A DNA stretch of 64,000 bases from Deltaproteobacteria bacterium (GTDB lineage: Bacteria > Myxococcota > Kuafuiibacteriia > Kuafuiibacteriales > Kuafuiibacteriaceae). Positions 1-64,000 of this stretch are shown here, piece by piece. The notes under the pieces were generated by a model. That model had not been told where the DNA came from. It saw only the letters and a program-made list of their open reading frames with translations, and did no database searches. The position numbers and the translations under genes are program-made. Numbering within the stretch: the stretch's first letter is position 1; the number at the start of each line of letters is the position of its first letter. The stretch is taken from contig JAVJQW010000020.1 of NCBI GenBank assembly GCA_040218735.1, positions 36,114-100,113 of the forward strand, in the 5' to 3' direction.

Positions 1-494
1 TTGCTGCACGCGGGCGGGCAGCAACCGTCCGCCGCGCCGCACTGCGCGCCGCTGCTGTAGGCGCACTCGAGCGTGCAGTTGTTCGCGCTGCCATACTCCG
101 TGACCGTGGTGCACGCGTCCGGCGCGACGCAGGACTCGCAGTCGCCGTCGCAGGTCTCGTTCTCGTCGACGGTGCCGTCGCCGCACGTCGCCGAACAGTC
201 GCTGTCCACGCCGGCGTTGCAGTTGTTCGGGCAGCAGCTGTCGCCGCCGACGCACTGGTTGATCGTCTCGTACTCACAGCTCGCGCGGCAGCCGGATCCG
301 ACCAGGGTGTCGTTGGTGCACGCGATGCCGTCGTCGCAGCTCGTCGGGCAGGGGTCGCATAGCTCGCCGACGTCCACGACGCCGTTGCCGCACAGGACGC
401 GGGCGGTCCCGGGCGTTCCGCCGCCCACGTCGCGGCTCTGGAGGCACCCGGAGAGGGCGGTGGCGAAGACGAGGAGCAGGGTCGCTTTGCGCAT
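1..494 (-). CDS. Cys-rich repeat lipoprotein (myxobacterial CGNG/CGDG repeats), 3' end outside the window
   Basis: Hand translation from ATG 494: MRKATLLLVFATALSGC (lipobox), then CGNGVVDVGELCD...CDDGIACTND...CGDGTVDENETCD. Absent from the ORF track because the stop lies beyond the window edge. Confidence 0.8.
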   Translation of the reverse strand, partial: MRKATLLLVFATALSGCLQSRDVGGGTPGTARVLCGNGVVDVGELCDPCPTSCDDGIACTNDTLVGSGCRASCEYETINQCVGGDSCCPNNCNAGVDSDCSATCGDGTVDENETCDGDCESCVAPDACTTVTEYGSANNCTLECAYSSGAQCGAADGCCPPACS

Positions 495-587
495 CTCGGC
501 GAGGCTTCACCGAATGCGCCCCGGATGTAAACCGTTCCAACATCCGTCGGTTCGTCGTCGCGGCGAAAATCGTCTATACGGGCGCCC

Positions 588-1640
588 GTGACGAAGCGAT
601 TCAAGGCCGCCATCATCGGCGGAAGCGGCTACGGCGGGGGCGAGATCATCCGCCGCCTGTTGATCCACCCGGACGTCGAGCTCGCGCGCGTGGCGAGCAT
701 CGACTACGTCGGCGAGCCGGTCTGTGCCGCCCACCCGAACCTGGAGGGGCGCACCGACCTCGTCTTCGAGCAGCTCGAAGCGAAGGACGCCGCGGACGGC
801 ATGGACGTCGTGCTGCTCGGCCTCCCGCACAAGGTCTCGGCGCACAAGGTGCCCGAGATCCTCGAGACCGGCGCGAAGATCGTCGACCTCTCCGGTGACT
901 TCCGCCTGAACGACCTCGCGGCGTACGAGAAGTTCTACGCGACGAAGCACCCGTGCCCCGAGCACCTCGACAAGTTCGTGTACGGGCTCCCCGAGCTCAA
1001 CCGCGAGGCGATCGGCAAGTCACGTTGCGTCGCGAGCCCAGGCTGCTTCGCGACCACGATCGAGCTCGGGCTCCTCCCGCTCGCGAAGCGCGGGTGGTTG
1101 AGCGGCCAGGTCGACGTCGTGGCCATCACCGGTTCGAGCGGCTCCGGCGTGAAGGCCTCGGCCGGCACGCACCACCCCGTGCGCGCCGTGAACCTGAAGA
1201 CGTACAAGACCCTCGTGCACCAGCACACGCCCGAGATCCACGAGACGATCGCGGCGGCGGGCGGGGTGGACGTCGCGCTGCAGTTCGTCCCGGTGTCGGC
1301 GCCGCTGTCGCGGGGGTTGTTCGCGAGTGCGTTCGTGCGCGTCGACGCGTCGATCGATCCGGACGCCATCCGCGCCGCGTTCGAAGAGACGTACGCCGAC
1401 GAGCCGTTCGTGCGTGTGCCGAAGAACCGCCTGCCCGAGGTCGCGGCGGTGTCCGGCTCGAACTTCGCGGAGGTCGGCGTGGTGATCGGCGAGATCGTCG
1501 ACGGCAAACGCGTGGTCACTTGCATCAGCGCGCTCGACAACCTGATCAAGGGCGGCGCGGGGCAGGGCGTGCAGAACATGAACCTGGTCCTCGGCGTCGA
1601 CGAGATGTCGTCGCTCGTCGATCCGGGTAGCTGGCCTTGA
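588..1640 (+). CDS. argC: N-acetyl-gamma-glutamyl-phosphate reductase
   Basis: IIGGSGYGG Rossmann motif, DLSGDFRL, VYGLPE, ASPGCF catalytic Cys, DNLIKGGAGQGVQNMN. Confidence 0.97.
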   Translation: MTKRFKAAIIGGSGYGGGEIIRRLLIHPDVELARVASIDYVGEPVCAAHPNLEGRTDLVFEQLEAKDAADGMDVVLLGLPHKVSAHKVPEILETGAKIVDLSGDFRLNDLAAYEKFYATKHPCPEHLDKFVYGLPELNREAIGKSRCVASPGCFATTIELGLLPLAKRGWLSGQVDVVAITGSSGSGVKASAGTHHPVRAVNLKTYKTLVHQHTPEIHETIAAAGGVDVALQFVPVSAPLSRGLFASAFVRVDASIDPDAIRAAFEETYADEPFVRVPKNRLPEVAAVSGSNFAEVGVVIGEIVDGKRVVTCISALDNLIKGGAGQGVQNMNLVLGVDEMSSLVDPGSWP

Positions 1641-2461
1641 AGATCGTCGTGAAGCTCGGCGGGGAGCTCCTCGCCGAAGCGCGCGCCTCGCAGCTCGCGG
1701 CGATCACGTCGTCCATCGCCGGGTTCGTCGACGCGGGGCACCGCGTGATCGTCGTGCACGGCGGCGGACCGCAGACGACGGCGCTGCAGAAGGCGCTCGG
1801 TCAGGAGCCCCACATCGTCGGCGGACGGCGCGTCACCGACGAAGCCGCGCTCACCGCGATCGAGATGATGGTCGGCGGGCGCCTCAACATCGAGCTGACG
1901 TCGGCGCTGCGACGCGCGGGCGTCGACGCGGTGGGGCTGAACGGCGTGAGCGGTCGACTCATCGCGTGTGAGCGAAGGCCGCCGCGGGTCGTGAGCGGCG
2001 GCGGCGATCGCCCGGTCGACTTCGGCTTCGTCGGCGACGTGACCGGCGTGAACGAAGCGCTCCTCGCGCTGCTGCTCGACGCGGGCCACGTACCGGTCAT
2101 CGCGTGCATCGGCAGCGACGCCACGGGGCAGGCCTACAACATCAACGCGGACGTGGTCGCCAACGGGCTCGCCGCGGCCGTGGGCGCCGACCGGCTGTTG
2201 CTGGTGACATCGACCCCCGGCGTGCTGCGCGACAAGGACGACCCGTCGACGCGCATCACCACGATGACGGTCGCCGAGGGCCGCGCTGCGATCGCGGACG
2301 GCACGGTGCAGGGCGGCATGATCCCGAAGCTCGAAGAGAGCTTCGCCGCGCTCGAACGCGGGGTGGGCGAGATTCACATCCTCGGCGACGTGAAGGCGGG
2401 CGATCTGGAGCGGGTCCTCGTACGACCGGGTGAGGTCGGGACCGCGCTCCTGTCCGGTTAG
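1637..2461 (+). CDS. argB: acetylglutamate kinase
   Basis: VVKLGG, VHGGGPQ, GRRVTD, YNINAD, GGMIPKL; TTGA overlap with argC. Confidence 0.95.
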   Translation: MKIVVKLGGELLAEARASQLAAITSSIAGFVDAGHRVIVVHGGGPQTTALQKALGQEPHIVGGRRVTDEAALTAIEMMVGGRLNIELTSALRRAGVDAVGLNGVSGRLIACERRPPRVVSGGGDRPVDFGFVGDVTGVNEALLALLLDAGHVPVIACIGSDATGQAYNINADVVANGLAAAVGADRLLLVTSTPGVLRDKDDPSTRITTMTVAEGRAAIADGTVQGGMIPKLEESFAALERGVGEIHILGDVKAGDLERVLVRPGEVGTALLSG

Positions 2462-2463
2462 CG

Positions 2464-5400
2464 TCAGAGTCCCGCGATCGCTTCGAAGCTCACGACGTGG
2501 ACCGCGCCCCCCAACGTGGCGTACGCGCCGATCGCCCAGTGGGTGCCGCCGACCGACTGATACGTGAGCGCGGTCTCGAACGACGGCGAGTCACCGACGC
2601 GCGCGGTCTGGCGGAGCTGGCCGGCGCCGTACTCGAACCCGAGGAACCGCGCCTTGTCGTCCGCCGCGAGGGTGACCGGCACGACGAGGTAGGGCGCCTG
2701 CACTGCGCTCGGCTGCGAGCCGACGCTCGCGATCCCGCCGGAGGTTCGCGCGAACGCCTTCGTGAGCGTCATCCCGTCGCCGCTGACGTCCCACGCGACC
2801 ATGCGGAGGTTGCCGTCCTCGTTCGCGAAGACACTCATGAAGTACGTGGCTGCGCCGTCCTCGATACGGGTGGTCTGCACATGCCAGCCGATCTCGAGGT
2901 CCATCGGGTCCGGCTCGCCGCGGCGGTTGACGGTCCACGCGTTGTTGGTGACGTCGAAGACGATCGGTTTGACCTTCAGGTCGTCGGTCCGAACCGTGAC
3001 GACGATGCGATCGCCGAGCCCGTCGACGGCCGAGACCTCCAGGATACCCTCCGGCGAGATGTAGCCGCCGCGGGACGCGATCGTTCCTCCGGGGAGGATC
3101 GCCCAGACCGCGACGTGGAGCTGACCGAGCTGCGTCCGCGTGACCGTGACGAAGTCGGCGGGCTGGGCCCCGCTGAGCTTCACGATCGCGTGGTCTTGAA
3201 TGGCACCCGCGGCGTGGTTGTCGAGCGGGGTGAGCGTGCCGTCCGCCTGCACGTCGTACAGTCGCAGGACGAGGTTGTTGGCGAGGTTGCGCGTCGCGAG
3301 GACGACCCGGTTCGATCCGACGTTGGCGATCTGCGGCTTGCTCGTCCACATCTCGACGCGACTCGAGACCTCGTCGAGGGCCCAGCCGTTGCGCTGCATG
3401 CTCACGAGCTTCACGTTCGGGGCGGACTCCACGGCGACGACCACGGTGCCGTTGTCGACCGAGGTCAGCTCGACGTCCGTGCCCTGTCCGAACAGCGTGA
3501 CGTCGTGGCGCTCGGCGAGCGTGAGGTCCGGGATGCACTCCGCGCGATCGCCGACCGCGTAGCCGTAGGCGTACTTGAAGAGGGCGTCGGCGTCGGGGGC
3601 GCCGCGTTTTGTGTTGATGGTCAACGCGGCTTGCGCGTGCCCGTCGAGCAGGGTCGCGAAGGAGGACAGCCCGGTGACTTCGCCGAGGCCGCCGTTCTTG
3701 CCGAGGACGCTCGCACCCACGTTGCGTGAGGTGTACGGCGGTTCGAAACCCAGCGCGGTCGCCGCGCCGTCACTGTCGAGGAGGTCGGTGCGGAGGAAGG
3801 TGTTCGTGCTCGCGTTCGACAGGATGCCCTCGGCTTCGAGGGCCTCGTAGACCGACACGAGGTCGTCGGTCGAAGCGCGCCAACCACCGGCGGAGCAGTT
3901 CCGCGTGTAGTTGTCGTCGCCGTAGCTCATGAAGGTCTCGCAGAAGGATTGGAGGCCGGTCGTGTTGCACACCAGGCCCTCCGAGCACAGGCCGAACAGC
4001 GTCGCGTTCGGGTCACCTTGGCAGGTCGGTCCGTCGTTCATCACGGCGTCGAGCCACAGGTTTTGCGTCGCGTTCACGATGTCGACCGACGTCTCGCTCC
4101 CGGTCGCCGCCTCGATGAATTCGCGCATCGCGACGGTGTTGGCGTTGCTGTAGTCGCGCGGGCAGCCGAGGTTCGGCAGGACGCTCGGTCCGACGCACGC
4201 GTTGGGCGGCGGCGACATGAACAGCGGCGTGCAGTCGGTCGTGAGATTGTCCTCCGCGGAGCAGAGGCCCGACGACGTGCGCGGGAAGCCCGTCGTGTGC
4301 GCCATCAGGTCGTAGACGTTTCGGACCTGGGTCCACGGGTCGAGGTCGTCCTCGGGGTAGACGTTGCCGTCGAGCTGGGGGCCGATCGCATTGCCGAGCA
4401 GCGCGCCTTCCTCACCCACGCGCATCGCGGTGATCGACGTGATGACCTTGGAGACGCTCCCGATCGCCATGCGATCGTCCCGGTCGAGTGGCGACGCTCC
4501 GCCGACGAGGCGCTTCAGTCCGCTGGCGCGAGACATCAGGACCTTCCCGTTCTGCGCGACGGAGAGCTGGTAGCCGCCGGTTCGGTGCGCGAGGTTGTCG
4601 TGGACGCACTCGGCGAGTCGGCCCATCTGGTCTCCCGTGAGCCGAAGGGCGACGTCGACGTCCTCGTCGAGCTCCACGCCGATGACGTAGCCGCGGCCGT
4701 TCGAGAAGAACGAGAGCACCTCGTCGAAGCCGGTCTCGAGCATGGCGGCGGTCGCCGCGGTGCCCGTCGACTCCGGCGCAAAGGGATCGAAGAGGTAGGA
4801 GCTCGCGACGCCTTCGAGGCGGTCGTAGGTGACGAAGCGATAGGTCGTGCTCGACGTCCGCACGAAGCGCGCGGCGTCGCGGCCGCTGAGGAGGATGTCC
4901 TCCCAGAACGGCGCGTTGCCGAACCCGTTGGGACCGAGTCTTTCGATGCGTGCGCGACCTTCGTGGAGCGGAGCGCTCCCCGCCGCCTTCATCGGGTCGC
5001 CGGCTTCCTTGTAGAGCAGGCGGAACGTGCGGCCGGCCGCAGCGAGGTGATCGACGTTCGACCAGCCCATGCCGATCGCGGCGGTACCGAGCCGAGCGTT
5101 CGGCGCCGCGAGATCGGTGACGCTCGCCTGAGGTCCGAACGTGTCGCCGATGAACAGCCTGGGCGTCGCCTGCGTGAAGACGTCGAAGCGGGTGCGCCCG
5201 TCGAGATCGGGGAAGTTGGTGAAGGTGGTGCGTGATGCCTTGTCGATCTGTCCGCCCGCCAGGACGGGGTAGCGGACGACGCGGCCGTCGGCGGGTTTGG
5301 CGAGGTAGAGGTAGGGCTGACCGGCGTCCTCGGCGACGCCGATGCCGCGCCAACCCGTCCCGCCGAGGGTGCCGCGTTCGACCTCGGTGAGGCCCGTGAC

Positions 5401-5676
5401 GCCCGCGTCGATCTGGAGGACGCGGTAGAAACCGTTCGCGCCGGTCACGAGGATCAAGAAGTGTGCGCCGCCGACTTCGTAGTGTTCGGCGAGAGAGTAC
5501 GGCGAGCGTTCGTTTGCGATGGTGTCGTCGAGCGGCATCGCGTTGAAGTCACCGGCGACGTTCAGCTCGTAGGCCTTGATGCGCGCATCGCCGGGGATTG
5601 CGCTCGCCCGATCGCTCAGGGCGCAGAGGTTCGTCGCGATCGCGAGTGCGATCGCCCAGTTCGTTCGTTTGTTCAC
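2464..5676 (-). CDS. secreted serine hydrolase (beta-lactamase/PBP fold) flanked by beta-rich, propeller-like domains
   Basis: SxxK (GSVSK), YxN (DYSNAN) and KNG triad; GTG 5676 with GAGGAG RBS and signal peptide; about 7 C-terminal repeats of the V-x-x-R-x4-L-x-V-W type. Confidence 0.75.
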   Translation of the reverse strand: MNKRTNWAIALAIATNLCALSDRASAIPGDARIKAYELNVAGDFNAMPLDDTIANERSPYSLAEHYEVGGAHFLILVTGANGFYRVLQIDAGVTGLTEVERGTLGGTGWRGIGVAEDAGQPYLYLAKPADGRVVRYPVLAGGQIDKASRTTFTNFPDLDGRTRFDVFTQATPRLFIGDTFGPQASVTDLAAPNARLGTAAIGMGWSNVDHLAAAGRTFRLLYKEAGDPMKAAGSAPLHEGRARIERLGPNGFGNAPFWEDILLSGRDAARFVRTSSTTYRFVTYDRLEGVASSYLFDPFAPESTGTAATAAMLETGFDEVLSFFSNGRGYVIGVELDEDVDVALRLTGDQMGRLAECVHDNLAHRTGGYQLSVAQNGKVLMSRASGLKRLVGGASPLDRDDRMAIGSVSKVITSITAMRVGEEGALLGNAIGPQLDGNVYPEDDLDPWTQVRNVYDLMAHTTGFPRTSSGLCSAEDNLTTDCTPLFMSPPPNACVGPSVLPNLGCPRDYSNANTVAMREFIEAATGSETSVDIVNATQNLWLDAVMNDGPTCQGDPNATLFGLCSEGLVCNTTGLQSFCETFMSYGDDNYTRNCSAGGWRASTDDLVSVYEALEAEGILSNASTNTFLRTDLLDSDGAATALGFEPPYTSRNVGASVLGKNGGLGEVTGLSSFATLLDGHAQAALTINTKRGAPDADALFKYAYGYAVGDRAECIPDLTLAERHDVTLFGQGTDVELTSVDNGTVVVAVESAPNVKLVSMQRNGWALDEVSSRVEMWTSKPQIANVGSNRVVLATRNLANNLVLRLYDVQADGTLTPLDNHAAGAIQDHAIVKLSGAQPADFVTVTRTQLGQLHVAVWAILPGGTIASRGGYISPEGILEVSAVDGLGDRIVVTVRTDDLKVKPIVFDVTNNAWTVNRRGEPDPMDLEIGWHVQTTRIEDGAATYFMSVFANEDGNLRMVAWDVSGDGMTLTKAFARTSGGIASVGSQPSAVQAPYLVVPVTLAADDKARFLGFEYGAGQLRQTARVGDSPSFETALTYQSVGGTHWAIGAYATLGGAVHVVSFEAIAGL

Positions 5677-5729
5677 GTTGGCACTCCTCGAAACGGATTC
5701 GCCTCGTGGGTGCTGGGTAACGCCCGCCC

Positions 5730-7454
5730 TTATTCGGCGTTCTTCCCGCCGAGCATGACCTGGCGGGCGAGGGGGATCGGGAGCCCGAGCCGAAGGAAAC
5801 GATCGTGGAACGCCTTCAACGAGAAGTCGTCGCCCTGCACGTCCTTCACCGCCTCCCGGAGCGCGAGGATCTCCATGCGACCGAGCGCGTAGTAGAGGTA
5901 CGTCGGGTTGTAGGTCGCGCGCTGCGTTTCGCGCAGCGCGGGGAACGGCGCGAAGTAGGCGATGCGCTCGAACGCCTTCGCGGCTTCCTCCACCGACTGT
6001 CCGTCGACGTGGATGGCGATCGCGGCGTGCCATCGCGCGTGGCGCTGGAGCGCGCGCCGTAGCTGACCGAGGCGGATCTTCGGATCGTCGTCACCGAGGC
6101 CTTCATCGACCATCATCTGCTCGGCGTAGTGCGCCCAGCCTTCGATGAGGGACGCGGTGCCGTGGACCTGACGCAGCGCGGAGGGGATCTGCTGTTCGTA
6201 GAGCAGCTGGACGAAGTGCCCCGGCATTGCTTCGTGCACGCTGATGCCGAGGAGCCCCGGGAAGTTGAAGTACGTGAGGTGCTGTTCCTTCTTCTCGTCG
6301 TCCCACTCGGGGTCGACGTTCGTGATGTTGTAGTAGGCCTCGCGCGCGACCCTTTCGAAGGGGCCCGGCGTGGACATCGAGGCGAAGCCACGGCGCGCGT
6401 ACTTGGGTGACTCGCGCACGATCGGGAGCGCGTCGGTGGGGAGGGTGAGTATCGCGTGGTCGACGACGAACTTTCGCGCGTCGACGACATAGCGTTCGGC
6501 GGTGGCGATCAGCTCTTCGGGCGTCGGGTGCTCCGCGGTGATGGACGCCATGACCTCGGCTGGCGACCGGTTGGGATCGACCTTCTTCGCTTCGCGCGCG
6601 ACCCACGCCTGGTACCGCTCGATGGCTTCGTCGTTCATCTTGCGGAGCGTCTCGGCGTCGAGGTCGAAGTGTTCTTCGAGCTTCAGCTTCGTCTCGAAGC
6701 GTTCGCGGCCGAGGCTCGGGTCTGCGTTGGAGCGGGGGAGGAGCTCTTGCTCCAGCCAGGCTCGGTACGCCTCGACCGCCGCGATCCCCCGTTCGTGCGC
6801 CGCTTCGAACGCGGCCTTCGTGGTGTCGTCGAGATCCGCGTAGCCCTGCGCAGCGAGGGCCGCCGGGACGTCCTCTCGCAGGAACGAAACGGTGCCGGCG
6901 GTGCTCTTGATGGCGAGCTCGGTCCAGAGCTGCGGAACATCGCCGAGGTTGGCTCGGGCCTGCTCGAAGACGCGGGGGAGCTCGGTGAGTCGCTTAGTTG
7001 CCGACGTGACGCGCGTGGGTGTCGGCGCGAACCGACGATCGATGAGCGAGGCGATCGCACGCGCGGCGATCCGGTTGTAGACCATCGGGTCGTGCAAGTG
7101 GCCTTGCACCTGCGTCAGCTCGAAGTGCTCGGCGCGCAGGGCGTACTCGAGGACGCGGTGGTCGAGCCTTCTTCTGTCGTCGAGCGTCGTGGGCTCGGTG
7201 GTCGCGAGGCGTTCGAGCAGCGCCTCGATCGCCGTCGTGCGTTGGGCGACGGCCTGGGCGGAGAGGTCCGGGAGCGCATCGTCGTAGTCGTGTACGCCGA
7301 GGGAGGTCGCCCAGATGGGGTGCGTCGCGTAGAGCTGCTTCAGGTGTGCGTCGGCGATGGCGTCGAACGTCGCGTCGGGCGCGGTGCTCGACGGCTTCGC
7401 GTGGGCGCAGGCGGTGGCGAGGAGTAGGAGCGGTAGGTAGTGCTTCGACATCAC
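5730..7454 (-). CDS. DUF885 family lipoprotein
   Basis: LATAC lipobox, [39 protein letters not shown]. Confidence 0.9.
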
Positions 7455-9772
7455 GGGAGCGCGAGGGGGAGGGCCTGGATCTTCACGACGTCGAGGAGCT
7501 GTTTCTCGAGGGTCGTGGGGTCGGAGGTCGGGGCTTGGCAGCTCTGCTGAAAACAGACGTAGGCGGTAGCGCGTGCTTCCTTGAGGACGCGCTTGCCTTC
7601 GACGACCGGGAGCTTGTCGGCGAGGTCGTCGACGTCGCCGGCGGTGACCACGGTGAGGACGCGGTTCGGCACGAAGGTCTTCCGAACGACGTCGATCAGC
7701 GCCGCCCCCGAGCCCTCTTCAGCTTCGACGATCACGACCTCCTTCGCGCGGTCCAGGCGGAAGTCGAGGGCGGAAGCGAGCTTCGGGCACTCCGCGGCGC
7801 CGCGTTTTAGTGCTTCGCCGAACGCCTTCAGGACGGCGTCGGCGCGCTCGACGTACTTCGCCTCGCTGGTGAGCGCGCCGAGGCGCAGGAGGTTCATCGC
7901 GGTGACCGAGTTCCCCGAGGGTTGGGCGCCGTCGTAGATGGGTTTCTCTCGGACGAGCAGCGCTTCGCCGTCGCTCGGCGTCGAGAAGTAGGCGCCGTCG
8001 GTGTCGTCACGGAAGAGGCGGTCCTGAGTGGATTGCGTTCGGATCGCTCGCTCCAGGTACTGAATTTCACCCGTCGCCTCGAAGACGTCGATGAGCGCCG
8101 CGACGAGGAACGCGTGGTCTTCCAGCACCCCCGAGTGTTTGGCGTGTCCGGCGCGGTACGCGCGGAGGAGTCGCCCGTCCTTGGTCATCTTCGACTCGAT
8201 GAAGTCCGCCGCGCGTTTCGCCGCGGCGACGTACTTGGGTTCGGCGAACACGAAGCCGGCGCGTGCCATCGCCCCGAGCATCTGCGCGTTCCACTCCACG
8301 AGGACCTTGTCGTCGAGGAGGGGGTGAATGCGTTTCTCCCGGGCTTCGTAGAGGAGCTTCCGCGACTCGGCGAGCGAGGCGCGCAGCGCGTCCTCCGTGA
8401 CGCCGAGCTCTCGGGCGACGTCGGCGTGGGAGCGGTCGACGGCGAGGATGTTGTGGCCCTCGAAGTTTCCGGCGTCGGTCACGCCGTAGTAGGCCTCGAC
8501 GAATTTCGCTCGCTCCGCGCCGACGACCTCCCGGATTTCATTGGGGCTCCAGACGAAGAACTTGCCTTCCTCGCCTTCGCTGTCCGCGTCCGTCGCGGAG
8601 AAGAACCCACCTTCGTCGCTCGTCATCTCACGCAGGACGTAGTCGAGGACATCGCGGGTGACCCGCTCGTACTCCGCGTCGTTCGTGGCCTGGTACAGCT
8701 CCGTGAACACCGCGACGAGCTGGGCGTTGTCGTAGAGCATCTTCTCGAAGTGCGGGACGAGCCACTTCGCGTCGGTCGAGTACCGAGCGAAGCCACCCCC
8801 GACGTGGTCGTAGATGCCGCCGTCCTTCATGTGGTCGAGGGAGTGCCGCACGACGTGCAGCGGGCCGTCGTCGCCGGTGCGACGCCAGTAGCGGAGGAGC
8901 AGCTCGTAGGTCGAAGGTCGCGGGAACTTCGGCGCGCGACCGAAGCCGCCGTACTCGGGGTCGAACCGATTCACGAGGAGGGCGGCGGCGGACGTGAGCG
9001 CTTCGTCCCCCGGGACGCCGGCGCTCGGGCTCGCGGCGTTGGACTGGTTCATCGCCTCCGTGAGGCGGCGCGCCGTCTCGGCGATCCGCGGTTGGTCGGT
9101 CGCGTACGCTTCGGCGAGCCGGCGGAGCAACGTGAGGAACCCGATGGACGCGCCGCGGTCGCCGTCGCGCGCGGGGAAGTACGTGCCCCCGAAGAACGGC
9201 ACGCGGTCCGGCGTCATCACCACGGTCATCGGCCACCCGCCGCGGCCGGTCATGAGCTGGACGGCGGTCATGTACACGCTGTCGACGTCGGGGCGCTCCT
9301 CGCGGTCCACCTTGATCGCGACGAAGTGCTGGTTGATGAACGCGGCGATCTCTTCGTCTTCGAAGGACTCGCGTTCCATCACGTGGCACCAGTGACAGGT
9401 CGAGTAACCCACCGACAGGAGCACGGGGCGGCCGAGGGTCTTCGCGAGGGCAAACGCTTCGTCCCCCCACGCGAACCAGTTCACCGGGTTGTGCGCGTGC
9501 TGCAGGAGGTACGGGCTGGTCTCGAAGATGAGTCGGTTGGTGTACTTCGGCGCGCCGCCCGGTTCGAGGTGGTGCGTCCGGGGCACGTAGCCTCGGCCTT
9601 GGGCGGCGAGGGCTTCGCGCATCCGCGCGGCGAGCGCGTCGGGGTGGGGGTCGGCGCCGGGGAGGGCGATCTTCTCAGCGGTCGTCATCGTCGGTAGCGA
9701 AGAGGCGCGGCAGCTCTGGGAACACGCCGGCAGGACCGAGAGCAGTCCGACCAGACCGAGCACGCGCCGCAT
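7451..9772 (-). CDS. thioredoxin-domain YyaL/DUF255 family protein with lipoprotein-like N-terminus
   Basis: TNRL...[50 protein letters not shown]; start moved to ATG 9772 ([17 protein letters not shown]). Confidence 0.92.
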
Positions 9773-9832
9773 CGCGCGGGAGCATAACCGATTGTGGATG
9801 CCAAACCGCGCGACGCGCGTTACGTCAGGCGA

Positions 9833-10615
9833 ATGAGCGAGGAACCGATCGCGCCCGAGGAGCGCGAAGACCAGCAGTCGATCTCCAAGGCGCGTGCGCT
9901 CGACGACGCGCACAAGCTGCTGCACGCGGCGAAGTTCGGCGTGCTCGGGACGATCTCGAAGCGAATCCCGGGCTGGCCCTTCAGCTCGATCGTCCCCTAC
10001 GCCGTCGACGACCACGGCCACCCGATCATCCTCATCGCCTCCATCGCCCAGCACACCAAGAACATCGCCGCCGACGACCGGGTGAGTTTGCTCGTGCACG
10101 ACACGGCCCCCGCCGACGAGGACATCCAGGCCTACGGGCGCCTTACGCTCATGGGGCGCGCGGTCGCGGTCGACGACACGGACGACGACGCACGCGCGCG
10201 TTACCTGGCGCGGGTGCCGGACGCCGCCGACTACTTCAAGACCCACGACTTCTCGTTCCGCCGGATCGTCGTCGAGCACGCCCGCTTCATCGGCGGCTTC
10301 GGGCGCATCTTCTGGCTCGAGGCGGATGCGCTCGCCCTCGATCCCGAGGCCGACCCGCTCGCGGACGGTGCGAAGGGGATCGTCGACCACATGAACGAGG
10401 ACCACGCAGACGCCCTCACGCTCTACTGCCGGGCCTTCAAAGGGGTCACGCCGGACGGTGTCGAGATGATCGGCGTCGACCAGTGGGGCTTCGACGTCCA
10501 GTGCTCCGAGCCCGACGTGCGTCTGCGCTTCGATTTCGACGAGCCCGTCACGATGGAGACGATCCGACCGACCGTCGTGGCGATGGTCCAGGAGGCCCGG
10601 CGCCGCCTCGCGTAG
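9833..10615 (+). CDS. HugZ-like pyridoxamine 5'-phosphate oxidase-related protein with C-terminal DUF2470
   Basis: GVLGTIS...[12 protein letters not shown]...[22 protein letters not shown]. Confidence 0.88.
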
Positions 10616-10669
10616 AAAAAATCATCGCGCGGTAGATCGTTTTTGGCGGGAGGCGCGTTCGAACGCCTC

Positions 10670-12379
10670 ATGACCTCCAGATCCTTCCTTCGTTACGCCT
10701 CCGTCCTCGTCCTTGGCCTCGGCGCCTGCTCCCTCGCCCAGAGCTCCGCCCCTCGCACCACATCCGAAACTCAGGCCCGGCGCCCAGCGCCTCGTGGACC
10801 GGCCCCGGCGGTCAAGACGGCTGCGGTGGCCAAGAAGGCGGACGCCACCGTGGCCTCCCGGGCCGCGCCCGTCGCGCCGACGACCGCGACGCCGCCCGCC
10901 AAACCCAAACCCGCCGACAAGTTCCGACAGACCGCGAAGCTCGAGCGCAAGGCCCCCGCGCCGCCGCCGCCGCCCGCGGAGCCGGTGGCGGCCGACGGTG
11001 ACTTCGAGGGCCGCGCCGACTTCCGCTACAACGCCCCCACCGACACCCGCGAAGACCGCCTGTCGACCTTCGCGGTGGACGTCGACACCGCCGCGTACTC
11101 GATCGCCCGCCGTACCCTCGGCGCGGACCGGATGCCGACCTCCAGCCTTGTCCGCGTCGAAGAGTTCCTGAACTACTTCAAATACGCGTACGGCGCGCCG
11201 CGCGCCGACGGTGAGCTGTTCACGATCGAAGCGGACGGAGCGCGCTCGCCGGTCGACGACACCAAACACATCATGCGCGTCGGCATCCAGGCGAAGTCGC
11301 TCGACCGCCAGACCCGCAAACCGGTCAACCTCGTCTTCCTCGTCGACACCAGCTGCTCCATGACCAGCGGTGACAAGCTCGCCCTGGCGCAGAAGTCACT
11401 CGCGCTCACGGTCGACCAACTCTCCGAGCGCGACCAGGTCGCGATTACGACCTACGCGGGCGGGGTTCGACTCGTGCTCCCGCCGACGAGCGGCGACCAA
11501 AAGGACAAGATCCACGCAGCGCTCCGCGGGCTGCGCACCGGCGGCGGCACCGCGATGGCGTCGGGGATGACGCTGGCCTACCAGCAGGCCGCGAAGATGC
11601 TCTCCGACGATTCGGTCACGCGAATCATCGTGTGCTCCGACGGCGACGCCAACATCGGCGCGACCTCCCCGCACAAGATCCTCGAGTCCATCCAGGGCTA
11701 CGTGAAGGAAGGTGTCTTCCTCTCCACGATCGGGTTCGGCGACGGCAACTACAAGGACGCGATGATGGAGCAGCTCGCGAACAAGGGTAACGGCAACTAC
11801 TTCTACATCGACTCGATGCGCATGGCGGAGCGCGTCTTCGCGCGAGACTTCACCAAGATGGTCCAGGACGTCGCGCAGGACGTGAAGATCCAGGTGGAGT
11901 TCGATCCCACGAAGGTCGCGAGTTATCGGTTGGTCGGCTACGAGAACCGCGACGTCGCCGACGCCGACTTCCGCAACGACGCCGTCGACGCGGGTGAGAT
12001 CGGCGCGGGGCACCAAGTCACGGCGCTCTACGAGCTCACGCTGAAACCCGGCGCCGACGGTCACCTCGCCACGGTCCGCGTGCGCGCCAAGCAGCCGCGC
12101 GGAACCAAGGCCCGTGAGGTCGCCCTCAACGTGCCGATGAACGTCGTCGACGTGCCGTTCACGAAGGCGCCCGACGGGATGCGCTTCGCGACGGCCGTCA
12201 TGGGCGGCGCCGAGCTGCTGCGCAAGAGCCCCTTCGCGGAAGCGTGGACCTACGCGCGCGTCGTCTCCATCGCGTCCGACACGAACCCCAACTGGGATCC
12301 GGATCGGACGGAGTTCATCAGCCTCATGAAGAAGGCAGCCTGGCTCTCGGGTGAGCAGCGCGCCGTGGGTCTGCGATGA
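10670..12379 (+). CDS. YfbK-like vWA domain lipoprotein (vWA_N + vWA + DUF3520)
   Basis: LGAC lipobox, STFAVDVDTAAY, VRVEEFLNYF, DTSCSM MIDAS, SDGDANIG, YRLVGYENR, DAGEIGAGH. Confidence 0.92.
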   Translation: MTSRSFLRYASVLVLGLGACSLAQSSAPRTTSETQARRPAPRGPAPAVKTAAVAKKADATVASRAAPVAPTTATPPAKPKPADKFRQTAKLERKAPAPPPPPAEPVAADGDFEGRADFRYNAPTDTREDRLSTFAVDVDTAAYSIARRTLGADRMPTSSLVRVEEFLNYFKYAYGAPRADGELFTIEADGARSPVDDTKHIMRVGIQAKSLDRQTRKPVNLVFLVDTSCSMTSGDKLALAQKSLALTVDQLSERDQVAITTYAGGVRLVLPPTSGDQKDKIHAALRGLRTGGGTAMASGMTLAYQQAAKMLSDDSVTRIIVCSDGDANIGATSPHKILESIQGYVKEGVFLSTIGFGDGNYKDAMMEQLANKGNGNYFYIDSMRMAERVFARDFTKMVQDVAQDVKIQVEFDPTKVASYRLVGYENRDVADADFRNDAVDAGEIGAGHQVTALYELTLKPGADGHLATVRVRAKQPRGTKAREVALNVPMNVVDVPFTKAPDGMRFATAVMGGAELLRKSPFAEAWTYARVVSIASDTNPNWDPDRTEFISLMKKAAWLSGEQRAVGLR

Positions 12380-12385
12380 CGTGAC

Positions 12386-13486
12386 CTAGGCTGCGGCGGG
12401 CGCAGCTTTGTCCGCAGCCTTGGCCTTCACCGGCGCCGCAGCCACCTCGACGGTCTCGGCGCCCCACGTCGCGGGGGCGCCCAGGTCGACGGGTTCTTCG
12501 CTGAGCACCGCTTCCCGCAGGCGGGTCATCAGCACCGGGCGCGCCTGAAGCCACTCCCGCGCCTTCTCCTTCCCCTGGCCCATCTTCTCCTTCTGGATGG
12601 CGTACCAGGCCCCCGATTTCTCGATGAGGTTCTTCTCGACGCCGAGGTCGATCAACTCACCCGCGACGGAGATGCCCTGGCCGTAGAGGACGTCGAACTC
12701 GGCTTCGCGGAAGGGGGGCGCGACCTTGTTCTTCACCACCTTCACCCGAACGCGGTTGCCGACGATCTGGTCGCTGTTCTTCAGCGCTCCGATCCGTCGG
12801 ATGTCGAGCCGAACCGACGCGTAGAACTTGAGGGCATTACCACCCGTCGTCGTTTCGGGGCTGCCGAACATGACGCCGATCTTGTGACGTGTCTGGTTGA
12901 TGAAAAGGATGGTCGCCTTCGACCGGGCGGCGTGCCCGGTCAATTTGCGCATCGCCTGGGACATGAGTCGCGCTTGAAGCCCTACGTGCGCGTCACCCAT
13001 CTCGCCTTCGATCTCGGCCTTGGGCACGAGCGCCGCGACCGAGTCCACGACGATGAGGTCGACGGTATTGGACCGGATGAGTGTCTCGACGATCTCGAGC
13101 GCCTGCTCCCCGTGGTCCGGTTGTGACACCAGCAGCTGCTCGAGATCGATCCCGAGCGCCTGCGCGTAGCGTGGGTCCAACGCATGCTCGGCGTCGATGA
13201 ACGCCGCGACGCCGCCCGTTCTCTGTACGTTGGCGATCGCGTGGAGCGCGACCGTCGTCTTACCCGAGGCCTCCGGCCCGTACACCTCCACGATTCTCCC
13301 CTTGGGTAGTCCACCGACGCCCAGCGCTCGGTCGACGCCGACAGAGCCGGAAGAGATGACCGCGTCGGGCTCGGTGAATCGGTGCCCTCCGTCGTCTCCC
13401 AAGAGCATGATGGCGCCCCGGCCGAACTGTTTTTCGATCTCCGTCATCGCGGCCTTCACGCCGCTCAACTTCTCTTTGAATCCCAT
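12386..13486 (-). CDS. recA: recombinase RecA (resembles myxobacterial RecA1 paralog)
   Basis: GPEASGKT Walker [45 protein letters not shown]; ATG 13486 downstream of AAGGAG. Confidence 0.97.
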
Positions 13487-13538
13487 TTTCTTGCTTGTCT
13501 CCTTGGCCGCTGTCTTCGAGTCGGCGCCCACAGGACTT

Positions 13539-13555
13539 CGCAAGGCGTGTGCCGG
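13539..13555 (-). promoter_or_regulatory. sigma54-type -24/-12 promoter of recA
   Basis: Minus strand CCGGCACACGCCTTGCG: GG-N10-GC with GGCAC and TTGC. Confidence 0.7.
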
Positions 13556-13586
13556 ATGGAGCAGGGGAGTCAGCGCGCAGAAGAAA

Positions 13587-13640
13587 TCCGATAATCGGAC
13601 GACGTTCGATTGTCGGTCGGACGCGTTCGACTTTCGGACG
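13587..13640. promoter_or_regulatory. 54-bp palindromic upstream element, copy 1 (recA)
   Basis: TCCGA-TAA-TCGGA (13587-13599) and TTCGA-CTT-TCGGA (13626-13638); 40/54 ungapped identity to 16899-16952. Confidence 0.75.
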
Positions 13641-13660
13641 AATACGGTAGGGGTTGCTGT

Positions 13661-14284
13661 TCAGTCGAAGACGCAATTCAGAGACAACGCACCTTCGAGG
13701 CGGCGAAGGTATTCTCTACGTGAAATCAGAGAGGCGCCGAGCTTCATCATGTGCGGCGTGGATTGTTGGATGTCGAGCAACACATAACCACGTGCACGCA
13801 GACGCTCGACGAGGTGAACTAGTGCAATCTTGCTTGCGTTGGACTCGCGACTGAACATCGACTCGCCCGCAAACAGACCAGAGATTGCGACGCCGTAGAG
13901 CCCTCCGATGAGTACATCGTCGGACCACACCTCGACGCTGTGGGCGTGACCTCTTTGGTGGAGCGCGCAATAAGCGGCTTGAAGCTGCGGTGTGATCCAC
14001 GTCGACATTCTTCCTGGTCCCGCCGCCGCGCACGCCTCGATGACATCCGAGAACGCCTCGTCGAAGGTCACCCGGATACCTGGCTTACGAAGCGCCTTTC
14101 GCAGCGTTCGGTTGATTCGCAACGCCTCGAGATCGAGCACGGCACGAGGATCCGGGCTGAACCAGGTCATCAGATCGTCATCGAAGATGGGCCAGGGAAA
14201 GATCCCACTTCGGTATGCGAGGACGAGTCGTTCGACCGAAAGATCACCACCGACGGCGACCAAGCCGTCACGGTTCGCACTCAT
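13661..14284 (-). CDS. aat: leucyl/phenylalanyl-tRNA--protein transferase (true start may lie upstream, to 14329)
   Basis: GLVAVGGDL, AYRSGIFPW, SPDPR, TWI, HAHSVEVW, GGLYG, GESMFS, ASKIAL. Confidence 0.95.
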   Translation of the reverse strand: MSANRDGLVAVGGDLSVERLVLAYRSGIFPWPIFDDDLMTWFSPDPRAVLDLEALRINRTLRKALRKPGIRVTFDEAFSDVIEACAAAGPGRMSTWITPQLQAAYCALHQRGHAHSVEVWSDDVLIGGLYGVAISGLFAGESMFSRESNASKIALVHLVERLRARGYVLLDIQQSTPHMMKLGASLISRREYLRRLEGALSLNCVFD

Positions 14285-14413
14285 CGCGCTGGGGAATACG
14301 AGGCGCTGGGTCAGGATGGCAACGATGACGCCGGTGAGCCTAGTCGATACACGTTACGTTTTCTATCGAATAGAACTTGAAACGAGATCTCTTGACACGT
14401 AGTAATTCAGGCC

Positions 14414-14764
14414 ATGGTTGCAGACAAAGTAGCGAAGGAGCTTCGCTCCGCGCTCGATACGATGAAGGCCGAGCGTAGCGAGCTCGACCAGCACATAGCA
14501 GAACTGGAGCAGATGCTCGCAAAGCTCGGGGCCCCCGCGAAGCGTGGGCCGGGCCGTCCGCCGGGCTCCAAGAACAAGAAGACCCGCGGGGTCAAGGCCA
14601 AGCGTGGCCCAGGTCGTCCGCCGGGCTCCAAGAACAAGAAGAAGACGGCGACCAAGAAGAAGACCAAGCGCAACTGGTCGCCCGCAGCACGTAAGGCGGC
14701 CGCGGAACGGATGAAGAAGATCTGGGCCGACCGCAAGAAGAAGACGACCAAGACCAAGAAGTGA
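14414..14764 (+). CDS. small basic protein: N-terminal coiled coil, two AT-hook-like motifs and a basic C-terminal helix (candidate nucleoid-associated protein)
   Basis: LRSALDTMKAERSELDQHIAELEQML; KRGPGRPPGSKNKK twice; WSPAARKAAAERMKKIWADRKK; host-like codon usage. Confidence 0.75.
   Translation: MVADKVAKELRSALDTMKAERSELDQHIAELEQMLAKLGAPAKRGPGRPPGSKNKKTRGVKAKRGPGRPPGSKNKKKTATKKKTKRNWSPAARKAAAERMKKIWADRKKKTTKTKK
14540..14641 (+). repeat. 42-bp direct repeat with 60-bp period encoding the two AT-hook-like motifs
   Basis: AAGCGTGGnCCnGGnCGTCCGCCGGGCTCCAAGAACAAGAAG at 14540 and 14600. Confidence 0.9.
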
Positions 14765-14766
14765 GC

Positions 14767-15309
14767 TCAGACGAGGAGGCGTGCCCCGTCGTTGGGCACG
14801 CCTTCGTGTTCGAGCAACCAGGCCTTCGCGGCCAACCCTCCCCCGTAGCCGGTCAATCGCAGCGTCGACGAAACGACGCGGTGGCAGGGTACGAACAACG
14901 CACAAGGGTTCATTCCATTGGCGTGCCCCGTGGCGCGAAACGCCTCGGGTTTACCTGCGCGTTTGGCAACCTGCGCGTAGGTCGACGTCGAACCCGGCGC
15001 AATCTTCCGAACCGTGCGCCACACCTTCTGCGCGTAGTCGGGACCTTCCAATGCCAGCGGCACCGCACTCAATGCACCCAGGTCACCGCGGAAATACGCG
15101 CGGATCGCCTGCGCCGCGTCGGTGAGTCCCGAGCCCCGGCCGGACCGCGCACCCGGCGCGACCTCGGGCCCTTCACGCGCGAGGCGCTCCACGACCCGAT
15201 CCCACCGCGGCTGAAACTCCGCGCTCCAGACGCTCTGATCGAACGTCACGATCCAAAGGGGCCCGACCGGAGTCGTCACCGTCTTCATCGCCCAGAGGTT
15301 TGCACTCAT
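14767..15309 (-). CDS. ogt: methylated-DNA--protein-cysteine methyltransferase
   Basis: TPVGPL, YFRG, KVW...IAPG...TYAQVA, NP...VPCHRV, LTGYGGGL..K.WLL.HE; ATGA overlap with the comM stop. Confidence 0.93.
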   Translation of the reverse strand: MSANLWAMKTVTTPVGPLWIVTFDQSVWSAEFQPRWDRVVERLAREGPEVAPGARSGRGSGLTDAAQAIRAYFRGDLGALSAVPLALEGPDYAQKVWRTVRKIAPGSTSTYAQVAKRAGKPEAFRATGHANGMNPCALFVPCHRVVSSTLRLTGYGGGLAAKAWLLEHEGVPNDGARLLV

Positions 15310-16838
15310 ACCATCGCTCTCATCGTCGTCGGCGCGAGCCACGTGCTCGGCCGACGGTAACGCATGGCTTCCGCCACGTGGTTTTCATCGATTCGTTCCG
15401 CGCCGTCGAGATCCGCGATCGATCGGGCGACGCGCAGTCCGCGCTCCCATCCGCGCGCCGACAGGCTCAGCTGCGCCATGCAGGTCTTCATGAGGGTCCG
15501 TGCGCTGCGCGTGAGTGGGGCCTCCCGACGAAGTTGGCGACCGCTCAGCCTCGCGTTGATACCTTGCCGCTCACCGCCGCGCTCTCGCGCCGCCGCGACC
15601 CGTTCACGGATCGCCGAGGAGGGTTCGGAGGCCTCGTCGGTCATCAACGCCTCTGGATCGATCGCAGGCGTTTCGACGATGAGATCGATCCGATCCAACA
15701 AGGCACCGCTGATCCGACCCGCGTAGCGACTCACTTCGTCCGACGAACATCGACACTGCCCCGTCGCGCTCCCCAGCCAACCACAGGGGCACGGATTGGC
15801 CGCTGCCACCAACATGAACGACGCCGGGAGCCGGACGGTTTGTCGCGCGCGCGCGATGACGACCTCACGATCCTCCATCGGCTGTCGCAGCGACTCCAAG
15901 ACGTGCCGCGGTAGCTCCGGCATCTCATCGAGGAACAACACCCCGTGGTGCGCCAGTGAGACTTCACCGGGGCGGATCGGATGCCCGCCTCCGATCAGAC
16001 CGGCCTCACTCACCGTGTGGTGAGGCGCGCGGAACGGACGTGCGTCCAACAGTCGGCCCGACCGGAGCGTGAGCCCCGCCGCCGAGTGAACCTGGGTGAC
16101 TTCGATCCGCTCCGTGAGCGACAGCGGCGGGAGGATCGTACCCACGCGCCGCGCCAACATCGTCTTGCCCGCGCCGGGGTTCCCGACCATCAAGACGTTG
16201 TGACCACCGACCGCGGCAATCTCCAGCGCGCGCCGCGCGAGCGTTTGTCCGCGGACCTCGCTGAAGTCACAGGCCTCGTCGTCGTAGGCCGCCGGTGTCA
16301 CCTCGGTCGACGGAGGCGGGAGCACCGACTCGCCCTTGAGGTGACCGACCAACGCCTCGAGCGTCGGGCTCGCGACGACGTCGATCCCCGCGACACTCGC
16401 CGCCTCCGCACCGTTGTCGAACGGCACGATGATCTTCGTTCGCCCCGAAGCTTTCGCGAGCGCCGCGATCGACAGGGCGCCGCGCACGGCGCGCAGGTGC
16501 CCCGACAGCGACAACTCACCAACGATCAGCGCACCTTCCACCGACTCCGGCGGCAGGTGCCCCGCCGCGACGAGCAAACCCACGGCCATCGGGAGGTCGA
16601 GCGACGCGCCGTCCTTTCTGAGCGCCGCCGGGGCCAGATTCACCGTGATGCGTTTGCTCGGCAGGTGAAGCTCCGCGGAGCGCAAGGCAGCTTGCACGCG
16701 GTAGCGCGCCTCCTTCACCGCGGCGTCGCCCAGGCCGATGATCGAGAAGAACGGTAGGCCCTGCGCGAGCTCGATCTCGACGTCCACCGGCCGGGCCTCG
16801 ACGCCGACGACCGTCGCGGTGCGAATGGAAGCGACCAC
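15306..16838 (-). CDS. comM: YifB/ComM Mg-chelatase-like AAA+ ATPase
   Basis: ITVNLAPA, DLP.A, GELSLSG, GNPGAGKT, RPFRAPHH, GEVSLAHHGVLFLDE, NPCPCG, LLDRID. Confidence 0.93.
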   Translation of the reverse strand: MVASIRTATVVGVEARPVDVEIELAQGLPFFSIIGLGDAAVKEARYRVQAALRSAELHLPSKRITVNLAPAALRKDGASLDLPMAVGLLVAAGHLPPESVEGALIVGELSLSGHLRAVRGALSIAALAKASGRTKIIVPFDNGAEAASVAGIDVVASPTLEALVGHLKGESVLPPPSTEVTPAAYDDEACDFSEVRGQTLARRALEIAAVGGHNVLMVGNPGAGKTMLARRVGTILPPLSLTERIEVTQVHSAAGLTLRSGRLLDARPFRAPHHTVSEAGLIGGGHPIRPGEVSLAHHGVLFLDEMPELPRHVLESLRQPMEDREVVIARARQTVRLPASFMLVAAANPCPCGWLGSATGQCRCSSDEVSRYAGRISGALLDRIDLIVETPAIDPEALMTDEASEPSSAIRERVAAARERGGERQGINARLSGRQLRREAPLTRSARTLMKTCMAQLSLSARGWERGLRVARSIADLDGAERIDENHVAEAMRYRRPSTWLAPTTMRAMV

Positions 16839-16851
16839 GGCGCCGTGCAAG

Positions 16852-16868
16852 AGCAAACACGAGGCCAA
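16852..16868 (-). promoter_or_regulatory. sigma54-type -24/-12 promoter of comM-ogt
   Basis: Minus strand TTGGCCTCGTGTTTGCT: GG-N10-GC. Confidence 0.7.
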
Positions 16869-16898
16869 CCCTGCGCGCGGATCCGGCCCGTCGATATC

Positions 16899-16952
16899 TC
16901 CGAAAACCGGACGACGTCCGAAATGCGTCCGAAAGCGTTCGATTTTCGAAAG
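16899..16952. promoter_or_regulatory. 54-bp palindromic upstream element, copy 2 (comM)
   Basis: TCCGA-AAA-CCGGA (16899-16911) and TTCGA-TTT-TCGAA (16938-16950); same layout as the recA copy. Confidence 0.75.
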
Positions 16953-16961
16953 ACGTCCGGC

Positions 16962-17936
16962 TCAGTCCGAAGTCGCGAGCGCTCCGAGCGAGGCGCCGAC
17001 CGCGTCCGTCGGATCGATCGGCACGCTCCCGCGCCGCACTTCGAAATGGAGGTGAGGCCCCGTCGACCGCCCGGTGTTCCCGACCAGCCCGATCGGCGTC
17101 CCGCGGTGCACCTCCGCGCCGACGCCGACGAGCGCGCGCTTGAGGTGCGCGTACATGGTCACGAAGCCGCCGGCGTGTTGGACGACGACCGTCCGTCCGT
17201 GTCCACCGAGCCACCCGACCGAGGACACCCGTCCGGGGCCGGCCGCGCTCACCACGTCGCCGCGGTTCGCGCCGAGGTCGACGCCCGCGTGAAAGCGCAC
17301 CTCTTCCTCTCCTAGTATGGGATCACGTCGATAACCGAACGGGCTCGTCACGATGAGCGGGGTGAGCGGCCAGGCCAGGCGGACGTCGTACTTGGGTTTG
17401 GTGCTTCGGCGGCGCGCGACCTTTCGGCTCGCCTGCATGTGCATCGCGACCTTCACGAAGTCATCACGGACGCGACGCGCGAGGGTGTCGGGCGGGGCCC
17501 CGAAGCGCATCTTCGTCTTGTCGAGCTCGACCTCCAGCGTGACGCGGGTCTGGATGAGCACACGTCGAGGCAACGCGCCGCGCGGTGCGCCGAGGCCTTT
17601 TTCCACCCGTACTAATATGGCCTCGAACGCTTCGACCATCGGGCGCGGCCAGACGGAGGCTTCGTCGAGCTCCTTCGCGAGCGCCTGCCGCCGCGCGCTG
17701 AAGCGGAGCAGGTCGAGCTCGAGCGCGTGGGCGAGGGCCTCGTAGTCCACGGCGACGGTCCGGGAGTCGTCGAGGGTGAGCGCCCGTCGAGTGGGTCGTT
17801 TGGCCCGCTTCAGCGGGGAGACGGCGGGGCGAAGATCGGCGACGCCGTCGGCGCGATCCTGCTCCCACGTCGTCCGGCCGGTGCTGGCCGAGCAGCCGGC
17901 CAGGGCCAGCGCGAAGACGAGGGCGCGTCGAGGCAC
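16962..17936 (-). CDS. M23 family metallopeptidase lipoprotein
   Basis: LAGC lipobox; TSPFGYRRDP, HAGVDL (HxxxD), YAHL, GNTGRSTGPHLHFE. Confidence 0.92.
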   Translation of the reverse strand: MPRRALVFALALAGCSASTGRTTWEQDRADGVADLRPAVSPLKRAKRPTRRALTLDDSRTVAVDYEALAHALELDLLRFSARRQALAKELDEASVWPRPMVEAFEAILVRVEKGLGAPRGALPRRVLIQTRVTLEVELDKTKMRFGAPPDTLARRVRDDFVKVAMHMQASRKVARRRSTKPKYDVRLAWPLTPLIVTSPFGYRRDPILGEEEVRFHAGVDLGANRGDVVSAAGPGRVSSVGWLGGHGRTVVVQHAGGFVTMYAHLKRALVGVGAEVHRGTPIGLVGNTGRSTGPHLHFEVRRGSVPIDPTDAVGASLGALATSD

Positions 17937-18155
17937 GCCCCATCATTCGGTCAATGGGCGCGGGTTTCAAGCGAATGACCGCCGCCGGCCGGTCGCCGAC
18001 CCCGAGTCCAGGTCCAAGTGAACGGTCGGGGAAGCATGTGGTTGACCAGGTACCAGGGTGGGCACCACCCAAGATCGTATTTTGACACGCGGTTTCGCCC
18101 CCTACCTTTCGGGCTGCCGAGCCCAGCGGCACGACTGGGTGCAGGAGATACTTTC

Positions 18156-21100
18156 GTGACTCGAAGCACGACCAAGACGACCACCGCGCTCCTCGGGGCG
18201 CTCGCGATCACCGGCTTTCTGCCCCGCTGCAGCTGCGACGAAGGCCCCGGCATTCAACGCGCCGCCGTTCAGATGAAGCTGACGTACGTCGAAGAGGAGC
18301 CGTGCTCCGGCGCACAGATCCCGCGACGCATCCCCGACGACTACACCACCGGCCTGAACCCCTCCACCGACTTCGGGTCGGTCGGCACGCGCAGGTTCGA
18401 AGTGCGCTCCGTGGGCATCGCGCCGCTGAACGTCGTCAGCGTGGAGCTCGTGAATCAGGGCACGTCAGGTGAGCCCGACCCCGAGTTCACACTCGCGTTG
18501 ACCGACGTCGCCGGCGAACCCGTCACGCTGCCGGTCAGCATCGCCGCGAGCGCCGATCCCGCCGCGCCGCCCGGCCTGATCATCACGGTCGACTACGGCT
18601 CGCAGGACACGGAGTCCGACCTCGTCAACCTCGTCGTGACGACCGACGATCCCGAGCGCGAGATCGTCGAGTTCGGTCTGTCCGCGGGTCGCGGCCGGAT
18701 CGAAGTCATGGGCAACGCGGTCTGCACCGGGATGGACGGCGTCGAGCGCCCGTGCCTCGACTTCTCGAATGTCAGCATCGACAGCGAGGGCACGGAGACC
18801 GTCGTCATCAAGAACGTCGGCGAAGGTGATCTCGACCTGCGCTCCGTTCGCCTCGAGTCCGAGTCCCTCGAGTTCTGCGCCTTCGAAGCGACGGAGATCC
18901 CGGACGGCGTCGAAGACTGCGCGCCCGTCCCGCAGTGCCTCGTCATCCCGCCCGGCGGCGAGTACCAGGTGCGCGTCCGCTACCGTCCGGTCGACGGTGG
19001 CCTCGACCGCGGCACGATCTACGTCGCGTCCGGCGACGCCAACGCCGGCACGATCGAAGTCCCGATCAACGCGCAGGGCGCGGGCCCCGGCATCTGCGTG
19101 TCGGTCGTCGAGAACGGCGTCGCGACGCCGGTGACCTTCGTCGACTTCGGCCTCGCGAACGTCAACGAAGGCGTGGCGCGCACCGTCCGCCTCGAGTCGT
19201 GCGGCACGGACTCCGTCGACATCACCGAAGCGGTCCTCGAGACGATGGGCCTCTTCGAGACCGGCCCCGAGTTTTCGATCACCCGGCCGTTCGACATCGG
19301 CCTGAAGGCGCCGCTCGAGTTCGCCGAGGGTGAGATCACGTACACGCCCACGTCGGGCGGGATGCACCGCGGCGGCCTGCGCTACCGCATCGCGAGCCTC
19401 ATGACGAACGCGTGGGTGCGCCTCGAAGGCGCCGCGTCGACGTGTGACCTCGAAGTGTTCCCGCAGAACGTCAACTTCGGGACCGTCGCTGGCGGCGCCA
19501 TCGGCCAGCGCGACGTCGTGCTCGCCAACAACGGCGCGCGCGACTGCATGGTCACGGACATCACCGACCCGGACAACAGCTACTCGATCCCGATGCGTCC
19601 GACGCTGCCGCTGACGATCGCGCCCGGCGCAACGCAGATCGTCCGCGTCGAGTTCGCTCCGCCGACCGGCCCCGTCGCGAACTACACGTCGTCGTTCGAC
19701 GTCACGAGCGACGAACCCGGACCGGGCGCGACGAACACCGTCAACCTCAACGCCGAGGGCGGCGGGACGCCGGTGTGCCAGATCCGTCTGACCCCGAGCG
19801 GCAACGACATCGGAATCATGCCGAAGGACGGTCGTCTGCGGTTCGGCGCGGTGAACATCGGCTACACGAAGTCCCTCCCGATTCGCGTCGAGAACGTCGG
19901 CAACGCAGATTGCACGTTCAACAACTTCACGATGACGGTGCAGGAGCCGACGCAGTTCTCCATCACGCCGGTCCGCACCGTGCCCGCGCAGATCCCGGCC
20001 GGCGGTACCTTCCAGCTCGACGTGACGTTCGCGCCGACGATGGAGGCGAGCACGCTCACCGGGACCTACGGCGGCATCTTCAACTACGTGAACTTCACGA
20101 TGAGCGGCCCGGGCCTCGCGCAGACCGACTACGGCATCTCGATCTCCGCGCAGCCCACGCGCCCGACGATCGACGTGATCCCGGGGATGGTCGACTTCGG
20201 CGTGGTCACTTGGGAGAACCCGCTCCCGCCGGACAACCGCAGCACCTGCGGTTCGACGACGCGCTCGGTGAACATCTACAACTCGGGCAACGGCCCGCTG
20301 AACCTGACGGACGTGTCGATCGACACCACGTCGGATCCGGTCTTCCTCATCACCGCGATGCGAAAGGGCGCGCAGACGATCTCGCCGCCGTACCAGAACA
20401 TCATGCTCGCCGCGGGTGAGTCCGCGAGCGTCGACCTGCGCTTCTTCCCGTCGCGCGCGACGCCGGCCGCCCACAACGGCCTGCTCGTGATCGACAACGA
20501 CGTGACGAACGCGGGCGGCATGGGGTCGCCGCTGACGATTCCGTTGCTCGGCGAAGGCACGATCAACTCGCAGCAGACCGACGTCTTCCAGCAGCTCACC
20601 GACAACAAGGTCGACATCCTGTGGGTGGTCGACGACTCGGGCTCGATGAGCGAGGAGCAGAACCTGCTCGCGAACAACTTCGCAGGGTTCATCGGGTACG
20701 CGGACAACCTCCCGGGCGGCGTCGACTACCAGGTCGCCGTCACCACCACCGAGGTGAACGACGGCGTCTCCGGCCACATCTGGGCGTGCAACGGGTACAA
20801 CAAGATCCTCACGCGCAGCGACCCGAACCGCGTCGCCGCGTTCCAGTGCGCCGCGAACGTGACGAACCCGCCGGGCGGCAACTCGCGCCCGAACCCCACG
20901 GGCTCGGACGAGCAGGAGGCGGGGCTGCAGGCCGCGCGCATCGCGCTCGACGTCCCGGTCATCAACAACGAAAACGCCGGCTTCCTGCGGAGCGACGCGC
21001 GCCTCGCGGTCATCATGGTCAGCGACGAGGAAGACCAGTCGGACGGAACGGTGAACCTGTACATCGACTTCTTCCGCAACATCAAAGGCTTCGCGAACCC

Positions 21101-21473
21101 GCAGCTCGTGAGTGTCTCGGCGATCGCCGGTGACGTCCCGGGCGGCTGCGCGACGGCCGTCGAAGGGGCGCGGTACAACGCGGTGGCGCAGGCGCTCGGC
21201 GGACAGTTCGAGTCGATCTGCTCGCAGTCGTGGGCGCAGCTCCTCCAGAACATCGGCCTCGACGTCTTCGCGCTGCGCCGCGCGTGGACGCTGTCGCGCC
21301 CCGCCAACCCGACGACGATCGTCGTTCGGGTGAACGGCGTGGTCGTGCCGCAGAACGGGACCAACGGTTGGACGTACGACTCCACGTCGAACACCGTGAC
21401 GTTCCACGGCATGCAGATCCCGCCTGCGGGATCGACGGTCGAGATCCAGTACGGAACGCAGTGCCTCATGTAG
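18156..21473 (+). CDS. large surface lipoprotein with multiple Ig-like (choice-of-anchor D type) domains and a C-terminal vWA domain
   Basis: GTG after AGGAGA; repeated DFG.V...I.N.G...L modules; DILWVVDDSGSMSEEQ MIDAS, IMVSDEEDQS. Confidence 0.85.
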   Translation: MTRSTTKTTTALLGALAITGFLPRCSCDEGPGIQRAAVQMKLTYVEEEPCSGAQIPRRIPDDYTTGLNPSTDFGSVGTRRFEVRSVGIAPLNVVSVELVNQGTSGEPDPEFTLALTDVAGEPVTLPVSIAASADPAAPPGLIITVDYGSQDTESDLVNLVVTTDDPEREIVEFGLSAGRGRIEVMGNAVCTGMDGVERPCLDFSNVSIDSEGTETVVIKNVGEGDLDLRSVRLESESLEFCAFEATEIPDGVEDCAPVPQCLVIPPGGEYQVRVRYRPVDGGLDRGTIYVASGDANAGTIEVPINAQGAGPGICVSVVENGVATPVTFVDFGLANVNEGVARTVRLESCGTDSVDITEAVLETMGLFETGPEFSITRPFDIGLKAPLEFAEGEITYTPTSGGMHRGGLRYRIASLMTNAWVRLEGAASTCDLEVFPQNVNFGTVAGGAIGQRDVVLANNGARDCMVTDITDPDNSYSIPMRPTLPLTIAPGATQIVRVEFAPPTGPVANYTSSFDVTSDEPGPGATNTVNLNAEGGGTPVCQIRLTPSGNDIGIMPKDGRLRFGAVNIGYTKSLPIRVENVGNADCTFNNFTMTVQEPTQFSITPVRTVPAQIPAGGTFQLDVTFAPTMEASTLTGTYGGIFNYVNFTMSGPGLAQTDYGISISAQPTRPTIDVIPGMVDFGVVTWENPLPPDNRSTCGSTTRSVNIYNSGNGPLNLTDVSIDTTSDPVFLITAMRKGAQTISPPYQNIMLAAGESASVDLRFFPSRATPAAHNGLLVIDNDVTNAGGMGSPLTIPLLGEGTINSQQTDVFQQLTDNKVDILWVVDDSGSMSEEQNLLANNFAGFIGYADNLPGGVDYQVAVTTTEVNDGVSGHIWACNGYNKILTRSDPNRVAAFQCAANVTNPPGGNSRPNPTGSDEQEAGLQAARIALDVPVINNENAGFLRSDARLAVIMVSDEEDQSDGTVNLYIDFFRNIKGFANPQLVSVSAIAGDVPGGCATAVEGARYNAVAQALGGQFESICSQSWAQLLQNIGLDVFALRRAWTLSRPANPTTIVVRVNGVVVPQNGTNGWTYDSTSNTVTFHGMQIPPAGSTVEIQYGTQCLM

Positions 21474-22261
21474 AGGGCCGCGCCCTCACCGACATCTTCG
21501 ACGAAACGCTCGGGGCCACACGTCGTGACCTCGGGCGCTTCCTCGTCTTGGCGCTCCTGGTGTGGCCGGTGACGACCGCGACGCTCGGGCTCGCGATCGA
21601 GCTCGGCGCCGACGCGTTCACCCGGCCGAACACCGAGGCGTGGCTCCTGCTCGCGTTCTTCGTCGCGTGGGTCGGGCAGTACGCGGCGCTGACGTGGCTC
21701 CAGCTCTGCGTCGCGATTCACTACGAGGACCGAACGCTGCCGTTTTCAACGCTCGCGGCCCGAACCTTCCGCCGGTTGGGCGACGCGTTCGTCGCCAACG
21801 CGCCCGGCTACGCCGCCGGCGGCGCAGCGGTCCTCGCGGTCGCGGCCTACGCGCGGGTGATGCTCGCGATCATCGAGGCGCCGTCGCCCAATGCGATGGG
21901 GATCGCGTTGGCGGGAGGCCTCGTGATGCTCGCGGTCCTGGCCGCCGCACTCGCCGTCATCCTCCGCAACACAACCGCCGTCGTGCACGTGGGGCGCTTC
22001 GGAACCGCGGGTCGGGCCGCGTGGCGCGCCTCCGCGCAGTCCGTCCGGGGGCGCCGCGGCCAGGCGCTGATGCTCCTCGCGGCCCCGCTCGCGCTGACCC
22101 TCGTCGCGGGGGCCGTCGAGTCCGCGATCATACCGTCTGGTCTGCAGTCGTTCGGGACGGGGGCTTGGACGTGGATCGCGCTCCTGCTGCGCCAGGGCAC
22201 GGCAGCGCTCGTGGCCGTCCCCGCCGCCATCGCTTGGTGTGTGTGGGTTTCCATGTCCTGA
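21461..22261 (+). CDS. hypothetical polytopic membrane protein
   Basis: About 6 hydrophobic segments; GTG 21461 overlaps the upstream stop; in frame with ORF 21230..22261. Confidence 0.7.
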   Translation: MPHVEGRALTDIFDETLGATRRDLGRFLVLALLVWPVTTATLGLAIELGADAFTRPNTEAWLLLAFFVAWVGQYAALTWLQLCVAIHYEDRTLPFSTLAARTFRRLGDAFVANAPGYAAGGAAVLAVAAYARVMLAIIEAPSPNAMGIALAGGLVMLAVLAAALAVILRNTTAVVHVGRFGTAGRAAWRASAQSVRGRRGQALMLLAAPLALTLVAGAVESAIIPSGLQSFGTGAWTWIALLLRQGTAALVAVPAAIAWCVWVSMS

Positions 22262-22329
22262 GGGGCCTCGCGGGGGGCCGCATACGCTCGCCGTGCCAGA
22301 CGGTGTACCCTGGACCCGGGTCGTCTCGC

Positions 22330-25300
22330 TTGTCTCGATTCCGAACACGCTCCCGGGCGCACGCCGGGACTGTGATCTTCGTCGCGTTCATGGGACTCGA
22401 CGTCGCGCCGGCGCGCGCAGACGGATTCGACAGCTGGATCCGGGACCACTGGAGCACGCGCAACGGGCTGCCGCAGAGCTCGGTGATCGATCTCGCGCAG
22501 TCCGACGACGGCGTCATGTGGCTGGCGACCTACGGCGGCCTCGCGCGTTTCGACGGCCACGCGTTCGACGTCTTCGATCGCGAACGCCTCCCCGACGATC
22601 GCTTCAACGTGCTCCACCTCGGCGGCGACGGCGCGCTCTGGCTCGGCGGCGACGTCCACCTCTACCGCCTCGAAGGCGGCGTCGTCGAAGCGGTGGGGCC
22701 CGAGACTCCCATCTGGACGATCGCGGAGGACGCGTCCGGTCGGATCTTCGCGGGGTCGAAGAGCGGCGCGTTCCGCGTCACGGGCACGCAGGTCGAAGTG
22801 CTCCCGGTCGACGGTGACGTTCGACGTTTCCTCGTGATCGACGACGAGGTCATCGCGATCCTCTTCAACGGTCGAACCGTCTGCGTGAGCGAACACTGCC
22901 GATCGCTCCCCGAGGCGCCTCCGGATCCGGGGCTGCACGAGTGGCGCGTGGATCCCGAAGGGCACCTCATCGTCGCGACCCCGCGCGGCGTCTACGTCCG
23001 CGAGGGCGACACGTGGGCGCTCCGGCTCGAAGTCGCCGCGCCGAACGTGCTCTGGCCGCCCGCGTGCCTGGCGTGGCGGGGCGCGACCTGGTGCACCGTC
23101 GGCGACGGGATTCATCACCTCGATCAACCACCGGCGGAGCCGCTCTCGCGTCCACGCTTCAGCGCGACGCGCCTGTTCGCGGATCGACAGGGCGGACTGT
23201 GGATGGGTTCGGACGGCGGCGGCGTCCAACGACTTCAACCCCCGGCGTTCGAGTACGTGCACGCGGACTGGCCGGTCTTCGACGTCGCGGAGGCCCCCGC
23301 CGGCGCGGTTCACGTCGGCGTTCGCTCGAAGCACGGTCCGGCCGACAACCCTTGGGATCCCGACGTCGCGTTCTGGCCGGAGCAAAGCGGGGTCCTCCTC
23401 GTGACGCCGAACTACGCGACCGTGCAGCGCTACTCGTCCGCGGGGCTCGTCACGGTCGGCGCGATCGAAGGGCTCGTGCCCGCGCCGGGCCACTCCCGGG
23501 ACCTGCCGGTCGAAGGCCCGTGGGTCGCGGTGGACGCCAAGCTGTACGCGGTGCAGCGGGATGCGCTTGCGCTCGTCTTCGACGGAACATCGCTGGGCTA
23601 CGCGCGGGTCCGCCCGATTCGCGGCGATGAACACGAAGTCTGGGTCGTGGCTGACGACCGCGACCTCCTCGCGCTCGTCGACGGTGTGATCGAGCGTCGC
23701 TACGACGTCGCCGCCTTTGCGCAGATCCGCGACGTCGTCTCCACGTCCGACCGCATCCTCCTCGCGACCTACGGGAGCGGCTTGCTCTACATCGAGCGGG
23801 GCAGTGACACCGTCCGAGCCTTCGCCGGCGCCTGCGACAAGTTCGTCTCGCACATCTTCGACCTCGAAACGGACGTGTGGCTCAACACCAACCGTGGGCT
23901 CGGCTACGTCGCGAAGGCGTCGCTGAGCACCTGGCGCCCCGACGCGCCGGCCGTCGACTGCCAGCTCATCGGCACCTTCGAAGGTAATGGCACGGGGGGG
24001 ATCGTGACGACATCGGGCGCGCTCGTCGCCCCCACGCTTCGCGGCGCGGTGCGCATCCACCCCGCGAGCTATCGAGAGGCCGCGCCCCTCACGACCAACA
24101 TCGTGGCGTTCGAGTTCGGCGGCGTCGACGTGTCCGCCGACGGCGAAGCGCGCGGACCGGGCCGCCTCGCGATTCGATTCTCGGCCCCCAACTTCCGTAG
24201 CCCGGATCTCACCGCGTACCGGTATCGTCTGGTCGGCGCGCACGACGCGTGGTCCGCGCCGTCCGACGTGCGCGCCGTGGACTACCCCGCGTTGCCGCCG
24301 GGGACGTATCGCTTCGACGTGCAGGCCCGCAGCGTCGGCCGGTGGGGGCCGGTCGAGTCCGCGACGTTTCGGCGTCTGCCGGCGTGGTGGGAGACGCGGT
24401 GGGCGCGCGCGGGCTTGCCCGCGGCGGGCGTCGCGCTCTTCGGCGGTCTGCTGACGATCGCGCTGGTCCGATCTCGCCGGCGCAACGCGGAGCTCGCCGA
24501 AGAGGTGAAGCGCCGCGTGGAAGCGCGCCGCGAGCTCGAGGAACAGATCCAACGGAACGAGAAGCTCGCGCGGGACATGGAGGTCGCGCGTCGCCTCGAA
24601 GCGCTCGGCCGCCTCTCGGGGGGCATCGCGCACGACGTGAACAACGTGCTCACCGCCGTCGGCGGCTACGCTTCCGTGCTCGCCGAGCACCACGATCCGG
24701 CGGTGCGCGCCGAGGCCGACGGGCTCGTCGACGCCGTACGCCGAGGCTCGGAGGTCACGCGAGGCCTCCTCCAGTTCGGCCGGACGGCGAAAGACGACGA
24801 GGGCACCGTCGACATCGCGGCGCGCGCCGAGGAGCTGTTCCCGTTGCTGCGCCGGCTCATCCGATCCGACATCGAGCTGCACCTCGACGTGGAGCCGACG
24901 TGCCTGGTCGCACTGCCTTCGGGGCAGACGGACCAGCTCCTCACGAACCTCGTGCTCAACGCGCGCGACGCCATCGACAGCTCCGGCCACGTCACGGTGC
25001 GCGTAAAGACGGAGGGGGAGCTCGTCATCCTCACGGTCGAGGACGACGGGCGAGGGATGAGTGAGGCGCAGCTCGCGCACGCGCTCGAGCCCTACTTCAC
25101 GACCAAGGCGCTGGGGGAGGGCACCGGTCTCGGCCTCGCCACGGTGCACGGGATCGCGACGAACGTCGGTGGCGATGTGACCATCGACTCCGAGCTCGGT
25201 CGCGGTACCCGTGTGGTCGTGCGGCTCCCGCGGGCGGCGGAGGTCATCTCGGAGAAACCGGCGAAGGTCGAGGAGCCCGAACCGATCAAGCAGATCAGGG

Positions 25301-25653
25301 TCCTGTTCGTCGACGACCGCCCCGACATCGGACGCGCCTGCGCGCGGATGGCCAAGCGCCTCGGGTGGGAGTCGCGCATCGCGAGCACGCTGGACGAAGC
25401 CGTCGCCGCGCTGCGGGAGGGCCCCGTCGACGTGCTCGTCACCGACGTCGTCATGCCGGAGGCCGACGGCCCGCGCGTTCGTGCGGCGCTCGCCGAGCTG
25501 CAGCCCGTGCTCCCGACGGTGTTCGTGTCCGGGTACCTCGACGACGTCGACATCGGCGACGACCCGCGCGACGTCTTCCTCCAGAAGCCGTTCTCGCTCG
25601 ACGCGCTCGCGCAGGCCGCTGCGGCCGCGCTCGAACGTCACAGCGCCGATTGA
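22330..25653 (+). CDS. hybrid sensor histidine kinase/response regulator with periplasmic beta-propeller and YYY domain
   Basis: GLPQSSV...DG.MWLATYGGL, YRYRL...LPPGTYRF, GIAHDVNN H-box, NARDA, DDGRGM, GTGLGL, receiver VDD/TDVVMP/KPF; start estimated from the signal peptide. Confidence 0.9.
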   Translation: MSRFRTRSRAHAGTVIFVAFMGLDVAPARADGFDSWIRDHWSTRNGLPQSSVIDLAQSDDGVMWLATYGGLARFDGHAFDVFDRERLPDDRFNVLHLGGDGALWLGGDVHLYRLEGGVVEAVGPETPIWTIAEDASGRIFAGSKSGAFRVTGTQVEVLPVDGDVRRFLVIDDEVIAILFNGRTVCVSEHCRSLPEAPPDPGLHEWRVDPEGHLIVATPRGVYVREGDTWALRLEVAAPNVLWPPACLAWRGATWCTVGDGIHHLDQPPAEPLSRPRFSATRLFADRQGGLWMGSDGGGVQRLQPPAFEYVHADWPVFDVAEAPAGAVHVGVRSKHGPADNPWDPDVAFWPEQSGVLLVTPNYATVQRYSSAGLVTVGAIEGLVPAPGHSRDLPVEGPWVAVDAKLYAVQRDALALVFDGTSLGYARVRPIRGDEHEVWVVADDRDLLALVDGVIERRYDVAAFAQIRDVVSTSDRILLATYGSGLLYIERGSDTVRAFAGACDKFVSHIFDLETDVWLNTNRGLGYVAKASLSTWRPDAPAVDCQLIGTFEGNGTGGIVTTSGALVAPTLRGAVRIHPASYREAAPLTTNIVAFEFGGVDVSADGEARGPGRLAIRFSAPNFRSPDLTAYRYRLVGAHDAWSAPSDVRAVDYPALPPGTYRFDVQARSVGRWGPVESATFRRLPAWWETRWARAGLPAAGVALFGGLLTIALVRSRRRNAELAEEVKRRVEARRELEEQIQRNEKLARDMEVARRLEALGRLSGGIAHDVNNVLTAVGGYASVLAEHHDPAVRAEADGLVDAVRRGSEVTRGLLQFGRTAKDDEGTVDIAARAEELFPLLRRLIRSDIELHLDVEPTCLVALPSGQTDQLLTNLVLNARDAIDSSGHVTVRVKTEGELVILTVEDDGRGMSEAQLAHALEPYFTTKALGEGTGLGLATVHGIATNVGGDVTIDSELGRGTRVVVRLPRAAEVISEKPAKVEEPEPIKQIRVLFVDDRPDIGRACARMAKRLGWESRIASTLDEAVAALREGPVDVLVTDVVMPEADGPRVRAALAELQPVLPTVFVSGYLDDVDIGDDPRDVFLQKPFSLDALAQAAAAALERHSAD

Positions 25654-27408
25654 TCAGACGCGAGGGACGAGGCCGACGCCGACGTGGCGTGAAAACGACT
25701 TGATCGGCACGCGGTCGAGGCCGCGGTTCGGGTCGACGACCTCGCGACGCGGGTCCATGCGGTAGGCGCCCTCGCGTTTTGTGCTGCGTCCGTGCGGCGC
25801 GCGCACGTAGACGTACTCGGCGTCGACGTGATCGAAAAGGAACAGCCGCTCGCCGCGGGAGTACAGGAGCGAAACGAACACGGGCGGGAGGCGATGTGGG
25901 TTGGCGTCGACGCGTTCGAGGTGACGTCGCGCGTTGGCCGCGCCCGCCGCGACCGTGAAGCCGACGCCGAAGATCCGTTCGAGCGCGCGCGACACGACGT
26001 CGGCGTCGATGCCGTGCCCACCGGGCATCGTGAACGTGGGGCGGCGCTGCTTCGCGCTGGGGCGGGCGAGCTCGGCGAGGGTCATGAGCCCGAGGCGGAG
26101 CGGCGTGAGCTGCCCGGAGAACGTGACGCGCTCCTTGCTGCGGTCCATCTTCGTGGACAGGTCGAGCGTGCCGCCGCCGGGGAGCGACACACTCATCGCG
26201 TCCGAGACCACGCCGCGCCAGAAGCGCAGCAGCTCGGCCGGGTTGGTGTCCGCGAGCGCGAACTCGATCGTGGAGAGCACGCCGTCACTGCCCTCCTCGA
26301 ACGAGAGTTTGTGCGGGTTCGCGATGGCGCCGACGACGAGGTTCGCGACTTTGCGACGCCGGGCGCCCGACGCTTCGATGCGCTCCGCGAACTCACCGCG
26401 TCGGATGAGCGCGTGCAGGTGCTCGATGAGGCCGACGTCCTCGATGTCGCGGTCCTCGAGGACGGAGCGTCGTCGCAGTCGACGCGCGGCGATCTGCGCG
26501 AGGTGCACACGTGCGTCCGCGCCCAGGTGCTCGAACACCTCCAACAGCTGCGTCACCGCTTCGGGACGCAGGTGCCGGAGCACCGCCGTCTTCGCGAGGG
26601 CGATCGCCGCCTTCACGGTGGTGACGTCGCCCGGGTCCTTCGCGATAGCACGCAGCATCGACGCGCGGTGCGCGGGGACGAGCTCGTTGTACTCGCGCTC
26701 GTTGACGAGCCGCTCCAGCGTGCGCTTCGGCGACAGCGAGCCTTCCGAGTGGCGGTTGTCGAGCTCACCGGCGAGCGCGCGGTCGAGTGACCACAGCTCG
26801 TGCTTCTTCAGCTCGGCGCGTACGATCTTCAACGCCGGGGCTTTGACCTCGGGAAGCGCGACGTCCGCGTTCTCGATCATCTGCCGGCGCACGGCGGCGC
26901 CGGCCCCTTTGGTCCCCGTCATCGCGACGCGCCCACGCGGGACGGCACCGTCGGAGGCCGGCGGGGTGGGGCCGCGCTTGGGGCGGCGCACGGCGCGGAA
27001 GTCGTTGGTGTGTTCCTCGGCCCAGGACTGCTTGGGGAGCGTGCCGTCGACCGCGATGACCGTCTCGTCTTCGTCGATGAAGGGGGCGTCGTCGTCGGGG
27101 TCGTCGAGGCTCGGCAGCGGGCGCTCGGTCTCGGCCTCGGACTCGTCGGCGCGCACCACGAGCTCGGTGCGCTCGGTGTGCTCGATGTCGTCGTAGAGTG
27201 ACGCGACGGCGACGCTTTCGGGGCGCTTCGTCGGCTGCTGGTCGAGCGGGATCTCGCCGCGGGTGTTGTCTTCGTCGATCGGTCGGCTGGCCTTGCGTTC
27301 GATCAGCGGGTTCTTCGAGCGAACCCGGACCTGCATGGTCTCCTCGTAGATCTTCGGACTGCCTGGCTTCTTCTTGCCTCGCCCGCGCGCTCCCCCGTCC
27401 TTGGGCAC
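25654..27408 (-). CDS. hypothetical protein with acidic disordered N-terminus and a globular C-terminal domain (possible inactive papain-like fold)
   Basis: Host-like codon usage; GTG 27408 is 7 nt below TAAACT; the longer ORF start overlaps map. Confidence 0.75.
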   Translation of the reverse strand: MPKDGGARGRGKKKPGSPKIYEETMQVRVRSKNPLIERKASRPIDEDNTRGEIPLDQQPTKRPESVAVASLYDDIEHTERTELVVRADESEAETERPLPSLDDPDDDAPFIDEDETVIAVDGTLPKQSWAEEHTNDFRAVRRPKRGPTPPASDGAVPRGRVAMTGTKGAGAAVRRQMIENADVALPEVKAPALKIVRAELKKHELWSLDRALAGELDNRHSEGSLSPKRTLERLVNEREYNELVPAHRASMLRAIAKDPGDVTTVKAAIALAKTAVLRHLRPEAVTQLLEVFEHLGADARVHLAQIAARRLRRRSVLEDRDIEDVGLIEHLHALIRRGEFAERIEASGARRRKVANLVVGAIANPHKLSFEEGSDGVLSTIEFALADTNPAELLRFWRGVVSDAMSVSLPGGGTLDLSTKMDRSKERVTFSGQLTPLRLGLMTLAELARPSAKQRRPTFTMPGGHGIDADVVSRALERIFGVGFTVAAGAANARRHLERVDANPHRLPPVFVSLLYSRGERLFLFDHVDAEYVYVRAPHGRSTKREGAYRMDPRREVVDPNRGLDRVPIKSFSRHVGVGLVPRV

Positions 27409-27490
27409 CCGGCGGAGTTTAGCCAAAAACGGCCCGGCCGTAAGCCTCGACGGTTGCCAGGCGGCGAACCGCGTAGTGTGGTGCCTGGAC

Positions 27491-28288
27491 GTGAGCGACC
27501 ACATCCTCATCAAGAGCGCGGCCGAGATCGACGCCATGCGCGCCGCCGGGCGCCTCGCGGCCAAGACGCTGAAGATGGCCAGCGAGCTCGTGAAGCCGGG
27601 CGTGTCGACCGAGGAGATCAACGAGGCCGTCCACACCTACACGCTCGAGGCCGGGGCCATACCGGCGCCCCTCAACTACGGGGCCGACCCGTCCCGCGGC
27701 ATCCCGCCGTTCCCGAAGAGCGTCTGCACGTCGATCAACGATGTCATTTGCCACGGCATCCCCTCCCGCAAGGACGTCCTGAAGGACGGCGACATCGTCA
27801 ACGTCGACGTCACCTGCATCCTGGACGGCTTCCACGGCGACACCTCGCGCACGTTCCTGGTCGGCGAGTGCTCCGACGTCGCCAAGCAGCTCGTGGACGT
27901 CACCTGGCGCTGCATGCACGCCGGCATCGAGGCGATCCGCCCGCGCGCCCGCGTCCGCGACATCGGGACCGCCATCGCCAAGATCGCCGACGCCCACGGC
28001 TACGGCGTGGTGCGCGAGTACGTCGGCCACGGCATCGGCCGCGGCTTCCACGAGGCCCCCCAGATCCCGCACTTCCCGTCGAAGGGGCGCAACCCGCGCC
28101 TCCTCCCGGGGATGATCTTCACCGTCGAGCCCATGATCAACGAGGGCACGCACGAGAACTACCTCGACAGCGACGATGGCTGGACCGTGCGCACCCGCGA
28201 CGGAAAGCTCTCCGCCCAGTTCGAGCACACCTGCCTCGTCACCGACACCGGCGTCGACGTGCTCACCGACTGGAAGCACATCGAGTAA
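27491..28288 (+). CDS. map: type I methionine aminopeptidase
   Basis: FPKSVCTSINDVICHGIP, GDIVNVDVT, HGDTSRT, GHGIG..FHE, FTVEPMIN, SAQFEHT. Confidence 0.97.
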   Translation: MSDHILIKSAAEIDAMRAAGRLAAKTLKMASELVKPGVSTEEINEAVHTYTLEAGAIPAPLNYGADPSRGIPPFPKSVCTSINDVICHGIPSRKDVLKDGDIVNVDVTCILDGFHGDTSRTFLVGECSDVAKQLVDVTWRCMHAGIEAIRPRARVRDIGTAIAKIADAHGYGVVREYVGHGIGRGFHEAPQIPHFPSKGRNPRLLPGMIFTVEPMINEGTHENYLDSDDGWTVRTRDGKLSAQFEHTCLVTDTGVDVLTDWKHIE

Positions 28289-28294
28289 CGCGCG

Positions 28295-31200
28295 TCAGTC
28301 CAACGGCGCCGCGTCGCCCCACGTCACCGTCCCGCTCACCGGCATCAGATCCGAGCAGTTCGTCAGGCGGTCCGCGAGTGTGCCGTCCAACGTGAACCAG
28401 CACCCCGGCGGCGGGATGTTGGGGAGCGCCGCGTAGTTCTTCCGGCGACCGCACACGGAGCTCAGGACGTCCTGGTAGCTCGGCTCGCCGTCCTGCTCGC
28501 GCCACACCACGATGTTGTCGATGCGGACGTCGCCGGGCGTCCCGAACGGGCGGACGCCGGTACCGATCCTGGTCGGGGCACCCGCACGGAAACGGAACGC
28601 GCTCGGTAGATCCTCACCACCTCTGAGGCGCGGCGCAGGCGTGCAGTCCTCGACGAGGCGCACGCGGTCCGTCGGCGTCGACTCGCCGAGGTTGAACACC
28701 GCGCAGTAGTCGTGGCGGCCGGTCGGCGCGACGGTGAACTCGATTTGGCTCGGCGTTAAACCGTTGTCGAACACGTTTACGACCATGGCGTCGTCGTCCT
28801 GAGAGATCGACCACGAGTTCTCTGGGCTGCCCTCGAGCGCGATCTGCCCCATCACGGTACCTTCCTCCGCTGGCGCGCTGCGCTCCTGCGTCCAGCACAT
28901 CACCACGTTCTGATCCGTCGGATCCTGAATCCAACTCTCGGTCGTCAGCTCACTCGTCGGTCCGAGCGGCAGGCTCGTGTAGTTGTCGTAGACGCCGCGG
29001 CACGCGGCCTGCGTCGTGAACGTCACGCCGCCCGCCGGGGTCCCCGTCAGCGCGACGGCACCGTTGGCGTCGACACACTCGAACGTCGACTCCAGTCGGC
29101 ACGTCAGGTCCGCGCCTGGTGCCGTCGGTCGACCGCCCGCGCGCACGTTCGGGAGCGCGCAGTCCCATGGCGTCGCATCGACGGTGAGCTCGTTGGCGAT
29201 CTGCGCGTCCGTCGGGATGTTGCCGTCGAACCAGATCGCGATCTCGTCGACCGTCCCGGTCCACAGCTCGCCCCCCGCGTGGTTGCCGCAGATCGCGAAC
29301 CCCGCGCCGCCCGGCAGCCCGAACACCGAGGACGGGCCGCCGACGCCGACCGCGCTCGGGGTCGCGACGCCGTTCCTCCAGACCTCGACCTCGTCCGCGA
29401 CGCCCTCGCGCGAGAGATCCCACCGCACGCAGTAGTGCTCGTGCGGGCCGGCGACCGAGGCCCCCTCCGCCGTCGCCGCGTAGCGCTCCGCGCCGTTCGC
29501 CGCCGACGAGGCACGCAGCGCCGACTCCGCCACGCCCACGCTCCACTGTTTGCCGACCGGACCCCAGTGCCCGACCGCGCGCCCGCCCGCCGCCGCCGCC
29601 TCGCGACGCACGAGCAGGCACACCAGCGCTTCGTCGTGACCGTCGAACCAGGACTGCGCGCCGAACGTCACGCGGTCGTCCACGCCGTCACACGCGACGC
29701 CGAAGATGTTCGGCACCTCGGCCGGCACGCCGCCGTCGCGTGCGCCACCGTCGCGTGTCGTGCCGCCGTCGCGGACGCCGCCGTCGACGCCGTCGCAGAC
29801 CCCGGAACGATCGATGACACGTTCGTCGCCCTCCGTCGCCACGCCCGTACCCGCGCCGCCGAGGACGCCGAGGTTCGCGACGCCGCCGGGCGCGCGGGTG
29901 TCGTCGTCGCACCGAGGGCGCACGAAGTATCGCGGCGCCGGGACGCCGCCGAGCGAAGCGAGATCCGAACGCGACCGGCACACCCGGAGCAGCTGTTCGT
30001 CGGAGAGCACCTGCGGCCAGATCGCGACGTCCCGCAGGCCGTCCTCGAAGCTGCGGCGCCGCCCCTGACCGTCGCCGATCGTCACCGGTCCGTTGGTGTC
30101 GGTGAGCCGCGCTGGGATGCCTTCGCGCTCCGTGTCGACGACCTCCACGCAGTCCACGAACCACCGCACCCGCTGCGTCGGCGCCTGGCGTCCGTCGTAG
30201 ACCATCGCGATGTGCCGCCAAGCGGGGCCCGCGGGGAGGGAGAAGGTCGGCCACACCGAGCTGTTTGCCCCCGAGCGATCGAACAGCGCGTTGTAGCGGT
30301 AGTGGGTGCCGTCGGTCTGGCGCCGGATCAGGAACTCACCCCACTTCGAAACGACGACCGCGTTGTCGGCCGCGCCGGTGTGCTGCGCCCACCACGACAC
30401 CGTCAGCGTCGCGGTCGCGAGGGCAGGGTCGTCGGCGAACTCGATCAGCTCGTTGCCGTCGTCGAAGTCGAGGTACGCCGCCGCGCTGTCCGGCGCGGAG
30501 GTGATGCCGCCGTGGTCGAGCGGCTTCGCCTGGATCGCGACCCAGTTGTACGCGGCACCGTCGCCGTCGAAGTCGGCCGGATCCACGTCGCGCCAGTTGG
30601 TCCAGCCCGGCGCGCCGTGGTTCGCCGTTCCGTCCGCCGCGCGACACCCGTTCTCCGGTTCCTCGCCGTCGCCGATGCGCTGCAGCCCGCGAAAGCCAGC
30701 TTGCAAACGCCCGGACGCGACGTCGCTCACCGGAGCGCTCATCTCGAGCTCCAGGCAGCGGTCGTCCGCCTGCCGCACCGAGAGGACCCGCGGCGCCCCG
30801 ATCTCGTCCTGGTACCACTCGAACCCGTCGGCGCCGTTCCAGTGCTCGGGGCAGTTGAGGACGTCGCGCACGAGTCGACCACCGACCGGTGAGAAACAAG
30901 CGCGGAGCGTTCGTCCGCTCTGCGTCAACGCGTTCATCCGCAGGCCGTTCCAGTCCTCGCCGAGGTGGATGCCGCGGTAGAGCACCTTCCCGTGTTGGCG
31001 GCCGACGTGTTTCTGCGTCAGCGACGAGAAGTGCAGGGGGCTCGCGCCGCTGTTCTCCCAGGAGTGCACGCCGCGCGCGTTCGTCTCGCCGATGAACGGG
31101 CGCCCCGGCGTTCCCGGGTTGTACTGACCCTTCGCTCCAATGGAGTGGATGCGCGGGTCGGGGTCGGCGGCGTCGAGGAGTCGCTGCGCGGTCGGCGCGA

Positions 31201-32083
31201 GCGCGTCGCCGTTGGCGAGCCATCCGCTCGTCTGATCCCAGGAGACGTGCGGACACTCCGCCTGGCCCGTCACACTCTTCACGTCTTCGCAGAAGTGATC
31301 GACGAAGGTGCGGATGCGCTCCGCGTAGCCCTCCGGTTGCGGGTCGTCGGTCTCGCCCTGCGTCATCGCGATCCCGCGGACGATCAGGTTCCCGTTGCAG
31401 CCGTAGGCCGTGGGATCCGCCGCGACCGCGTCGCGCGCCGCGACGATCGAGCGGATGAGGCGCGCGTAGTAGAAGTCGTAGCCCTCCTGCGTCGGGCTGA
31501 GCGGAACGTCACCCCGGTCGAGGTCCGCGATGCTCGTGCCGGACTGGCCGGCGACGGAGGTGATCGTCGCCTGCGGCGGGTTGCCGAGCATTCGCCGGTA
31601 CTGCTCCACCATCCCGTACGCCGAGACCTCCGCGTTCCCGCGCGCGCACCGCGCACCGCCGCGGACGTTCAACGGGCACACGCCGCCGAGGTAGTCGTTG
31701 GTCGCGTTGTCCCAGATCGCCTGAAAGCCGCCTTCGAGGTCGCGGTCGGAGAGCACGTTGCAGATGCTCCCGCCGGGGACGTCGCAAGGCGGGTTGCCGA
31801 AGTTCGTGCACGTCCCAGAGCACACGCCGATCGACGACGACTGTCCGTAGTATGGGATCATCGTGCAGGCGCCGGGGTCCTCGAGCGGGGGTGGGCCGGC
31901 GTCGCCGCCGTCTCGGAGACCGCCGTCCGGGGGGCCGCCGTCGGTCGGGTCGACGATCGGGCCGTCGGTGGGGTCGTTCGGACCGCCGTCGCCCGGCCCC
32001 GGGGGCGGGTCGAGCAGCATCCCCGACGGTGAGGAGCACCCGAGCGCGAGCGCGAAGAACAGAGATGAGGCGCGCCGCGACAT
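28295..32083 (-). CDS. lipoprotein with SGNH/sialate O-acetylesterase-like domain and three LamG-like domains
   Basis: LALGC lipobox; GQS, GQSG, QGETD, PLHF; LamG-like WRHIAMVYDG, DEIAIW, DNIVVW. Confidence 0.75.
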   Translation of the reverse strand: MSRRASSLFFALALGCSSPSGMLLDPPPGPGDGGPNDPTDGPIVDPTDGGPPDGGLRDGGDAGPPPLEDPGACTMIPYYGQSSSIGVCSGTCTNFGNPPCDVPGGSICNVLSDRDLEGGFQAIWDNATNDYLGGVCPLNVRGGARCARGNAEVSAYGMVEQYRRMLGNPPQATITSVAGQSGTSIADLDRGDVPLSPTQEGYDFYYARLIRSIVAARDAVAADPTAYGCNGNLIVRGIAMTQGETDDPQPEGYAERIRTFVDHFCEDVKSVTGQAECPHVSWDQTSGWLANGDALAPTAQRLLDAADPDPRIHSIGAKGQYNPGTPGRPFIGETNARGVHSWENSGASPLHFSSLTQKHVGRQHGKVLYRGIHLGEDWNGLRMNALTQSGRTLRACFSPVGGRLVRDVLNCPEHWNGADGFEWYQDEIGAPRVLSVRQADDRCLELEMSAPVSDVASGRLQAGFRGLQRIGDGEEPENGCRAADGTANHGAPGWTNWRDVDPADFDGDGAAYNWVAIQAKPLDHGGITSAPDSAAAYLDFDDGNELIEFADDPALATATLTVSWWAQHTGAADNAVVVSKWGEFLIRRQTDGTHYRYNALFDRSGANSSVWPTFSLPAGPAWRHIAMVYDGRQAPTQRVRWFVDCVEVVDTEREGIPARLTDTNGPVTIGDGQGRRRSFEDGLRDVAIWPQVLSDEQLLRVCRSRSDLASLGGVPAPRYFVRPRCDDDTRAPGGVANLGVLGGAGTGVATEGDERVIDRSGVCDGVDGGVRDGGTTRDGGARDGGVPAEVPNIFGVACDGVDDRVTFGAQSWFDGHDEALVCLLVRREAAAAGGRAVGHWGPVGKQWSVGVAESALRASSAANGAERYAATAEGASVAGPHEHYCVRWDLSREGVADEVEVWRNGVATPSAVGVGGPSSVFGLPGGAGFAICGNHAGGELWTGTVDEIAIWFDGNIPTDAQIANELTVDATPWDCALPNVRAGGRPTAPGADLTCRLESTFECVDANGAVALTGTPAGGVTFTTQAACRGVYDNYTSLPLGPTSELTTESWIQDPTDQNVVMCWTQERSAPAEEGTVMGQIALEGSPENSWSISQDDDAMVVNVFDNGLTPSQIEFTVAPTGRHDYCAVFNLGESTPTDRVRLVEDCTPAPRLRGGEDLPSAFRFRAGAPTRIGTGVRPFGTPGDVRIDNIVVWREQDGEPSYQDVLSSVCGRRKNYAALPNIPPPGCWFTLDGTLADRLTNCSDLMPVSGTVTWGDAAPLD

Positions 32084-32132
32084 CGGCGACGCCGTCATAC
32101 CTCAGCGCGACCGAACCGCGAAACGTCGCACG

Positions 32133-33608
32133 TCACAGTGACTGAAGAACGAACTCGAGCCCCAGCCCGGGGAGCCCGCAGTCCACGGTCCCCATACAGG
32201 AAGAGTCCGCAGCGCCGAGCACGTCGACGAGTCGCTCGTAGACGAGCGCCGGGTCTGCCTGGACGCGGACGGGCGCGCTCGCCTCGACCCCGTACAGATC
32301 GGGCCGCACCCGCACCGCCTCGCGCAGCCGAATCCGCCAGGCGACGTCCGCGAAGAGGATCTCGGTGTTCTCCTCCACGATGGTGACCCCGCGCTGCGTG
32401 ACCCGCAGGACCAACCCGGGGGCCTGGATCGGCGTGCCGACACGCGACGGGAGCGTCGACTGGACACGTTTGTCCCCGCCACGGAGGACGAAGCTCCGCC
32501 GCGCCACGAGGTGGTAACGACCGACGCGGTACCGGCCCCCGAACGCTTCGAGGGTGTCGAGCAGGGTCTCGACCCGCGTCGTGTTCGTCGCGATGACGAG
32601 CGGCTCCAGGACCTCGTACCCCTTCGTCGTCCGCGATACGTCCGGCGCGGACTCCATCCAGCGCTCCGGGAGGTAACCGTCCGCGTCGAGCTGCACCAAC
32701 AGCTGCGGCCCGAGGCGCACCGACTCCGCGTCGATGAACAGCGACGGCTGCGGCGCGGTGGGGAGGGGCCGCCCGCCCGCGTGGGCCGGGAGCTCCAGAG
32801 CTTCGGTGGTGCCGATGAGCGTTGTCTTCGGCCAGACGTCGTAGACCGTCTGCGCTGCGTTCTGGCTGCGCATCGATCCCGTCGCGTAGAGGATGCCCCA
32901 CCCGGCGGTGATCGCGAGGAACCACAGGACCGTCGCGACGACCGGGCGCTGGATGCCGCGGTCCGGAGCGACGAGCTCACACAGGCGCGCGCTCACGGGG
33001 GCACCGACGCCGGGTCGAAGCCGCGCCGCGCACTCGAGCAGCGCGCGGATGAAGCGCGCCTCGCGCACTTCGGGTCTCAGCAGCCACCAACGAAGCGCCC
33101 ACCACAGCGCGAGGCCGGCGACGAGCCACGCTGCGCCGAAGAACACCGAGTGCAGCAGCGAGAACGGGGCTTCGAGATCGGACTGGCCGCGCAAGTAGAC
33201 TTGCGCAGAGGGCGAGGACTCCGCGGCGAGGAACGTCTTCACGACGCGGTCGGCGACCTGGATCAACGCGAGCGAGATCGGCGCGAAGAAGACCAGCGCG
33301 AGGAGCATGTTGGTGATCAGCCGGCGCGCGAGCGGTGGCTCGAAGGACTCGTTGGTCGCGCGGACGACGGCCTTCGTCAGCGCTTCGTCGAGGGTGCTCC
33401 GGACGTTGATCGCCTCGACGAGCTGCGCCGCGATCTCCTGGTGGGGCGCGGGGAGCTGCGTGATCGCGTCCTGGACGGCGTCGAAGTCGACGGCGCTCTC
33501 CACCAGGCGGCCGAGCGCGCGTTTTTCGCGGAGGACGTTGAAGAGCGTCGCGGCGAAGACGAGCGCGAGGATCGAGAAGCTCGCGAGGAGGAGGAGCGTC
33601 GGGTCCAC
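32133..33608 (-). CDS. membrane protein with divergent ExbB/TolQ-like N-half and ExbD/TolR-like C-terminal domain(s)
   Basis: 4 TM segments; AP...KTF; LELP; VRVQADPALVYERLVDVL resembles the ExbD/TolR C-terminal motif; TAGTG coupling to the upstream gene. Confidence 0.6.
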   Translation of the reverse strand: MDPTLLLLASFSILALVFAATLFNVLREKRALGRLVESAVDFDAVQDAITQLPAPHQEIAAQLVEAINVRSTLDEALTKAVVRATNESFEPPLARRLITNMLLALVFFAPISLALIQVADRVVKTFLAAESSPSAQVYLRGQSDLEAPFSLLHSVFFGAAWLVAGLALWWALRWWLLRPEVREARFIRALLECAARLRPGVGAPVSARLCELVAPDRGIQRPVVATVLWFLAITAGWGILYATGSMRSQNAAQTVYDVWPKTTLIGTTEALELPAHAGGRPLPTAPQPSLFIDAESVRLGPQLLVQLDADGYLPERWMESAPDVSRTTKGYEVLEPLVIATNTTRVETLLDTLEAFGGRYRVGRYHLVARRSFVLRGGDKRVQSTLPSRVGTPIQAPGLVLRVTQRGVTIVEENTEILFADVAWRIRLREAVRVRPDLYGVEASAPVRVQADPALVYERLVDVLGAADSSCMGTVDCGLPGLGLEFVLQSL

Positions 33609-34189
33609 TACTCACCCCTCGGGTCGCGGACGTTGGCGCCGCGTCGTAGCGCCTCGGAGCGCTCCGTCTCGACGACGGTCTTCACGCTGCGGGCGAGGAG
33701 GGTGATGCAGGCGCCGCGGATGTCGCGCGCGGAGCGGCGGCTCATCTCGAGGATCGTGACGATCGCGGCGACGCCGACGGGCATGAGTACCGCGATGCCC
33801 ACGAGCAGCGCGGTGCTGGCTTCGATCTTCTTCGTGGACTCCGGATCGGTGAGCACGCCGAAGCCGTAGGCGATCATCACCATCGGCAGCACGGTGAGCG
33901 CCGCGACCGCGACTGCGTCTTGGATCAACGGGCGGGCGGAGATCGGAGTGGCTTCGCCGCCGAGGGCGTCGAGGACGGGGCGCAGCTCGCGGCTCTCCTG
34001 TCGGGCTTGGATGCGGGCTTCGTCGGCGCGGCCGTCGAGCGCGAGGTAGAGCAGGTGCGTCGCCTTGTCGCTCAGTCGCCGGCTGCGGCGGAACGACCAG
34101 AACGTGACGCCGCCCATCGCGACGAGCGAGAGGATCACGAGGGCGACCGTCGCGGGGTGCCCGAAGAACATGGTGACGAGTGCGTTCAC
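33608..34189 (-). CDS. 3-TM membrane protein, divergent MotA/TolQ/ExbB-like topology
   Basis: GTG 34189 overlaps the upstream stop (GTGA); TM1, cytoplasmic loop (GRADEA), then TM2-TM3. Confidence 0.6.
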   Translation of the reverse strand: MNALVTMFFGHPATVALVILSLVAMGGVTFWSFRRSRRLSDKATHLLYLALDGRADEARIQARQESRELRPVLDALGGEATPISARPLIQDAVAVAALTVLPMVMIAYGFGVLTDPESTKKIEASTALLVGIAVLMPVGVAAIVTILEMSRRSARDIRGACITLLARSVKTVVETERSEALRRGANVRDPRGE

Positions 34190-34380
34190 GAGGCGGCCAG
34201 GAAGATCACCTGTAGGACGAGACGTTTGACGGCGAACAGTACCTCCGCGAGCCCGAAGAACGCGGCGATGGCGAAGAAGGCGCCGCCGAGGCCGAGGCAC
34301 GCGGCGACCCACAGGCGCGACGCGGGCGCCGGCTGGTAGACCACCGGGCGAGGCTCGGAACCCAACGCGGACTGCGCCAT
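34186..34380 (-). CDS. small membrane protein (64 aa)
   Basis: Hydrophobic C-terminal two-thirds; stop overlaps the next GTG. Confidence 0.6.
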   Translation of the reverse strand: MAQSALGSEPRPVVYQPAPASRLWVAACLGLGGAFFAIAAFFGLAEVLFAVKRLVLQVIFLAAS

Positions 34381-34493
34381 GGTTCGCTACGCTCGGTCGA
34401 ACCAAGACCGTGGTCAAGGAACCTGCCTCGGGATTTCGCCCGGTACGGTGGGGAGGTGGCCCGGACGGGCCGTCCGGGGTAGCCTCTCGCGCC

Positions 34494-36134
34494 GTGACGC
34501 GGCTCGAAGAGCGCATACGCATCGGAATCGTGGGCCTGGGGTGGGTCGGGCAGGAGGTCGCACGGGCGGCCCTCGAAGACCCCCGGGTGACCCTCGTGGG
34601 GATCGCGGACGCCGACCCGAACAAGGCGGATCGGGACCTCGGCGAGCTGATCGGCGAGGGGCGCCTCGGCGTGCCCGTGGAACGCGACGTGGAGGCGATG
34701 TTGGCGCGCGCGCGACCGGAGGTCGCCGTGGTGACCACGACCTCCGACGTGGAGGCGCTCGGGCCGACGCTCGAAGCCTGCGTCGCGGTGGGCGCCCACG
34801 TGGTGACGACCTGCGAGAACCTCGCGGACGCGGACATGGCGACGAGCCAGCTCGAGCCGGGGTTCGACGAGCGCGTGCGCGACGCGGGCGTCGTCGTGCT
34901 CGCGACGGGTGTGAACCCGGGCTTCGCGATGGACCGGCTGCCGGTCATGCTCGCGCAGGCGACGCGCAACATTCGGCGCATCCGCGTGACCCGCGTGGTG
35001 GACGCCGCGAGCCGGCGCGCGCAGCTGCAGGCGAAGGTTGGCGTCGGGATGACGCCGCACGCGTTCACGGAGGCGATCAAGTCCGGGGAGATCGGGCACG
35101 CGGGGCTTTCGGCGTCGCTGCGGCTGATCGCCAAGGGCCTGGGCATCCATTTGGAGAAGACCTCGGAGGCGTTTTCGCCGGTGCTCGCGGCGAGCCCGAC
35201 GACGTCCACGCTCGGCACCGTGGCGAGCGGGCGGGTGCGCGGCATCTACCAGATCGCGCGCGGCTACCGGCACGGGCGGGAGATCATCACGCTCGAGCTG
35301 ACGATGGCGCTCGACGAGGAGCACGCGCGCGACACGATCGACATCGTGGGCGAGCCGCCGCTGCACTTCGAAGGTGAGCTGCCGGGCGACGACTGCACGG
35401 TGGCGACGGTGCTGTCCGCGATCAGCGTGGTGGTGACCATGCCGCCGGGGCTGCGCACGGTGCTCGACGTCCCGCTCGAGCAGCCGGAGGAGCCGGCGCC
35501 GCTGTACGACTCGAACCCGCCGCGTCGGCGCGACGCGACGCAGCTGCCGCGACCGCGCGCGAAACGCGCCTCGCGGCGGCGCCCGACCGTCGCGGCCGCG
35601 GACGATCTGATCACGGCGCTCCCGATGCCCGCCGACGCGGAGGAGGCCGTCAGCAGCGTGATCCCGGCCTCGCGTCGGACGGTGCCGAAGGGCGCGAAGG
35701 CCGACGGCGAGGCGGAGGCCGAGGCGCCCGCGAAGCTGAAGGCCTCGAAGAAGAAGTCCAAGGCGGACGCGTCGAGCTCGGAGGCGTCGGCGACGGCGGA
35801 GGCGGCCGCGGACGGGAGCGAAGACTCGGCGGCCGCGTCTTCGAAGGACGGCGCTTCGAAGAAGGCGTCGTCGAAGAAGAACGCCTCGAAGAAGGCGTCA
35901 TCGAAGAAGGCGTCATCGAAGAAGGCGTCATCGAAGAAGGCTTCGTCGAAGAAGGCGTCGTCGAAGAAGGCGTCATCGAAGAAGGCGTCGTCGAAGAAGG
36001 CAGCCTCGAAGAAGGCTTCGTCGAAGAAGGCGCCGTCGAAGAAGGCTTCGTCGAAGAAGAGCGCTTCGAAGAAGGCGTCATCGAAGAAGAGCGCCTCGAA
36101 GAAGGCCTCGTCGCCGTCCGGCGACGCCTCGTGA
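34494..36134 (+). CDS. NAD(P)-dependent dehydrogenase (DapB-like / 2,4-diaminopentanoate dehydrogenase family) with Lys/Ala/Ser-rich tail
   Basis: GLGWVG, TTCE, GVNPGFAMD, RR..LQ.KVG.G, GD..T; about 210-aa low-complexity tail. Confidence 0.82.
   Translation: MTRLEERIRIGIVGLGWVGQEVARAALEDPRVTLVGIADADPNKADRDLGELIGEGRLGVPVERDVEAMLARARPEVAVVTTTSDVEALGPTLEACVAVGAHVVTTCENLADADMATSQLEPGFDERVRDAGVVVLATGVNPGFAMDRLPVMLAQATRNIRRIRVTRVVDAASRRAQLQAKVGVGMTPHAFTEAIKSGEIGHAGLSASLRLIAKGLGIHLEKTSEAFSPVLAASPTTSTLGTVASGRVRGIYQIARGYRHGREIITLELTMALDEEHARDTIDIVGEPPLHFEGELPGDDCTVATVLSAISVVVTMPPGLRTVLDVPLEQPEEPAPLYDSNPPRRRDATQLPRPRAKRASRRRPTVAAADDLITALPMPADAEEAVSSVIPASRRTVPKGAKADGEAEAEAPAKLKASKKKSKADASSSEASATAEAAADGSEDSAAASSKDGASKKASSKKNASKKASSKKASSKKASSKKASSKKASSKKASSKKASSKKAASKKASSKKAPSKKASSKKSASKKASSKKSASKKASSPSGDAS
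35856..36110 (+). repeat. 17 x 15-bp coding tandem repeat (SKKAS)
   Basis: TCGAAGAAGGCGTCR units, 255 bp, in frame. Confidence 0.95.
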
Positions 36135-36817
36135 TCCTCCTCTTCGACATCGACGGTACCCTCGTCTCCGCCGGCGGCGCAGGCCGCGCCGCGTTGGCGC
36201 GGGCGTTCGAGCAGGTCCTTGGCGTCGCCAACGCGATGGACGGGGTGCGCCTCGCCGGCAGCACCGATCCCGCGATCCTCGACGACGCCTTCGGCGCGCA
36301 CGTCGGCCGACCGCCCACGGAGGCCGAGGCCGAGCAGATCTTCGCGGCGTACCTCGACAACCTCCGCGTCGGCCTGGTCGACGCCGCGTTCACGATCTTC
36401 GAGGGCGCCGAGGATCTCGTCCGCGCCGCGATCGCCCAGGGCTACGAGGTCGGGCTCGCCACCGGAAACCTCGAGCGCGGCGCGCACATCAAGCTCGAGC
36501 GCGGGAAGCTGCGCGACTACTTCGAGTTCGGTGGGTTCGGCTCCGACGCCAAGGACCGCGGTGAGCTCGTCCGCTGCGGCGTCGAGCGCGGCCAGGCCCG
36601 CTTCGCCGAGCGGCACGGACGTCGCGCCGCGCGCGAGGAGATCTTCGTCATCGGCGACACCGAGAAGGACGTATGGGCCGCCCACGCGGCCGATGCGACG
36701 GCGGTCGGCGTGCTCGTCGGCAGCCACGTGCCCGACCAGCTCGTCGCCGCGGATCCGGAGATCGTCGCCGGGTCCCTCGCCGACCCCGAGCTGTGGGCGA
36801 GGTTCGGCCTCTCGTGA
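36131..36817 (+). CDS. HAD family hydrolase
   Basis: LFDIDGTL, ATGN, GGFGSD, IGDT.KD; GTGA coupling. Confidence 0.92.
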   Translation: MILLFDIDGTLVSAGGAGRAALARAFEQVLGVANAMDGVRLAGSTDPAILDDAFGAHVGRPPTEAEAEQIFAAYLDNLRVGLVDAAFTIFEGAEDLVRAAIAQGYEVGLATGNLERGAHIKLERGKLRDYFEFGGFGSDAKDRGELVRCGVERGQARFAERHGRRAAREEIFVIGDTEKDVWAAHAADATAVGVLVGSHVPDQLVAADPEIVAGSLADPELWARFGLS

Positions 36818-37788
36818 GGCGGCGCGTCTACGTCGAGCACCTCCCCCCCGATGAGCTCGGTCGCGCCGAGACGGTGAAGCTCTGCGCGACCTACGGCCTC
36901 GAACCGATCGTCGCGCTCCCGCCTTCGCGCGAGACGCCCGCGATGCAAGCCGCCTTGCGCGCGTTGGATCGCGGAGGGCTCCGCGTCGGGGTCTGGCCGT
37001 TGCTGGAGGACGACGAGGGGTACTGGCCGTCGGCGCACAACGCCGCGTCCTTCGAGCGCCGTGTCAGCCAGGCGCTCGCGTTCACGAAGGCCGCGGGTGT
37101 CTCCGTCCGAACCGTCGCGATCGATCTCGAGCCGCCGCTCGAAGAGCTGCGCGGGCTCCTCGAGGGGAGCGGGCGCTCGCGTTTCGACTACGTCCGCCAA
37201 CGGCGGCGTCGCGCCCTCGGGGGCGTCGACGTGTTCACCCGCGTCGCGGAGCAGCTCGGCGCCGAGGGCATCGAGACGATCGCTGCGGCGATACCCCTCG
37301 TGGTGATCGACCCGGCGGGTGTGTTCTGGGACCACGTGCTCGCGACCCCCGTCGCGCAGGTCCCGTGGTCCGTCGTCTCCCCGATGATGTACACCACGCT
37401 CGCGCGCGACGTGCTGCGTCGACGGAGCGAGGCGAGCGTGCGGGCTCTCCTGTACGCGGGTGCCGATCGCCTGCGGCGTGCGGTGGGCCCGCGAGCGAGT
37501 GTCTCGGTGGGACTGGTCGGTCAGGGGAAGCTCGGTACCGAGCGGGTGTACGGCGGCCCGAGCGAGCTCGCGCGCGACGTAGGCGCCGTGCGTGCGGCCG
37601 GAATCGACGACCTCGCGCTCTTCGCGCTGGAGGGCGTGCTCGACCGAAACGCCCCGGAGGTATGGCTGGAGGCGTTCGTACGTGCTGGACCCGACCGTCC
37701 GGATTTCCTGCGCCGGGCGTGGGCCGACGGGGTCCTGTCGGCCGCGCGCGTCGTGACGGCGGTCGGGGGTTTGGCGACGAAGAGGTGA
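36814..37788 (+). CDS. hypothetical protein, glycoside-hydrolase-like TIM barrel
   Basis: GTGA coupling; VAIDLEP and VSPMMY resemble GH18-like strands. Confidence 0.6.
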   Translation: MRRRVYVEHLPPDELGRAETVKLCATYGLEPIVALPPSRETPAMQAALRALDRGGLRVGVWPLLEDDEGYWPSAHNAASFERRVSQALAFTKAAGVSVRTVAIDLEPPLEELRGLLEGSGRSRFDYVRQRRRRALGGVDVFTRVAEQLGAEGIETIAAAIPLVVIDPAGVFWDHVLATPVAQVPWSVVSPMMYTTLARDVLRRRSEASVRALLYAGADRLRRAVGPRASVSVGLVGQGKLGTERVYGGPSELARDVGAVRAAGIDDLALFALEGVLDRNAPEVWLEAFVRAGPDRPDFLRRAWADGVLSAARVVTAVGGLATKR

Positions 37789-37807
37789 GCGTTATTCTTC
37801 GCGGCGC

Positions 37808-39457
37808 GTGGCGAAGATCGAGAGCATTCGACCGGGAGGGACGCTGGAGGCGTCCTTCGGCACGTACCCGCTCGCCGAGCTGTTGATCGGCATCCTGCGC
37901 GGCAACTTGTCGGGGCGCCTCGACGTCTTCCTCCACCCCGAGCCGCGCAACCACGTGCTGTTCCGCAACGGCGTCCCGGTGTCGGTCGAGCTACCGGACT
38001 CTGGCGCGTCGCTCGTGAAGATCCTGATCGACGCGAACTCACTCCCGCGCGAGCGCGGGTTGGATCTGCTTCGTCTCGCCGAAGCCTCCGGTCGTTCGGA
38101 GGTCGCGTTGATCCGTCAACACAAGTTGCTCAGCCCCGGCGCGTTGCAGGCGGCGCTCGCGCGGCTCGCGCGCGCGCAGGTCGTGAGGCTGTTCGACGTG
38201 GGACCGGCCGAGTTCCGTTTCTCGGAAGGCGTGCCGTCGCCCGACGGTGTGGCGTTCACGATCCTTCAACCGCTCCCGATCGTCTACGAAGGTCTGCGCA
38301 ACGCGACGCACCGCGGTCCGATCGACGACTTCCTTTCCACGCATGGCCGCAACACGTTCGTGCTCTCCGCGACCTACCCGCACGGGATCGATCCGTTCGA
38401 GTGGGGGGGGGACGTGGAGAAGGTCATCACGCCCCAGGATCAGTCGGTGTCGCTCGACCTGCTGGTGTCGCGCGGGTTGAGTCGTGAGACGGCCGGCGCT
38501 GCGATCATGAGCGCATACCTCGCCGGCATGATGGAGGTGAGCGGTCGAGAGCCGGAGCGCCGTGAGCGCCCCGTCGAGGATCCCCGCCTGGTCGACGCGC
38601 GACGTGCGTCGGCGGCGCGCGTGGACGCGCCACCTCAGAAGGACCCGTCGGGGCTCGTCATCCATCGGCGCTCGGGGGCCCAAGCGGTGCCGGTCAACGT
38701 CGCCAAGGCCGAGCCGAAGTCGTCGGCCGTCGTACTCCAGCCTCCGCCGGCCGCACCGGCGCGACCCGCACCTGCCTCCGGTCCGAACCCCCATGACCTC
38801 GAGTACACGGCCGTGCGCGACCGGTTGCTCCAGTACCGCGATCAGAACTACTTCCAGGTGCTGCGCGTCGCGCCCGGGACCGACGCCACGCAGCTCGAAC
38901 GCGCGTACCGCTTCATGCTCCGTCGCCTCGAGGACGAGCCGGACGACTACGCGACGCGGGTGCAGAAGGACTTCCTGACCGACGTGGCCGACGTGTTGCG
39001 CGACCCGGATCGCGGGCGGCGCTACGCGAACCTCGTCGCGCAGGCGGAGACCGCGGCGCCGGTGGATCGTGAGCGCCTCGCGGTGGAGGCGGAGCCGAAG
39101 GTCGAACGTGCGTTCCGCGCGATGGCTCAGAACCACACCGGGGCGGCGACCTACCTGCTGTCGTGGGCGGAGAAGCAGGACAGCACGCGGACCGACGTAC
39201 GCATCCTGTTCGCGATGATCGACTACCTGAGAACGCCGCCCGCCGTGCGGATCGATCACACGCGAACGCTCGAGCACCTGATCGACGAAGAGCTCACGAA
39301 GCGCTCGCACGATTGGCGTGTTCGCTTGTGCTTCGGCTTGCTGCTCGCGGAGCGCGGCGACGAACGGGGCGCGCGTCGCAACATCGCGGCGGCGCCGGAC
39401 GCGAGTCATCCGATGGTGCGGAGGATCGGTGCGCTGGTCGCCGGTGATCGCGGTTAG
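37808..39457 (+). CDS. DUF4388-like domain + J-domain-like + TPR protein
   Basis: PLAELL...SGRL...VLFRNGVPV; NYFQVLRV...LERAYR...VLRDP..R.RY with no HPD. Confidence 0.75.
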   Translation: MAKIESIRPGGTLEASFGTYPLAELLIGILRGNLSGRLDVFLHPEPRNHVLFRNGVPVSVELPDSGASLVKILIDANSLPRERGLDLLRLAEASGRSEVALIRQHKLLSPGALQAALARLARAQVVRLFDVGPAEFRFSEGVPSPDGVAFTILQPLPIVYEGLRNATHRGPIDDFLSTHGRNTFVLSATYPHGIDPFEWGGDVEKVITPQDQSVSLDLLVSRGLSRETAGAAIMSAYLAGMMEVSGREPERRERPVEDPRLVDARRASAARVDAPPQKDPSGLVIHRRSGAQAVPVNVAKAEPKSSAVVLQPPPAAPARPAPASGPNPHDLEYTAVRDRLLQYRDQNYFQVLRVAPGTDATQLERAYRFMLRRLEDEPDDYATRVQKDFLTDVADVLRDPDRGRRYANLVAQAETAAPVDRERLAVEAEPKVERAFRAMAQNHTGAATYLLSWAEKQDSTRTDVRILFAMIDYLRTPPAVRIDHTRTLEHLIDEELTKRSHDWRVRLCFGLLLAERGDERGARRNIAAAPDASHPMVRRIGALVAGDRG

Positions 39458-39950
39458 TCTGCTCGCCGCATCGTGTGGCCCGCGCGAAGCGGAGCCGCTC
39501 GTGGACCTCGAAGCGTTCGCCGTCGTGAGCCACACGATGGACGACCCCTTTCGCGACACCCGCCCGGCGGACCCCGATTGTGATCTCGCGACGACCGGCT
39601 ACGAGCTGTTCGGCGGCGAGCCGTCCTACGGGGTCGACACCGCGCGCTGCGGGTACGTCACCGCGTCGGCGCCGTCGCTGACGCACATCGACGAGGGGGA
39701 TCGCGTGCATCTGAGGCTCTGGCACTTCGATCTGGTGGCGCGCGAGCCGGCGACGGCGACCGTGGCGATCACCGTCGGCGGGCGCCCGCTCTTCGAGAAA
39801 CACCTCGCGATCCCCGGGCCCTCCGGACTCGACGCGCCGTCCTTCGAGGCGACGTTCGACGCCGAGGCCGGCGATCGGGTGCATTTCCACGTCCGGAACC
39901 ACGGCAGCAACTCGTACGCGCTGCTGGAGGTCACCGTCGGGGGACAATGA
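39429..39950 (+). CDS. hypothetical lipoprotein
   Basis: GTG after GGAGG; LLAASC lipobox; WHFDL, FHVRNHG.NSY. Confidence 0.7.
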   Translation: MRWSPVIAVSLLAASCGPREAEPLVDLEAFAVVSHTMDDPFRDTRPADPDCDLATTGYELFGGEPSYGVDTARCGYVTASAPSLTHIDEGDRVHLRLWHFDLVAREPATATVAITVGGRPLFEKHLAIPGPSGLDAPSFEATFDAEAGDRVHFHVRNHGSNSYALLEVTVGGQ

Positions 39951-39990
39951 GCTTGACCGGCCCCACGGTTCGGACCAAGGAATCGGCACG

Positions 39991-40770
39991 ATGAACGGTG
40001 CCACTCGGATCGCAGCGCCGCTCCTCGCGACCCTCCTCGTCGCGTGCCCCGCGTCGGAGGAGTACCTGCGCAAGGGCAACGTCATGTTCAGCAACGGCCA
40101 ACTCGATCAGGCCGAGCAGTTCTACGCCCAGGCCCTCGAAGCGGACGAAGACAGCGTGCGTGCGCTCGACGGGCTCGGCAACGTCGCCTTCGAGCGTAAG
40201 AAGTACGACGTCGCGATCGACTTCTACGAGCGCGCCGTGAAGGTGAACCCGGACGCGATCGCGGCGCGGCATCACCTGGCCGTCGCGCTGTCCTCCGCCG
40301 GGCGCATCGAAGATGCGAAGAAGGCGTTGCTCGCGACGATCGAGAGCGCGCCCGACGACGTGTTTGCGTTCTTCTCGCTCGGCGGCCTGTACGACAAGTC
40401 GGGCGACGCGAAGCAGGCGGAGGAGATGTTCGCCAAGGCGCTCGCGATCGACGAAGACCACCGTCCGTCTCGCTATGCGCTCGCGATCCTTCTGACGAAC
40501 GCGGGGCGCACCGAGGAGGCCGAGCGCCAGCTGACGCGGCTCACGCAGGCCGGCGCGAAGGGCCTGGCGGCGTACGGCTACGCGCGCATCGCGGCGAAGG
40601 CCGGTGAGAACGCGGAGGCTGCGAAGCACCTGGAGGACGTCCTCGCGGCGGGCGTCGATCACCCGGAGAAGATCCTCGCGGACGCAGCGTTCTCCAAGGC
40701 GTGGAGCGCGCCCGAGATGCAGGCGGTACGCAAGAAGCTCGCGGCGACGACATCCACGGTGAGCGAGTGA
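39991..40770 (+). CDS. TPR repeat lipoprotein
   Basis: LLVAC lipobox; multiple TPR repeats (A..GLG, YERA.K.NP). Confidence 0.88.
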   Translation: MNGATRIAAPLLATLLVACPASEEYLRKGNVMFSNGQLDQAEQFYAQALEADEDSVRALDGLGNVAFERKKYDVAIDFYERAVKVNPDAIAARHHLAVALSSAGRIEDAKKALLATIESAPDDVFAFFSLGGLYDKSGDAKQAEEMFAKALAIDEDHRPSRYALAILLTNAGRTEEAERQLTRLTQAGAKGLAAYGYARIAAKAGENAEAAKHLEDVLAAGVDHPEKILADAAFSKAWSAPEMQAVRKKLAATTSTVSE

Positions 40771-41657
40771 GGGCAGCGCTCCTGCTCGTGCCTCTGCTCG
40801 GCGCGGCCTGCGCGTCCACTCCCACCCGAACGCATTTTCGAGCGGCCCCGATTCCGGAGATCGCCGGCACGGTCGGCATGGTCGCGGTGACCGCGCTGAT
40901 CGACCTCGAGAAACACGACTGGGACGAGATGACCGCGTGTTTCGGCGACGCCCGCGCGCCCACCGAGAAGGAGCGCGTGGCGTTCCTCGCGCTGCCCGAG
41001 GACGGCGACGTTTGCGACGAGACGAAGATCATCCCGCCGGACCGCTGGGTGTCGAAGATGAACTGGCCGCCGGCGCGGCAGATCTCGGACATCGGCGTGA
41101 TGTCGATGCTCGCGCTCCCGTTTGCCTTCAGCGCGCTCGACACGCTCGGCAACGACGAGAGCGCGGAGCGCATCGGCGTCGACGCCATCGTGGCGAGTGA
41201 GTCGATCGCCGCGACGTTGTTGGCGGGGGCGATCGTGAAGATGGCGGCGCGCCGTCCGCGTCCGCTGACGTACAACAAGACGTTCGGAAAACGGGCGCGC
41301 TTCGGCGGGGACGCGCGCCTGTCGTTCCCGTCGAACCACTCCTCGGCCGCGTTCGCCGGGGCGTCGGTGACCTCGGTGATGGTGCTGGAGCGCTACGGTG
41401 TCTCGACCGGGTCCGTGCTCGCGGTGTCGGGGGCGTACCTCGGGGCCGCGACGGTGGGGACGATGCGGATGCTCGCCGGAAAACACTTCCTCACCGACGT
41501 GTTGGTCGGAGCGGCGCTCGGCACGTTCTTTGGCCTCATGGTGCCGATCGTGCACCTCGATCGCGCCCCCAAGCAGATCCTCCGGGACACGGCGGTCTCG
41601 TACCCAGGCCCCGATCGGGTGTACGTTCCCGTGGTCTCGTTCGGTGGTGGTTGGTAG
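40767..41657 (+). CDS. PAP2 family phosphatase
   Basis: K....RPRP, SFPSNH, R..AGKHF.TDV..G; GTGA coupling. Confidence 0.88.
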   Translation: MRAALLLVPLLGAACASTPTRTHFRAAPIPEIAGTVGMVAVTALIDLEKHDWDEMTACFGDARAPTEKERVAFLALPEDGDVCDETKIIPPDRWVSKMNWPPARQISDIGVMSMLALPFAFSALDTLGNDESAERIGVDAIVASESIAATLLAGAIVKMAARRPRPLTYNKTFGKRARFGGDARLSFPSNHSSAAFAGASVTSVMVLERYGVSTGSVLAVSGAYLGAATVGTMRMLAGKHFLTDVLVGAALGTFFGLMVPIVHLDRAPKQILRDTAVSYPGPDRVYVPVVSFGGGW

Positions 41658-42122
41658 ATGGACCGACTGAAGCAGCTCCTGGTCGAAGGGTTCGTCAGCA
41701 TCGTCGGGCTCGTCCGCTCGACGAAGGAGGCGTACGACGGCGCGAACCGCTTCGCACGCATGCGCCTCGCGATCCTCGCGTTCCTCGTCGTGGATCTGGT
41801 CGTCGTCGTGGGGTTCATGTCGTCGATCGGCTCGCGCGCGTTGGAGCTGACGGTGTTCTTCAAGAAGAGCTTCCCGTCGAACATGCTCGTGGTGCGCAAC
41901 GAGTCGGGCGAGGCGATGACGCAGGTGCGCTTCACGCTCGACAACCGCTACGTCCTCACGGTGCCGAGCCTCGCACCCGGGCTGCACGGCTTCGAGGTGA
42001 ATCGGGTGTTCATGGATCCGCAGGAGCTCCCGCCCGAGGAGTCGTACACGCCGAGGGTCGTCGTCGTGGAGACGGATGGAGAGCGCATGACGCTCGACGT
42101 CTCCCGCGAGCCCGGGTCGTGA
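41658..42122 (+). CDS. hypothetical single-TM protein
   Basis: Directly abuts its neighbours; one TM segment; host-like codon usage. Confidence 0.75.
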   Translation: MDRLKQLLVEGFVSIVGLVRSTKEAYDGANRFARMRLAILAFLVVDLVVVVGFMSSIGSRALELTVFFKKSFPSNMLVVRNESGEAMTQVRFTLDNRYVLTVPSLAPGLHGFEVNRVFMDPQELPPEESYTPRVVVVETDGERMTLDVSREPGS

Positions 42123-42742
42123 CCCTCGCGCGCCTCTCGGAGGCGCTCGGCCTCGGCGCGGATCCGGAGGCGGTCCTGGCCGCGGTGCGTCGGGTCTACG
42201 ACGAAGTCGACGCCGAGGTCGCCGCGCGTACGAAGGGCATCGACCTTCCGTGCAAGGCAGGTTGCGACGCCTGCTGCCACGAGAGTGTGTTCGTCTCGGC
42301 GCCGGAGTGGCTCCTCGTCGCGGCGCAGCTGCTCGACGAACACCCCGCCGAGGGGCGGCGGTCGATCGTCGACGAGATGCGGGTGCTCGCGGAGCGCTTC
42401 GAGGACGAGCTGGAGCTCCTCGAGACCATCCCGCCGGGGGCGGAGCGCGACGAGGTGGCGGCGCGCGTGAAGTTCCGCTGCCCGCTGCTCACGAACTCGG
42501 GGCAGTGCTCGGTGTACGCGTCGCGGGAGCTCAACGGGCGGACGTTCGGGCAGACCTGGCAGGGCAAGCGGGGCCACCCGTTCGGCTGCGAGCTGACCCA
42601 CGATCGGCTGCGGGTGCTGCCGGACGCACGGTTGTTCGACGCGGTCGATGCGCGACGGAAGCTCGCCGCGGCGTTCCCGGCGATCGACTTCGTGCACGTG
42701 TTCCCGTGGTGGTTCGACCGCTACGGCGACTACTTGCTCTGA
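42119..42742 (+). CDS. YkgJ family cysteine-cluster protein
   Basis: CKAGCDACC, CPLL....CSVY..R; GTGA coupling. Confidence 0.82.
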   Translation: MTLARLSEALGLGADPEAVLAAVRRVYDEVDAEVAARTKGIDLPCKAGCDACCHESVFVSAPEWLLVAAQLLDEHPAEGRRSIVDEMRVLAERFEDELELLETIPPGAERDEVAARVKFRCPLLTNSGQCSVYASRELNGRTFGQTWQGKRGHPFGCELTHDRLRVLPDARLFDAVDARRKLAAAFPAIDFVHVFPWWFDRYGDYLL

Positions 42743-43656
42743 GCGTTCTCGCGGCGGCGCGCCGCGATGTTCCTGAGGACGAGCCAGATCATGCTGGGAC
42801 TCTCGTCCATGCGGCGCCGCAGGTATGCGGTCGCGTCCGACCAGCCCACGGCGAACGGCACGTAGAGGCGGACGGGGAGGGTGACGCCGAACTCACCCCC
42901 GGTGAGCTTGCCGATGATCTCGTCGCGCGGCACGCCGAGGAGCATCTGCACCTCGCAGCGGTCCGGCGCGGCGGGGGCGACCTCGCGCGCGAACCGCTCG
43001 ATGAAGGCTTCGTCGTGGGTGCCGAACTCGACGAAACAGCCCTGGTCGAGGAGCACCTTCGCGTAGGCGAGGAGGCGCTCCTTCATCGCGTTTTTGTCCG
43101 TGATCGCGACGTCCGCCGGCTCGGGATAGATGCCGATGACGATGCGGACGCGCATCCCCTCCGGGATCTTCGACAGGTCCGCTTCCGTCCGGTGCAGGCG
43201 CGTCTGGAGGACGGTGCCGACGTCGAGGCCTTCGCGGTACAGGGCCGTCGCGACGTCGATCGTGATGTCCGTCCAGTCGCGGTCCTCCATGTCGATGGTG
43301 ACCCCGACCTGGCGTTCATGAGCGAAACGCACGAGGTGGGCGAGACGTTCCCGTACGTCGTCCTGATCCTTGGCGGTGAAGCCGGACGGCTTGAGGGAGA
43401 CGGTGGGTTGGTACTCGCCGACGCGGAGCCGGGTGTCGTCCGCGACGCGCTGAATGAGCTGCTCGTAGACCTCGACGTTCGCGGCGACCTTCTTCTCGGT
43501 GTCGACGTCCTCGCCGAGGAGGTCGAACGTCGTGAGGAGCTGCTTCTCCCGGCGGATCTCGTCGGCCACGTCGAGGGCGGCCCGGATGCTGTCTCCGGCG
43601 ACGTACGGGCGCGCGAAGAATCGCACCAACGGTCCGGGGACGAGCTTCGAGAACAT
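42730..43656 (-). CDS. proline dehydrogenase (monofunctional)
   Basis: YVAG, DLLGE, SLKPS, IDMED, GTVLQ, GIY.E, GTHD, QMLLGV, YVPF...Y..RR..E. Confidence 0.9.
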   Translation of the reverse strand: MFSKLVPGPLVRFFARPYVAGDSIRAALDVADEIRREKQLLTTFDLLGEDVDTEKKVAANVEVYEQLIQRVADDTRLRVGEYQPTVSLKPSGFTAKDQDDVRERLAHLVRFAHERQVGVTIDMEDRDWTDITIDVATALYREGLDVGTVLQTRLHRTEADLSKIPEGMRVRIVIGIYPEPADVAITDKNAMKERLLAYAKVLLDQGCFVEFGTHDEAFIERFAREVAPAAPDRCEVQMLLGVPRDEIIGKLTGGEFGVTLPVRLYVPFAVGWSDATAYLRRRMDESPSMIWLVLRNIAARRRENAQSK

Positions 43657-43755
43657 GCTTGGGCGGACGTTTAACACGTCCCTTGACGGCCCGGATCCGG
43701 TTTTCAACTTGGCGGGCGAAGCGGCGAGGTTTTTGGCGCCGGAGGAGTTTTAGAC

Positions 43756-45642
<1,887 letters not shown>

Positions 45643-45672
45643 GGCTTTCTGCGTTCCTCCGAGCGCAGCTCG

Positions 45673-45715
45673 GGCCCGCGTCGCCGCACGTCGGCGGCGC
45701 GGGCCTTTTTTGTTT
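45673..45715 (+). terminator. Rho-independent terminator after dnaK
   Basis: GGCCCGCGTCGCCG-CACGT-CGGCGGCGCGGGCC followed by TTTTTTGTTT. Confidence 0.9.
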
Positions 45716-45722
45716 GCGGGCG

Positions 45723-46520
45723 CTACTCCTCGGGCGGCGACGCGACGACGCCCGGCTCGATCAACAGCGGCGACTTGCCGTCGGTGATGATCACCTTGGC
45801 GTTGGGGCTGCGGGCGAGGGAGCTGAACGCTTCGAGCGCGCGGTACTGGATGAGCATCGGCGTGAGGCCGCCATCGATGATCTTCTGGGCGTCGCGGATG
45901 CCGGTCGCCTCGACCCGGCGCCGCTCGGCTTCGCGTTTCTCGCGGTCGAGGACAAACGCCATCCGCTGGGCCTCCTGCTCGGCGGAGAGCTTCTCTTCGA
46001 TGGCGAGCGACAGCCCCTTCGGCAAGACGATCGACTTGAGCAGGACCCGTTCGATCTCGAACCCTCGCGGGCCGAGCTCCTCCCTCAGGCGTGCGGTGAT
46101 CTCGCGCTCGATCTCGTTGCGCTCGCGGCTGTGCATGTCCTTGGCGCTGTGACGCGCGGAGATGTCGGCGGCGGCGGAACGGAACGTCGGCAGCACGACC
46201 GAGTATTGGTAGTCCTCGCCGATGTCCTCCAGGACCCTCGGGACGGCCTCCGGGCGAATGCGGTAGAGGATCGAGATCTCGGACTGAACTGTGAGGCCTT
46301 CGCGGCTGGGGAGCGGCAGGTTCACCTCGAGGTTCTGCGTTCGAACCGGGAGGCGCACGACCGACGTGACGAAGAAGTTGTGGAACACCACGCCCGGCGG
46401 ATAGACCGTGTCGTCCAGCGCGCCGAGCGTGCGTTTGACGCCACGTTCTCCCGGCGCCACCGTCGCGCAGCCGGTAGCGATGGCGAGGATGGCGAGGGTT
46501 GGGACCAGGGTTCGGTGCAT
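45723..46520 (-). CDS. prohibitin/SPFH (band 7) family protein
   Basis: VAPGERGV..TLG, SREGL, AIEEKL.AEQEA, EA.GI.DAQ; IATGC lipobox-like. Confidence 0.92.
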   Translation of the reverse strand: MHRTLVPTLAILAIATGCATVAPGERGVKRTLGALDDTVYPPGVVFHNFFVTSVVRLPVRTQNLEVNLPLPSREGLTVQSEISILYRIRPEAVPRVLEDIGEDYQYSVVLPTFRSAAADISARHSAKDMHSRERNEIEREITARLREELGPRGFEIERVLLKSIVLPKGLSLAIEEKLSAEQEAQRMAFVLDREKREAERRRVEATGIRDAQKIIDGGLTPMLIQYRALEAFSSLARSPNAKVIITDGKSPLLIEPGVVASPPEE

Positions 46521-46699
46521 GACAACTCCTTCTGCTGTAGGGCGCGCGCCGGTCGCGCCGGTTTCACCCCGGATTTAAGCAGGTTCGCTGCGCTGGGCTC
46601 GGCCGAAAACGGCGTGCGACGTCCGAAATTCTGAGGGTCGACCGGGGCGGAGGTTTCCGATCCTCGATACACGAGGCGCCTAAAGTCCTCGCCCGTGCG

Positions 46700-46716
46700 G
46701 TGGCACCGTTTATGCG
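46700..46716 (+). promoter_or_regulatory. sigma54-type promoter with upstream TCCGA-N3 imperfect palindromes
   Basis: GTGGCACCGTTTATGCG (GG-N10-GC); TCCGA-TCC-TCGAT at 46656-46668 and TCCGA-AAT-TCTGA at 46622-46634. Confidence 0.65.
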
Positions 46717-46729
46717 TTCCTCGTCGCGC

Positions 46730-49700
46730 ATGATGCGGAAGTCGGGAATCCTCCTCGCCACGACATGTGTCCTCGCCGCCTGCTCCGACGGGCCGCTCGA
46801 ACCGGGGGCCCAACCGACCCCCAACCCCGGTGACACGACCTTTCACTCCGCCGACGGCTCCCCCGGACAGCGGACCGCGCGGGAGGCGGGCGGCGACGCG
46901 ACGCTCGCCGGGAGCGTCCCCACCGACGACGCGGCGAACGGCACCTCCGAGGCGCGCACCGTCGAAGAGGGCGACATCTACCGCGTCGGTCCCAACGGGC
47001 TGATCCTCAACCTCAACGCCTACCGCGGTCTCCAGATCATCGACTTCTCGAATCCGGCCGACCCCGAGATCATCGGGCGCGTCCGCGTCTCCGGCGCGCC
47101 GGTCGAGATGTACCAGGTCGGCGATCGCGTCTACATGCTGATCAACAACTGGTACGGCTACTACGGCAACCGCGAGTCACTCCGCGCGCAGGCCTACCAC
47201 GGCGGGCTCGTGCTCGTCGCCGACGTCTCGGACCCGCGCGCCCCCCGCATCACCGGTCGCGCCCAGGTCCCCGGGAACATCGTGTCCAGCCGCCTGACCC
47301 GCGGTAACGGACAAGAGGCCTTGTTCGTCGCGGCGACCGACTACGACTCGACCTACGTGAAGAGCTTCTCGATCTCGTCCGCCGGTGCGCTCGCCGCGCA
47401 GACCGAGCTCGAGCTCGGCGGTTACGTCACGGCGATCCAGGCGAGCGCCGACTACCTGATGGTCGCGAGCTTCGACTGGAGTCAGCGCGGCGCGGGCAGC
47501 GACGTGTCGCTGATCGACATCAGCGACCCGAGCGGCGCGATGGTCTTCGGCGACACGGTCACCGTCGCCGGCATGGTCCAGAACAAACACAACATGAACG
47601 TGCACGGGAGCGTCATGCGCATCGTCTCCGGCAACAACTGGAGCTCGTCGAGCAACACGAACCACGTGCAGACGTTCGACATCGCGAACCCCAACCAGGT
47701 CGTCCCGGTCGGACACGAGACGTTCGGCGCGGGTGAGTCGCTCTTCGCGACGCTGTTCCTCGGCAACAAGGCGTTCTTCGTGACCTACGAGCGCGTCGAC
47801 CCGTTCCACGCCTTCGAGATCACCGACGCGGGCGGCATCACGGAGCGCTCCGAGTTCATCGTCTCCGGCTGGAACGACTTCTTCCGCCCGGTGATGACCG
47901 AGACCCGCCTGGTCGGGATCGGCAAGAACGACCAAGACGGCACCACGCTCGCCGTCAGCCTCTACGACATCACCGACCTCGACAACGCGCGCCCGCTCCT
48001 CGACCGCGACGAGATCGATCTGACGTGGAGCTGGTCCGAGGCGAACTGGGACGACCGTGCGTTCTCCGTGCTCGAGGACGCGACCAGCGTCGTGAGCGAG
48101 GACGGCTTCGTCGAGACGGGCCTCGTGCTCTTGCCCTTCAACGGGTGGGATCGCGACTCGAACCGCTCTGCTTCCGGCGTCCAGATCTTCACGTTCTCCA
48201 ACGCGACGATCACCCGCCGCGGCGTCATGGAGCACGACACCCCCGTCCGCCGCACGTTCATGGCCGACAGCGACGAAAACCTCGCGGGCAACCTCTCCGA
48301 GGCCGAGCTGAGCTTCTTCGACGCGACGGACCCGGACGCGCCGCAGGAGATCGGACGCGTCGAGCTCGCGCCGAACTACAGCGGCATGGTCGTGTTCTCG
48401 AACTACGGCGTGCGCCGCAGCGACGACTCGGCCTACTGGGGCTGGTGGCGTGGTGGTCAGGTCGACGCCGACGCGAAGGACCGCCTCGAAGTCGTCTCAC
48501 TCGCCGGCGACGTCGACATCGCCGACGCGATCGCGACCGTCGAGATCCCGGCCGGTGCGCGCGTGCTGAAGATCTCGGATGACCGCATCGCCGTCGTCGC
48601 GACCGAATACTCGGACACCACGCGAGCCGCGCCGCAGGTCACGACGACGGTCGAGCTCATCAGCTTCGCGGATCCGACGAACCCGCGGCGGCTCGGCAGC
48701 TTCGAGACGAACGACATCCCGCCGACCGACGGTGGGTACTATCCGGCGTACGGGGACTTCGGGTGTTTCAACTGCGGTCGCTACTACGGCGGGACTTCGG
48801 ACCTTTACGTCGCGGGTGAAGCGCTGGTCATCGCCCAGCCGGTCTCCGAGAGCGCCGTCGAAGGCCAGGAGCACGTCGAGTATCGCTACCCGACGCAGCA
48901 GCGTTGGGAGAACTGTTGGGACGGCAACGGACCGCGCGCGTGCACGTACGTCAGCGGCGGCGTGCAGTGCACGCAGCTCACGCGCGTCGACGGCACCGAA
49001 GAACCCGAGGTCTGCTACGGCGAGTTCTTCCGCTGCTCGCAGGACGACGAGGGCCAGACGGAGTGCGTCGAAGTCGACGAGCGCGATGTCGCGGTCGAGA
49101 CGTACACGTCCACGCACGAGCGACGCCGCTACTGGTACCACTTCGATCTTCACGTCATCGACGTGAGCGCGGACGCGCCGACGGTCGGCCCGGTCGTGCG
49201 GATGGCGCGGACCGAGGAAGCCGTGAACGTCCTCGCCGTCGAGGACTCGCTGTTCATCACGCACAAGCGCCCGCACCGCGTCGAAGGCGACGCGCGTCCG
49301 TACGTGAGGTACTTCTTCCGCGAGATCGGTTTGGCGAACGCGCAGCGCCCGAACGTGTCGGCGGACGTCAACATCCCCGGGACGCTGGTGAGTGTCGACG
49401 GGAACAAACTCGTCACGCGCGACCACCTCTGGGGTCGCCGCATCGTGGAGACGAGCGTCAACCGCCTCACGCGGATGGGCAGCGTCGCGAGCCTCGACGG
49501 CACGCGTCGCTTCGCGGACCGGCATGTCGAGCGCATCGAGCTCGACGGCCGCGGGCACGTCCTGGTCAGCCACGGGCCGACGTGGTCCTACGGGTCCTCG
49601 CCGACGTCGGAGCAGGTCGTCCGCTTGGCGGCGCTCGATCTGGATGGTCCGCGATTCGGGCTGCTGTCCGAGGTGGACATCGACGCGTGGGCGAGCCTTC

Positions 49701-49915
49701 GCGCGGCGTGGAACGGTCGCGCGCTGTTCGCGGTCCCGGGCGGGATGTTGGTCGTGAACCTCGACCGCATCGAGCGGCCGGTCGCGCAGGCGTACTTCCC
49801 GGTGATCGGGTGGCCGAGCGACATCACGGTCAGCGGCGACGACGTGTACCTGTCGGCGGGGCGCTTCGGCGTCTACACACTCGACGCCAACACCGCGAAC
49901 CTCCTGGAGCGCTGA
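46730..49915 (+). CDS. beta-propeller domain-containing lipoprotein
   Basis: VLAAC lipobox; VEEGDIY, GESLFAT.F, VTYERVDP, VSLYDI, SEANWDDRAF. Confidence 0.85.
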   Translation: MMRKSGILLATTCVLAACSDGPLEPGAQPTPNPGDTTFHSADGSPGQRTAREAGGDATLAGSVPTDDAANGTSEARTVEEGDIYRVGPNGLILNLNAYRGLQIIDFSNPADPEIIGRVRVSGAPVEMYQVGDRVYMLINNWYGYYGNRESLRAQAYHGGLVLVADVSDPRAPRITGRAQVPGNIVSSRLTRGNGQEALFVAATDYDSTYVKSFSISSAGALAAQTELELGGYVTAIQASADYLMVASFDWSQRGAGSDVSLIDISDPSGAMVFGDTVTVAGMVQNKHNMNVHGSVMRIVSGNNWSSSSNTNHVQTFDIANPNQVVPVGHETFGAGESLFATLFLGNKAFFVTYERVDPFHAFEITDAGGITERSEFIVSGWNDFFRPVMTETRLVGIGKNDQDGTTLAVSLYDITDLDNARPLLDRDEIDLTWSWSEANWDDRAFSVLEDATSVVSEDGFVETGLVLLPFNGWDRDSNRSASGVQIFTFSNATITRRGVMEHDTPVRRTFMADSDENLAGNLSEAELSFFDATDPDAPQEIGRVELAPNYSGMVVFSNYGVRRSDDSAYWGWWRGGQVDADAKDRLEVVSLAGDVDIADAIATVEIPAGARVLKISDDRIAVVATEYSDTTRAAPQVTTTVELISFADPTNPRRLGSFETNDIPPTDGGYYPAYGDFGCFNCGRYYGGTSDLYVAGEALVIAQPVSESAVEGQEHVEYRYPTQQRWENCWDGNGPRACTYVSGGVQCTQLTRVDGTEEPEVCYGEFFRCSQDDEGQTECVEVDERDVAVETYTSTHERRRYWYHFDLHVIDVSADAPTVGPVVRMARTEEAVNVLAVEDSLFITHKRPHRVEGDARPYVRYFFREIGLANAQRPNVSADVNIPGTLVSVDGNKLVTRDHLWGRRIVETSVNRLTRMGSVASLDGTRRFADRHVERIELDGRGHVLVSHGPTWSYGSSPTSEQVVRLAALDLDGPRFGLLSEVDIDAWASLRAAWNGRALFAVPGGMLVVNLDRIERPVAQAYFPVIGWPSDITVSGDDVYLSAGRFGVYTLDANTANLLER

Positions 49916-49918
49916 GAC

Positions 49919-50515
49919 CTATCTCTTCTTCCGCGGCTGGTAGACGAACGCTTTCGAGTTGCGTCGCCAGCTCGCGTCGAGGTTGAGCACGTCCACGATC
50001 TCGAGACCGTGCAGCACCTCCGGCTCGCGGAGGCTCACGAAACACCGCAGCTTCGGCAGGCGCGCCACGCGTCGCGCGAGGCGGCTCATCAGCGCGTCGG
50101 GGAACGCGGTGGAGCAGGTGTAGATCACCGTCGCGTCCGAGATCGGGAGGCGCATGAAGTCGCCGCACCACAGCTCGCAGGTCTCGGTTTGCAAGAGGCC
50201 TCTTGCGTCGATCTGGTCGAGCACCTCGACGGCGAGGTCGTGACGCCTGGGCACCATCTCGATCCCGACCGCCCGTCTCAGCGGGAGCGCGAGCGCCGCG
50301 TGCAGGACGACCTTCCCGATGCCGCTTCCGAGATCGTAGAAGACGTCGCGCTTCGAAAGCTCGAGGTACGCGAACAGCCGCTCCGTCGCGGACGGCATCA
50401 GCTCGCCGTACATCGCGTCCGAGCCGGCGTCGCGCACCGCGCGCTCTTCGGTCGGCAGGTCCTCGTAACCGTGGCGGTCGCCGTACAGGCGCGCCAACTG
50501 TCGACGCGCGTTCAT
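49919..50515 (-). CDS. DOT1-like class I SAM-dependent methyltransferase
   Basis: YGE...DVFYDLGSGIGKVV...GIE...GDF...ATVIY...F; ATGA coupling to the SDR gene. Confidence 0.75.
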   Translation of the reverse strand: MNARRQLARLYGDRHGYEDLPTEERAVRDAGSDAMYGELMPSATERLFAYLELSKRDVFYDLGSGIGKVVLHAALALPLRRAVGIEMVPRRHDLAVEVLDQIDARGLLQTETCELWCGDFMRLPISDATVIYTCSTAFPDALMSRLARRVARLPKLRCFVSLREPEVLHGLEIVDVLNLDASWRRNSKAFVYQPRKKR

Positions 50516-51258
50516 GAGGGTTGGTCGGTCGGGCGCATCAGGATGTCGTGCACCTGCGCGTGCGGTGGCAACGCGAGCGCGTACTCCACGGCGCTCGCGA
50601 CGTCGTCCGCGGTGAGGACGTCGTACTGGCTGTAGGTCGCCTCCGCCTTCGCGGCGTCGCCGTGGTAGTTCTCGGCGAACTCGGTCTTCACGTACCCCGG
50701 GCTGATCGCCGTGACCCGCACCGGGCTCTTCATCGCGCGCAGCTCCATCCGCAGGCCCTCCGTCAGCGAGCGCACCGCGAACTTCGTCGCCGAGTACACG
50801 CCGCTCTCGGAGGGGACGCGGTGGGCCGCCATGGACGAGATGTGGAACACATGTCCCGGTCCGCCGCGTTCGTGCAGGCGTGACACCATCTCGCGCGTCG
50901 CGATGCACAGCGCGAGCACGTTGACCTCCAGCATCTCGCGCCACGCTTCGGTGTCGCCCGAGCTCAGCGGAGCGAAACGACCGAGGCCCGCGTTGTTGAC
51001 GAGCACGCGCGCGTCACCCCACGCGTCGGCCGCGGCGAACACGCGCTGGATGTCCGCCTCGCTCCTCAGATCGGCGGGGACGACCCGCACCCGGTCTTCG
51101 CCCAGCTGGGTGGCGAGTGCTTCGAGGCGGTCTTCGCGCCGCGCCGTCGCGACGACCCGCAGCCCTTTCGTGGCCAGGCGCCGTACCACCGCATCGCCGA
51201 TACCCGAGGAAGCCCCGGTGACGATGGCGATCGCGTCGCTCCATCGTGTCAGGTTCAT
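50512..51258 (-). CDS. SDR family oxidoreductase
   Basis: TGASSGIG, LVNNAG, ISS, YSATK, ISPG.V.TEF. Confidence 0.95.
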   Translation of the reverse strand: MNLTRWSDAIAIVTGASSGIGDAVVRRLATKGLRVVATARREDRLEALATQLGEDRVRVVPADLRSEADIQRVFAAADAWGDARVLVNNAGLGRFAPLSSGDTEAWREMLEVNVLALCIATREMVSRLHERGGPGHVFHISSMAAHRVPSESGVYSATKFAVRSLTEGLRMELRAMKSPVRVTAISPGYVKTEFAENYHGDAAKAEATYSQYDVLTADDVASAVEYALALPPHAQVHDILMRPTDQPS

Positions 51259-51323
51259 TCGGGCGCGGACGCTAACATGTCGGCCGTCGATACGATTGGT
51301 GGCGTCGAAATCGCTGGCGTAGC

Positions 51324-52448
51324 ATGGTCGGTGCTACGCGACGCGTCACGATCATCGCGCTCCTGTGGAGCGCCGCCGCCTGCTCGTTCTCCCCGGCCAT
51401 CCCGATCGACGGGGACGCGTCCGTCGATCGCGACGCCGGACCGGGCGCCACGACGCGCGACACGGGCGTCGACGGGCGTCGCGACGGTGGCTCCGTCGGG
51501 GACGCGGGTGAGATCGACGGCGGCTTCCGTGACGGCGGCAGCACCGAGACCGACGGCGGCTTCCGCGACGGCGGGTTCGTCCGGGACGGCGGTGGCGTTC
51601 ACGATGCGGGTGTCGACCGCGATGGAGGCTTCGTCCGCGACGGCGGCCTCCGCGACGGCGGCTTTTTCCGCGACGGAGGTTTCGTCCGCGACGGCGGACC
51701 GCGCGACGCCGGAACGTCGGACGCTGGCCTCCCGCCCCTCGTCACTTCGGGGCTCGTGGTGCGGTACTTCCTCGACGAGGCGACCTCCGGCACCGCGGCG
51801 TCGGCGATCGACACGGGGCGATCGCCCGCGTTCGATCTCCCACGGTCGGGGAGCTCCAATGGGCCGTTCTACACCTCGTCGTCGGCGGGGGTGAGCGCGT
51901 CCTGGAACAACGCCGGCAGCGGCGGTGGTTACATCGCGCAGGTCTCCCAGAAGATCCTCGCGGACCTCGACAACACCCGTCGCCTCACGCTCGAGGTCGT
52001 CGTGGACCTCGACGACGCGACGAGCTTCGGTTCACGACTCGTCCACATCGGCACCGGCAGCACGACGTACCTCGGGCTGATCATCGAGGACGGCTCCGTG
52101 ACCTTCCCGATCAACGGGAGCTCGACCATCCAGTGGAACATCGCGGTCGGGAGCTTGAGTGGCCCCACCGTGCTCACGGTGGTGTTCGACTCCACCCAGT
52201 CGAACATCAACGACCGCATCGACTTCTACGTGAACGGTTCGCCGGGCCCGACCTCGCAGTTCGGGCCCGCGCAGAATCAGTCGTTCGACCTCTCGAGCAA
52301 CGACGACTTCGTGATCGGCAATCGGCCCAACGGCAGTCGGTCGATCGAGGGGGAGATCGGCTACGTCGCGATCTACGACCGGCGCCTCACCCCACAGGAA
52401 GTCGCAGACAACGCCGCGGCGCTGCTCGTCTCGCACGACACGCGGTAG
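51324..52448 (+). CDS. LamG-like domain lipoprotein with RDGG/DAG linker
   Basis: SAAAC lipobox; GLVVRYFLDE, FYVNG, IGN....R...GEI..VAIYDR.LT. Confidence 0.82.
   Translation: MVGATRRVTIIALLWSAAACSFSPAIPIDGDASVDRDAGPGATTRDTGVDGRRDGGSVGDAGEIDGGFRDGGSTETDGGFRDGGFVRDGGGVHDAGVDRDGGFVRDGGLRDGGFFRDGGFVRDGGPRDAGTSDAGLPPLVTSGLVVRYFLDEATSGTAASAIDTGRSPAFDLPRSGSSNGPFYTSSSAGVSASWNNAGSGGGYIAQVSQKILADLDNTRRLTLEVVVDLDDATSFGSRLVHIGTGSTTYLGLIIEDGSVTFPINGSSTIQWNIAVGSLSGPTVLTVVFDSTQSNINDRIDFYVNGSPGPTSQFGPAQNQSFDLSSNDDFVIGNRPNGSRSIEGEIGYVAIYDRRLTPQEVADNAAALLVSHDTR
51481..51727 (+). repeat. imperfect coding repeats (9 x RDGG plus DAG/DGG)
   Basis: CGCGACGGCGG-type units. Confidence 0.85.
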
Positions 52449-52464
52449 TTCTCTAACGGAATCG

Positions 52465-52481
52465 TTGGCACGCACGTTGTA
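52465..52481 (+). promoter_or_regulatory. possible sigma54-type promoter (-12 GT variant)
   Basis: TTGGCACGCACGTTGTA. Confidence 0.5.
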
Positions 52482-52521
52482 ACCTGCACCACCGGGGGAG
52501 GTGGTCACCGTGAGATCGTGG

Positions 52522-54192
52522 ATGAAGTGGGGGAGCCTCGTGCTCCTCGCGGGGGCCTGTCGGGCCGAGCCCGAGGCGCCGGCCGCCGAGGCCTGCGCTT
52601 CGAACACGCCGCCCTGCGGCGTCGAGGCGCCGATCGAGGTGCCCCCGTACACCGGCACCCACCCGATCGACGCGGCGACCCACGCGCCGTTCTTCCTCGC
52701 CGGCCACGTACCGGTCGAAGACGATCGCCCCTCACTTTGTCGACGGCTCTTCGCGGACCTCGTGGGCCGGTATCCCACCCGCGACGAGGTCGTCGAGACC
52801 TGCGGCGACCGTTCGGCCGAAGCCATCGTCGACGACCTGATGGCGCGCGACGCTCACCTTCACCTCGCGCAGCGCCAGTGGCGCGACCGGCTCGACACCC
52901 TCGATGTGCTGGTGCGGTTCAGCTACCTGAAGTCGCTCTACGAGGAGGTCGATCAACTCACCCGCGGCGAGCTCCTCTACCCCGCGTTCGTCGAGCGGGT
53001 GCTCGCGCACCCCGGGTTCGTGGGTCAGGACTTCTTCCCGGCGGAGCGCGCCGCGCGTGCGTTCGACGCGTTCCTGGGACGCCCCGCGACGGAGTCCGAG
53101 GCGAACGACTTCGGCAACCTGTTTCGACCGTGGGTCCTCAACCAGGAGAGCGATCCGGACTTCCCGTACATCGCATACAACCAGCCGTACGTCTGGCCCG
53201 CGTACTGCGAGCCGTTCGCCCCGTGCTCCACGACGTTGTTCGGCGGAGCATCGCTCGGCCTGACCGGCACCTTCGAGGACTACGCGACGTGGGAGACGAT
53301 CGACGAGACGACGCGCCAGGCGCTCTTCGTACCGGGCCGTCTCCTCGCCAAGCAGCCGCTGTTCTGGGAGGCCGCCGCCGATGACATCCTGGAGCGCTAC
53401 CTCGGCTGGAACGACGGCGGTCGTTTCCCGCGCGAGGTCGGCATCGTGCTCCCCGAGGTGCGCCGTGCGCTGACTCGGTTCCTGGAACAAACCGGCAACT
53501 GGCGCCAGGCGGAGCGTCTGGTCCTGACCTCTTGGCTCTACCGTCAACGCACGGTGTTCGAGCCCGGCGAGCTGCCCGCGGACGCGCCGGTGTGGATGAC
53601 GGGGCCGGTGAAGGCGGCGGACGCCGAGACCTGGCTCGACTCCGCGATGAACGTGACCATCGACTTCGGGAACTGCGATCCGCGTTACCCGGACGGCTTC
53701 GGCTACTCGGCCATCCAGCAGATTCTCGCCAACGACCCGAACGTCGACCCGAGCACGATCGCGGCCGAGTTCGTGAAGCTGCACGAGCTCAGCGGGAGCC
53801 GGCTCCCGCTGGTCTACGCGCCCGACTACCAAGGTCTGATTCCGAGCTTCCAGTACTACGGCGTGGCGCGGATCATCGGTGGCTGCCCGGGGTTCAACAG
53901 CGGGCGCGTCGATCCCGTCGGGACGTCGTTCGCGTACACGCAGGAGTCGCTCGCCGAGCTGCTCTGTCAGGAGGGCGTCGTCGACGAGGGGCGGCCGTTC
54001 ATCCCGGGCACCACCGCCACGCTGCACCATCAGATGTCACTGCTGTTCGGCCGCGAAGCGCGCGCCGAGGAGATCGCCGGATTCCACGCCGCGCACGACG
54101 CTTGTGTCCCGGGCGAGGACTGCGACAGCGCCACGACCATCAGCTCCGTCTGCGTCGCTCTGCTCGGGAGCGCCGAGATGCTGTTCTACTGA
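52522..54192 (+). CDS. hypothetical lipoprotein with DUF1549/PSD-like RRL..DL.GR.PT motifs
   Basis: LAGAC lipobox; LCRRLFADLVGRYPT, FLGRPATESE, LFGREA.AEE. Confidence 0.7.
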   Translation: MKWGSLVLLAGACRAEPEAPAAEACASNTPPCGVEAPIEVPPYTGTHPIDAATHAPFFLAGHVPVEDDRPSLCRRLFADLVGRYPTRDEVVETCGDRSAEAIVDDLMARDAHLHLAQRQWRDRLDTLDVLVRFSYLKSLYEEVDQLTRGELLYPAFVERVLAHPGFVGQDFFPAERAARAFDAFLGRPATESEANDFGNLFRPWVLNQESDPDFPYIAYNQPYVWPAYCEPFAPCSTTLFGGASLGLTGTFEDYATWETIDETTRQALFVPGRLLAKQPLFWEAAADDILERYLGWNDGGRFPREVGIVLPEVRRALTRFLEQTGNWRQAERLVLTSWLYRQRTVFEPGELPADAPVWMTGPVKAADAETWLDSAMNVTIDFGNCDPRYPDGFGYSAIQQILANDPNVDPSTIAAEFVKLHELSGSRLPLVYAPDYQGLIPSFQYYGVARIIGGCPGFNSGRVDPVGTSFAYTQESLAELLCQEGVVDEGRPFIPGTTATLHHQMSLLFGREARAEEIAGFHAAHDACVPGEDCDSATTISSVCVALLGSAEMLFY

Positions 54193-54205
54193 AGGGAGTC
54201 GAAGG

Positions 54206-55582
54206 ATGAAGTCGATCGATCGCAGGAGTTTCCTTCGTAAGAGCGTCGTCGCCGGTGGCGCGCTCGCGCTCCCCACGATGTTGGTGCCGCGCATCGCGCG
54301 CTCCGCCACCGCGGCGTTCGGGGAGGTGGACCACGTGCTCGTCCTGTTCGCGCGTGGCGGACTGCGAAGCCACTGCCTCTTCAACGCGGTCGGGGCGGAG
54401 GAGCACAACCCGTTCGGGACGCAGCCCGCCGCCGAGGGCACCGAATGGACGCTCGGCGCGGCGTGCGGTGCCGTCCCGATCTCGACGCCGAACGGGACGC
54501 TCCCGTCGTTCGCCGAGATCACGAACGACGTCACCGTGATCCCGTGTGTGGACCACCGGCCCGGGTTTTCGCCCGACATCGATCACCGCACCGCGACGAA
54601 CCGGATCGCGACGGGATCACCGGAGGGGCAGCACGGCCTGTTGAGCCTCGTGGGTCGCCACCGACCCGGATACGAAAACGGCTTCTCCCGTGACGCGTTG
54701 CCCCCGGTGGAGATCGGTCCGAGTGAGCTCGGGATGGGCGCGGGTGAATACGCGAAGGCGCGCCCGCTCTCCCTCGCCGACGCGGAGGGGTCGTTTGTGT
54801 CCGACCTGCCGGTGGGGAAGGGCTGGAAGCAGTCGGCGCGCGTCGCGCTCGACGAAGCGTTCCTCGCCCGACGCGCGCCCGCGTTCGACGCGCGGATCTC
54901 GCAGCTGCTCCAGAGCAAGGCCTACGCGCGGGAGTTCGCCGACGTGCTCGCGAACCCGGCGCTGGACGTGCTCGGCCAACCGGACGTGGAGGCCGGCGGC
55001 TTCACCAACGGCGCGCTCACCAACATCTTCGGGACCGCGACGCTCGACACGATCGGCGATCCGATGCCGCTCCCGTCCTGGGGCGCCGCGGTCGCCAAGG
55101 CGGTGCGGTTCTTCCAGCTCGGGGCGCCGATGTGCGCGGTGACGCGCTCGTACTACGACCTGCACGACCTGGAGGAGGTCGCGTTCGCGCCGCGCACGCA
55201 GGACCTCGTCCGGCAGCTCGCGGGGCTGAACCACGTGCTCAAGAACATGCCGCACGACAAGGGCGGTACGTTCTGGGAGCGGTCGCTGGTCGTCGTGATC
55301 AGCGAGTTCTCGCGCAACAACACCAACCCCGATGGCTTCAACTCGGGGCGCGGGAGCGACCACGTCGTGCGACGGCCAGGACCGGCGCGGAACCAGGCCG
55401 TCGCGTTGATGGGCGGCCCGCTGTCCAAGAAGGGGAAGCGCCTCGGCGAGACCGATCGTCAGATGAACGCGACCGGCCCGGTGTTTTCGAGCCAGAGCCT
55501 CCTCTCGACGCTGCTCGACGTCGTCGGGGTGGACCACCGACCGCTCTGGGAGGACGCGCCGATCCAGGAGCTGTTCGCGTGA
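54206..55582 (+). CDS. Tat-exported DUF1501 family protein
   Basis: DRRSFLR twin-arginine signal; LF.RGG, YDLH, VVISEFSR, GSDH, LMGG. Confidence 0.8.
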   Translation: MKSIDRRSFLRKSVVAGGALALPTMLVPRIARSATAAFGEVDHVLVLFARGGLRSHCLFNAVGAEEHNPFGTQPAAEGTEWTLGAACGAVPISTPNGTLPSFAEITNDVTVIPCVDHRPGFSPDIDHRTATNRIATGSPEGQHGLLSLVGRHRPGYENGFSRDALPPVEIGPSELGMGAGEYAKARPLSLADAEGSFVSDLPVGKGWKQSARVALDEAFLARRAPAFDARISQLLQSKAYAREFADVLANPALDVLGQPDVEAGGFTNGALTNIFGTATLDTIGDPMPLPSWGAAVAKAVRFFQLGAPMCAVTRSYYDLHDLEEVAFAPRTQDLVRQLAGLNHVLKNMPHDKGGTFWERSLVVVISEFSRNNTNPDGFNSGRGSDHVVRRPGPARNQAVALMGGPLSKKGKRLGETDRQMNATGPVFSSQSLLSTLLDVVGVDHRPLWEDAPIQELFA

Positions 55583-56460
55583 GGCGGTGGATCTGGACGC
55601 TGCTCCTCGTCGCGTGTGGCGGCACCGAACCGGGCGACGAGCCGGCGCCGGTCGATGAAGCGGTCAGCTCCATCGACATCGCGCGCGTCGACTTCCCGGA
55701 CGCGAGCGCGCTGTTCTCGGGACGGATTCAGAAGTCGTGCTCCCCGAACCCGGGGGTCTGTCACAACGTGAACAACTACCCGGATCTGCGCACGCCCGCG
55801 GCGCTGCGGCAGATCGTCAACGCACCTTGCAACCACGACGTCCCGGATCCGACGAGCGGATGGGACGGGTGTGAAGAGGCCGGCGATCGGATCGTGATCG
55901 GCGAGCTCGAGTCGATCGTGCGCTTCCTGGACTCCGAGGGGCCGGGGCGGTGGCGTATCACGATGGCCGACGCGGCGAGGGCGTCGGACGAGACCTACGG
56001 CTTCTGGTTCACCGATCCGGAAGGCGAGACGATCTACGCGCCGGCGAGCACGTTCGACGTACGCCTCACGACCGAGGCCGGCTCCAACGAAGCCGTGATG
56101 GTCGTGCACGACATGAACGGCGGCGCCGCGCAGTACTTCGACATGGCGACCGCGACGCTCGTCCCCGGCGATCCCAACCGCAACGGGATCCTCGGCGCCG
56201 AAGATCCCGAGGTCGTGCCCACGCGCCTCGTCGTCCCGGGCAGCCTCGAGCGGAGTTATCTGTGGGGCCGCATCACCGGCCTCCTCCCCGGGACACGTAT
56301 GCCGCTCGCGAACGCGCCGATCACCAACGCGGAGTACGCGGCGATCGCTTGCTGGATCGAGGGGCTCCCGGAGGACGGCGCGTTCGACGAGACGGCGCCG
56401 ATCGACTACGACGCCTGCAACTACGCCGCGGATCCGTTGGACCCTGCGCCGCAGGAGTGA
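55579..56460 (+). CDS. lipoprotein with planctomycete-cytochrome-c-like motifs and CX6CH
   Basis: LLVAC lipobox; CSPNPGVCH; VPG..ERSYL..RI......MP......IACWIEG; GTGA coupling. Confidence 0.65.
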   Translation: MRRWIWTLLLVACGGTEPGDEPAPVDEAVSSIDIARVDFPDASALFSGRIQKSCSPNPGVCHNVNNYPDLRTPAALRQIVNAPCNHDVPDPTSGWDGCEEAGDRIVIGELESIVRFLDSEGPGRWRITMADAARASDETYGFWFTDPEGETIYAPASTFDVRLTTEAGSNEAVMVVHDMNGGAAQYFDMATATLVPGDPNRNGILGAEDPEVVPTRLVVPGSLERSYLWGRITGLLPGTRMPLANAPITNAEYAAIACWIEGLPEDGAFDETAPIDYDACNYAADPLDPAPQE

Positions 56461-56463
56461 GCG

Positions 56464-58449
56464 CTACCTTCCGGCCGGGAGCCTTCCGCGCACCGCGTCG
56501 AGGCTCTTCAGCAGATCGGACTCCTCGCATCCGCCGCGCTGGCTGCTGCCGCACACCGTGGTCTCGCCCTTCAGCTCGAGGATCTCCCACGCGACGGTGC
56601 ACTGACCGCCGAAGCGTTCGAGGCTCGACACGAGCAGGTGCGACGCCGCGAGCGCCTTGCCGAGCTCGACCTGGCAGGCCTCGTCGTAACACTCCTTGAA
56701 GGTCTCGGCCTTGGCCTCGTTGACGATGCGTTTGAGCTCCTGATCCTGCGCGCTGCTGGAGACGACCTTCAGTCGCCGCTCGGAAGCGCTCGTTCGGAGC
56801 TGTCGCGTCATCGCCTCCGTCACCCGCGCGTCGTCCTGCGTGCCGCGCATGTTCATGACCGCGACGACCCAGCTCGACGCGTCGGGGCACGCCGAGCGGT
56901 CGACGTCGTTCGAGCTCGTCACGTCGATGACCTTCGTCGACGCCACGGTCTGCTCCATCGGGAGGGAGAGCTTCTGCTGTCGCGAGAACTGCTGCCGCTG
57001 CTCCACGAGGTCGAGCGTGATCCGCAGCGGTGACTTCGGCACCTGGTTCGTCACGCGGAACACGAGCGTCGCCGTCTTCGACTGACCGGACGCGAGGCGC
57101 CCCAGCTCGATCTGCTCGCGCACGAACGACACACCGGACGTCTGCGAAGCGCCGCGCACAAAAACGTTGCGGCTCGCGCCGGGGCCGACGTTCGCGATCT
57201 TCAGCCGCAGCTCGATCTGCTCCCCCGGGCCGATGGTGTTCTTGCCGTCGCCCTGCGCCCACGCGCTCTCGCCGTCGAAAATCTCGTACGCGGCGAGCTT
57301 CAGCTCCGGGCCGCGGAGCTTCTTCGTCGCGAAGCGGACGCGCGCCGGCGACAGGATGCCGAAGCCCATCTCCTCCTCGATCTTGATCGCCAGCTCGCCG
57401 GTGCCGGTCTTCAGTGTCTCCTCGCCGATGATCTCCATGCGCCGCACCACCGACGCGCCGGGCGCGATGTCGCCGAAGGACAGCGCGTTCTTCTCGAGGC
57501 GGATGGCGCCACCCCCGGAGGCGAGCTCGAGGCCGGCCTTCACCGCGTAGCCCGTTCCGCCGCCTTCGTTCTCCACGCGCACGACGAGGTCCGCGCGCTC
57601 GCCGGCGTCGAGGACGCCGTCGCCGTTACCGCGCGGATCCTCGAGGCCCGCGAACACCGTGAGGCGCGGCGGTTTCTGCTGTCGCTTCGCGCGGTCGACG
57701 ACGGTGCGTGCGTGCGCGGTCAACGCGGAGGTCATGTCGATCGGGATCGCGGTGCCGTTCGGGACGGCCACCATGCCGAAGCGACGCCGGCCGATGCTCT
57801 TCTGCCACTCGCGCGCGCCGACTTCGAACTGGACGAGCCCGTTGGCGTCGGTGGACTTCGTCTGAGTGCCGCCGTCCGCGTCGACGCCGAGCCTGACCTC
57901 CGCATTCTTGACCGGCTCGTAGTCGTAACAGGCGTCCTTGCGCTCGTCCTGGGTGTCCTCGACCTCGGTGTCGACGCTCGTGCTGCGGTCCGTCCCCGTC
58001 GGGAACACCGCGGCGAGCCCGAAGAAGAGGGTGCCGAACAGGATGCCCATGAGGTCGGGGTCACTCGCCGGGAAGGGCTGTTCGTTGTCGGGGAGGCTGT
58101 CGTCGCCAAACAAGAGCGGCACGCCGTAGAAACCGAGCGCGAAGCCCGCCGCCGCCGTCGCGATGCCCCACATCCAGAAGTCCGGCCACTCGACGGACGT
58201 CGTCACGTTGTACGTCTTCTCGATCTTCGAGCTGACGAAGCACCCCTGCGATCGCGAGAGGCGAATCGTGATCGCGCGCGGGAGTGTGCCGCGCACCTCG
58301 TCGACCCGGTAGGTGTACGCGTCGTTCGGTGTGCGGCGGACGTCGATGCGGCGCGACTTCGTGGGGCCGGTGCGGTCCGAGGACACGCAGGCGGTGCCGG
58401 TGCTGACGGCGCATAGGCACGCCACGAAGGAACGGAGCGACGCAGACAT
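56464..58449 (-). CDS. hypothetical lipoprotein with TM hairpin, two Ig/CARDB-like domains and a C-terminal alpha/beta domain
   Basis: GTAC; GNGDGVLDAGE and GDGKNTIGPGE modules; ECYDEACQVELGKAL. Confidence 0.72.
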   Translation of the reverse strand: MSASLRSFVACLCAVSTGTACVSSDRTGPTKSRRIDVRRTPNDAYTYRVDEVRGTLPRAITIRLSRSQGCFVSSKIEKTYNVTTSVEWPDFWMWGIATAAAGFALGFYGVPLLFGDDSLPDNEQPFPASDPDLMGILFGTLFFGLAAVFPTGTDRSTSVDTEVEDTQDERKDACYDYEPVKNAEVRLGVDADGGTQTKSTDANGLVQFEVGAREWQKSIGRRRFGMVAVPNGTAIPIDMTSALTAHARTVVDRAKRQQKPPRLTVFAGLEDPRGNGDGVLDAGERADLVVRVENEGGGTGYAVKAGLELASGGGAIRLEKNALSFGDIAPGASVVRRMEIIGEETLKTGTGELAIKIEEEMGFGILSPARVRFATKKLRGPELKLAAYEIFDGESAWAQGDGKNTIGPGEQIELRLKIANVGPGASRNVFVRGASQTSGVSFVREQIELGRLASGQSKTATLVFRVTNQVPKSPLRITLDLVEQRQQFSRQQKLSLPMEQTVASTKVIDVTSSNDVDRSACPDASSWVVAVMNMRGTQDDARVTEAMTRQLRTSASERRLKVVSSSAQDQELKRIVNEAKAETFKECYDEACQVELGKALAASHLLVSSLERFGGQCTVAWEILELKGETTVCGSSQRGGCEESDLLKSLDAVRGRLPAGR

Positions 58450-58508
58450 CTACGTGTCGTCTATCGGCCGCCTTTCGCCGCGTCAAAGTGGGGCGGACCC
58501 CGCCCGGC

Positions 58509-59423
58509 TCATTTGTCGCCGAGCGGCGTGATCTTGGCGCCCGGCGGAACGCCCAAGGCGCCCGACAAAAGGTGGTCGATCGACGCCTGACTCACACCGC
58601 CCGGGAACTGGATGTCGAGGCCGAGGCGCTGCGAGAGCTGCTTTTGATAGCTCTGCATCACCTGAGCGTCACGCTGGAACTGCTCTACCTCCGAGAAAGT
58701 CAGGTTGCGCGGCGTGTGGTCTGGTGCGTTGCGTGTATTCGGATCGATTCGGGCGTCCTGGAGGCCGCGCGACAGCTCCCCACGAATTTGCCCTGGCGCC
58801 TGCTGATACACCTTGTTGCGCGCGATGCGTTTCAACGGACCACGCTCTCCGTTCATCCCGGCCTGCGCGAGCCGGGCCTGGAACGGTTTGCCCTCGGCGT
58901 TCAGCTGCTGCGCAGCGCGCCGGCCGAGGCCCCGCGAGTCTCGCAACAAACCTTGCGTCACCGCGTCGACGTCGCCGTAGTTGAACGTCTTGTCCGCGCC
59001 GCCCAGCTTGTTCGGCTCCAACATCGTTCGCATTCGCTCCGCCGCCTCGCGCTCCTGCGCCGATAGCTCCGGCTTCACCGCCTTCGCGATGTTCTGCGCC
59101 TTGTTCTGCAGCCCCTGGAGGAACGCACCGAACCCGCCTTGCTGAGGCGCGGTCGCCGGCTTCGACTTGTCCTGCCGCGCGTCGCCCGCGGCGGGCGCCG
59201 TGGGTTTGTTCTGCGTCGCGTTGTTTTGCGTAGCCTGCGTCGGCTTGGTCTGCGCCGCCTTCTTTTGCGGCGCCGCCTTGGTCTGCGTAGTCTGCTTCGG
59301 ACCGCCGGTCGGGGCCGCGCGTCGCGCGGGTGCCTGCGGCGCCGCACGCGTCGCGGGGCGCCGCTGCATGCGTCCTCGGAAGAGCGGTCGGTTTCGTCGG
59401 GGTCGTTGCGTTCGAAGGCCCAT
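58509..59423 (-). CDS. hypothetical Q/A/R-rich protein
   Basis: Fills the gap between same-strand genes; disordered N-terminus; sigma54-like promoter upstream. Confidence 0.7.
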   Translation of the reverse strand: MGLRTQRPRRNRPLFRGRMQRRPATRAAPQAPARRAAPTGGPKQTTQTKAAPQKKAAQTKPTQATQNNATQNKPTAPAAGDARQDKSKPATAPQQGGFGAFLQGLQNKAQNIAKAVKPELSAQEREAAERMRTMLEPNKLGGADKTFNYGDVDAVTQGLLRDSRGLGRRAAQQLNAEGKPFQARLAQAGMNGERGPLKRIARNKVYQQAPGQIRGELSRGLQDARIDPNTRNAPDHTPRNLTFSEVEQFQRDAQVMQSYQKQLSQRLGLDIQFPGGVSQASIDHLLSGALGVPPGAKITPLGDK

Positions 59424-59435
59424 GCATCGGACCTA

Positions 59436-59452
59436 CGCAAGGTGCGGACCAC
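59436..59452 (-). promoter_or_regulatory. sigma54-type promoter
   Basis: Minus strand GTGGTCCGCACCTTGCG (GG-N10-GC, TTGC). Confidence 0.55.
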
Positions 59453-59471
59453 GCTGTGAGGAAGCGCGGTC

Positions 59472-59512
59472 GGCGAGCGCCCTGCACACGGGACCTGTGC
59501 AGGACGCTCACC
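59472..59512 (-). terminator. 17-bp stem hairpin downstream of the vWA gene (no U-tract)
   Basis: GGTGAGCGTCCTGCACA-GGTCCCG-TGTGCAGGGCGCTCGCC with two G-U pairs on the minus strand. Confidence 0.55.
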
Positions 59513-59533
59513 GGGAGGAGGAGCTGTCCGGAT

Positions 59534-61117
59534 TCAGGGGCAGTCGTACTTCAGCTCGACGACCGCGTTCGGCTCCGGCACCGCGAACTCGTCGAAGACC
59601 ACCGAGTTCAGCGCCGCGTCGTACGACCACCCGAAGTTCGGTCCGGGGCTCACGGCGACGCCGTCCACGTAGACCTCGAGCGACGCCGTGCTCGTCGGCA
59701 CCTGCGAGAGTCCGAAGATGAACTCATAGCCGTAACCCATGTCGCCGAGGTCGGTCAGGGCCGTCGCGTACGACGCCGCGCAGATCGAGTTGAACACGCC
59801 GCCCGTCGCTTGCGCAGCGCTCTGGTATCGCGGCCCTTCGGCGGCGGAGCCACCGGGACCGTTACAACCGCCGGGCACGTCGCCGCTGATCGCGTTGATC
59901 TGCAGGCGGCGGTCCGGGTACGCGCCCTTGGTCGCGCGCACGCTGTTCACGTAGTCGAGCCACGGATCGGGCGACTGCTCCGGCTCGTCCGACACCATGA
60001 TGACGGTGAGCGACGCGTCGCCGCGGTACAGCAGCGGGGCATCGGGATGCGTGAGGCTCTGCTCCATCGCGAGCAGGCCGGACTCGTCGGGCGACGCGCC
60101 GGGCGCGTTGGTGCCGAGCACGACGTTGTTCGCGAACTCGTTCGCGAGGTTCGGCGTCGTCGACGTCAGCACCTTGACGTTGCCCTGCAGCGCTCCGTTG
60201 TGACCCATCGCGGTCGTTCGCATCGTGATGGTGCCGATGTGGAAGTCGGTGTTGTTCTGGACGAGCGTGTCGAGCAGCGTCGGGAACTGGCTCGCGAGCG
60301 CCGCTTGCTCCTGACCCATCGAGCACGACGTATCCATCACGATGAGCAGGTCGACCATCGGCTGCGGCCGCTGCATCGCGGTGTCGCTGCAGTACGGGAT
60401 GCCGCCGTCGCGCGTCCCGGCGTCGGGCGTCGTGCCGCCGTCGGGCGCGCCGCCGGCGTCGGGCGTGGTGCCGGCGTCGGTCGGGGCGCTGCCGCCGTCA
60501 CGCGGAGGCGTCGAGGGGCCGCCGTCGCGCTGGCCGCTGCACATCGGCAACGCGGCGTCGACGCAGAGGCCAGACTGGTTGCACGCCTTCGCGGCGGGCG
60601 GCGGCTCGACGCAGGTCGCGTCGAGCGGATCGCAGACGACACACGGGTCGGCGCAGGCGAGCCCCGCGCACGGGTTGTAGACCTGGATGACCGCGTAGCT
60701 CGAGAAGTGCTCGAGCTCGGCGGTGACGACGCCGGCCACCGGATCCCAGGTCGAGCCGGGGACCTCTTCGATGTGGTCGCCGATGATCTGCGCGAACATC
60801 AGCTCCTCTTCGGACACGAGGCCCGTCACCCGCACCATGACTTTACGATCGAACGTGGCGCCGTCGGGACCGAACTCGTAGATCGGTGACTTCGTCCGCG
60901 GGAACAAACGCCCGCGTTGCGTGGTGATGGTGATGTCGGTGGACTGGTCGAGCGCCCCCGTGGGGAACCGCAGCTCGAGCCGCCCGTCGGCCGACAGCGC
61001 GATGCCGCCGGTGTTGTCGATCGTCGTCATCGTGCTCTCTTCGAGCACGGTGTTCTGGGCGCACGCGGCGCCGAACATGCTGGCGAACACCGCCATCCCG
61101 ATTCTCTTCAAAGTCAT
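59534..61117 (-). CDS. lipoprotein with ZU5-like domain, Cys-rich segment, DGG linker and vWA domain
   Basis: FGAAC; FPTGAL...YEFGPDG.TF...LEHFSSY; DLLIVMDTSCSMGQEQ, MVSDEPEQS. Confidence 0.85.
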   Translation of the reverse strand: MTLKRIGMAVFASMFGAACAQNTVLEESTMTTIDNTGGIALSADGRLELRFPTGALDQSTDITITTQRGRLFPRTKSPIYEFGPDGATFDRKVMVRVTGLVSEEELMFAQIIGDHIEEVPGSTWDPVAGVVTAELEHFSSYAVIQVYNPCAGLACADPCVVCDPLDATCVEPPPAAKACNQSGLCVDAALPMCSGQRDGGPSTPPRDGGSAPTDAGTTPDAGGAPDGGTTPDAGTRDGGIPYCSDTAMQRPQPMVDLLIVMDTSCSMGQEQAALASQFPTLLDTLVQNNTDFHIGTITMRTTAMGHNGALQGNVKVLTSTTPNLANEFANNVVLGTNAPGASPDESGLLAMEQSLTHPDAPLLYRGDASLTVIMVSDEPEQSPDPWLDYVNSVRATKGAYPDRRLQINAISGDVPGGCNGPGGSAAEGPRYQSAAQATGGVFNSICAASYATALTDLGDMGYGYEFIFGLSQVPTSTASLEVYVDGVAVSPGPNFGWSYDAALNSVVFDEFAVPEPNAVVELKYDCP

Positions 61118-61153
61118 CCTCTTCTCCCCTGTCTCCTGATTGCGTGCGTGCGG

Positions 61154-61185
61154 ATGAGTTGCCGGTCCGATTCGAACCGGGTCAG
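61154..61185 (-). promoter_or_regulatory. putative ECF-sigma promoter, copy 2
   Basis: CTGACCCG-N13-CGGCAACTCAT, matching the motif at 63502-63533. Confidence 0.75.
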
Positions 61186-62903
61186 GAATCTTCGATCTTT
61201 TTTCTCAGCGCCTTCGCCTCGGTGAGCGTGGCGCGGCTGCCGCCGAGTCGGTCGACGGCGTCGAGCAGCTCGAGCGCCTTCGTCGGGGCCTCGTCCGCGA
61301 GCTGCTTCGCGATCTCCAGGCGCGCGCGGCCCATCGCGGCGCCGCCAACATCAGCGTGACGTTTTGCGAGCGCGGCGGCCGCCGACGTGTCGCTTCGAGC
61401 GACGAGCCCGATCTCCAGCGCCAGCCGCTCCGGCCACAACGCCCGAGCGCTCAGCCGCTTCGCGCGGTTCAGCGCGGCGAGCGCGCCGTCGACGCGTCCC
61501 AGCTCGGTCAGCAGCTCGGCGTTCCTCAGCAGCGCTTCTTCGTGGAGCTTCTTGCCCTCCGGGAGCTCGACGACGCGCGCGTACAGACGCGCCGCGACCG
61601 CCGGATCGTTCGCACGTCGGCGCACGTCCGCCACGACCATCAGCGCGCTCGCCTCCACCTCCGGGATCGGCGCCTGCTCGAGCACCTCCTCGGCGAGACG
61701 CTCCGCCTGCTGGGCGTCACGACGAACGAGCGCACGCGCGGCGTCGACCTTGGCGCGATCCTCTTCGGTCTTCGCCGCCGTCGGCGGCGCCTTCGCGGGG
61801 GCGGCGGCGCGGGCGAGGGCGCCCGGCGCGTCTGCGTCCAGCGAGGTCTTGTCTTCGTCGTTGGTCGTCGCCTCACGCGCCGCCGTCTCTTGCGGCGCCT
61901 TCGCCGACGCGACGCGGCCCGCTCGCGCTGTCTTCGCGTCTGCTTTTGGCGCCTCCGCGGGCGCACTCCGGCCAGCAGAGGCCCGCGGCGTCGCCGCGTC
62001 CGCAACCGGTGCCTCCGCGCGAGCACTCCTGCCTGCAGGGGCCCGCGGCGCCGCCGCGTCCGCTCCCGGTGCCTCCGCGCGAGCACTCCTGCCTGCAGGG
62101 GCCCGCGGCGCCGTCGCGTCCGCTCCCGGAACCTCCGCTGGCGCTCCGCGGCCTGCGGGCGCGCGTGCACGGGAGGCCGCGCGCCGGCTGCCGCTCGCCT
62201 CTACGGTGTCCATGTTTGCGGCGTGTGTCGTGTCGTTCGTCCCGACCGCCCCCGCTTCGTCGGCGTTCACGTTCTCTTCCGCGCCGCCGGGCGCCGCGTC
62301 GCCGCTGGATTCGTTTGAAGCGATCGCATCGGTTCGTCGCGGCTCGCGCGACGCCACCGTCGTCCGCGTCGCCACGCCGACGCCGGCCTCGACGACTTCA
62401 CGGCGTCCGGCGACGATCCACGTCGCGCGGCCCGCGATGACCTCCAACCGAGTCACGCCGTCGACCACGACGACCGTCGCGCGACCGTCCTCCAGCTCCA
62501 CCGTGGCGTGCGGCGTCTCGAGCCGCACGGGATCGCGGGGCGGTGGTACGTTCGGCATCACCAACGTCGCGCGCCCGGTCGAGAGCTTCGGGGTCGCGCG
62601 ATCGACGTACGCGGCTTGGTAGTCGAACGCGATCGTGCCGCTGCCGCTCTTCGAGGTCATCGCGAGCGGGGCCTTTGGCGCCGACGGCGTCAGGACGACC
62701 ACCGCGGCCGCGACGCCCGCCACCGCGAGCCCCGTCGCGAGCGACCACTTCATCCACGGCAACGCGGGGCGCGCACCGCGCGCGGCTTCGATGTTCGCGA
62801 GGAGCTTCGCGCGCCGCACGGGATCGACGTTCGTCGGCCGCTGTCGGAGGGCCTCGGATGCGCGGTCGATGTGTGCGCGCGCGGTGTCGTCTCGCTTGGT
62901 CAC
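61182..62903 (-). CDS. putative anti-sigma factor (TM, FecR-like, low-complexity linker, TPR)
   Basis: Coupled to the ECF sigma gene (GTGA); single TM; RLETPHATV, TRLEV..G; C-terminal TPR-like helices. Confidence 0.75.
   Translation of the reverse strand: MTKRDDTARAHIDRASEALRQRPTNVDPVRRAKLLANIEAARGARPALPWMKWSLATGLAVAGVAAAVVVLTPSAPKAPLAMTSKSGSGTIAFDYQAAYVDRATPKLSTGRATLVMPNVPPPRDPVRLETPHATVELEDGRATVVVVDGVTRLEVIAGRATWIVAGRREVVEAGVGVATRTTVASREPRRTDAIASNESSGDAAPGGAEENVNADEAGAVGTNDTTHAANMDTVEASGSRRAASRARAPAGRGAPAEVPGADATAPRAPAGRSARAEAPGADAAAPRAPAGRSARAEAPVADAATPRASAGRSAPAEAPKADAKTARAGRVASAKAPQETAAREATTNDEDKTSLDADAPGALARAAAPAKAPPTAAKTEEDRAKVDAARALVRRDAQQAERLAEEVLEQAPIPEVEASALMVVADVRRRANDPAVAARLYARVVELPEGKKLHEEALLRNAELLTELGRVDGALAALNRAKRLSARALWPERLALEIGLVARSDTSAAAALAKRHADVGGAAMGRARLEIAKQLADEAPTKALELLDAVDRLGGSRATLTEAKALRKKIEDS
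61951..62166 (-). repeat. about 3.6 x 60-bp coding tandem repeat (APRAPAGRSARAEAPGADAA)
   Basis: GCCTCCGCGCGAGCACTCCTGCCTGCAGGGGCCCGCGGCG... with a 60-bp period. Confidence 0.9.
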
Positions 62904-63493
62904 GCCGTCGCCCCCGTCTTCTCCAGCCGCGTCATCACTTCATGCCTCGCCCGTTTGAGGCGCGTCCGCACCGAAGCCTCCGAGATGTTCAACACCGCCG
63001 CGATCTCCGGCGCCGTCATCCCCTCGACCTCGAACAGCACGAACACCACGCGCTTCTTCGGTTTGATTCGCAGCAGCGCGCTCCACACCAAACGCAGCGA
63101 CTCGCGCTGCGCGGCGGCTTCGTCGGGGGTCGCAGCGCTGGCCACTGGGCTCGCGTGCGAGGCTTCGAACCGCTCGATCATCTGCTTGTAGCGCCGACGC
63201 CCGCGCAGGTTGTGGAGCACGACGCGGCTCGCGATGCCGTACAGCCACGTCGTGATCTTGCTGTCGCCGCGAAACTTCGGCAGCGCCCGATCCGCGGCGA
63301 TGAAGACCTGCTGGACGAGGTCGTCGATGTCCGCCTCGCTGGTATGGGGGCCCATCAGCCGCGCGACGATGCGCGCCACGTCGTCGACGTGCTGGCGGAA
63401 CAGCGCCTCCGTCGTCCAGGGCTCGTCGCGTTCGATCGCGCCGGCCATTCTCGCCGCTGACTGCCACCCCATGGCCTCCACGTGGTTTCCCAC
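62900..63493 (-). CDS. ECF RNA polymerase sigma factor (start uncertain)
   Basis: DDLVQQVF, FRGDSK.TTWLYGIA, R.VFVLFEVEGM...EIA..L......V.TRL.RAR. Confidence 0.93.
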   Translation of the reverse strand: MGNHVEAMGWQSAARMAGAIERDEPWTTEALFRQHVDDVARIVARLMGPHTSEADIDDLVQQVFIAADRALPKFRGDSKITTWLYGIASRVVLHNLRGRRRYKQMIERFEASHASPVASAATPDEAAAQRESLRLVWSALLRIKPKKRVVFVLFEVEGMTAPEIAAVLNISEASVRTRLKRARHEVMTRLEKTGATA

Positions 63494-63501
63494 GAGCAGC
63501 C

Positions 63502-63533
63502 ATGAGTTGCCGAGGGGGTCGGGATCGGGTCAG
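63502..63533 (-). promoter_or_regulatory. putative autoregulatory ECF-sigma promoter, copy 1
   Basis: CTGACCCG-N13-CGGCAACTCAT directly upstream of the sigma gene. Confidence 0.75.
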
Positions 63534-64000
63534 AAAAATCGCGACGAATTCGGGAGGCCCGATCACCAACGATCATGGTGGGTTAGCGCTGGCGCCGTTC
63601 ACTCGGTGGACGGGCCTGCCTCGAGCCCTCGCCAGCCGGCGAGGGCGCCTCGACGTAGGGCAGCGCGCCGGCGCCGCGGAGCGACGCGTCCCTCGGCCGC
63701 CGTTTCGCGGGGCTGGTGAAGGAGGGGGTCCGCGGACGGCAGTGCCCCGAAGGAGGGCCGCGCTCTCGAACACCGCCTGGCATCGCTCTCACGAGCTGCC
63801 CTCCGCGCGTGCCGGTGGCGTCGGATGCGCTTCAAGCCGAGGACGCTCGTGACACACGTCTGGCCTGGTCCGGGTGGAGCGGCGCTCGTGAACCCTCCGA
63901 TCGATGAGGGCGTGACCCGCTCTGGGTCATGCAAGACAGGTTGCAAGCGTTCGGGCTCATGCATCGAAGGTGTCATCGAGCCCTCGCAACGCGATTTGGC

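Follow-up and report, generated by a model that had tools for sequence, protein, structure and literature searches.

A conserved palindrome and sigma-54 promoter unit upstream of recA1 and comM, a likely control element of natural transformation

Introduction

Within the 64-kb window (the whole stretch of DNA analysed), the recA paralogue recA1 and the helicase gene comM are preceded by similar sequences, raising the question of what the two promoters share and which process they serve. The initial annotation proposed a sigma-54 promoter with a palindromic enhancer at each, through which one enhancer-binding protein would co-activate RecA1, ComM and Ogt independently of LexA. Established here from sequence are the palindromic box, its 10-bp phasing, its target genes, its conservation, the presence of rpoN and the absence of LexA boxes. 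We regard the cassettes as copies of a conserved palindrome and sigma-54 unit that likely serves as enhancer and promoter for a natural-transformation regulon, with activation by one FHA-domain enhancer-binding protein predicted. Papers are cited by PMC identifier.

Results

Positions 13587–13640 and 16899–16952 were identical at 40 of 54 nucleotides in ungapped alignment, exactly as first claimed. The box enrichment given below speaks against chance. The pattern TYCGA-N3-YCGRA occurred four times in the window (13587, 13626, 16899 and 16938), always inside the two cassettes and with 39-bp spacing. TYCGA-N7-YCGRA was found at 13605 and 16917, plus one further copy at 3980; the central palindrome originally described is better read as a third, degenerate copy of a 15-bp box (Table 1). 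GG-N10-GC elements on the minus strand face each gene, with 34 bp (recA1) and 33 bp (comM) from the GG to the first palindrome. These observations, the motif scores and the retention of the motifs at orthologues uphold a shared sigma-54 promoter with palindromic upstream sites. A sigma-70 scan of 12200–18100 returned one site, at neither cassette.

Table 1. Features of the recA1 and comM cassettes and their neighbours (window coordinates)
Feature	Position	Strand	Evidence
recA1 (RecA paralogue without LexA box), target	12386..13486	-	TIGR02012, 521 bits, above cut-off
sigma-54 -24/-12 motif of recA1	13539..13554	-	matrix score 12.0; predicted start near 13528
proximal 15-bp palindromic box, recA1	13586..13600	.	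score 22.6; 31 nt 5' of promoter 16-mer
degenerate middle box, recA1	13604..13618	.	score 11.1; 49 nt 5' of promoter
distal box, recA1	13625..13639	.	score 18.4; 70 nt 5' of promoter
aat, Leu/Phe-tRNA-protein transferase, neighbour	13661..14284	-	TIGR00667, above cut-off
small Lys/Arg-rich protein with 60-nt repeat, neighbour	14414..14764	+	no family match
ogt	14767..15309	-	PF01035; above TIGR00589 cut-off
comM/yifB helicase, GTG start	15306..16838	-	TIGR00368, 530 bits, above cut-off
sigma-54 -24/-12 motif of comM	16852..16867	-	score 12.3; predicted start 16839-16841
proximal box, comM	16898..16912	.	score 18.0; 30 nt 5' of promoter
very degenerate middle box, comM	16916..16930	.	score 2.9
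distal box, comM	16937..16951	.	score 23.0; 69 nt 5' of promoter
M23 peptidase gene, upstream neighbour of comM	16962..17936	-	end 11 nt from distal box

The comM GTG lies 13 nt 3' of the promoter 16-mer, so a leaderless or nearly leaderless mRNA is predicted; the predicted recA1 leader is ~40 nt. The ogt start codon and the end of comM share 4 nt, making co-transcription likely. The aat gene adjoins recA1 in 15 of 17 family recA1 loci, and the M23 peptidase gene adjoins comM in 11 of 29 comM loci. One RNA run contained a fraction of 0.07 of the words, its contigs being mostly recA of other organisms.

The repeat unit is a 15-bp palindrome, GTYCGAWWWTCGRAC, with GTYCGA half-sites and a 3-nt AT spacer. 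A 15-bp matrix (score ≥19) gave 34 sites in the 11.6-Mb source genome (G000) versus 0–3 in each of ten column-permuted controls, a control that is only partly independent because 36 sites from the same genome had served to train the matrix. The strict 15-mer was found in 13 of 31 genomes searched, and its reversed control in 0 of 31. Variant boxes were recognised in G021 and, by eye, in G019 and G029. The 9-bp core by itself was too common and was dropped as a search pattern.

The box lies 29–33, 39–42, 49–54 nt and further such steps 5' of the sigma-54 -24/-12 motif, a period of ~10 bp. Of 84 box-directions at strong boxes, 12 had a sigma-54 16-mer (score ≥8) beginning 30, 31 or 41 nt past the box, where the background rate is 1.4e-4 per position, and box-promoter composites in the source genome numbered 32 against 8.6 expected. 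In 25 of the 32, ATG or GTG followed 12–14 nt 3' of the motif. At the 12 sites with a 29–31 nt gap the 29-nt spacers shared a mean identity of 0.31, so that position is conserved and sequence is not. The 67 distances from other genomes, where kin are not independent, were best fitted by a period of 10.0 bp (R 0.72). Multiple dyads in helical phase with the promoter (period 10.0–10.2 bp) are as expected of sigma-54 upstream sites, and the genome encodes both rpoN (TIGR02395, 459 bits) and GAFTGA-type activators (~90 strong PF00158 matches). On distance the picture is mixed: the proximal box centre is ~38 bp from the -24 GG, nearer than the published enhancer distances of >50 bp (PMC12754779) and at least 100 bp (PMC4641369), the distal one is ~77 bp away, and some genomes show distances of 60–120 nt.

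Host genes with the cassette in the source genome were comM, recA1, radC (COG2003) and a comEA-like gene whose product scored 50.6 against the TIGR00426 cut-off of 53.1; yraN is probably a further target. The recombination and competence theme was thereby upheld and widened. The second recA of this genome lies on contig C58. Roughly half of the targets were unknown or secreted proteins. Matrix hits at other competence genes had been put forward as support: the comEA-like gene provided one, while dprA, comEC, comF, ssb and radA had no box plus promoter in the source genome and pilin genes were absent from the 32 composites. Half-boxes at those five genes were discarded for want of a sigma-54 motif in register, and at dprA and comEC they were moreover not retained in relatives. 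The suggestion of ogt as a core member found no support, as it adjoins comM (within 1.5 kb) in 3 of 29 comM loci only, and it reads as a local, lineage-limited passenger.

The cassette also precedes Rpn, RAYT, IS91-like and Uma2 genes. About one third of the distinct promoters (~10 of 31) precede transposase or nuclease genes, which had not been foreseen. Such a distribution could reflect a hairpin, REP-like or from transposon ends, that HUH transposases spread and that reached host promoters secondarily, a reading we hold to be very improbable. It would draw on the G033 loci, of which at least 7 of the 16 retrieved precede Y1 transposases, several being near-identical, on comM and recA1 cassettes of G011 that are near-identical over ~59 nt, and on tandem box arrays between convergent genes (C61:393719 and C45:104316). 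The C61 array, however, lies at the 3' end of yraN, which has a sigma-54 motif of its own, and G001 and G010 have an array in that place too. High-copy extragenic palindromes were not what we found: the 34–52 strong copies in the source genome are mostly promoter-phased, a margin that is modest given that the commonest 16-mer of published REP-linked groups averages 57–140 copies (PMC5581495). A palindrome does stand beside RAYT genes at G000:C29 (NF047646 match below cut-off) and several G033 loci, always upstream and within the promoter. Further against a mobile hairpin, spacers are unrelated while the helical phase to the promoter motif is fixed, the cassette is retained at orthologous single-copy host genes in many genera, and an Rfam search of 12300–18000 gave no structured-RNA match.

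The layout recurs at orthologues across the family, in many related genomes of uncultured bacteria and in distant Myxococcota and deltaproteobacterial genomes. Conservation at orthologues, on which the promoter proposal depended, was borne out at comM, recA1 and radC: family loci carried the sigma-54 motif in 19/19, 17/17 and 18/18 cases and the box in 13/19, 13/17 and 13/18, respectively. All 19 family loci had the comM start codon 12–15 nt past the motif, and the motif preceded comM in 28 of 29 loci overall. None of the other 13 recA loci among the matches listed had a box. At yraN the motif lay at -22 to -35 in 14 of 19 loci, with boxes directly past the stop codon in three and upstream in two. 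Of 31 HhH loci, many of them paralogues, 6 had box and motif ahead of a comEA-like gene; in G034 and G035 the two preceded an operon of a small gene and comEA. A box with a motif was found at single loci for dprA (1/30, L079) and comEC (1/30, L122, variant box). In G021, comM, comEC and the comEA operon each had a variant palindrome that was perfect.

Genes downstream of cassettes in named genomes included radC, comM, recA and Y1 transposases. By hand count on 80 of 116 rows, 24 bore the label Kofleriaceae, Haliangium, Myxococcales, Myxococcota or delta/Deltaproteobacteria, and 22 of these had a gap of 30–31 or 40–43, compared with 19 of 56 with other labels. The largest family sampled was at background level, with a composite in 6 of 123 genomes versus 20 with the reversed control (hand count). 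G026 had an orthologue of the candidate activator described below and sigma-54 motifs and no matrix box. Bdellovibrionota matches precede secretin and pilin-like genes (L181, L193 and L201); box counts of 9 and 1 in G031 and G032 against 3 and 3 in the control mean that they are kept as a lead only.

Neither cassette carries a LexA box, in agreement with the proposed LexA independence. Best matches to the Myxococcus-type consensus CTRHAMRYBYGTTCAGS (PMC9705874) had five mismatches at recA1, four at comM and two at lexA. LexA was rejected as the box binder, since the cassettes lack the Myxococcus-type box that lexA itself carries. A regulon for DNA damage or replication stress that is independent of LexA, in place of competence, is quite unlikely in our estimate. 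In its favour, recA1 of M. xanthus lacks a LexA box and is induced by UV with a delay (PMC7029660), and RecA1 increases after mitomycin C (PMC12288472); here ogt is attached to comM in the window and the uptake core (comEC, dprA and pili) is mostly without the cassette. The target list argues otherwise, since we recognised no uvr, ruv, recN, dnaE2/imu, ssb or radA gene at any of the 32 composites, the ogt linkage is rare, and the cassette occurs at yraN, at ComEA-like genes with N-terminal hydrophobic leaders and at comEC of G021. ComM, RadC and comE1 belong to the CRP-S competence regulon (PMC1635313), YraN acts with ComM in transformation (PMC13663708), and in E. coli the induction of RAYT accompanies competence (PMC5581495, citing Sinha 2009).

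The best candidate for the activator, favoured with slightly better than even confidence, is a 534-aa tandem-FHA, AAA+ and HTH protein (G000:C17:372492–374096; FHA, Sigma54_activat and HTH_8 by profile). A clear best orthologue was present in 18 of 18 family genomes, and a full-length one in G019, G020, G023, G026, G029 and G030. Its group is the only activator group common to G019 (4 activators) and G033 (10 activators; 19 boxes vs 0 in the control). No orthologue was found in G025, the sole genome with a comM lacking the sigma-54 motif. The orthologue clade has 32 members (support 0.55), with the G005 and G017 copies outside it. No box adjoins the candidate gene, and G021 has no full-length orthologue despite its variant palindromes. 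The canonical FHA phosphothreonine site includes an Arg, which the FHA domains of family copies mostly lack. An FHA activator adjoining lexA (G000:C45), with a box array at its own 3' end, was downgraded: the array is absent beside the 16 best orthologue loci, and box-bearing G020 and G030 have no full-length orthologue.

Fis-type sites have a G-N13-C, AT-centred geometry, with which the box agrees. The same sigma-54 regulon might have its box bound by another protein, either a second FHA activator (G000:C32:10578 or C41:249419) or a stand-alone Fis-like protein encoded on C61, possibly as a bender or repressor adjoining the promoter. We consider this unlikely, though the least so of the alternatives. 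The second FHA group is also common to G000, G031 and G033–G035 and is the best match in G021; the source genome has ~90 activators to choose from, 12 of 19 family loci have a Fis-like gene opposite yraN, and the proximal box is unusually near the promoter. Against this reading, a search at E≤1e-95 did not find the second FHA group in G019, G022, G023 and G029, and G022 carries boxes. Sigma-54 promoters moreover require an activator (PMC4641369), and two or three phased dyads resemble enhancer layouts such as that of PexR (PMC12754779).

Discussion

With the C17 protein as the preferred activator, dimers carrying a Fis-type HTH would bind two or three boxes on one helix face (~-62, -81 and -102) and, once joined in an AAA+ ring, open the sigma-54 holoenzyme. 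The predicted output is mostly leaderless mRNAs for a ComEA-like periplasmic DNA receptor, the ComM helicase, its partner nuclease YraN, RadC and a dedicated RecA1. Transposases and nucleases that handle single-stranded or incoming DNA (RAYT/IS200-like, IS91-like, Rpn and Uma2) would ride the same switch. Such an FHA-domain activator would link the program to signalling by Ser/Thr kinases or to some other protein ligand.

A broader proposal, tentative and a little short of an even chance, is a master competence switch of new logic in Myxococcota and neighbouring deltaproteobacterial lineages. In it, a phosphoprotein-sensing FHA activator would act from phased sites near the promoter to drive sigma-54 transcription of comEA, comM, yraN, radC and a RecA1 dedicated to transformation, and HUH transposases and Rpn nucleases would have captured the cassette to act on foreign-DNA entry. 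If true, it would account for retention of a second, LexA-independent recA, and so offers a possible reason for recA1 of myxobacteria. A further suggestion is that single-strand transposases are active in step with DNA uptake. Regulators of competence differ from lineage to lineage; with a binding motif, a set of targets and a named candidate for the activator, control of competence becomes open to direct testing here. A constitutive (FHA-deleted) activator could render hard-to-transform myxobacteria competent.

Our literature search returned no described sigma-54 competence regulon of this kind and no competence regulator shown for Myxococcota. In a genome-wide sigma-54 promoter prediction, COG2003 and some transposase COGs were enriched among predicted targets (PMC12316311); in the portions available, enrichment was read as DNA repair with no enhancer motif or activator, and the main text has 0 occurrences of competence, recA, radC, YifB or DNA uptake. 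LexA/DdiA damage control in M. xanthus also involves two recA genes, with recA1 lacking a LexA box, but DdiA is an XRE protein and the available text gives no sigma-54 promoter or activator for recA1 (PMC9705874, PMC7029660, PMC12288472). Sigma-54 is required for natural competence in Ralstonia solanacearum (RpoN1/PehR), where the action proposed in the available text is via pilA alone, without a comM, recA, radC and comEA regulon (PMC4371752). PexR of Myxococcus xanthus is likewise an enhancer-binding protein with several dyad repeats 5' of sigma-54 promoters; it differs in its dyad (CACCG-n6-CGGTG), GAF sensor, peroxide genes and position adjoining its target (PMC12754779).

Closest in content is CRP-S/Sxy (TfoX) of Haemophilus, E. 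coli and Vibrio, in which one cis-element serves comE1/comEA, comM and radC (PMC1635313) and E. coli RAYT is co-induced (PMC5581495). The present box is not a CRP-S site, as its half-site is GTYCGA and not the TGCGA core, and a sigma-54 motif with phased 15-bp dyads takes the place of the 22-bp CRP site (PMC1635313). Unlike in CRP-S/Sxy, the site is here mostly absent from dprA, rec2/comEC, comF, ssb and pilus genes, and a recA paralogue is included, while a site shared by comM, radC and comEA is common to both systems.

Results

The whole source genome, G000 (11.6 Mb, 68.8% GC), was scanned for the palindrome TYCGA-N3-YCGRA, and 36 matches with an all-AT spacer were found to extend to a 15-bp palindrome, GTYCGAWWWTCGRAC (the box). 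A matrix built from these 36 matches returned 34 sites at a score of at least 19 and 52 at a score of at least 15, against 0–3 and 0–8 for ten column-permuted control matrices. A genome-wide scan of the kind proposed in the initial annotation recovered a whole family of sites, single or arrayed at spacings of 18–21 or 39–40 bp. All four palindrome matches of the 64-kb window fall within the two founding cassettes, whose gapless alignment was confirmed at 40/54 nt. The GG-N10-GC elements lie on the minus strand, facing recA1 (a recA paralogue) and comM at the claimed distances. The central N7 palindrome is present, and is better seen as a degenerate middle box than as the separate element first described.

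Around the cassettes lie recA and aat, a small basic ORF, ogt, comM/yifB and the gene of an M23 peptidase. The start of ogt overlaps the comM stop by 4 nt. Its proposed membership alongside comM was not sustained, ogt adjoining in just 3 of 29 comM loci. Neither recA1 nor comM has a LexA box, the best matches there carrying 4–5 mismatches, whereas lexA itself has one. The weak box elsewhere in the window may be a chance occurrence.

Coordinates of cassettes, boxes and associated genes (L numbers, fetched loci; C numbers, contigs)
Feature	Location	Remarks
recA1 cassette	window 13587–13640	
comM–ogt cassette	window 16899–16952	
VWA lipoprotein gene	window 10643–12379	convergent on recA1
Small Lys/Arg-rich protein	window 14414–14764 (+)	between ogt and aat; 60-nt internal repeat; histone-like composition; no family match
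Large choice-of-anchor D/MIDAS (CglD-like) adhesin	window 18018–21473	upstream of M23 gene
Weak box	window 46621–46635	score 13.6; 65 nt ahead of a sigma-54 motif
Beta-propeller lipoprotein gene	window 46730–49915	1061 aa; behind weak box
Three-box array, yraN 3' end	G000:C61:393719–394496 (L002)	divergent Fis-like gene fills yraN upstream
Box array near lexA	G000:C45:104316–104351 (L008)	between zinc-ribbon ORF and 3' end of FHA activator gene; sigma-54-like motif points antisense into the latter; not conserved in relatives
Candidate activator	G000:C17:372492–374096	534-aa FHA-FHA-AAA+-HTH protein
120–140-aa family	L010:4140–4568; L644:4229–4600; L138:3670–4020	47–50% identical; cassette at two copies in G000, one in G006; DUF5655-like by Atlas, under naming bar
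63–68-aa protein	L369:1200–1394; L134:3143–3331; L172; L199; L375	no Pfam family; first behind cassette
Secretin and pilin-like genes	L181; L193; L201	Bdellovibrionota; box and sigma-54 motif ahead
FHIPEP-family export gene (FlhA/SctV type)	L381 (G033:C16)	cassette ahead

The sigma-54 motif was scored with a matrix written from the textbook consensus, independently of box-associated sites. Of 84 box-directions at strong boxes, 12 show a motif scoring at least 8 that begins 30, 31 or 41 nt further on; the background rate is 1.4e-4 per position. There were 32 composites of box and motif in G000 versus 8.6 expected, and about nine may be chance. An ATG or GTG follows the motif by 12–14 nt in 25 of the 32, and the box–motif spacers are unrelated in sequence (mean identity 0.31). 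Among 398 intergenic motifs genome-wide (score at least 11), an in-frame ATG stands at 12–14 nt 174 times, against 0–6 per position beyond 18 nt; in this respect the motifs therefore resemble genuine promoters of mRNAs with little or no leader. Such motifs are very common in G000 and mostly leaderless, many of the genes behind them encoding lipoproteins or secreted proteins. The genome carries rpoN and about 90 activators (sigma-54 enhancer-binding proteins). Outside G000, 67 box–motif distances group at 29–33, 39–42, 47–54, 59–64, 70–73, 79–82 and 90–91 nt, with a best period of 10.0 bp, although p-values are overstated because the genomes are related. Box and motif form a real, conserved cis-regulatory element, and very likely define a shared sigma-54 regulon.

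Composite targets in G000 comprise comM, recA1, radC (PF04002), a 112-aa ComEA-like HhH protein, three Rpn/YhgA genes, a Uma2 nuclease, a RAYT-like gene, four IS91/ISCR-like copies (some broken), an integrase-looking ORF without family match, two small-protein paralogues of unknown family (DUF5655-like, a lead only), together with a number of unknown or secreted proteins. Neither recA2 nor the predicted targets dprA, comEC, comF, ssb and radA carry box and motif in G000. At yraN, the motif lies 31 nt ahead of the start and a three-box array just beyond the stop, possibly a downstream enhancer; this array recurs in G001 and G010.

Cassette conservation upstream of comM and recA1 orthologues, on which the initial annotation had hinged, was borne out. 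Within the family of the source genome, the motif is present at all loci of comM (19/19), recA1 (17/17) and radC (18/18), and the box at 13 of each (one weak at radC); none of the 13 other recA loci returned has a box. Of 10 comM loci outside the family, 9 retain the motif and 3 a matrix box. Box and motif occur at 6 of 31 ComEA-like loci, many of the remainder being paralogues, and almost never at dprA and comEC of relatives. Of the yraN loci, 14 of the 19 in the family have a motif between −22 and −35, as against none of the 11 from elsewhere. In G020–G023 comM and a recA stand back to back, and in G011 the comM and recA1 cassettes are still near-identical. Synteny, the sole basis for this order of events, suggests an ancestral comM–recA operon that later split, recA1 gaining its own cassette.

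Of 31 genomes searched, 13 contain the strict box (reversed control, 0/31). Scanning GTDB representatives yielded 116 stretches; by hand count among the 80 matches listed of 116, gaps are in phase in 22 of 24 labelled Kofleriaceae, Haliangium, Myxococcales, Myxococcota or delta/Deltaproteobacteria, and in 19 of the 56 others, the chance rate. The genes behind these cassettes again include radC, comM, recA, Y1 transposases and Rpn-like proteins, together with a 65-aa unknown gene ahead of comEA. The 63–68-aa protein, whose gene precedes comEA in G034 and G035, was not found in G000; its nearest named Atlas clusters are ssDNA-binding Enc34/DUF736 (score 0.75, a lead only), making it a candidate transformation ssDNA-binding protein. 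In a survey of 301 genomes of the phylum, three families have box plus YGGC in 10/18, 9/17 and 2/2 of their genomes, while in the largest family the pattern is at background level (hand count: 6/123, vs 20/123 for the control). In G021, comM, comEC and the comEA operon carry a perfect palindrome of another sequence; the motif therefore differs between lineages. The Bdellovibrionota records point to a possible Tad/Flp pilus link, genome-wide box counts there not clearly exceeding control. Further G033 cassettes precede small DUF6722 and antitoxin-like genes.

With its G-N13-C, AT-centred layout, the box looks like a Fis/NtrC-type HTH site. Activators number only 4 in G019, which has the motif at comM, and 10 in G033, which has 19 boxes. 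The sole activator orthologous group common to both, also in G031, G032, G034 and G035, is that of the C17 protein. A clear orthologue exists in 18/18 family genomes; none was found in G025, whose comM lacks the motif. Its recognition helix is nearly invariant in the family, changed alike in G019 and G029 (both with a variant box by eye) and degenerate in G023, which lacks the box. Against this candidate, clade support is 0.55, two family copies fall outside the clade, G033–G035 may be incomplete genomes, and G026 has an orthologue but no matrix box. No full-length orthologue was found in G021, nor any box near the C17 gene. Among the homologues listed, the names are generic and the source labels read Deltaproteobacteria or Myxococcota MAGs. 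We lean slightly towards the C17 protein as activator of the cassettes.

Discussion

The motif, phase, targets and conservation of the cassette are direct observations; the purpose of the regulon is probably competence. Sigma-54 promoters require an enhancer-binding protein (PMC4641369). Activator dimers would bind two or three same-face boxes and open the sigma-54 holoenzyme from close range, or from downstream at yraN, co-inducing DNA capture and recombination genes; mobile HUH transposases may exploit the same signal. ComM and YraN are described as a helicase-nuclease pair processing the transformation D-loop (PMC13663708), the CRP-S competence regulon includes comE1, comM and radC (PMC1635313), and an E. 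coli RAYT is co-induced with competence (PMC5581495). The main gap in the competence account is the uptake core, which may be constitutive or otherwise controlled.

In the openly available literature searched, no sigma-54 regulon of this kind was found. The nearest hints are sigma-54 enrichment of COG2003 (PMC12316311), rpoN1-dependent competence acting via pilA in Ralstonia (PMC4371752) and the LexA-independent recA1 of M. xanthus (PMC7029660).
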